Positions 1 to 32,000 of a stretch of DNA of 32,000 nt are shown in pieces. The position numbers and the translations under genes are program-made. The stretch lies in NCBI RefSeq assembly GCF_000341895.1, contig NC_020409.1, forward strand, positions 2,940,001 to 2,972,000. Reading direction: 5' to 3'. Below the pieces are notes generated by a model. It was not told the origin of the DNA. It saw only the letters and a list, made by a program, of their open reading frames with translations, and searched no databases. This stretch comes from Pseudodesulfovibrio piezophilus C1TLV30. Its GTDB lineage: Bacteria > Desulfobacterota > Desulfovibrionia > Desulfovibrionales > Desulfovibrionaceae. How positions within the stretch are numbered: position 1 is the stretch's first letter; each line of letters opens with the position of its first letter.

Positions 1-35
1 GAAATTCGCCAGAGCGCGATACAAGGAGAAGTGTC

Positions 36-200
36 ATGCAGGAACGATTTTGCAAGTGCGGTCACAGGCTGAAAGTTCAATACACCCTTGATGGTTTCAT
101 CCCCTGGGAGGCAGTTATCCTCAAAGATGAAAATCTTGTGTCTCCGGTCAAGGTGTGTCCCTGCTGCGGTTCATATCTCAGCATTCATTTCCTCCGATAA
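36..200 (+). CDS. hypothetical small Cys-rich (zinc-ribbon-like) protein, 54 aa
   Basis: Absent from the supplied track because it is under 60 aa. The ATG at 36 is preceded by AAGGAG (23-28) at 7-nt spacing. Hand translation gives MQERFCKCGHRLKVQYTLDGFIPWEAVILKDENLVSPVKVCPCCGSYLSIHFLR, with stop TAA at 198-200. It has two Cys clusters (CxC ... CxCC). No family recognised. Confidence 0.4.
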   Translation: MQERFCKCGHRLKVQYTLDGFIPWEAVILKDENLVSPVKVCPCCGSYLSIHFLR

Positions 201-302
201 TATTGGTAGGCAGATTTTCTTTCCTGACATCATGATTTTCCATGGCGGGCCCGGCCCTACCGGATTCCCTGTCCCGTCAACCCCATCCCTGTTGAGAGCG
301 GG

Positions 303-328
303 CTGAATGGTTCCCCCAAACCGTTCAG
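303..328 (+). terminator. candidate stem-loop downstream of the small ORF
   Basis: ctgaatgg (303-310) pairs with ccgttcag (321-328), giving 8 bp including one G-U pair and a 10-nt loop. It is followed by a moderately T-rich tract, with no clean T-run. Confidence 0.3.
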
Positions 329-603
329 TTCGCTCTGGTCTTTCTGCTGATTCGGCATGTCTTTAAATAAAAACACGCAGCTGTCAGGCTGAGGGTTTTC
401 GCGGAATCTGCTTTTGGTTGCGTACGCAGATATCAAATGAAGCAGGCATTATTCCCTTTCATCTTTTCCTGTACAATTTTCGGCCTGTATAAAGGCTTGG
501 CAGGTATGGGTTTTGTCGAGGAAAAGAAGAATAAAAGAACAGGAGCAACTCCACTGTTGTCTTCTGCTTGCTGCCAGGCGAAAGGAAAAGAGAAAAAGAA
601 AGG

Positions 604-1584
604 TTATTGCCTGAGAGAGTCTGGACCACGCAAAGTCATGCTTTTCGTTCGATTCCTGCCCTGTTGCTTGGCCTGGTAGAGTGCTCTGTCCGCAGCATGG
701 AGGAGATTCTCAGGGGTTGTTTCACAGGCGGGCACACAGGAGGCGACTCCGATGGAAACAGTCACGGCACAACTCACCGACGACTGCGGATGCCTGATAC
801 CCGATTGGGCCAAATTGGCATGTATGGTCTCAGCTACGGCAGATGCTCCCCGGCAGTCTGTGTCCGGGAGGATGACGACAAATTCTTCTCCGCCATAGCG
901 GGCAACCATGTCACCGGGCCTGTGGACTGCATTCTTGATGGCTGCTGCCACGGCGCAGAGACATGTATCCCCATCAACATGACCAAGTGTGTCATTATAG
1001 GATTTGAAGTGGTCGATATCTATCATGATCAGGGCCATGGGCACATCCTGGCGCCCATTGCGTACCCATTCCTTGACGAGTGTGTCATCAAAACAGCGTC
1101 TGTTCGCCAATCCTGTCAGGCCGTCAAGGTTCGTCATTTTTTCAAGTTTATAGGCAAGCGTCTGCAGTTCCTGCTCCCGTTGCCTGCGTTTGGCCATTTC
1201 CCGTTTTAACTGGAGGGCGGAGCGTATCCGTGCTCTTAATTCGATTTTGCTGGGAGGTTTGATGATATAATCCGAAGCTCCGGCAGCAAAAGCCCGATCC
1301 AGATAGGCTTCATCGTCATGGGCGGTGACGATGATCACAGGCGTATCTTCAAACTCATATTGCGATTTGATCGTCAGAGTGGCGGCAATACCGTCTGTTC
1401 CGGGCAGAGATATATCCATGATAATGAGATCAATGGGAATTTCGGTTTTCCGAGAGTCGTTGAGTGCCTGCATGGCCTGTTCAAAATCATGCACTGCGAT
1501 GCTATCCGGGAAACCCGCCTGGTTCAGGACTTCCGAAATGTGCAGCGCGGTAGCGCGACAGTCATCAACGATAAGAATTCTCAT
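604..1584 (-). CDS. response regulator receiver + GGDEF diguanylate cyclase
   Basis: 326-aa ORF. The N-terminal REC domain shows MRILIVDD and the phospho-acceptor context DLIIMDISLPGTDG. A coiled linker follows. The C-terminal GGDEF domain has the active site RYGGEEF and an RxxD I-site (RPGD) exactly five residues upstream. Confidence 0.92.
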   Translation of the reverse strand: MRILIVDDCRATALHISEVLNQAGFPDSIAVHDFEQAMQALNDSRKTEIPIDLIIMDISLPGTDGIAATLTIKSQYEFEDTPVIIVTAHDDEAYLDRAFAAGASDYIIKPPSKIELRARIRSALQLKREMAKRRQREQELQTLAYKLEKMTNLDGLTGLANRRCFDDTLVKEWVRNGRQDVPMALIMIDIDHFKSYNDTLGHVDGDTCLCAVAAAIKNAVHRPGDMVARYGGEEFVVILPDTDCRGASAVAETIHANLAQSGIRHPQSSVSCAVTVSIGVASCVPACETTPENLLHAADRALYQAKQQGRNRTKSMTLRGPDSLRQ

Positions 1585-1844
1585 ATTGGACTCACTTCTA
1601 GCAAAAATCTAGAGTTAAGGCGAGTGACAATTCAGTCAAAGAGGGCTGACAAAAAACGTTGTTTCATTTGTGAGAATGCCCAGCGCTTTTGTTTTAAAAC
1701 TGGTGAATGTTTCTTAATTATAACGTAATACGAGTTGATAATTACAGTTAACCTTTTGCAAAAAAACTTGGGCCAATGTAATGTCTGAGTTGGTTTGGAT
1801 GATTCAGTTCACATTAGAATCCAGTTCATTTATTCGGAGGATCA

Positions 1845-3248
1845 ATGATTCGTCTTATATCTCGCGTGGTTTGCTTTGCTCTCATTGTTTCATTCGTGTG
1901 TTTCTCAGTTGAAGTGCAGGCTGCTGTCACTGAAGGTGCTGACCTGGCAGTATACAACAGTGGGCGTGCTCAGGTCACGGAATCCCGTTCAGTTACTTTA
2001 CCTGAGGGATTGGCAAGTGTTGTTTTCAAGAATGTTCCCATGGCACTGGACCCGACATCCATCAGAGCGGAAGCGGATGGCATGCGTGTTCTTGATGTGG
2101 AATACCACTATCAGCCTGTCAGCCGGAAAAGTTTACTCGACGCCTTCATCGGGAAGGAATTGAATGTGATCATGCCTGATCCTGTCGATGCAAATGCTCG
2201 TATCCTGCGCAAAGCGACACTTCTTTCAAACACGGATGGTCCTGTTTTTCAGGTGGGCAATGAGGTGTATCTCGGTGATTATGATGTCATCATGTTGCCT
2301 GAACTGCCCAAAGGCTCTCGTAATGAGCCGTCCCTGACGTTGACGACCGAGGCTGTTTTGGCTGGCAAGCGTGATGTGCAACTGGAATATTTGATGAGCG
2401 GGTTGAATTGGCAGGCAGATTATGTGCTCGTGACCAATAAGGCTGCTACTGAGGGAGCTTTGGATGCCTGGGCCACGCTGACAAACACTTCCGGACAGGC
2501 CTTTAATGCCGCAGCTCTCAAATTGGTTGCGGGTGAGGTTTATCGGGAGCAGGGAAGGCGAGGAAGCATGCTCAAGTCTGCCATGGTTATGGAGGCTGCT
2601 TCGGGAGCGCCTCAGGGAATGGTACAAGCGGATTTCTCCCAATACCATGTCTATTCTCTTGAGCGCAGAGTCACTCTTGCGTCTTCCGGGACCAAACAAT
2701 TCAATCTGTTCTCCGCTCCACAGGTTTCCATCAAGCAACAGCTTGTGAGCACCTACCACACAGGGAATGGGCTTCGAAATGGCCCTCTTGATCAGAATGT
2801 TGATCTGACCCTGACAATGCACAATACCGCTGAGGCAGGCGCAGGGCATCCCATGCCTGCCGGATTGGTCCGTGTTTTCATGCCCACTTCCGATGAGGAC
2901 CTGTTGCTTGCCGGAGAGTCCCGCATTGGTCATGTCGGGGTCGGGGGCGAGGCTGTGCTGTCATTGGGCACGGCTTTTGATGTCACCGTTCGGCGTACAC
3001 AGAAAGAATTCAAGAAGTTGGGAAAAAATTCGTACGAGGTCTCATGGGATATCGAAATCCAGAATAGTCGCCCGGAAAACCAGTCTATTCTTTTGCGGGA
3101 AACATTTTCCGGTCAATGGGAAATTATCAATTCCAGCAAGGATTTTACACGACCCGATGCCGGGACAATGGAATATGCCCTTGCAGTTCCTCCTATGGCT
3201 GACGGCAAGCCCATGCATGTCGAATACACCGTGCAGGTTACTTATTAG
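1845..3248 (+). CDS. secreted DUF4139/DUF4140-like (MuiA-like) protein
   Basis: 467-aa ORF with GGAGG just upstream of the ATG. The signal peptide is MIRLISRVVCFALIVSFVCFSVEVQA|AV. The N-terminal pattern (LAVYNSGRAQVTESRSVTLPEGLASVVFKNVP..LDPTSIR) and the later LKLVAGEV resemble DUF4140/DUF4139 proteins as I remember them. The family call is unverified. Confidence 0.7.
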   Translation: MIRLISRVVCFALIVSFVCFSVEVQAAVTEGADLAVYNSGRAQVTESRSVTLPEGLASVVFKNVPMALDPTSIRAEADGMRVLDVEYHYQPVSRKSLLDAFIGKELNVIMPDPVDANARILRKATLLSNTDGPVFQVGNEVYLGDYDVIMLPELPKGSRNEPSLTLTTEAVLAGKRDVQLEYLMSGLNWQADYVLVTNKAATEGALDAWATLTNTSGQAFNAAALKLVAGEVYREQGRRGSMLKSAMVMEAASGAPQGMVQADFSQYHVYSLERRVTLASSGTKQFNLFSAPQVSIKQQLVSTYHTGNGLRNGPLDQNVDLTLTMHNTAEAGAGHPMPAGLVRVFMPTSDEDLLLAGESRIGHVGVGGEAVLSLGTAFDVTVRRTQKEFKKLGKNSYEVSWDIEIQNSRPENQSILLRETFSGQWEIINSSKDFTRPDAGTMEYALAVPPMADGKPMHVEYTVQVTY

Positions 3249-3259
3249 GAAGGGATGTC

Positions 3260-4462
3260 ATGTCGGAAATCAAGCATGTTGCATTGAAAACACTCAAGGA
3301 TTTCTATTCGCTCATGGGAGAGACTCGAGCTGTCCGATCTCAGGCGGTTCACGAGATTCTTCAGGGAAGGACTGTGCCGGATTCCATGATACAGTCATTG
3401 AGTCATGCCTTGACTGCTTTGGATGATGTCCCGGAGATTGACGGGAAGCAGGTTCTCTCGCTGACGGGAGACAGGACCATTGAGTTGGAAATGGACTATG
3501 AAATCGATGAATTGAGGAAGGATATCTTCTACCTTGAAGAAGGGGAAGAAACATTCATGGACTTTCTCTCTGATTTGCACCCCGGCTTTGATGATATGAT
3601 TGATGCCGGACATTCGTTGTTGAACGGTCTTGATTTGAATTGCCTGATCACGGATCGGGACGGCACCATCAATAATTATTGTGCACGCTACCTGACTTCC
3701 ATTCAGTCCATATACAATGCAGTCTTTTTGACTCGGTTCGCTCTCAATAATGTCCGTCGTCCGGTGATCCTCACTTCCGCTCCTCTTGGGGGGCTGGTGG
3801 AAATCTCCGTGAACCCCGAAGGTAAAATCTACTACGCCGCTTCAAAAGGGCGCGAGTGCCTGGATCTGGAAGGACGGACCCGGCGTTTGGCTATTTCTGC
3901 CGAGAAGCAGAACGCCATTGATGTGCTTAATGAGCGACTGGAGTCATTGGTACAGAATTCCGAGTATGAAAAATTTACGCTTATCGGGTCCGGCCTGCAA
4001 TTCAAGTTCGGACAGTCAACGATCGCCCGGCAGGACATAGGCCACTCCATTCCCGAAGTCGAATCAAAGGCTTTTTTGGAAATGCTCAAAGATATAGTGA
4101 ATGATTTGGACCCGGATCAGGTCAATTTCAGAATTGAAGACACCGGGTTGGATGTGGAAATTATCCTGACTATCGAAACGGCTGGAGATGGTCTCAAGGA
4201 TTTTGACAAAGGAGACGGGGTCAGATTCCTCAATGACGAGTTGGACCTGGAGATGTTTCGTGGCCCCCATCTTATCTGTGGTGATACAGGGAGCGATGTT
4301 CCCATGCTGGAAGCGGCGCTGGAACTCTCGCCCGAGACAAGAGCAATATACGTGACTGAAAACAAGGACTTGGCCAAACGCATTTCCGGCCTGACAGCCA
4401 ATGCGCTCATTGTGCCCGAGCCCGATATGCTGGTGACCATCATGGGAACTCTTGAACCATGA
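3260..4462 (+). CDS. HAD-IIB-like sugar-phosphate phosphatase with an N-terminal extension of about 130 aa
   Basis: 400-aa ORF starting 12 nt after the preceding stop. HAD motif I is DxDxT (ITDRDGTIN). Motif II is ILTSAP. Motif IV is Cof/T6PP-type GDTGSDVPMLEAA. The substrate cannot be read from the sequence. Confidence 0.7.
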   Translation: MSEIKHVALKTLKDFYSLMGETRAVRSQAVHEILQGRTVPDSMIQSLSHALTALDDVPEIDGKQVLSLTGDRTIELEMDYEIDELRKDIFYLEEGEETFMDFLSDLHPGFDDMIDAGHSLLNGLDLNCLITDRDGTINNYCARYLTSIQSIYNAVFLTRFALNNVRRPVILTSAPLGGLVEISVNPEGKIYYAASKGRECLDLEGRTRRLAISAEKQNAIDVLNERLESLVQNSEYEKFTLIGSGLQFKFGQSTIARQDIGHSIPEVESKAFLEMLKDIVNDLDPDQVNFRIEDTGLDVEIILTIETAGDGLKDFDKGDGVRFLNDELDLEMFRGPHLICGDTGSDVPMLEAALELSPETRAIYVTENKDLAKRISGLTANALIVPEPDMLVTIMGTLEP

Positions 4463-4497
4463 TCTCGACAAGTCAATTCAAGCATTAAGGAGCGACC

Positions 4498-7400
4498 GTG
4501 TCTGCAATTACACTGAAAGGCGTCGTTTTCGATTTGGATGGAGTCATCACCCGGACAGCGAGCGTGCATGCGCAAGCGTGGGAAACGGCTTTCAATGAAT
4601 ACCTCAAACAGGTTGCCGAGGAAAAGAACGTCCCATTCGAACCTTTTGACAGGACGAATGACTACCAAAATTATGTTGACGGCAAACCTCGGTTCGAAGG
4701 TGTACTCAGCTTCATGAAGTCGCGGGGTATCAGGCTTCCCCCCGGAGACCCCGATGACCCGCCAAGTCTCGATTCCATCTGCGGTATCGGCAATCGCAAG
4801 AATGCATTGTATCAGGAGATACTACAGAAGGAAGGCCCGGAGGTCTTTCAGTCCTCCGTGGACTTGATCCATGAATTGAAAAAGCAGGGAGTGCGGGTTG
4901 GTGTTGCGACGTCAAGTCGAAATTGCCAGCTTGTTTTGGAGTTGGCTGGCCTGCAAGATCTTTTTGAGACACAGGTTGATGGTGTCTTCTCGGCTCAGCA
5001 TGAACTGAAAGGAAAACCCGATCCAGATATTTTTGTGGCTGCTGCGCGGAATCTGGGACTGAATCCAGGTGAATGCGTGGTGGTCGAGGATGCCATCTCC
5101 GGGGTGCAGGCCGGTTGCGCAGGAAACTTCGGCCTGACACTCGGTGTCGCCCGGAATGTGCAGGGTGAAATGCTTTTGCGGTTTGGGGCGGATCTTGTGG
5201 TTTCCGATCTGGGTGAAATCACGGTGGACGACCTGCTTGAATGGTTTGAAACCGGTATGGCAACCGATGAGTGGTTCCTGACCTATTCCGGGTTTGATCC
5301 GGGTGATGAGAAATTGCGGGAGACTCTGACAACGGTTGGCAATGGTTATCTTGGAACTCGGGGAGCCTATGAAGCCGAGGAGGCTTCCTTCAATTTCTAC
5401 CCTGGAACCTATATTTCGGGAATTTTCAACAAGACTGCCAGCAAGGTGCATGGTCAGGATGTCTGGAATAATGATTTTGTCAATTGTCCAAACTGGTTGC
5501 CTGTGGAATTCAAGATAGGGAATGGTGAATTCCTCAGTCCGTTATCAATGGAGATATTGAGTTATTCCCACCAGCTCAATATGCGCGAAGGAGCCATGGA
5601 GAGAGATCTCGTGGTCAAGGATCAAGTGGGACGCATTACCCGCATCTCTTCATATCGGCTCGCATCCATGGCTGACCCGCATCTTTGCGCGCTCAAGTTT
5701 GACCTGACTCCACTCAATTATTCAGCCAAGATAACTTTCCGTTCATCTTTGGACGGTAATGTCGAGAATGGTGGAGTGGCGCGGTATTCAGCCTTGAATA
5801 CGCATCACTTGGCGAGGGTTTCCGGTGGAAAGGCGCCGGATGGAATATTCCTTCATATGGAGACAACTCATTCGCGTTATCAGATTGTCATGGCTTCCAA
5901 AGTGACCCTTCTGGAGGATGGAAAAGCTCTTAATGTGCGTAAGGAAGTTGTGCAGGAGCGAGCCAAGGTCTCGGAAGAGATGAAAGTCTCAGCCAAGGCC
6001 AATAATCGATATTCACTGGAGAAATTTGTCTACATTCGGACATCGCTGGATAAGACCCCAGGTGATTTGAAGGAAATGTGCCTCGATAGTCTGGCCAAGG
6101 TCCGAACCTTCCAGGGCGTTTACGGACCTCATGTCAAGAGCTGGAAGGCGCTGTGGCAGAAAGCCGATATTCGCGTGACTGGCGACCGTTTTGTTCAGCG
6201 TGTGCTTCGTTTGCATATCTATCATCTGCTGGTTACGGCCAGTCCGCACAATGTGGATCGGGACGCTGGAATGCCTGCCCGTGGCCTGAGTGGAGAGGCG
6301 TATCGTGGTCATATCTTCTGGGATGAATTATATATTCAGCCATTCTTTGATTCCAATTTTCCGGATATATCCAAGGCATTGTTGATGTATCGGTACAATC
6401 GTCTTGATGCGGCCAGGGAATATGCCCGGGAAAATGGGTACATCGGTGCCATGTATCCATGGCAGACTGCGGATGATGGCACTGAAGAGACGCAGGAAGT
6501 GCATTACAATCCCGAGTCCAAGCAATGGGACCCGGATTTGTCCCGGAATCAGCGTCATGTTTCCATCGCAGTCTTTGTCAATGCATGGCGCTATGTGTCC
6601 TGGACCGGCGACAAATCCTTCCTTAAGGACTATGGGGCTGAGATGATGCTCGATATAGCTCGCTTCTGGGGTGGAATTGCCGAATATGACGCAAAAACCG
6701 ACAAATATCATATAGAAGGGATCATGGGGCCGGACGAGTTTCATGAAGCGCTTCCCGGGAGTGATAAACATGGTATCAAGGACAATGCGTACACGAATAT
6801 AATGGTTGTCTGGCTGCTTGAGAAGGCTCTGATGATTCTCAAGGAGTTGCCTCCCAAGGCCCGCAAGGATGTTGTCGGAAAGATTGGACTTGGCGATGAG
6901 GAAATTGCCAAGTGGGAAGACATGCTCACCAAGCTCAACGTTATACTGACAGACGATGGAATCGTCAGTCAATTTGAAGGGTATATGGAACTGGATGAGC
7001 TTGATTGGGAGGGGTACCGCAAACGTTTCTATTCCATTCATCGAATGGATCGAATCCTCAAGGCCGAAGGGGATTCGCCGGATCATTACAAGGTGGCAAA
7101 GCAGGCTGACACGTTGATGGCCTGGTATGTTCTGGAACCGGAAGAGGTCGCTCGTATCCTTGAGCAGCTTGGCTATGCAGTGGAAAACCCACTTGATTTG
7201 CTCAAGAAAAATTATGATTTCTATGAGCAACGCACCAGCCATGGGTCGACCCTGTCCAAGGTCGTTCACGCGGTTATCGCCAAATATATCTATTCCAGTG
7301 ATATCTGCTGGGATTGGTTCATGGAGGCCATGCACAGCGATATCGAGGATACGCAGGGCGGGACGACAATTGAAGGGATACATACTGGTGTGATGGCCGG

Positions 7401-7659
7401 GACATTGGAGGTTATCAAACAGGATTTCGCCGGGCTGAACATGTCTTCGACCCCGATGAAGGTCGATCCGGATCTTCCCGAACATTGGGGGGAAATGCGG
7501 TTCAGCTTCATTTGGCAGAGTATCTGGTTTGACCTCGTCATTGATCAGGACAGGGTAAATATGACTGCCTATCACAAGGGTGACAAGGTTGTCCCTGTGG
7601 AAATATTTGGCAAGGAGTATCAACTCAAGCCGGGGATGACTGTGGAAGCCAGACGATAA
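4498..7659 (+). CDS. beta-phosphoglucomutase (HAD-IA) fused to a glycoside hydrolase family 65 disaccharide phosphorylase
   Basis: 1053-aa ORF with a GTG start at 4498 and AAGGAG (4487-4492) 5 nt upstream. The N-terminal ~240 aa carry the beta-PGM motifs VVFDLDGVIT, GVATSS, KGKPDPDIF and VEDAISGVQAG. The remainder is GH65-like, with TVGNGYLGTRGAYEAEEA, GLSGEAYRGHIFWDELYIQPFF and YRYNRLDAAREYARENGYIGAMYPWQ. Confidence 0.9.
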   Translation: MSAITLKGVVFDLDGVITRTASVHAQAWETAFNEYLKQVAEEKNVPFEPFDRTNDYQNYVDGKPRFEGVLSFMKSRGIRLPPGDPDDPPSLDSICGIGNRKNALYQEILQKEGPEVFQSSVDLIHELKKQGVRVGVATSSRNCQLVLELAGLQDLFETQVDGVFSAQHELKGKPDPDIFVAAARNLGLNPGECVVVEDAISGVQAGCAGNFGLTLGVARNVQGEMLLRFGADLVVSDLGEITVDDLLEWFETGMATDEWFLTYSGFDPGDEKLRETLTTVGNGYLGTRGAYEAEEASFNFYPGTYISGIFNKTASKVHGQDVWNNDFVNCPNWLPVEFKIGNGEFLSPLSMEILSYSHQLNMREGAMERDLVVKDQVGRITRISSYRLASMADPHLCALKFDLTPLNYSAKITFRSSLDGNVENGGVARYSALNTHHLARVSGGKAPDGIFLHMETTHSRYQIVMASKVTLLEDGKALNVRKEVVQERAKVSEEMKVSAKANNRYSLEKFVYIRTSLDKTPGDLKEMCLDSLAKVRTFQGVYGPHVKSWKALWQKADIRVTGDRFVQRVLRLHIYHLLVTASPHNVDRDAGMPARGLSGEAYRGHIFWDELYIQPFFDSNFPDISKALLMYRYNRLDAAREYARENGYIGAMYPWQTADDGTEETQEVHYNPESKQWDPDLSRNQRHVSIAVFVNAWRYVSWTGDKSFLKDYGAEMMLDIARFWGGIAEYDAKTDKYHIEGIMGPDEFHEALPGSDKHGIKDNAYTNIMVVWLLEKALMILKELPPKARKDVVGKIGLGDEEIAKWEDMLTKLNVILTDDGIVSQFEGYMELDELDWEGYRKRFYSIHRMDRILKAEGDSPDHYKVAKQADTLMAWYVLEPEEVARILEQLGYAVENPLDLLKKNYDFYEQRTSHGSTLSKVVHAVIAKYIYSSDICWDWFMEAMHSDIEDTQGGTTIEGIHTGVMAGTLEVIKQDFAGLNMSSTPMKVDPDLPEHWGEMRFSFIWQSIWFDLVIDQDRVNMTAYHKGDKVVPVEIFGKEYQLKPGMTVEARR

Positions 7660-7738
7660 GAGTTGGAAGAATGAAAACGGCCTGAACGAAAATGTCGTCA
7701 GGCCAAGGCATTTCCCGTTCATGTTGACGAATACATGG

Positions 7739-7772
7739 AATCCCCCGGAAGCAGATGTCTCCGGGGGATTTT
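7739..7772 (+). terminator. Rho-independent terminator in a convergent gap
   Basis: aatcccccgga (7739-7749) pairs with tccgggggatt (7760-7770) across a 10-nt loop, followed by TTTTAGTT. A second GC-rich hairpin, ggcctga/tcaggcc at 7679-7704, lies 20 nt after the GH65 stop. Confidence 0.65.
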
Positions 7773-7947
7773 AGTTGGGAAAATATTTTCCATACTGTCT
7801 ACTTTCCCATCGAAGGCGAAGGGGACAGGGGATAGCCTTTACGCCATCGGAGACAAAGTCTCCCGACGGCTCCGTCGCTGACGGTTTTTCCTTCTGCCTC
7901 CCCATTGATGAAAAACGTCTTGCGTTCAGGTGTTTTTTTCTAATCTT

Positions 7948-10341
7948 CTAGATCCAGGCGCGTTCCCGTATCTTGGCGACATTCAACCGCCCCTCCATAT
8001 ATTGGCTCAGTGCGGAGACAGCCCGGTCGGATGATCGAAAAACCGGGATATCCGCTTCGGTCAATGCATGGATGAACCGTTCATAATACAGCCCGGCATC
8101 CACCGAGCAGACAATGGGAGTGTTGGTCTCCGAAACCAGCGTTTTGAGGTGCGCCACAAGCATTGCATCGGTTGCCGGATTCTCATTTTCATCAGTAACG
8201 ACATTGAGCGATGGAGACATGGGCACCAGTCCCATGACGACGGCATCCACACTGGCATCATCACACAGGGCGCGTGCCGCGAGCGCATGGACTTCATCGT
8301 CAGCGGCAGGGGTTATATCCAGCGGATTTCTGACAGTGACAAGTGAATCCAGTCTCTTTTTTCGAAAGAGGTCGCTGAGTTTTTGCACTGTATCCGGGCA
8401 GAGTGGGGCCAACCTCATTTCAAAATCGTCGGATTCAATGGAGTCTGCCATACCCACTGCTTCAAATCCTGCTGATGAGAGTGCCGCCAGTCTGTTGCCG
8501 CGGATGGTTTTGCCGTTGAGACGCTGGGCAAGGGTGACGAGGTTTTGGAACTCGGTGAAATTGCGGGCCACAATAGCTCCGGCCTGTCTGACGCAGGACT
8601 CGCAGACCATGTAGTCCCCTGCCAGGGAAGCAGTGTGTCCGGCAGTGGCGTCTTTGCCTTCACGCGTACGCCCTGCCTTGTAGAAAATGACATCCTTGCC
8701 TGCCAAAACAGCCTCGCGAACGGCCTTGCAGAACGACAGCCCGTCAAGATCTTTAAATCCTTCTGCATAGATGGCAATGACATCCACATCGTCTGCGTTC
8801 TTGAAATAGGTCGCCATGTCTCCCAGCGTCAGGTCGTTCTGATTTCCCATGGAGATCATGTATGCCGGTTCAATTTCCGGGCATTGTGCCAGTCGGGTGA
8901 TCATGAATGCTCCTGACTGGGAAATGAGTGCAGCACGTTTGTATGGTTTTCCATGGGATTTTGGGAATTTGTTTTCCGGGATGAACCATGTGTCGTATGC
9001 GGCGGGGTGGGAGATGACGCCCATACTGTTGGCTCCCAGAAAAACAGGTCCGGTTCCGGCCTGATGTGCGGCGTCAATTTTCGCGGCGATCTCTGTAGCC
9101 CTCTCCTTGCTCTCTTCGGTTTCACCCATGCCACCGGGTATGAGCATCACGGCTTCGATCTTGTTCGCTTCAAGTATTTGGTCGACAAGTTCCGGCACCT
9201 GTGGGGCCGCAACTGCCACAACAAACAGATCCAGTGTGCCGGGAATAGACTTCAGGTCCGGGACGCATTGAACCCCGTCAATTTCATTTGTCCCGGTTTT
9301 GATGACAAAAATATTCTTCTTGTCAAATCCGGCATCGAGCACATTCTTGAGAATGATGCGTCCGAAATTCATGCGTTTGCTGGATACACCTATGATACCA
9401 ATTGTTTGAGGTCTTGTGATGGATTTGATTTTTCCTATCGGACGGGGCACTGGTTTGGCTTGAGGGAGAGAAAACTTGCAAAGCCCGTCAAGAGGGATCA
9501 TTAGAAAATCGGTGAAAGCAAAGGGGTTGATTTCCAATTCTTCGATGACAAAGGGAGCTTCGGGATTCATGGGAGAGAAATATCGGGCGACTTCAATGAA
9601 GGCGGAAAAGCATTCGATGATCTGTTCGTCCGTGACTATTCGCCGTTGCCCGCGGGTCAGCCCCGCCAACTTGCGGTAGGAGATGGTTTTTTTGAATTGC
9701 TCGAAAAACTGTGGACCGTCGATCATGTCGACGGAAGCAGCTACGATGGCTTGTCCCTTTCGAAAACGTTCGGCGTAGAGCTCGGTGTCAGTTCCCCCTA
9801 GTCCGGCACTGATGACTAAGCCAAACTCTCTCGTATTACGAAGGCCCACGATCAGTTCATTGCCGAAAGCCTCTGAATCGGGCGGCATGAATTGGACCTG
9901 AAGCACACCCTTGATGTCGTTGCTGATGGCGGCCACAAGGGTTTCTCCTGATAACCCCTTGTAGGCTTCAGGGGCAGCCTCGTGGTGGCGCTCGACCCAA
10001 AGGGCGAAATTTGTCGGGACATCATAGAGCATGCGCCGAATCGCGGACCGTACCTTATTGGGTTCCTTGTCCACCACCTTGACGCCTTCCACTTCCGTTT
10101 TATGCAAAATAGTGGGGGAGACTATCTTGAGTACGGCCTTGTCGCCGGGGAGTGACATGATTTCCTCATCGGAAAGATGTTCGCCACGCCCCATCAGGAT
10201 ACTTTGCGGTGGTGTTTCTGCTCCAAGATTGGAAAGGAAGTCGTATACTTCATATTCATAGAGAAAAGCGCGTCCTTCCTCATGGGCCTTTTGCAGGCAT
10301 CCGGTCAGGGCGTTAAAGTCGACACGTGTCTGAGGTTGCAT
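7948..10341 (-). CDS. acetate--CoA ligase (ADP-forming) family protein, fused ATP-grasp + CoA-binding + ligase domains (paralog 1)
   Basis: The ORF extends to 10395, but the ATG at 10341 has AAGGA 7 nt upstream and aligns with the start of paralog 2. Motifs seen are the ATP-grasp region (LKIVSPTILHKTEVEGV, GLGGTDTELYAERF), the CoA-binding fold (TIGIIGVSSKRMNFG) and the phospho-His loop (TAGHTASLAGDY). Confidence 0.85.
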   Translation of the reverse strand: MQPQTRVDFNALTGCLQKAHEEGRAFLYEYEVYDFLSNLGAETPPQSILMGRGEHLSDEEIMSLPGDKAVLKIVSPTILHKTEVEGVKVVDKEPNKVRSAIRRMLYDVPTNFALWVERHHEAAPEAYKGLSGETLVAAISNDIKGVLQVQFMPPDSEAFGNELIVGLRNTREFGLVISAGLGGTDTELYAERFRKGQAIVAASVDMIDGPQFFEQFKKTISYRKLAGLTRGQRRIVTDEQIIECFSAFIEVARYFSPMNPEAPFVIEELEINPFAFTDFLMIPLDGLCKFSLPQAKPVPRPIGKIKSITRPQTIGIIGVSSKRMNFGRIILKNVLDAGFDKKNIFVIKTGTNEIDGVQCVPDLKSIPGTLDLFVVAVAAPQVPELVDQILEANKIEAVMLIPGGMGETEESKERATEIAAKIDAAHQAGTGPVFLGANSMGVISHPAAYDTWFIPENKFPKSHGKPYKRAALISQSGAFMITRLAQCPEIEPAYMISMGNQNDLTLGDMATYFKNADDVDVIAIYAEGFKDLDGLSFCKAVREAVLAGKDVIFYKAGRTREGKDATAGHTASLAGDYMVCESCVRQAGAIVARNFTEFQNLVTLAQRLNGKTIRGNRLAALSSAGFEAVGMADSIESDDFEMRLAPLCPDTVQKLSDLFRKKRLDSLVTVRNPLDITPAADDEVHALAARALCDDASVDAVVMGLVPMSPSLNVVTDENENPATDAMLVAHLKTLVSETNTPIVCSVDAGLYYERFIHALTEADIPVFRSSDRAVSALSQYMEGRLNVAKIRERAWI

Positions 10342-10529
10342 GGATATATCCTTGTGTGCTTGAGCGGTTATGTCATACGATCCTATCTTAGGCATGACCG
10401 GAGAAGCAAGCGGTCTTCCCCCTGCAGACCGTAGTTCGTCGTAGAAAAGTTGCTTGCATAGTGCGAGGAAGGACGGTACTACGGGCCGCGTCGGGTCTTC
10501 TCCGGCAATTCACTTTTTCAGGAGCGCCC

Positions 10530-11627
10530 ATGTCACTCAGTATAGGAATCGTGGGGCTACCCAACGTCGGGAAGTCCACGCTGTTCAACGCCCTTACCAA
10601 GGCCCAGAATGCCGAGAGCGCTAATTACGCTTTCTGTACCATTGAACCGAACAAGGCTGTGGTTCCAGTGCCGGACCCTCGTATCGATGTCCTTGCCGGA
10701 TTGGTCAACCCTCAGCGTGTGCAACATTCTACCGTGGATTTTGTGGACATTGCCGGTCTTGTGGCCGGAGCCAGCAAGGGAGAAGGGCTTGGGAATAAAT
10801 TTCTCGGAAATATCCGGGAAACCCAGGCGATTCTGCATGTTGTCCGCTGTTTTGATAACGACGATGTGATTCATGTGGCCAATTCCGTTGACCCTCTGCG
10901 TGATATTGAAATCATCGAGACCGAACTCATCCTCGCGGATGTTCAGGTTCTCGAGAATCGTCTTGAGCGTATGCAGAAGATGCTTAAGGGAGATAAGAGC
11001 CTGGCACCGAAGATTGATGCCGCTCAAAAATTGATGGCTCACATGAATGAAGGTCTGCCCGCTGCGACATTCGGTGAAGAACTGAAGGGATTGGACGATC
11101 TGCTTGCTGAGTTGCACCTTATCACAGCCAAAAATGTTATCTACTGCGCCAATGTCGATGAAGACGGTCTGGCCGAGGATAACGCCTATGTCACCTCAGT
11201 TCGTGCACTGGCAGAAGAACGTGGTGGCGAGTTTGTCAAGATCTCAGCTCGGATGGAAGAAGAGTTGGTTGGCCTTGAAGACGAAGAGTATATGGAATTT
11301 ATGGAGTCCTACGGGATCGAGGAATCCGGTTTGGACCAGATCATTCGGACCGGCTTCAAGTCCCTCGGCCTCATCAGCTATTTTACTGCCGGAGTTAAGG
11401 AGGTCCGTGCCTGGACCATCCATGACGGCGACAAGGCTCCTCAAGCGGCAGGTGTCATTCATACTGACTTCGAGCGGGGTTTCATTCGGGCTGAAGTCAT
11501 TGGGTATGATCATTATGTCGAGCACGGTTCAGAAGCCAAATGCCGTTCCGTCGGAGTGCTGCGTGTGGAAGGCAAGGAATATATCATGAAAGACGGTGAC
11601 GTGGTTCACTTCCTCTTCAACGTCTAA
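10530..11627 (+). CDS. ychF: redox-regulated ATPase YchF
   Basis: [23 protein letters not shown] (P-loop), with [15 protein letters not shown] and the C-terminal HFLFNV. The track ORF starts at 10461. The ATG at 10530 has AGGAG 5 nt upstream and matches the canonical YchF N-terminus. Confidence 0.95.
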
Positions 11628-11682
11628 GAGAGACTGTACCCGCATAAATCATTTGAGCGGTTTTGCGATGGGGAAAAATATT

Positions 11683-11720
11683 GAGACGCATTTCCAAGCA
11701 TGGGATGCGTCTCTTTTTTT
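11683..11720 (+). terminator. Rho-independent terminator of ychF
   Basis: gagacgcat (11683-11691) pairs perfectly with atgcgtctc (11705-11713) and is followed by seven T (11714-11720). Confidence 0.85.
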
Positions 11721-11851
11721 ATCTGATTTCAGGCGTTTTTTTGCTGCCGATTTGAAATGGTCAGCACTGGCATGCATGAAAAAACCGAAACCGGGCGCTT
11801 TTTAGACGCACGATTCCGGCTTGTTTGTCAGGGGACGCTGTTTCGGTGCGG

Positions 11852-13120
11852 CTAGTCGTCAAAGTCCCCTTTGGGACCTTTGTCGGTATCGATTTCAGCT
11901 GCTTTGGCTTTGATTTTTTCTTCAGTCCATTCAGCGGGGTCTTCTATACGTTCAGCTTTGGGGCCGAGGTCATGAGAGCCGGCTTCAAGGATGATGTCGT
12001 ATGCAATATCAGCGGTATCAGCGGCATTGAAGACATCCGTCAGCAGGTGGTAGACAAAATTTTCGACAGCAGTGGACATGCGTTCCCGAGTTGCCATGTC
12101 CTGGCCTTGCCAGCGGCGTTCAAAGGGCAGGTTGAGCTTCTTGTAGTTACCGCCTGAAATTCCATTGGCATCGGCATAGTCAACCATTTCATTCCAGAGA
12201 GCATCCTGTAATCCTTCACCGGAAACTTTGTCGAACTTGCCGTCGTCTGTCATACTTGCGTTGCCAAAGTCATTGACACGGACTCCCCAGCCGATCATCT
12301 GAAGGGCTGTGGCGACATTGGCCTTGGTCGTATGGGTCTTGGCCGCTATTTCCTTGAGCCGTGCAGAGTCATTGCCTGAGGTTCCGTGCTGGGCACCGGA
12401 GGTTCCATAGACAGTCAGTGCTTCATGGATGCTGGCAGTCAGGTCCACCTGGATACCTTCTCCTGAAGCCTCGATTCCATGGGTCGTCCCATTGTTGAGA
12501 GCTATCCAATCCGGACACAGTCCATGGGCATTCAGTCCCTGGCAGAGAAATTTGGCCTCTATCGGAGTGGAAAGGCCGAAGTCTCCCTTTATTTCACCAA
12601 TTTCGGTTTCGTATCCGGCCCAGGATGGGATGGAAGAGGAAACTTCAATATTGGCCAGCAGGTTAAGATCATCAGTCATGTGGGATGCATCGATGGCGAT
12701 GGAAGTGACGCCTGTATCGAACAGGGATGGAATCTCGGCCTTGGCGACGGCTACATCCTCCCACTTCTTCATGAAATAGTGATCCGCATGGACGGCAACA
12801 GGGATAGTTATGCCGAGTTTGTTGCACAGATAATCGACGCGGCGTGCCACGTTCCACAGAGTGGTTGGGCAGTATGTCGCTTCACTACGGGCTATTTCTA
12901 TTATGATGGCTGCATTTGCTCGTTGAGCAGCTTTGAGTGCGCCTTCGATGACAAATATATTTCGTCCGTTGGCAGCGATGGTCATGGCCTGTCCCTTCTG
13001 GATCATGGCGCGATCAATGACTTTTCCACTGACAATAAGTGCTTGGGAATGAGGGAAATTTTGTACGACGTTCGGCGGTCTACCGACGGCAAGAGCTTTC
13101 TTGAATGTATCTTGGGACAT
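11852..13120 (-). CDS. class II (fructose/ketose)-bisphosphate aldolase family protein, long form
   Basis: 422-aa ORF with AGGAGG 6 nt upstream. Aldolase class II signatures are present: AVHADH, NNGTTHG and GAQHGTSGN. The exact substrate cannot be determined by eye. Confidence 0.75.
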   Translation of the reverse strand: MSQDTFKKALAVGRPPNVVQNFPHSQALIVSGKVIDRAMIQKGQAMTIAANGRNIFVIEGALKAAQRANAAIIIEIARSEATYCPTTLWNVARRVDYLCNKLGITIPVAVHADHYFMKKWEDVAVAKAEIPSLFDTGVTSIAIDASHMTDDLNLLANIEVSSSIPSWAGYETEIGEIKGDFGLSTPIEAKFLCQGLNAHGLCPDWIALNNGTTHGIEASGEGIQVDLTASIHEALTVYGTSGAQHGTSGNDSARLKEIAAKTHTTKANVATALQMIGWGVRVNDFGNASMTDDGKFDKVSGEGLQDALWNEMVDYADANGISGGNYKKLNLPFERRWQGQDMATRERMSTAVENFVYHLLTDVFNAADTADIAYDIILEAGSHDLGPKAERIEDPAEWTEEKIKAKAAEIDTDKGPKGDFDD

Positions 13121-13319
13121 GCCCTTCCTCCTTCAGAGAAGTTGTTGTGCAGGATCAGTTTCGGTGCAACACCCAATTAAAACGAATTGTGCACAAAAGT
13201 CAAAATGCACGGAGAGGATTTTGCCGGATAATAACCCACATCGGCTCCCCTTGGTCGGCGCGGACACTGAGTCCAGCCAACCAAAAGGAGCCGAAGGAAG
13301 GATAAGGCGGAATGTGCAA

Positions 13320-13637
13320 CTACATTGTTGCTGCCTGCCGACGAACACGCTCTGACGTCTTGGTCTGTTGCGACCTGGCGGAGGACTCTACTCCCTCCAT
13401 CGGTAACAGCGTGTAGCCCAGTTCCCGGGCCATGAATTCGAGAATGGAGACGTTGTGCGTCGCCTTGACTATCTCGAACATGGTTTCCGCACCAAGCTTG
13501 GCATGGTTGTCAAAAGGGTTGAGTTCGCGAAGCAGTGTAGAGTACGGCTTCTTGATCTCCCGGCAAACCTCTTTCGCCGGGATTCTGCCTTCCAGAACGA
13601 TGTCCTGCATCTTCTTGGTCAGGTTTTTTTCAAACAT
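13320..13637 (-). CDS. phage 186 CII (CP76)-like small regulatory protein, paralog 1
   Basis: 105 aa. KPYSTLLRELNPFDNHAKLGAETMFEIV resembles the TLRNKLNP...-type helix-turn-helix core of CII/CP76 proteins as I remember them. About 58% identical to the ORF at 16397-16645 over about 76 aa. The G-rich RBS context AACATGTGGGGGG is shared with the paralog. Confidence 0.65.
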   Translation of the reverse strand: MFEKNLTKKMQDIVLEGRIPAKEVCREIKKPYSTLLRELNPFDNHAKLGAETMFEIVKATHNVSILEFMARELGYTLLPMEGVESSARSQQTKTSERVRRQAATM

Positions 13638-14068
13638 GTTTTACCCCCCACATGTTAGAATTTTCTGCCTTGTATGGAAAGTTACTCCTATTTTTCTTTT
13701 AGCGTCAACGAAAATTGAATTAATGGCGAAAGTTTTTTGTATATTGATGTAGCGTATATTGTATATATGGTTTTTATTCAGTGTGTTATGAAATAAATCC
13801 CTCCAAGAAAAAGGGGAAATGATCTTTCGCCTTTTGAAGGCAATCGGTTTGCCGGTATTTTCGTCAATGTCATTCGGAAGGTGTCGGTGTTCTTCAAAGA
13901 GGGAGGCGGTCTTTCTTATGAAAGAGAGAGAAAATGGAATGGGGAGGCTTGCCCATGGCTTTCATTGGGAAAGGAGGAAGTAAGAATGCCGGTCCTGCTG
14001 ATGGTTGTGCGGCTGACATCCATGCAGTGGGATACAAATCATTTGACCTGGATAGTCAAAGATTTTGC

Positions 14069-16074
14069 CTAAGGAGAAAGCGGCTTTGACGGTGGTTCGA
14101 GCACACTATGAAGCATGTCAAAAAGGGCACTTTTTTTCACCGGTTTGGGGAGGTGATCATCTGCCCCTGCTTCAAGGCATTTCTCCGCGTCTCCAGCCAG
14201 AGCGAAGGCAGTCATGGCGATAATGGGAACAGGGGCCAGGGTCTGTTCCTTTTCCCATTCCCGCATCAATTGAGTGGCCTCGTATCCGTCCATGATAGGC
14301 ATTTGGATATCCATGAGCACACAATCGTAGCCGCCTTGCTTGAATTCATCCAGACCGTCGGCACCGTTTTCACGGACCACCAGTTCGCATGGTGTGTTTT
14401 TGAGATATGTCTGAATGACAAAGGCGTTGTAATTTGAGTCCTCCAGCATCAGGATCTTGATCGGAGGAAGTTCCGGTTGAATCATCTCCGGTTTTGGAGC
14501 GTGGGAGACAGGGATGGAAGCGTGTGGGGCAGAAGCAAACCTGGCGGTAAAAAGGAAAGTACTACCCTTACCGTGAGAACTTTCCACCCATATGGTCCCA
14601 TCATTAGGACGAGTTGTTTGCTGATGGCAAGCCCGAGTCCAGTCCCTCCGTATTTTCTGGTCGTGGAGCTGTCAGCCTGAGTAAAGGAATCAAAAATAGT
14701 ATCAAGCTTGTCAGCAGGTATTCCGGTCCCGGTATCCTTGACGGAAAATTGCAGCATCACGCCTCCTTGGGGATCGGGTGTGCGCTCTACTTTCATGCTG
14801 ATGGATCCTTTTTCAGTGAATTTGACAGCGTTGCCAAGGAGATTGATGATGATCTGTCGGAGTCTGGTCGGGTCACCTGAGAGAGAATCGGGCACATCCT
14901 GAGCCAGGGAACAGGTGAATTTAAGCTCTTTTTGCTGGGCTTTAGGTTCGATGACGGTACATGCCTTGTCCAAGGTCTCACTTAGGCTGAAGTTGGTTTG
15001 TTCCAGTGAGAAGTGGCCGGCTTCGATTTTGGAAAGGTCGAGTATGTCATCAAGGATTTCCAGGAGACTGACTCCCGCTGATCGGAAAACCTGCACATAC
15101 CGCCCCTGGTCCGGGGTCAGTTCTGTCTCCCACAAAATATCAGCCATACCGAGAATGGCATTCATGGGGGTTCGTATCTCATGGCTCATGCTGGCCAGAA
15201 ATCGGCTCTTGGCAAGGTTGGCGACCTCAGCGGCCTGTTTAGCATTTTGCACATCTTCCAAAGCTTTGTTGAGTGAGGTGTTCTTCCGTTTCAACTCGTC
15301 TGTGCGTTCTTTGACAGTGTTTTCCAATGCATTTCTGTGGTCTTCCAGTCGTTCCTTTGATTCCTGAAGGTCTTCAATGAGATGTCTGACCGAATCTCGC
15401 ATATCGTCAATGGCCCGCGCCAAAGTTCCCATTTCACCCGGGAGTCGGGTGTCAATGGGAGCGTCCAGATCTCCGTCAGCAATGGCTGTGGCTGATTCTT
15501 CCAAAAGTTTGAGCGGGTTGAAGAGTCTTCGGCGTGAGAATGAAAGGGTGGTTTGAGAAATGGCCAGGATGAGGATCATTGAAAGGGCCAGAGTGCCGAC
15601 AGCATTGATGAGAATGTCGTGGCGAATGCCTTCCGTGGACATTGCCAGGTTGAATGTGCCGATCCATTCGCCATGCTTACGGATTTCGACTGTGCGGGTT
15701 CGAAATTTGTTCTTGCCGGTGAAATAGGTGAAAGGGTGCCCAGCGTATTGTGGACGAGCCTTGGAGGCCATTATTTCCCTGCCTGTAATGACCTGCGCAT
15801 AGATTACCGACGGATCGTGAAGAACAGCGTTAATGAAATCTTTGGCCGAAGCATGGTCAACCTGCCAAACGGATGTGGCAAGGCTGGTTTCTGCCAGGGC
15901 TGCGATACCGTCAACCTTACTCTTGACCTGGGCATTGAGGCGGTACGCATTGAAAATAATGATGGCGAGAGAGAAAAAGAGAACAACCGCTGTGATGATG
16001 ACGGTTTGCGCCAGAGCTGCCTTGCGACTGAGCGCGCTTGGGTGTGTTCGGCGTGCGGCTGTAGGAGTGCTCAT
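14069..16074 (-). pseudogene. hybrid sensor histidine kinase (TM-sensor-TM-HAMP-coiled coil-HisKA-HATPase-REC) with a broken reading frame
   Basis: The 530-aa ORF (16074-14482) has two TM segments, a HAMP domain, the H-box [18 protein letters not shown] and the G-boxes DTGTGI and [14 protein letters not shown]. It then degenerates into ...[12 protein letters not shown]. The expected continuation [19 protein letters not shown], plus a complete REC domain (KILMLED..LMDIQMPIMDG..LPKP), sits in another frame (14587-14069). The junction is GGA-CC-ATA-TGG at about 14594-14598, and one extra base there would restore a 668-aa protein. Confidence 0.8.
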
Positions 16075-16267
16075 GGCATCACTTTTGTCCAGGTTAATCT
16101 GTAATTATGTTTATCATATACGTTTTTCGTTTAAAATGCGCAAGGCAACTGTAGAAAATAGCATGTTCGTTACTGCCTTTTTTTGCCGGAATTAAGGGGA
16201 AGGGGAAAGGGGACAGCTTCACGCCATATGAGCGATGCAGCTTTTGGCCAATTCTTAGGAAAACACA

Positions 16268-16319
16268 GAAAAAGCGCTTATCTGAGCACGCTGTGGTATG
16301 TTCAGGTAAGCGCTTTTTA
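16268..16319 (-). terminator. bidirectional Rho-independent terminator downstream of CII-like paralog 2
   Basis: agcgcttatctga (16273-16285) pairs with tcaggtaagcgct (16302-16314), giving 13 bp with one G-U pair. It is flanked by A5 on one side and T5 on the other. A second inverted repeat, tttgcagatt/aatctgcaaa at 16328-16337/16371-16380, lies right after the stop codon. Confidence 0.7.
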
Positions 16320-16396
16320 AAAATAGGTTTGCAGATTGTCTGTGAGGGAGGCCTGTCCTTCTTGCTTTCGAATCTGCAAATGAAAATTCACTTGAC

Positions 16397-16645
16397 CTAG
16401 GCTGTACCTGTGTCCAGGTCATACCCCATCTCCATGGCCATGAATTGCAAAGGACGGATGTCGTCGGTCACTTTCATGATTTCAAGGAGTGTTTCAGCGC
16501 CGAGTTTGGCGCTGGCATCAAAGGGATTGATTTCGCGCATGAGAGTCGAATAGGGTTTGTTTATTTTTTCAGCCACAACTTTTGCCTGGATACCACTGTC
16601 GAGAATGCAATCCTGAACCACTTTGGTTACGTTCCTATCAAACAT
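16397..16645 (-). CDS. phage 186 CII (CP76)-like small regulatory protein, paralog 2
   Basis: The track ORF starts at a GTG at 16657. The ATG at 16645 gives MFDRNVTKVVQD..., which is colinear with MFEKNLTKKMQD of paralog 1, and has GGAGGG 6 nt upstream. The core KPYSTLMREINPFDASAKLGAETLLEIM is conserved. Confidence 0.7.
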   Translation of the reverse strand: MFDRNVTKVVQDCILDSGIQAKVVAEKINKPYSTLMREINPFDASAKLGAETLLEIMKVTDDIRPLQFMAMEMGYDLDTGTA

Positions 16646-16705
16646 AGTGCCCTCCACATGTTTTGATTGCCTGAGCTGTTGCTTAAGAAAAGGTATTATT
16701 TGTTT

Positions 16706-16721
16706 AGCAATAGCTATGCCA
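16706..16721 (-). promoter_or_regulatory. sigma-54 (-24/-12) promoter of CII-like paralog 2
   Basis: The minus strand reads TGGCAT-AGCTA-TTGCT, with the exact GG-N10-GC spacing and 9 of 10 consensus positions of TGGCAC-N5-TTGCW. The predicted TSS near 16695 gives a leader of about 50 nt before the ATG at 16645. Confidence 0.7.
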
Positions 16722-16800
16722 TGAGGGTGTTATTTTGTTTATAGTATGCAAAACCTAATGGTTATAAAAAATATAAACAGAAGTTGAGAAAAACATGAAA

Positions 16801-16866
16801 TGCGATACATGTCGCATTGCGACATGCTGCGACATATGTTGCAACTAAAGTGTTGCATTGCGACAT
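16801..16866. promoter_or_regulatory. array of TGCGACAT / ATGT(C/T)GCA half-sites (candidate upstream activator sequence)
   Basis: TGCGACAT occurs at 16818-16825, 16828-16835 and 16859-16866. The inverted copy ATGTCGCA is at 16809-16816. There is a near-palindrome TGCGACATATGTTGCA at 16828-16843 and a degenerate TGCGATACAT at 16801-16810. The array is centred about 115 bp upstream of the -24 element, with an AT-rich spacer between them. Confidence 0.55.
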
Positions 16867-17211
16867 ATCTTAAAAGGGGAGAGAGGGACAAAGGCACGAA
16901 AAAGGGGAGCCGCATAGCGACTCCCATTTTCGAGGTCCCGGCAAGCCGGGGTCCGAACCATGTTTTCAGGCAATTAGGTGTGGGTTGCGGTCCAATCCTT
17001 ATTTGCGCCGTTGGAGGTGTTTGGTTCGGCCTAAGAGAGTGAGTTCCAGTCCAATCCTGCTGCCAGGATTTTCAGGACTCGGGGTACTGGTGCCAGCACT
17101 GGCGTCCAATGGTAAGGTCCGTTTTATATCAAATTGGAAAACGTCGTTGTTTTCCGCAATAGGATCCGTTCCGTCCGGCAGTGCTTCTCTCAGGCCTTTT
17201 CACCTGTGGAC

Positions 17212-17799
17212 TTATATGTCCTGATCAAGTCCCACTGTCAGACTGCGTTTAACGTGCTTGATAGTCTCATCGAAAATCCCATCGGACTTGTACGGTGTCA
17301 AAAGAGAAGTTCTGACACTGCCGACGATGTTACCGTAGATGATCAGCGCTGTTTCCTCCGGAGGGAGATCGCGGACCGAGCCATCGGCTATCCCGAGAGA
17401 CACGCATCGTTTCAGTTCTTCAATGAAGATACTGAATTTCTCAGCCACTCTGGCGGCATCAACGCCCGGTTCCATGTGGCTGAAGGGGGAGCAGCGAAGC
17501 AAAACCGGGAATCCGGTCCGGTGCTGTTCCGTAAAGTCAAAGTAGGCGGTCATGTAGCTGATGATACCATCCAACCCTGTGGGTTGGTTACTGGTCGCTT
17601 CCTGTAAACAGGCTATCAGCCTGTCCGCCATGTCAAATCCCGCGGCAAGGAACAAGTCCTGTTTACTGCCGAAGTAGTGTGATACCAATCCGAAGGAAAC
17701 CTCTGCCCTTCCTGCCACGTCTTTGACTGTGGCTGCCGTAAATCCCAGTTGCCCGAAGGCTTCCTGGGCAGCCTTGAGTATCGCTTCCTTTTTTGTCAT
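17212..17799 (-). CDS. TetR/AcrR family transcriptional regulator
   Basis: The N-terminal HTH is KKEAILKAAQEAFGQLGFTAATVKDVAGRAEVSFGLVSHYFGSKQDLF. The track ORF starts at 17844, which lies inside the operator palindrome, so the ATG at 17799 (MTKKEAIL) is preferred. Confidence 0.9.
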   Translation of the reverse strand: MTKKEAILKAAQEAFGQLGFTAATVKDVAGRAEVSFGLVSHYFGSKQDLFLAAGFDMADRLIACLQEATSNQPTGLDGIISYMTAYFDFTEQHRTGFPVLLRCSPFSHMEPGVDAARVAEKFSIFIEELKRCVSLGIADGSVRDLPPEETALIIYGNIVGSVRTSLLTPYKSDGIFDETIKHVKRSLTVGLDQDI

Positions 17800-17830
17800 A
17801 TCCACCACTTCTCCCTTTCGGGACGGCGTC

Positions 17831-17886
17831 GATTGATTGTGCAATCAATCTGTTGAGTCCGTTCTAGATTGATTGAGCAATCAGTG
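17831..17886. promoter_or_regulatory. tandem palindromic operators upstream of the TetR gene
   Basis: GATTGATTG-tg-CAATCAATC (17831-17850) has perfect 9-bp arms. A second, imperfect copy, GATTGATTG-ag-CAATCAGTG, is at 17867-17886. The first lies 32 nt upstream of the TetR ATG. Confidence 0.65.
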
Positions 17887-18004
17887 TCAAGCCGTTTTTC
17901 GATTTTTTCCCGCTACGACGTTCTTTTTTTGTTGTCGCATCAGTGTTTCTGCCATGCAGGAAGGGGGCTTTGTTCCCCTTCCTAAGTCCCCTCAACGTAC
18001 TTTT

Positions 18005-19780
18005 TTATTTTGAATTCTTCTGAATCTTGGCCCACGAATCCCGGAGTGTTGCCGTGCGATTGAAAACCGGTTTTTCTCCTGGTTTGTGGTCTTTGCTATC
18101 AGCACAGAAATATCCTGTTCGTTCGAACTGGAAGTTCGTGCCCGGTGCCATCTCTCCCAGAGCTGGTTCCACCCAGCACTCATCGCGGACTTCGAGGGAG
18201 TGCGGATCGACGTAATCGACAAAGGTTTTCCCTTCTTCCGGGGCATTGGGATTTTCGCAGGTAAACAAGTTTGAATAGTTGCGAACTTCGGCCTTGAGAG
18301 CATGGGGAGCTGAAACCCAGTGCATGGTTCCTTTGACCTTGCGGCCATCCTTTGACCAGCCTCCCTTGGTTTCAGGGTCATAGGTCGCCCGTATTTCGAC
18401 TATAGTGCCATTTTCATCTGTGTCGTATCCCGTGCAGGTGACATAATAGGCAAAGCGCAAGCGTACTTCACGTCCCGGTCCCATGCGGAAGAATTTTTTC
18501 GGTGGTTCTTCCATGAAATCGGCTCGTTCGATCCAGAGTTCCCTGGAAAACGGGACGATGCGTTCTCCATAGGTTTCATCTTCAGGGTGTAGCGGCATGG
18601 AGAATTCATCCACTTGGCCTTCAGGATAATTTTCTATGACCAGTTTGACCGGGTCCATGACTCCCAGATATCGCGGTGCTCGTTCATTGAGGTCCTGGCG
18701 AACGCAGTGTTCGAGCAGGGCATATTCGACAGTGGTGCCAGCCGCCTTAGCCACGCCGATTTTCTCGCAAAAATCGCGGATGGATTCCGGGGTGTATCCA
18801 CGGCGGCGAAAGCCGGAAATTGTCGGCATACGCGGATCATCCCACCCCGAAACATGCCCTTCCTGAACCAACTGGATAAGCTTACGCTTGGACAGGACGG
18901 TTCCCGATATGTTGAGTCTGGCAAATTCATACTGGTAAGGGCGCTGGTTGAATCCGGGAAGTGTTGCCAGTTCGCTGTAAACGGCTTCGTTTTCGCCAAA
19001 AAGTTCAGGCTGCCTCAGGCCTTCCATGAGCGTCTCGACACACCAATTGTACAGCGGGCGGTTGTTCTCGAATTCCAGTGTGCAGATGGAATGTGTGATT
19101 CCTTCGATGGCATCAGACAATCCATGGGTAAAATCATACATGGGGTAAATACACCATGCATCACCAGTGCGATGATGTGTGGCGTGTTTGATACGGTACA
19201 AAGCTGGGTCGCGCAGCATGACATTAGCGGCAGCCATGTCTATTTTGCCACGGAGGATGCATTCGCCGTCCTGCATTTCTCCGGCCCGCATGGAGCGGAA
19301 CAGGGAGAGATTTTCTTCCGCGCTGCGGTCCCGATAGGGTGAATTGACACCCGGCTGCTTGAGAGTCCCGCGGTTCTCACGGATTTCCTCGGCGGTCTGG
19401 TGGTCCACATAGGCCTTGCCCATCTTGATGAAAAGCTCGGCGATGAGGTACAGTTTTTCAAAATAATCCGAGGCGTAGAAATTGTTATCCCACTCAAAAC
19501 CCAGCCACTGGACGTCTTCTCGAATGGAGTCGACGTATTCAGTATCCTCTTTAACCGGGTTCGTATCATCGAAACGCAGGTTGCATTTGCCTGCATAGTC
19601 TCGGGCGAGGCCGAAGTTCAGGCAGATGGACTTGGCATGGCCTATATGCAGGTACCCGTTAGGTTCGGGGGGGAAACGCGTATGAACCCTGCCGTTGTAT
19701 TTCCCTGTTTCAATATCCTTATCTATAAGGGTCCGGATGAAATCCTTTCCTTTTTCTGGTGCTTCAGGCGTGTTGCTCAT
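18005..19780 (-). CDS. glnS: glutamine--tRNA ligase
   Basis: Class I signatures are present: [14 protein letters not shown] (HIGH) and GTVLSKRKL (KMSKS-like), with GlnRS-type N- and C-terminal domains. The track ORF extends to 19888. The ATG at 19780 ([16 protein letters not shown]) gives a normal-length protein. Confidence 0.95.
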
Positions 19781-19945
19781 GGCTCCGTATCCTTGCTGAG
19801 TGAAGCCCCGATGGGGGCTATATCGAATTTTGAAAGCGGGTAAATGATACACCCCGCCGGGAATTGGGAATACGGTAAAACGTGTCAAGGGTCAACGAAT
19901 GGCTCAAAAGTGTCTCTTTGTTGGGTAGAAATATGGACGTGAACT

Positions 19946-20749
19946 ATGATTTGCGGCATATGGATCAGTATGAACTCCTTTTTGCATAAAGTTCTTTGCG
20001 TATGTCTTGGGGGAGTCTTTGCTCTTTTGTTGGGGGGCTCGGCACGCGCCCGAGAACTCCATGTGGGTATCGGGTATGCTATTCCCCCTTATGTCATAAC
20101 GGAGTCGGATGCCGGATTGGAAGTTGATATCATCAGGCAAGCCTTGCTGGAGGCTGGATATGAATCTCTTTTCATCTATCTGCCGAATCTGCGGTTGCCT
20201 GTGGAATTCGCCAAAGGCAATCTCGATTGTGTGGCAGCGAATTCAGTCTATGATCTGGGCAAAGACTCGGGGCGAAGCGCTTTTCCTTCTCAGAAAACAA
20301 TAGCGTATCGGAATTATGCGATAACTCTCAGGGATGATTGGCTCCATATCGCTTCAATCAATGATTTGGCTGGTAAAACAGTCCTTGGTTTCAATAACGC
20401 AAGGCTTTTTTTGGGGCCGGAATTCAGAGCCATGGCTCGTTTAAATACGAATTATCGGGAGCTTGACGACCAGTCGCTTCAGGTGCGGATGTTATTTGCG
20501 CGTCGAGCGCAGGTTGTCATTGCCGATAAATTCATTTTTCTGTGGTGGAGAGAGTATCTGAAAAAAGTTTCACCATCCATGAAAAGGGAGCTGTCACTTC
20601 CCCTGGCTTTTCATGAGATCTTTCCGCCATCTCCCCGCAGAGTCTCCTTTGCATGGCCTGAAGTACGGAGTGCCTTTGATTCAGCCCTTGATGAGCTGCG
20701 CAAAAGCGGTCGCTTGGAAAGTATCATTAACCAATATATTCAGCCATGA
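19946..20749 (+). CDS. periplasmic solute-binding protein, family 3 (PBP2 type)
   Basis: 267-aa ORF with a signal-peptide-like N-terminus (VLCVCLGGVFALLLGGSARA). The pattern IGYAIPPYV...GLEVDIIRQAL is typical of amino-acid/polar-solute binding proteins. An alternative start at 19970 (MNSFLHK) is equally plausible. No ABC permease or ATPase gene is adjacent. Confidence 0.75.
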   Translation: MICGIWISMNSFLHKVLCVCLGGVFALLLGGSARARELHVGIGYAIPPYVITESDAGLEVDIIRQALLEAGYESLFIYLPNLRLPVEFAKGNLDCVAANSVYDLGKDSGRSAFPSQKTIAYRNYAITLRDDWLHIASINDLAGKTVLGFNNARLFLGPEFRAMARLNTNYRELDDQSLQVRMLFARRAQVVIADKFIFLWWREYLKKVSPSMKRELSLPLAFHEIFPPSPRRVSFAWPEVRSAFDSALDELRKSGRLESIINQYIQP

Positions 20750-20883
20750 ATGAATTTTGGAAACGCGAAATTCCATCTTTGATATAGCTGTTTCCTGTTC
20801 CGTTGCGCCTTCCTGAATGGCTGTGTTTCCTTGAAGGTCTTTGAGAGGAAGAGTGTGCTGTGTGGGGTACTCCCCCACGAAGA

Positions 20884-20898
20884 GTGACCGACGGTCAC
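20884..20898. promoter_or_regulatory. perfect 7-1-7 palindrome GTGACCG-A-CGGTCAC upstream of ACD paralog 2
   Basis: Seen directly in the sequence. It lies about 25 nt upstream of a sigma-70-like pair: TTGACC (20923-20928), a 17-nt spacer, then TAACCT (20946-20951). Confidence 0.3.
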
Positions 20899-20987
20899 AA
20901 AGTGTGTCCTGCGCACACCCCATTGACCCGATCTTGCTGCTGGCTTAACCTGCCTGCATTTCATGAACTTTTCACCGGGGGATTCTG

Positions 20988-23426
20988 ATGCCCATGACCA
21001 ATCATGCCTTTGGTGCAGTCGAGGTTTGTATCGACTACGCCGCCATCAACGGGATTTTTGAGGCTGCTGCCGCTGAAGGGCGTGAGACGCTGTTCGAATA
21101 TGAGGTCTATTCTCTTCTCCGGGATTCTGGTGCGGAGACTCCGCCGCGATCTGTTTTGTTGACACGAGGGGGACGCCCCTCGGACAAGGAACTTGCCGCG
21201 CTGCCTGGTGACCGTGTGGTGCTCAAGATCGTCTCGCCGAACATAGTGCACAAGACTGAAGTGGGAGGCGTTGTCGTGGTGGAAAATTCGCCGGACAAAA
21301 TCAGGTCGGCATGGCGGCGCATGGTGTATGAGGTGCCGGAGAGGTGTGCGGCCATGTTTGAACACTCGCCGGACTCTGCCCCGAAAGTCTATGCTGGTCT
21401 TGAAGGAGATGCCTTGAATGCGGCCATTGCAGCTGATATCAGGGGAGTGCTCATGGTTGAATTTATGCGTCCTGATTCCCAGGCGTTCGGGAATGAATTA
21501 ATTGTGGGAATCAGGAGAACAAGAGAATTCGGCATGGTTATTGGGGCCGGTTTGGGTGGTACTGACACTGAACTCTATGCTGAACGATTTAGAAAAGGAC
21601 AAGCTATAGCAGCCTCTTCAACGGCATTGACTGACGGTGAAACTTTTTTCAAATTATTTCGCAACACACTTTCTTATAAAAAGCTGGCAGGATTGACCCG
21701 TGGCCAGCGGCGTCTTGTGACTGATGAACAACTCATTGAATGTTTTTCCTCCTTTATTGATATGGCGAACTTTTATTCGCCGGAAAATTCCGATGCACCT
21801 TTTATTATCGAAGAGCTGGAGATAAATCCTTTTGCGTATGCTGATTATCTCATGGTTCCGCTTGATGGGATGTGCCGTTTTTCCCGTCCTGGTGTTCTCC
21901 CCGCATCCCGGCCAGTGGAAAAAATAGGTCACCTTTTGCATCCTCGAACCATTGGGATTGTTGGCGTTTCCTCCACACGGATGAATTTTGGCAGAATCAT
22001 TCTCAAGAACATCCTTGATGCCGGATTTGATCCTGAGGACGTGGTTGTCGTGCGTTCCGGGATTGAGTCAATTGACGGGGTCCGCTGTGTCGAGAGCCTG
22101 CGAGCCCTTGAGGCTTCACTCGATTTGTTTGTTGTGGCCGTGGGGGCGGAGCAGGTTCCGGGGTTGGTGGAAGAAGTCATTGAGCGAGAGTGCGCCGAGT
22201 CGGTCATGCTCATTCCCGGAGGGTTGGGAGAGACTGCCGAAAGTGAAGAGCGTGCTCGGGAAGTGGTGAGTCGAATCAATGCAGCCCACGCCACAGGAGG
22301 TGGCCCTGTCTTCCTCGGTGGAAACTGCATGGGAGTCGTCTCCCGGCCCGGAGCCTACGATACATGGTTCATACCGGAGGAGAAGTTGCCCAAATTTTCT
22401 TCCGGCAAGCATCATCGGGCGGCATTCATCTCGCAGTCCGGCGCGTTCATGCTCACGCGATTATCCCAATGCCCACTTTTGGACCCTGCTTACATGGTCT
22501 CCGTGGGCAATCAGACGGATCTGACCCTTGGTGATCTGGTGAGTTGGTTTGCCGATTGCGATGATGTGGATGTCATTGCTATTTATGCCGAAGGCTTCAA
22601 TGACATGGATGGGCTTGCTTTTTGCCGAGCCGTGCGGCGTGCCGTTTTGGCTGGCAAGGATGTCGTTTTTTACAAGGCGGGCAGGACACCTGAAGGCAAG
22701 TCTGCGACCAGCGGGCATACAGCGTCACTGGCCGGGGATTACACCGTGTGCGAATCCTGTGTTCGTCAGGCTGGGGCAGTAGTGGCGCAATCTTTTACTC
22801 AATTTGAGAATCTGTTCATGCTCGCTGAAAGACTCCACTCCAAGACCATTGCCGGGAATCGCCTTGCAGCAATGTCAGGGGCGGGATTTGAAGCTGTGGG
22901 AATGGCTGATTCCATCCATTCTGATGATTATCGCATGACCCTCGCTCCTCTGGCGAAAAATACGGTGGCTGCGCTTGAAGCCCTTTTTGTTGCAAACCGC
23001 CTTGACGGGTTGGTCACCGTGACAAATCCGTTGGATATTACCCCAGGTTCCAATGACCATGTCCATGCCGAAGCCATTCGTCTTCTGGCTCAGGACTCTG
23101 GTGTTGACGCCGTCGTCGCCGGACTTGACCCCATGTCACCTGTGATGCGTACCCTGGCAGACCCGAACCATGCCGAATTTCATTTCGAAGATGAGCGGTC
23201 CATCGCCGCGCTTCTGGAAGATCTGCTGCCATCCCTTGATACTCCTGTGATCGGAGTGGTTGATGGAGGGCGTCTCTATGATCCTTTGGTTGACAAACTC
23301 AAGGAGGCTGGGCTCTGTACTTTCCGTACTTCCGACCAGGCCGTGGCGGCCCTCGCACAATACCTTGACGGGAGACTTAATGCGCAGCGTATTCGCCGGA
23401 TCGACAAAACTGAAGGTCAGTGCTGA
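20988..23426 (+). CDS. acetate--CoA ligase (ADP-forming) family protein, fused ATP-grasp + CoA-binding + ligase domains (paralog 2)
   Basis: 812 aa, colinear with the 7948-10341 product at roughly 60-65% identity by eye. The same motifs are present: LKIVSPNIVHKTEVGGV, GLGGTDTELYAERFRKGQAI, TIGIVGVSSTRMNFG and TSGHTASLAGDY. GGGGGA lies 5 nt upstream of the ATG. Confidence 0.88.
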   Translation: MPMTNHAFGAVEVCIDYAAINGIFEAAAAEGRETLFEYEVYSLLRDSGAETPPRSVLLTRGGRPSDKELAALPGDRVVLKIVSPNIVHKTEVGGVVVVENSPDKIRSAWRRMVYEVPERCAAMFEHSPDSAPKVYAGLEGDALNAAIAADIRGVLMVEFMRPDSQAFGNELIVGIRRTREFGMVIGAGLGGTDTELYAERFRKGQAIAASSTALTDGETFFKLFRNTLSYKKLAGLTRGQRRLVTDEQLIECFSSFIDMANFYSPENSDAPFIIEELEINPFAYADYLMVPLDGMCRFSRPGVLPASRPVEKIGHLLHPRTIGIVGVSSTRMNFGRIILKNILDAGFDPEDVVVVRSGIESIDGVRCVESLRALEASLDLFVVAVGAEQVPGLVEEVIERECAESVMLIPGGLGETAESEERAREVVSRINAAHATGGGPVFLGGNCMGVVSRPGAYDTWFIPEEKLPKFSSGKHHRAAFISQSGAFMLTRLSQCPLLDPAYMVSVGNQTDLTLGDLVSWFADCDDVDVIAIYAEGFNDMDGLAFCRAVRRAVLAGKDVVFYKAGRTPEGKSATSGHTASLAGDYTVCESCVRQAGAVVAQSFTQFENLFMLAERLHSKTIAGNRLAAMSGAGFEAVGMADSIHSDDYRMTLAPLAKNTVAALEALFVANRLDGLVTVTNPLDITPGSNDHVHAEAIRLLAQDSGVDAVVAGLDPMSPVMRTLADPNHAEFHFEDERSIAALLEDLLPSLDTPVIGVVDGGRLYDPLVDKLKEAGLCTFRTSDQAVAALAQYLDGRLNAQRIRRIDKTEGQC

Positions 23427-23576
23427 TCTTTCGGCAAGGTGCTGGCTATTTCAGGGAATTTATTAGCAGATATGTATATTGTTAACAGGTGTGTATTACA
23501 AAAATGTTAATATTCTTTTCTGGAGTAATGTAGATAAAGCACTGTATATACTCGTTAAAAAGATAATAGTCTTGCA

Positions 23577-23592
23577 TGGCACTGTGTTTGCT
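23577..23592 (+). promoter_or_regulatory. sigma-54 (-24/-12) promoter abutting the activator gene start
   Basis: TGGCAC-TGTGT-TTGCT is a perfect match to TGGCAC-N5-TTGCW, with GG at 23578-23579 and GC at 23590-23591. It is preceded by a 140-bp AT-rich tract. The predicted TSS is about 23603, and the ATG of the downstream ORF is at 23604. Confidence 0.7.
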
Positions 23593-23603
23593 TTGTCCCT
23601 GCC

Positions 23604-25187
23604 ATGCTACCCACAGTGCACGGACTCAAACTTTCGGCGTTGCTCGCCATATGTCAGGCCATAGACCAAGCTCTCAATTTGGAATCCGCCTTGGATGGAG
23701 TGTTGCGCATTTTATCCGAGCAACTTTCCATGCAGCGGGCGACCGTGACCCTTTATGACCCGGAAACCGGGCATCTTTCCATCAATGCTTCGTATGGTTT
23801 AACCGTCGAGGAAAAACAACGCGGCGTGTACAAGCTGGATGAAGGTGTCACGGGGCGGATTTTCCAGACCGGTGAACCTTATTATGTCCCGGATATCGAT
23901 AAGGAGCCACTTTTTCTCGACAAGACCGGGTCGCGTCGAGTCAAGCGGGGTATGATTTCCTTTATCGGAGTACCGATCATCCTGCACGGTGATCCCATTG
24001 GCGTTCTCAATGTGGATCGGCTCTTTGCAGATGACGTGGCCTTTGAAGAAGATGTGGATTTCTTGAAGGTCGTGGCTACGCTCATAGGGCAGTTCATCAG
24101 CCTGAATGAGAAGATCATGAAGAGGGAAGCCGTGCTCAAGCGCGAAAATACTTCCCTTAAATATCAGATATCAAAGAACACCAAAGGACCATACATCGTC
24201 GGGCACAGCGCAGCCATGGTGGAGGTACAGCGCCAGATGGAAAAGGTTTCTCCGACCAGGGCCACAGTGCTTTTGCTTGGAGAATCCGGTGTCGGCAAGA
24301 CTCTTATCGCTCAGATCATCCACGAATTATCCGAGCGCAAAGGGCATCCTTTCATCAAACTAAACTGTGCTTCAATTCCCGGAAATCTTTTGGAATCCGA
24401 GTTGTTCGGTCATGAAAAAGGAGCCTATACCGGTGCCAACGGCTCCAGGCCCGGTCGATTTGAAGAAGCGGATAGTGGAACTATCTTTCTTGACGAAATT
24501 GGTGAACTGCCGTTGGCTCTTCAGGCCAAGCTCTTGCGGGTTTTACAGGAAAAGGAACTGGAACGGCTTGGATCGAACCGGACACGCAGCATTGATGTTC
24601 GTATCCTGGCCGCAACCAACCGTGACCTTGGTGACCTTGTGGAACGAGGCAAATTTAGACTGGACCTTTATTATCGTCTAAACGTCTTTCCGGTACGTGT
24701 CCCGGCACTCAGGGAACGTAAGGAAGATATTACCGGGTTGATCAACCATTTTCTCCAAAAAATGGCTGATGATTACGGAAGAACAATTCATTTTACCTCC
24801 ACAGCTCTGGATGCGCTGATCCGCTATGACTGGCCGGGGAATGTTCGGGAGATGCAAAACCTCATCGAGCGTCTTGTCATCATGTCGGACACCGAGCGCA
24901 TCAGCCTGGAGTTCCTCAAAGCCTACCTCGCTCCGGGGCAAACTTCTGCCGTGCAGGAAGTCGTTCATTTCTCGGAGGAGGCACCACGGTTTTCTTCTCT
25001 CAAGGAATTTGAGCGAAACGAGGTGCTTGCCGCATTGGAAAGAAGTGGTTGGATTCAGTACAAAGCTGCTGAAGCGTTAGGTCTGTCTGCTCGTCAGATG
25101 GGATATCGTGTCAAGAAGTACGGACTGGAATCCATGATCGCGGAAGGCCGCGCCAAGCTCAGGCGAATCAAGGAAGTGGAAATGTAA
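23604..25187 (+). CDS. sigma-54-dependent transcriptional activator, GAF + AAA+ + Fis-type HTH (NifA-like architecture)
   Basis: The GAF domain runs [28 protein letters not shown]...[10 protein letters not shown]. The AAA+ core has Walker A GESGVGKT, the sigma-54 contact loop GAYTGA, and Walker B IFLDEIG. The C-terminal HTH is [23 protein letters not shown]. Confidence 0.93.
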
Positions 25188-25215
25188 TATTTTCGGCATA
25201 CCTCCACCCTTAGCC

Positions 25216-25252
25216 AGACAGGCCCCATCGACCGCATTGATGGGGCCTGTCT
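25216..25252 (+). terminator. strong GC-rich stem-loop between the activator and the downstream cassette
   Basis: agacaggccccatc (25216-25229) pairs perfectly with gatggggcctgtct (25239-25252) across a 9-nt loop. There is no T-run afterwards, so it could be a terminator, an attenuator or an RNA-stability element. Confidence 0.5.
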
Positions 25253-25336
25253 CGTTGTGGTGACAGAGCAGGTTGTTGTTGAACAGCGAGCCAAAACAGG
25301 TGTAGGCTTGTCTCTCGAAACATATGGAGAAAACCA

Positions 25337-25882
25337 ATGCCATCATTGAAAATAGATACATTTATGCCCCGTGAGGATCTGGCTGATTTTTTTCGCCGCT
25401 TGGCCCATGCCTTGGAAACGGGGGAAGGGGGAGAGCTTGCCTGTGCTCGTGAGTTCAAGAAAATCAAGATCAGTCTTAAGGACGAATACGGCCAGGTGTC
25501 TCTCAGGGCCAGAGTCAAGTCCGCCAGTGAGTGTCAGGCCGAAGAACCGGACTCGTTACCCAGTGAGACTCTGCACACACCCCCTGCACCGGCCAAACCG
25601 AAGTACAAGTTCCTCAAAAAACGCATGGGGTCGAGTTTCAAGGTCCTTTTCAAAATGATCCACCAGGGGAAAATGCCACCGGCAGCCGCAGTGGAAGAAT
25701 TTTTGAATGATTCAAGAATAATGGTCTCATATCCAGGGTATGGGGACCCGGCTTACGACGCTTATATGGCCGCGTGTGACGAATTTGCAGCAGCATATGA
25801 ATCCGGGGATTTGAAACGTCTCAATATGACAGTGGATACGTTGGTTCATCAAAAAGGACACTGTCACGCCAAGTACAAGTAG
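25337..25882 (+). CDS. uncharacterised protein with an amphipathic N-domain and a C-terminal ...GHCH... domain (resembles 'GAK system XXXCH domain' proteins)
   Basis: 181 aa with GGAG 7 nt upstream. The N-terminal ~60 aa (PREDLADFFRRLAHALETGEGG...KKIKISLKDEYGQVSLRARVK) resemble amphi-Trp-type domains but lack the Trp residues. A Pro/Ala-rich linker follows. The C-terminal domain is KYKFLKKRM...MVSYPGYGD...LVHQKGHCHAKYK. The family call is from memory and unverified. Confidence 0.55.
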   Translation: MPSLKIDTFMPREDLADFFRRLAHALETGEGGELACAREFKKIKISLKDEYGQVSLRARVKSASECQAEEPDSLPSETLHTPPAPAKPKYKFLKKRMGSSFKVLFKMIHQGKMPPAAAVEEFLNDSRIMVSYPGYGDPAYDAYMAACDEFAAAYESGDLKRLNMTVDTLVHQKGHCHAKYK

Positions 25883-25889
25883 GTGGGAA

Positions 25890-27035
25890 ATGCCTGATGA
25901 AAGTTTTGACCTGAGTATTGCGGAGAACGGTCCTCGTTGTCTTTTCTTCAGTGGTGGAACAGCACTTCGCGGAGTCTCCCGAGAGCTGATGCGTCATACG
26001 GCCAATTCGGTGCATGTTATCACTCCCTATGATTCCGGGGGAAGCTCGGCCGTGTTGCGACGGGCTTTCGGCATGCCGGCGGTTGGTGATATCAGGAATC
26101 GGCTTATGGCTCTTGCGGATTTGTCAGAAAAGGGCGGACGTGAGATTTTCGCCTTGTTTACCTATCGTTTTTCCAGAAAGGAATCGAATGCTGACCTTGC
26201 TGCGGAATTACGACGCATTGCTCAAGGAAAACATATTCTGGTCAATTTGTTGCCGGAGACAAAGCGGCCACTCATTCAGGACCATATACAATATTTTTTG
26301 CAAGTGATGCCCGCTGATTTTGATCTGCGCGGTGCCAGTATAGGCAACATTGTGCTGACTGCGGGATATCTTTCCCATGGCCGCCGTCTGGCTCCGGTTA
26401 TCGAAATATTTTCGCGATTGGCCGGGGTTCGCGGTGCGGTTTGTCCTGCGGTTGACAGGGACCTGCACCTGGCGGCGGAACTGGCTGACGGGGATATTGT
26501 TGTGGGACAGCATCTGCTGACCGGCAAGGAGACTGGCCCTTTATCCAGCCCCATTAAGCGGGTGTGGCAAACACAAGCATTGGATTCGGCAGCCCCTGTT
26601 GTCTCTTCGGCGGAGAGGGACGTCTGTGCTCATATAGAAAGCGCTGATCTGATCTGCTACCCAGTGGGAAGTTTTTACAGTAGCGTGGTTGCCAATCTTC
26701 TGCCGCAGGGCATAGGAGCATGTGTGGCTGCAAATCCCTGTCCGAAGGTCTTTGTTCCCAATCCGGTCGGAGATCCCGAACTCCTGGGGCATGGCGTGAC
26801 CGATCAGGTCCGCGTGTTACGCCGATATCTCCAACTCAGCGGTGCCCCTGAAGCGGCGGAAGTTTTGGGAATCGTGCTGGTTGACAGGAATCAGCCCTAT
26901 CCGGGCGGCTTGGATATTTCCGCTTTGGAGCATCTCGGTGTGACGGTTGTTGACACATCTCTCGCATCCGCCGAAAGTGCTCCCTGTTTTGATCCGGTTC
27001 TGCTAACGGAAGCGTTGTTGTCTTGTCTCCCGTAA
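25890..27035 (+). CDS. CofD/YvcK-superfamily (UPF0052-like) protein, 'GAK system CofD-like' type
   Basis: 381 aa, starting 8 nt after the previous stop with GGTGGG upstream. CofD-like signatures are CLFFSGGTALRGVS, VITPYDSGGSSAVLRRAFGMPAVGDIRNRL and GNIVLTAGYL. Confidence 0.75.
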   Translation: MPDESFDLSIAENGPRCLFFSGGTALRGVSRELMRHTANSVHVITPYDSGGSSAVLRRAFGMPAVGDIRNRLMALADLSEKGGREIFALFTYRFSRKESNADLAAELRRIAQGKHILVNLLPETKRPLIQDHIQYFLQVMPADFDLRGASIGNIVLTAGYLSHGRRLAPVIEIFSRLAGVRGAVCPAVDRDLHLAAELADGDIVVGQHLLTGKETGPLSSPIKRVWQTQALDSAAPVVSSAERDVCAHIESADLICYPVGSFYSSVVANLLPQGIGACVAANPCPKVFVPNPVGDPELLGHGVTDQVRVLRRYLQLSGAPEAAEVLGIVLVDRNQPYPGGLDISALEHLGVTVVDTSLASAESAPCFDPVLLTEALLSCLP

Positions 27036-27086
27036 TTTACAAATGACGCGGGGCGGGATAGAGTTATTTCAATCGGAGGACTCACC

Positions 27087-28082
27087 ATGAAAGCCATGCT
27101 GCTTGAGACATATGGGGACGGGTATGATTTCGTACAACATGATGTGTCGCGTCCGGTTCCCATGCCCGGACAAGTGCTCATTCGGGTTGTCGGATCAAGT
27201 TTCAATCCTATCGATAACAAGATAGCGACGCTTGGTGATCAACTCGGCTTCGCTCCTGCGCTTCCTGCAATACTCGGCATGGATGTGGCCGGGATTGTCG
27301 AGGACGTTGGTGGAGGAATGTCCCGGTTCCAGCCTGGTGATGCTGTCTTTGGCTGTGCCGGAGGGCTTGGCTCGATTCCAGGCGCTCTTGCCGAATTCAT
27401 GGTTGCGGACGAACGTTTGCTCGCTTTGGCTCCCACATGCATGGATTTGGCGGATGCGGCGGCTTTGCCGTTGGTCTCCATTACGGCCTGGCTCGGGTTG
27501 TTCAATAAAGCGAGGATTTCTTCTGGTGAAACACTGCTTGTCCAGGGTGGTGCGGGCGGCGTTGGGCATGTCGCGGTGCAGCTTGGCAGATATGCCGGGG
27601 CGCATGTTCATGCAACCGTCTCCGGCGATACCAAAGGGGCAGTCGTCGAAAGCCTCGGTGGTATTCCCGTGAATTATCATGATGTCGAGATGGCTGAATT
27701 AGTGGCCGATACACCGGAAGGGGAAGGTTTCAACGTAGTCTTTGATACTGTCGGCGGCAAGACTTTGGACGCGTCTTTCTTGGCAGCAGCCAATAATGGC
27801 AGAGTCATAACCACAGTTTCGCGGTCGACCCATGACCTGAGTTTGATGCATGCCAAAAGTCTTTCCCTGCATGTTGTCTTTATGCTTCTTCCCCTGTTTA
27901 CGGGAGAAGACAGGCATCCATACGGCCAGATTCTGGGCCAGATCGCCACCTTGGTCGAACAAGATGCCCTGGCAATTCTACTCGACCAGGAACGGTTTTC
28001 CTACACGGATATAGGGCAGGCCCATCGGTATTGGGCATCAGGTGAAGCCATGGGTAAGATTGTCATCGATGTTGCCGACTAG
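27087..28082 (+). CDS. medium-chain dehydrogenase/reductase, NADPH:quinone-oxidoreductase type
   Basis: 331 aa with GGAGG upstream. It has a GroES-like N-domain (GQVLIRVVGSSFNPIDNK) and a Rossmann motif (VQGGAGGVGHVAVQLGRYAGAHV). No catalytic-zinc Cys/His ligand pattern is visible. Confidence 0.88.
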   Translation: MKAMLLETYGDGYDFVQHDVSRPVPMPGQVLIRVVGSSFNPIDNKIATLGDQLGFAPALPAILGMDVAGIVEDVGGGMSRFQPGDAVFGCAGGLGSIPGALAEFMVADERLLALAPTCMDLADAAALPLVSITAWLGLFNKARISSGETLLVQGGAGGVGHVAVQLGRYAGAHVHATVSGDTKGAVVESLGGIPVNYHDVEMAELVADTPEGEGFNVVFDTVGGKTLDASFLAAANNGRVITTVSRSTHDLSLMHAKSLSLHVVFMLLPLFTGEDRHPYGQILGQIATLVEQDALAILLDQERFSYTDIGQAHRYWASGEAMGKIVIDVAD

Positions 28083-28343
28083 AGATGCCTCATCGGCTTT
28101 TTGCTTTCCGCCAAAAATCACGAATTGTACAAATCATTTAATATACCGAACAATTTCCGTTATGAAGGGTGTGGAAAACACCGAAACCTGTCGGGATTGT
28201 TGGTGTAAATATAATTTGCGGCTTGACAAAAACGGGCCGTGAGTAAATGCTGAAAAAGTTAAAAATGGTACAGTGTTGCGGCGCATGCAGGGTGCCCCGT
28301 CTCCCAATTGTTTTACCATTCAATCCAGAGTCAGGCGCTCATT

Positions 28344-30755
28344 ATGTCTTCAGAAAACAATATACCTCCCAAAACCGAAACGGCTCAGCTCTCGAATTCC
28401 ACACGTCAAGGAACCGGGGGCGGGGTGGAAGACACTTCCAAAAGTGCTGAGGCTTTTTCCGGGCCTCCTCCCGGCAAAAAAATCGGGGCTGGTTCCACCA
28501 CACAAGGCCAGCAGAAAGCTGCCGCTGCCGCCGAAGGGACGCAAGGAGCGGCTCAGGCCGGACCACCTTCTCCCCCGACGGGACAACAGCCAAGCGGGCC
28601 TGACCTTGAACGTGATGAACGTCTGTCGCCCAAGGATATCGATTTTCAACCACCTTTGGTGATCTGCCTGTCGATCATCAGCCGTCTGATGGGCAAGCCT
28701 GTTTCTTCGGCAACGCTCAAAGCAGGTATTCCCCAACAGGATGGTGTTATCACGGCCGCTTCCATAGTCCGGGCTGCCGGCCGTATAGGCATCCGGGCCA
28801 AAACCGTGCATCGTGGAGATCTTCGTTCCATTACCAAACTGGTACTGCCATGTATTCTGCTCTTGCGAGGGGGTAATGCCTGTGTCCTGATTGATACGGA
28901 TGATAAGATGGCCCGAGTCATGGTCCCCGGACAGGGAATGGACGAGACGGAGATGGATTTGGCGACTCTGGAATCGGAGTACACCGGATACGCCATTTTG
29001 TGTCATCGCGAGTCCAAGCTTGACAAGCGGGCGAGTGAACTGAAACTCGTCAAGACCAAACGGTGGTTCTGGGGGGCCATGCTTCAGTTTTGGCCAATAT
29101 ATCGCCATGTCATCGCTGCTTCCATCATGACCAACATGATTATCGTGGCTTCACCGCTCTTTGTCATGAATGTGTATGACCGGGTTATCCCCAATAATGC
29201 CGTGGAAACTCTCTGGGCACTGGCCATCGGCATCTGTCTTGCGTATATATTTGATTTTACGCTCAAAAATCTGCGGTCTTATTTTGTCGATGTGGCGGGG
29301 AGGAATGCCGACGTTCTGATCGGGAGCCGTATCATGCAGCATCTTATGTCAGCTCGGTTGGACCATATGCCCGAGTCTGCCGGGGCTGTCGCCAACAACG
29401 TGCGTGAGTTTGAATCATTGCGCGAGTTTTTCAGCTCCAGTTCGCTGGTGGCGCTTATTGACATGCCTTTTTTGCTCCTGTTCATTCTGGTCATCCATTT
29501 TATCGGTGGGCCTATTGCCTGGCCCATCTATATCGCAGTGCCTTTGGTTATTCTGTTCGGGGTGTGCCTTCAGATTCCCTTTCAGCACATCATTGAGAAT
29601 CACTACAAGGAATCGACCCAGAAACATGCGCTGCTCTTCGAAATAGTGCAGGGACTGGAGACCATCAAGACCTCCATGGCCGAGGGCCGGATGCAGGGGC
29701 GGTGGGAAAACGTCGTCGGGATGTCGGCCATGTCCAACAGCCGGGCCAAGATTTTGGCGAATATCTCTGTTACCTTCTCCATTTTTGTCACGCAGATGGT
29801 TTCGGTTTCGATTATTATCATCGGTGTTTTTCTCATTTCCAAGGGTGAATTAACCGTGGGTGGACTGATTGCCTGCAACATTCTCTCTGGGCGGGCAATG
29901 GCTCCTCTGAGTGCAGTCGCGGGATTATTGTCCCGTTTTCAGCAATCGCGCATGGCACTCAATGCACTCGATATGCTCATGGAGATGCCGAGTGAGCGGC
30001 CGACCGAAAAGGAAACGTTTCATTATGGTGCCGTGGAAAGTTCCTTGCAACTTGAGAATGTTTCCTTCAGCTACCCTGGAACAGACAAGGCCGTTCTTCA
30101 TGACATCAATTTGAATCTCAAGCCCGGTGACAAGGTCGGTATTGTCGGCCGAACCGGGGCAGGTAAATCCACCCTCGGCAAACTGATAGTCGGTCTTTAC
30201 CAGCCGCTCAGTGGTGCGGTGAAGGTTGGTAATATCGATCTGCGTCAAATGGATGTGGCAGATTTACGGCGTAAGGTGGGATATGTCTCGCAGGATTCCC
30301 TGCTTTTTTACGGGACACTCAAGGATAATCTTGCTTTCGGGTTGCCGGAAGCAGATGACCAGACGATCAAGGAGGCGGCTGATATCGCCGGGGTCAATGA
30401 TTTCGTCAAGGATCATCCTGCTGGATTCGGCATGATGGTGGGAGAGCGGGGGACTTCGCTGTCAGGTGGGCAACGCCAAGCGGTTTCCGTGGCTCGGGCC
30501 ATTTTACCCGATCCTGAAATTCTGATTATGGATGAACCTTCCAGCAATATGGACAATCAGTCGGAATATCGGCTCAAGTCAAAGCTTGAGCCATTTGTCA
30601 GGGAGAAGACTCTCATCGTGATTACACATCGTCATTCCATGTTGGACTTGGTGAACAGGCTGGTTATCATGGATAAAGGGCGCATCGTTGTTGATGGGCC
30701 GAAGAAGGCTGTTCTCGACGGGTTGCGATCCGGCAAGATCAAGGTCAACATGTGA
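28344..30755 (+). CDS. type I secretion system permease/ATPase with a non-catalytic C39-like N-domain (LssB/LapB-like) and a disordered N-terminal extension
   Basis: The track ORF begins at a TTG (28308), and the first ATG is at 28344. The C39-like domain (PPLVICLSIISRLMGKPVSSATLKAG...YTGYAILC) has no evident Cys-His catalytic context. Six-TM region follows. The ABC motifs are GRTGAGKST, LSGGQRQ, ILIMDEP and ITHR. Confidence 0.9.
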   Translation: MSSENNIPPKTETAQLSNSTRQGTGGGVEDTSKSAEAFSGPPPGKKIGAGSTTQGQQKAAAAAEGTQGAAQAGPPSPPTGQQPSGPDLERDERLSPKDIDFQPPLVICLSIISRLMGKPVSSATLKAGIPQQDGVITAASIVRAAGRIGIRAKTVHRGDLRSITKLVLPCILLLRGGNACVLIDTDDKMARVMVPGQGMDETEMDLATLESEYTGYAILCHRESKLDKRASELKLVKTKRWFWGAMLQFWPIYRHVIAASIMTNMIIVASPLFVMNVYDRVIPNNAVETLWALAIGICLAYIFDFTLKNLRSYFVDVAGRNADVLIGSRIMQHLMSARLDHMPESAGAVANNVREFESLREFFSSSSLVALIDMPFLLLFILVIHFIGGPIAWPIYIAVPLVILFGVCLQIPFQHIIENHYKESTQKHALLFEIVQGLETIKTSMAEGRMQGRWENVVGMSAMSNSRAKILANISVTFSIFVTQMVSVSIIIIGVFLISKGELTVGGLIACNILSGRAMAPLSAVAGLLSRFQQSRMALNALDMLMEMPSERPTEKETFHYGAVESSLQLENVSFSYPGTDKAVLHDINLNLKPGDKVGIVGRTGAGKSTLGKLIVGLYQPLSGAVKVGNIDLRQMDVADLRRKVGYVSQDSLLFYGTLKDNLAFGLPEADDQTIKEAADIAGVNDFVKDHPAGFGMMVGERGTSLSGGQRQAVSVARAILPDPEILIMDEPSSNMDNQSEYRLKSKLEPFVREKTLIVITHRHSMLDLVNRLVIMDKGRIVVDGPKKAVLDGLRSGKIKVNM

Positions 30756-30762
30756 GGCCGTG

Positions 30763-32000
30763 ATGAGCAATAAAAAATTTGATAGAGAAACACTGCTGTT
30801 CATGTCCGAAGTGGATCAGGCCATGCATGGTTCCGGGCGAAAGCTTGCGTATCTGATGTCTGTTTCCATTGTGTTGATGTTCGTGGGTTTTCTGGTCTGG
30901 GCCAAGTTTGCCGTTCTGGATGAAGTGACGCGGGGGTTTGGCAAGATCATTCCATCCCAACGAATTCAGGAAATACAGAATCTCGAAGGCGGCATCCTGA
31001 GCGAAATTTATGTTGATGAAGGCCAGGTGGTCAAAAAAGGCGATGTCTTGTGCCGGTTGCATAATGAGCAGGCTGCCAGTTTTTACCGAGATGCCTTTGC
31101 AAAAGCGCTTGAGCATCGGGCGGCTATTGCTCGGTTGATAGCCATTGTTGAAGGGATTGAACCAGTCTTTGATGATGAATTGGTGGAAAAAGCGCCGCAG
31201 TTGGTGCAGGACCAGCGCCGTATTTATAAAGCCCAATTGGATCAGTTTGATATCGAAGTCAGTTTGCTCCAAGATCAATATGAGCAGAAGAACCAGGAAA
31301 TCAATGAGATGAAAGCGCGCCGCAACCAGCTCGATTCAAGCCTGAAAGTGGCAAAAAAACAGCGGGCTATTGCCAAACCATTGGTCGAGAAACATATTCA
31401 TTCAGAACTGGACTATCTGGCGCTTGAGCAAAAAGTACTGGAGTTGAACGGAGATGTTCAAGCCTTGAATTTAGGTATTCCCCGCGTGGAATCTGCGGCT
31501 CGTGAGGCAAAGGGACGTGTCGAGCAGCGCAAAGCCGAGTTTCGCAGTGCTGCACTGGAAGAAATCAACCAGCGTCGACAGGAACTGAGTTCTATTCGGG
31601 AATCCTTGAGTGCCGGAAGCGACAGAGTGACACGGACCGATGTTCGATCTCCGGTGAGAGGGATTGTCAAAACGATTCACATCAATACCTTGGGTGGTGT
31701 TGTTCAGCCTGGTGAGTCGATCATGGAAGTCGTTCCTTTGGATGACTCCCTGCTCGTCGAAGCCCGTATCAAACCTGCTGATATCGCTTTTCTTCATCCC
31801 AGACAGGCTGCCCAAGTTAAAATTACTGCATATGACTCAGCTATCTACGGTGGACTGGATGGGACTGTCGAGCATATCAGTGCGGATACCATTGCCGATG
31901 AACGAGGCGAAAATTATTATCTTGTGAAGGTCAGAACCTCGAAGAGTGTCATGGAATACCGTGGAGAAAGCCTTCCTATCATTCCGGGCATGACCGCTCA
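30763..32000 (+). CDS. HlyD-family type I secretion membrane-fusion protein (partial, continues beyond the window)
   Basis: Not in the track because the frame stays open to the window edge. The ATG at 30763 has GAGG 5 nt upstream and lies 8 nt after the ABC stop. Hand translation gives MSNKKFDRETLLFMSEVDQAMHGSGRKLAYLMSVSIVLMFVGFLVWAKFAVLDEVTRGFGKIIPSQRIQEIQNLEGGILSEIYVDEGQVVKKGDVL..., which is a TM anchor, a lipoyl-like motif and long coiled coils typical of HlyD. Confidence 0.88.
   Translation, partial: MSNKKFDRETLLFMSEVDQAMHGSGRKLAYLMSVSIVLMFVGFLVWAKFAVLDEVTRGFGKIIPSQRIQEIQNLEGGILSEIYVDEGQVVKKGDVLCRLHNEQAASFYRDAFAKALEHRAAIARLIAIVEGIEPVFDDELVEKAPQLVQDQRRIYKAQLDQFDIEVSLLQDQYEQKNQEINEMKARRNQLDSSLKVAKKQRAIAKPLVEKHIHSELDYLALEQKVLELNGDVQALNLGIPRVESAAREAKGRVEQRKAEFRSAALEEINQRRQELSSIRESLSAGSDRVTRTDVRSPVRGIVKTIHINTLGGVVQPGESIMEVVPLDDSLLVEARIKPADIAFLHPRQAAQVKITAYDSAIYGGLDGTVEHISADTIADERGENYYLVKVRTSKSVMEYRGESLPIIPGMTA

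Follow-up and report, generated by a model that had tools for sequence, protein, structure and literature searches.

The closest solved fold to the larger of the two proteins described here is that of YvcK/GlmR (UPF0052), a UDP-GlcNAc-binding regulator of GlmS in Firmicutes. GlmR binds UDP-GlcNAc, and only the liganded protein binds its partner YvcJ, a P-loop protein encoded by a neighbouring gene (PMC7525490). A uridyltransferase activity has also been reported for the GlmR of L. monocytogenes (PMC10128056). CofD/FbiA, the 2-phospho-L-lactate transferase of F420 biosynthesis, belongs to the same Pfam superfamily (PF01933). A further related gene set is the GAK system, defined by the families TIGR04354–TIGR04358 (amphi-Trp, HprK-related kinase B, ATP-grasp, CofD-like and XXXCH). 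Its canonical gene order is XXXCH, unknown-389, amphi-Trp, PhoU-kinase, RimK-type ATP-grasp, HprK-related kinase B, CofD-like and amphi-Trp, with ParA and another amphi-Trp gene added in some genomes. The canonical CofD-like gene thus comes directly after the gene of a P-loop kinase-like protein, an arrangement reminiscent of yvcJ–yvcK. The term 'GAK system' had no mention in the literature searched, and hence we found no published functional study.

Here we analysed a 32-kb stretch of DNA (the window, meaning the whole stretch) from Pseudodesulfovibrio piezophilus. Five co-directional, closely spaced ORFs were confirmed, with their coordinates and lengths (see the table below). In family scans, the 181-aa product scored 102.9 bits against TIGR04358 XXXCH_domain (cut-off 40), and the 381-aa product 510.1 bits against TIGR04357 CofD_rel_GAK (cut-off 340) and 143.8 bits against Pfam CofD. 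Both therefore lie above the curated cut-offs, and the NCBI annotation already names the two genes as GAK XXXCH and GAK CofD-like. A sequence-only reading of this DNA had named the same two families and placed the ORFs, and in these respects it holds throughout. The two genes are a real, previously annotated pair from the uncharacterised GAK system.

Features of the locus, with positions numbered from the first nucleotide of the window
Feature	Position (nt)	Strand	Remarks
ACD-like acyl-CoA ligase family protein CCH49983, 812 aa	20988..23426	+	Neighbour only; ATP-grasp_5 + CoA_binding_2 + Succ_CoA_lig
Sigma-54 promoter TGGCACTGTGTTTGC	23577..23591	+	Exact consensus TGGCAC-N5-TTGC
NifA-type GAF / sigma-54 AAA+ / HTH activator CCH49984, 527 aa	23604..25187	+	Neighbour outside the unit
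Activator terminator hairpin	25216..25252	+	Perfect 14-bp GC-rich stem, 9-nt loop; -39.6 kcal/mol, z = -7.3
Putative sigma-70-like promoter of the pair	25279..25308	+	TTGAAC-N18-TAGGCT; consensus-level inference
XXXCH protein CCH49985, 181 aa	25337..25882	+	TIGR04358
GAK-type CofD/YvcK-superfamily protein CCH49986, 381 aa	25890..27035	+	TIGR04357
Putative sigma-70-like promoter of the MDR gene	27036..27064	+	TTTACA-N17-TAGAGT; promoter scan
Quinone-oxidoreductase-type MDR CCH49987, 331 aa	27087..28082	+	Pfam ADH_N/ADH_zinc_N

Compared to the canonical cluster, the window locus lacks the ATP-grasp enzyme, the HprK-like kinase, the PhoU/EcKL kinase, the 389-aa unknown protein and a stand-alone amphi-Trp gene, and XXXCH directly precedes the CofD-like gene, whereas the two occupy the first and seventh canonical positions. 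Using HMMs built from 40–80 family members, we found no GAK ATP-grasp, HprK-like kinase, PhoU-kinase or stand-alone amphi-Trp protein among all window ORFs of at least 45 aa. The sequence-only reading had likewise seen no GAK-type ATP-grasp gene at this locus and took the usual partner to be missing, a point that it expected to fall if the gene turned up elsewhere. However, the P. piezophilus chromosome carries a complete canonical cluster ~560 genes from the pair, with the GAK ATP-grasp CCH49419 (450 bits), the HprK-related kinase B CCH49418 (550 bits) and a PhoU/kinase protein. Within this complete cluster, on the same 3,646,098-bp record, lie a second XXXCH protein and a second CofD-like protein. 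The former (P0139) is 50% identical to that of the window and agrees with it in its two-domain architecture and C-terminal CH motif; the latter (P0063) is 57% identical to its window counterpart. The canonical ATP-grasp enzyme, earlier described as D-Ala-D-Ala-ligase-like, is in fact RimK/MptN-like. The ACD-like ATP-grasp gene, a conceivable substitute for it, has the pair as its neighbour in no relative but the closest one, L082, and is absent from L083, L085 and L003.

Reduced loci of this kind occur elsewhere. The canonical order was found in 52 of 73 informative loci and the remaining 21 were reduced; in genomes other than this one, ~29% of the CofD-like loci had neither ATP-grasp nor kinase genes. 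XXXCH adjoins the CofD-like gene in four reduced loci of the scan (L003, L029, L031 and L038) as well as in the window, L082 and L083. The clade of the window (L002, L003, L010 and L018) is reduced throughout, and orthologous pairs are kept in several species at 60–75% identity.

The CofD-like ATG lies 7–8 nt after the XXXCH stop codon, in agreement with the 8 nt noted earlier, and its GGTGGG ribosome-binding site overlaps that stop, so the two genes are probably translationally coupled. Upstream of XXXCH, a GGAG ribosome-binding site (25326–25329) follows the putative promoter. This promoter block is conserved in L082 and in L083, the latter having no activator upstream, and the ribosome-binding sites of the pair are also conserved. 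We consider it probable that the pair is a self-contained two-gene operon, a reduced and paralogous second copy of two GAK components. An amphi-Trp/XXXCH protein and a CofD/YvcK-superfamily protein would be transcribed together from their own sigma-70-type promoter, while the NifA-type activator and the MDR–T1SS block on either side would be independent transcription units that became neighbours through genome rearrangement.

To characterize the CofD-like protein, we compared its AF2 model (pLDDT 91) with known structures. In Foldseek, YvcK-type structures ranked well above CofD and FbiA: the YvcK-type structure 2o2z matched with an E-value of 1e-21 and a TM-score of 0.86, CofD (3c3d) with 6e-10, 0.65 and an rmsd of 7.5. 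A PDB profile search returned only UPF0052 chains. As judged from these profile and model comparisons, the protein resembles YvcK/GlmR, a ligand-binding regulator, more than CofD, and its earlier description as a CofD-type phosphotransferase loses ground. The glycine-rich and Asp-containing motifs of the superfamily (SGGTA, DSGGSS, GDIRN and GxSxGN) are invariant, and the nucleotide-binding motifs are shared with YvcK/GlmR. In contrast to YvcK/GlmR, the window protein carries a ~47-residue insert (roughly residues 100–150), scores 115.7 against TIGR01826 (cut-off 196), and is encoded outside any yvcJ, whiA or glmS context.

The XXXCH protein (AF2 model, mean pLDDT 80) consists of an amphi-Trp-like N-domain (residues 1–65; hhalign probability to amphi-Trp 92%), a disordered acidic linker (residues 67–84) of the Pro/Ala type originally recognized, and a C-terminal bundle of four helices (90–109, 116–131, 139–156 and 159–175). 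It ends in LVHQKGHCHAKYK, the closing residues being CHAKYK. Foldseek placed cytochromes c' and b562 at the top for this bundle, at E-values of 0.02–0.1; four-helix bundles are common and the PDB is crowded with b562 fusions. An hhalign comparison (E 0.095) put CHAKY on YHQKY of b562, which aligns His177 with the haem ligand His102. Among 151 representatives, His177 is present in 150, Met129 in 149 and Cys176 in 142 (missing in nine), and in each helix the conserved positions cluster on a single face. As in cytochrome b562 and the class II cytochromes c (c', c556), which are likewise four-helix bundles of ~90–100 residues, the His stands at the C-terminal end of helix 4 and is followed by x-K-Y-K/R, a conserved Met is available as second ligand, and, just as at the end of CXXCH, the residue before the His is Cys. 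Unlike those periplasmic cytochromes, the XXXCH bundle shares its polypeptide with an amphi-Trp-like domain, its haem binding is only putative, and it shows no significant similarity to them in sequence, with no Pfam or PDB match. An N-terminus resembling a signal peptide was seen in none of 150 homologs, which argues for a cytoplasmic protein. The first Cys of CXXCH is likewise absent from all 150, and covalent haem attachment in the cytoplasm would be unusual. The near-invariant Cys-His at the position of the b562/c' haem site suggests that the bundle may bind haem.

These likenesses point to a possible mechanism for the two-gene operon, which we propose tentatively. The XXXCH protein would be a cytoplasmic ligand binder whose b562/c'-like bundle holds haem or a similar planar or metal ligand via His177, with Cys176 and a conserved Met, either Met129 or Met97, assisting. 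The CofD-like protein would act as YvcK/GlmR does, binding a nucleotide-diphosphate ligand and engaging partner proteins in a ligand-dependent manner. Together they might form a sensor/adaptor branch that, purely conjecturally, feeds into the ATP-grasp and kinases of the canonical cluster or borrows them in trans.

It seems rather unlikely that the pair instead comprises an enzyme and its carrier, the CofD-like protein being a true phosphotransferase like CofD/FbiA that takes a phospho-linked group off a nucleotide-activated donor and attaches it to XXXCH itself (e.g. to its conserved C-terminal tail) or to a ligand bound there, so that a protein-bound or small-molecule cofactor is built. Such a role would fit the Pfam CofD match, the invariant motifs, the uridyltransferase activity reported for listerial GlmR and the tight coupling of the two genes, as well as the enzyme-rich canonical clusters, where the CofD-like gene accompanies a RimK/MptN/CofF-like ligase and two kinase-like proteins. 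However, the structural match to CofD/FbiA is much weaker than that to YvcK-type proteins, for which a regulatory role through ligand binding has the best support, and no F420 biosynthesis genes were found near the CofD-like gene. Sulfate-reducing Desulfovibrionaceae are not known to produce F420. In addition, the CofD-like gene has no XXXCH or amphi-Trp neighbour in 15 of the 21 reduced loci, which indicates that XXXCH is not its obligate substrate.

The downstream gene encodes a quinone-reductase-type MDR, as first proposed (best PDB match 3gaz, a structure without assigned function). A window-type CofD-like gene lies immediately 5' of an orthologous MDR gene in six loci (window, L003, L018, L082, L083 and L085) with three different upstream contexts, and in L018 and L085 no XXXCH gene was found beside it. 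The CofD-like protein and the MDR could thus form a functional unit, e.g. making and then reducing a nucleotide-linked quinone/enone metabolite, with XXXCH as an accessory. We regard this as improbable. The MDR gene keeps a promoter of its own, which is shared by L082, L083 and P. cashew (L086); in P. cashew this promoter comes right after the nifA terminator. The gene heads an MDR–T1SS synteny block, and P. cashew and P. sediminis have this block but not the pair with it; MDR orthologs (63–69% identity) in L086 and L087 stay with the T1SS block and have no adjacent pair. Outside this one clade, CofD-like genes have no MDR gene beside them. Altogether, the adjacency is best explained by one ancestral insertion. 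By these comparisons of gene neighbourhood, the MDR is not an obligate partner of the pair, contrary to its earlier casting as the oxidoreductase of the system.

The sequence-only reading had linked the pair to the upstream activator, proposing that activator, XXXCH, CofD-like protein and MDR form one sigma-54-regulated module for small-molecule or cofactor modification, with the GAF domain sensing a ligand. In such a module the ACD-like gene would perhaps replace the ATP-grasp gene. The close, co-directional spacing, an identical five-gene order in L082 and a genuine sigma-54 promoter at 23577, the start coordinate of the original finding, speak for it. However, the activator (GAF, Sigma54_activat and HTH_8 domains, the architecture of NifA) scored 526.4 bits against TIGR01817 nifA, just below the cut-off of 528.85, and its orthologs in three relatives (87%, 81% and 67% identity) adjoin nifB and Oxidored_nitro (nifEN-type) genes. 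By orthology and synteny it is assigned as a NifA ortholog (PMC11678503), albeit detached from the nif genes in P. piezophilus and P. cashew. It is 81–92% identical across genera, compared to 57–71% for the CofD-like protein, and was not found upstream of the pair in L083, L085 and L003, where the upstream genes differ. The sigma-54 promoter, the single exact consensus match in the window, ends only 12 nt before the activator ATG and is conserved in L082 although its flanks diverge; a window scan for the exact consensus gave no site immediately 5' of XXXCH. From its position, this promoter is predicted to drive the activator gene and not the pair. Activator and pair are separated by a strong terminator hairpin, which is kept in P. 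cashew and also in L082, where an A-U pair has become G-C in a compensatory change and a T-run follows. The window hairpin has no good T-run, and transcription from the nifA promoter may in part pass through it. With the MDR independently promoted and the true ATP-grasp gene elsewhere in the genome, the single module is largely refuted by comparative genomics, and we hold it to be very improbable.

Least credible of all is the idea that the pair arose as a duplicate of the canonical genes, has no function and is decaying: every enzymatic partner of the canonical cluster is absent at its locus, but both ORFs are intact, all family-invariant residues are retained, the orthologous pairs persist in several species, and ribosome-binding sites and promoter block are conserved.

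The original finding is thus far more ordinary than it first appeared, its partners lying elsewhere and its neighbours being unrelated. What stands is a probably translationally coupled two-gene paralog in a known family without assigned function. The new leads are the likeness of its CofD-like protein to YvcK/GlmR and the Cys-His at a putative haem site in the XXXCH bundle.

The open reading frames of the sequence-only reading have exactly the coordinates and lengths it claimed, and its placement of the two central products in GAK-system families is borne out by NCBIfam scores above the curated cut-offs of TIGR04358 and TIGR04357. Pfam recognizes a CofD domain in the 381-aa product, and a Pfam scan of the 181-aa product gave no match. 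Five window products correspond to CCH49983-49987, exact matches in the P. piezophilus genome record, and two of them have already been given 'GAK system' names by NCBI. The observation stands, but most of what made it striking, the interpretation, is wrong. What had been read as an unusual regulated cofactor-modification module is a two-gene paralogous remnant of an NCBI-annotated family, flanked by unrelated genes, and its specific novelty is therefore low. The pair is a recurrent reduced form within a known, already annotated GAK family. The real unit is probably a translationally coupled XXXCH and CofD-like pair, an old paralogous copy of two members of the GAK cluster that this genome has in complete form, inserted between nifA and an MDR-T1SS block.

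Features of the window, of the complete GAK cluster at L001 (in gene order) and of the third CofD-like genes. L numbers denote homologous loci in other genomes, L082 being the closest relative.
Feature	Position	Description
ACD-like gene, 5' of activator	window 20988-23426	ATP-grasp_5 / CoA_binding_2 / Succ_CoA_lig
Sigma-54 promoter TGGCACTGTGTTTGC	window 23577-23591	only exact consensus match in window; ends 12 nt before activator ATG
Activator gene, upstream of pair	window 23604-25187	GAF / sigma-54 AAA+ / HTH_8
Terminator hairpin after activator stop	window 25216-25252	perfect 14-bp; -39.6 kcal/mol, z = -7.3
TTGAAC-N18-TAGGCT block, then GGAG ribosome-binding site	between hairpin and XXXCH gene	
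XXXCH protein	window 25337-25882	181 aa; TIGR04358, 102.9 bits (cut-off 40), residues 90-179
CofD-like protein	window 25890-27035	381 aa; TIGR04357, 510.1 bits (cut-off 340), full-length, 1-368 of 368
TTTACA-N17-TAGAGT element	starts right after CofD-like stop	conserved in L082, L083 and P. cashew
MDR gene, downstream of pair	window 27087-28082	Pfam MDR superfamily
XXXCH	L001 ORF 1	176 aa
Unknown protein	L001 ORF 2	389 aa
Amphi-Trp	L001 ORF 3	88 aa
PhoU + EcKL/APH-like kinase	L001 ORF 4	550 aa
GAK ATP-grasp	L001 ORF 5	TIGR04356, 449.9 bits
HprK-related kinase B	L001 ORF 6	TIGR04355, 550.2 bits
CofD-like	L001 ORF 7	394 aa
Amphi-Trp	L001 ORF 8	168 aa
59-aa ORF	L001 ORF 9	
ParA-like	L001 ORF 10	
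Amphi-Trp	L001 ORF 11	146 aa
Third CofD-like gene	L012 17811-18947 (-)	
Third CofD-like gene	L015 18620-19789 (-)	
Third CofD-like gene	L016 17801-18940 (-)	
Third CofD-like gene	L020 18589-19737 (-)	

The ATP-grasp partner described as missing is indeed absent from the window but is present elsewhere in the genome. When the window was searched with HMMs built from family members, GAK ATP-grasp, HprK-like kinase, PhoU-kinase and stand-alone amphi-Trp genes all proved absent. P. piezophilus has a second CofD-like protein (P0063, 57% identity), recovered by protein search, whose context was taken from L001, a contig with an identical protein that carries a complete GAK cluster of 11 ORFs. Exact-sequence look-up placed the ATP-grasp protein (CCH49419) and a second XXXCH protein (CCH49423) in the P. 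piezophilus genome record itself, and the HprK-B (CCH49418) and PhoU (CCH49420) proteins of P. piezophilus share 90%-identity clusters with the L001 copies. The window genes have accessions ~560 above those of this canonical cluster. A cassette with the GAK ATP-grasp and HprK-related kinase B, as expected around a GAK CofD-like gene, is lacking in the window, and both genes accompany the paralog elsewhere in the genome. Since the ATP-grasp gene is present in P. piezophilus, the 'missing partner' point falls, an outcome that the sequence-only reading had itself named as refuting it. Nor is the enzyme D-Ala-D-Ala-ligase-like, as the sequence-only reading has it; its next-best matches are MptN, RimK, LysX and CofF, which makes it RimK-type and not Ddl-type.

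Canonical clusters of Pseudodesulfovibrio (L001, 11968-13162; L006, L007, L008, L013) end in a ParA/MinD-type ATPase immediately followed by an amphi-Trp gene, an arrangement reminiscent of ParA-plus-adaptor positioning pairs such as McdA/McdB. In Maridesulfovibrio, the canonical GAK cluster is followed after 7-8 kb by a third, deeply divergent CofD-like gene on the opposite strand; the four such genes tabulated form the outgroup of the CofD-like tree.

The activator upstream of the pair is probably NifA. Its score against TIGR01817 (nifA) is 526.4 bits, 2.4 bits under the cut-off of 528.85, and NCBI names some close orthologs NifA. The activator has orthologs in P. cashew (92% identity), P. 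sediminis (87%), Maridesulfovibrio (81%) and D. oxyclinae (67%); the CofD-like protein is far less conserved (57-71%). In the last three of these organisms the orthologs adjoin nifB (Radical_SAM + Nitro_FeMo-Co) and Oxidored_nitro genes, in agreement with the nifVHDKBENBA operon described in the genus (PMC11678503). The window copy has no linkage to nif genes. Different genes precede window-type pairs in other loci (CCG/Fer4 and Fe-ADH genes in L083, an arginine decarboxylase gene in L085, and others again in L003), and the ACD plus activator arrangement is common only to the window and L082. With nif-linked orthologs on one side and differing 5' neighbors on the other, the proposed linkage of a GAF sigma-54 activator to the pair is not supported.

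The sigma-54 promoter of the activator gene is conserved in L082 amid diverged flanks, where it ends 13 nt from the ATG; by estimate, about 0.06 chance matches to the exact consensus are expected in 64 kb. Because the promoter ends so close to the ATG, the nifA-like mRNA would be leaderless or nearly so, leaving no space for a Shine-Dalgarno sequence. The sequence downstream shows coding-type conservation, an argument for this ATG as the real start. Neither the XXXCH gene nor the ACD-like gene is preceded by a sigma-54 site within 2 mismatches. Likewise, no NifA upstream activator sequence (TGT-N10-ACA) lies near the nifA promoter, and window-wide counts of this motif are at chance level. A second sigma-54 match with 1 mismatch, TGGCATAGCTATTGC, occurs at 16707-16721 (-), and ~50 nt downstream of it is an 86-aa ORF without annotation (16397-16657, -). 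The hairpin after the activator stop is kept in P. cashew and in L082, there with a compensatory change and a T-run. The TTGAAC-N18-TAGGCT block beyond it is common to the window, L082 and the activator-less L083.

The MDR gene is probably independent of the pair. It had been cast as the oxidoreductase partner of the module, a role that is not supported, given its own conserved promoter and the MDR-T1SS blocks that occur without the pair in P. cashew and P. sediminis. P. cashew has, one after the other, nifA, terminator, TTTACA-N17-TAGAGT promoter, MDR (69% identity), T1SS ABC (86%), HlyD and C93 peptidase, with no XXXCH or CofD-like DNA inside this stretch; P. sediminis has the MDR (63%) and T1SS (81%) block. 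Since the block occurs without the pair, the adjacency of CofD-like and MDR genes in six loci is best read as the outcome of one insertion, in an ancestor, ahead of an MDR-T1SS block that was already there; a functional link between the two is less likely. A PIG3-type identity of the MDR protein was rejected (TIGR02824, NAD(P)H quinone oxidoreductase: 173.6 bits, cut-off 296.8), which leaves it in the MDR superfamily by Pfam only. Window positions 28308-32000 encode an LssB-type T1SS ABC transporter (932 bits). In relatives (e.g. L082, 9432-13868) the T1SS ABC gene is followed by genes for an HlyD/AprE-type adaptor, a Peptidase_C93 protease, which we take to be LapG-like, and a PAS-HD protein. 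Taken together, these genes resemble a module for secreting and releasing an adhesin, and they always accompany the MDR gene.

Scanning one genome per species yielded 80 CofD-like loci, which were annotated by seed and profile searches. Among the 73 with enough flank, a canonical ATP-grasp and/or kinase gene lies upstream in 52 and is absent in 21 (29%). XXXCH is directly adjacent in 4 of these 21 reduced loci (L003, L029, L031, L038), an amphi-Trp gene is kept in two (L017, L036), and 15 have neither. Reduced loci are scattered in a neighbor-joining tree without support values, in which the window protein clusters with L002, L003, L010 and L018, all reduced. Clustering of flanking ORFs, from greedy longest-ORF calls that are noisy in GC-rich genomes and include antisense ORFs, revealed lineage-specific neighbors only and no partner gene that the scattered reduced loci have in common. 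Apparent 'HprK-B' ORFs as long as 598-871 aa (L004, L005, L009, L051, L072, L077) were rejected as fusions; with the ATP-grasp match in another frame, they were judged to be over-extended starts produced by the first-start-codon rule. In L034 (Sedimenticola) and L071 (a gammaproteobacterial MAG), PhoU-kinase, ATP-grasp and HprK-B genes are on the minus strand, divergent from the CofD-like gene, and not upstream of it on one strand. The related Thiodiazotropha loci (L060, L063, L073, L074, L080) have the CofD-like gene alone. XXXCH and CofD-like are the two genes that remain side by side where the other cluster genes are lacking, which points to the two proteins as direct partners.

The AF2 model of the CofD-like protein (pLDDT 91) was compared with known structures by Foldseek. 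The best matches were the YvcK/UPF0052 structures 2o2z, 2hzb and 2ppv (E about 1e-21, TM 0.81-0.86; 2o2z, TM 0.86, E 1e-21). CofD (3c3d; E 6e-10, TM 0.65) and FbiA scored much lower, and a PDB profile search returned UPF0052 chains only. Membership of the CofD/FbiA families of F420 biosynthesis was rejected, YvcK-type structures being closer and the window containing no F420 (cof or fbi) genes. The protein also falls outside YvcK/GlmR proper (TIGR01826, 115.7 bits, cut-off 196), and its neighborhood lacks a yvcJ-like gene, although yvcK elsewhere 'seems always associated to yvcJ' (PMC7525490). GlmR/YvcK binds UDP-GlcNAc and, only when liganded, the neighbor-encoded P-loop protein YvcJ (PMC7525490). 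Adjacency of HprK-B and CofD-like genes in canonical GAK clusters parallels this yvcJ-yvcK neighborhood. Superfamily glycine-rich and Asp motifs are invariant in 16 GAK homologs. A helical insert of about 47 residues (about 100-150 in the window protein), modeled with pLDDT above 90, sets GAK CofD-like proteins apart from YvcK structures; the PDB profile match leaves query positions 110-158 without a counterpart.

XXXCH proteins form a small family of uniform architecture, with the domain at the C-terminus in every case; 1.84 billion representative proteins yielded 534 clusters of it at 50% identity. In the AF2 model (pLDDT 80) a small alpha/beta N-domain is joined by a disordered linker (67-84) to a four-helix bundle, and the bundle stops just before the CHAKYK tail, in which C176-H177, 5 residues from the C-terminus, supply the Cys-His of TIGR04358. 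The N-domain scores 18.9 bits against the amphi-Trp model (TIGR04354/PF20068; cut-off 31) with no Pfam match, and hhalign aligns it with stand-alone amphi-Trp proteins (probability 92.4%, E 5e-7). By these profile comparisons it is homologous to amphi-Trp, but divergent. In 151 representatives, Lys94 and Gly136 are invariant, His177 and Phe122 are kept in 150, Met129 and Tyr140 in 149 and Met97 in 139; Cys176 is kept in 142 and is elsewhere Ser or Ala. Each helix has its conserved residues along a single face (p = 0.043, 0.001, 0.005 and 0.018).

Foldseek matched the XXXCH model best to cytochromes c' and b562/BRIL (E 0.02-0.2, target TM about 0.58). Against E. coli b562, its sequence verified against PDB, hhalign gave a single, non-significant alignment (E 0.095) that sets CHAKY on YHQKY, with His177 on the heme ligand His102 and Cys176 on Tyr101. 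We take Tyr101 to be one of the engineered Cys positions in PDB 2bc5, a b562 with engineered c-type heme linkages. Neither CxxCH nor a signal-like N-terminus occurs in any of 150 homologs. Searches at E up to 10 returned only chance matches (flavodoxin, HPt) among PDB profiles and nothing in Pfam. Membership of class II cytochrome c or cytochrome b562 was rejected, the resemblance being at fold level only. Heme ligation would fit the conservation of His177, Met129 and Met97. Because no Pfam or PDB sequence match supports a cytochrome relationship, we offer as a hypothesis, not a classification, the tentative and somewhat doubtful proposal that the bundle binds heme or another planar or metal ligand. 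Less probable still, and frankly speculative, is the wider idea that XXXCH proteins are an unrecognized cytoplasmic heme class: b562/c'-like bundles with His (and Met) ligation, possibly a single-Cys thioether formed without periplasmic maturation machinery, acting as amphi-Trp-tethered redox, gas or heme sensors that control a YvcK/GlmR-like nucleotide-binding protein, with the window pair as the minimal functional core of the GAK system.

Two further observations concern the window. A second ACD-like paralog (815 aa, 7948-10395, -) shares the ATP-grasp/CoA-binding/ligase build of the gene at 20988-23426 (phmmer, 1104 bits between them), and both are far under the cut-offs of characterized acetate-, 3-hydroxypropionate- and 4-hydroxybutyrate-CoA ligase models. 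Positions 4498-7659 (+) encode a 1053-aa fusion of a beta-phosphoglucomutase-family HAD domain and a family-65 glycoside hydrolase/phosphorylase domain.

Our literature search returned no paper with 'GAK system' or 'HprK-related kinase' and no published GAK study. 'XXXCH' is absent from the main text of PMC12389409, and 'Amphi-Trp' appeared once in the literature searched, in a protein-abundance table. There, the 'Amphi-Trp domain-containing protein' DITHS69_2464 is in the top 20 by abundance under one growth condition in the Dissulfuribacter thermophilus proteome, so at least some amphi-Trp family members are very highly expressed (PMC13490349). The resemblance of the CofD-like protein to YvcK/GlmR suggests nucleotide-sugar binding, and not F420-type chemistry, as the thing to look for. 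The value that the pair retains is as a handle on the GAK system, through the adjacency of its two genes and through the cytochrome-like fold and near-invariant Cys-His of its XXXCH protein.
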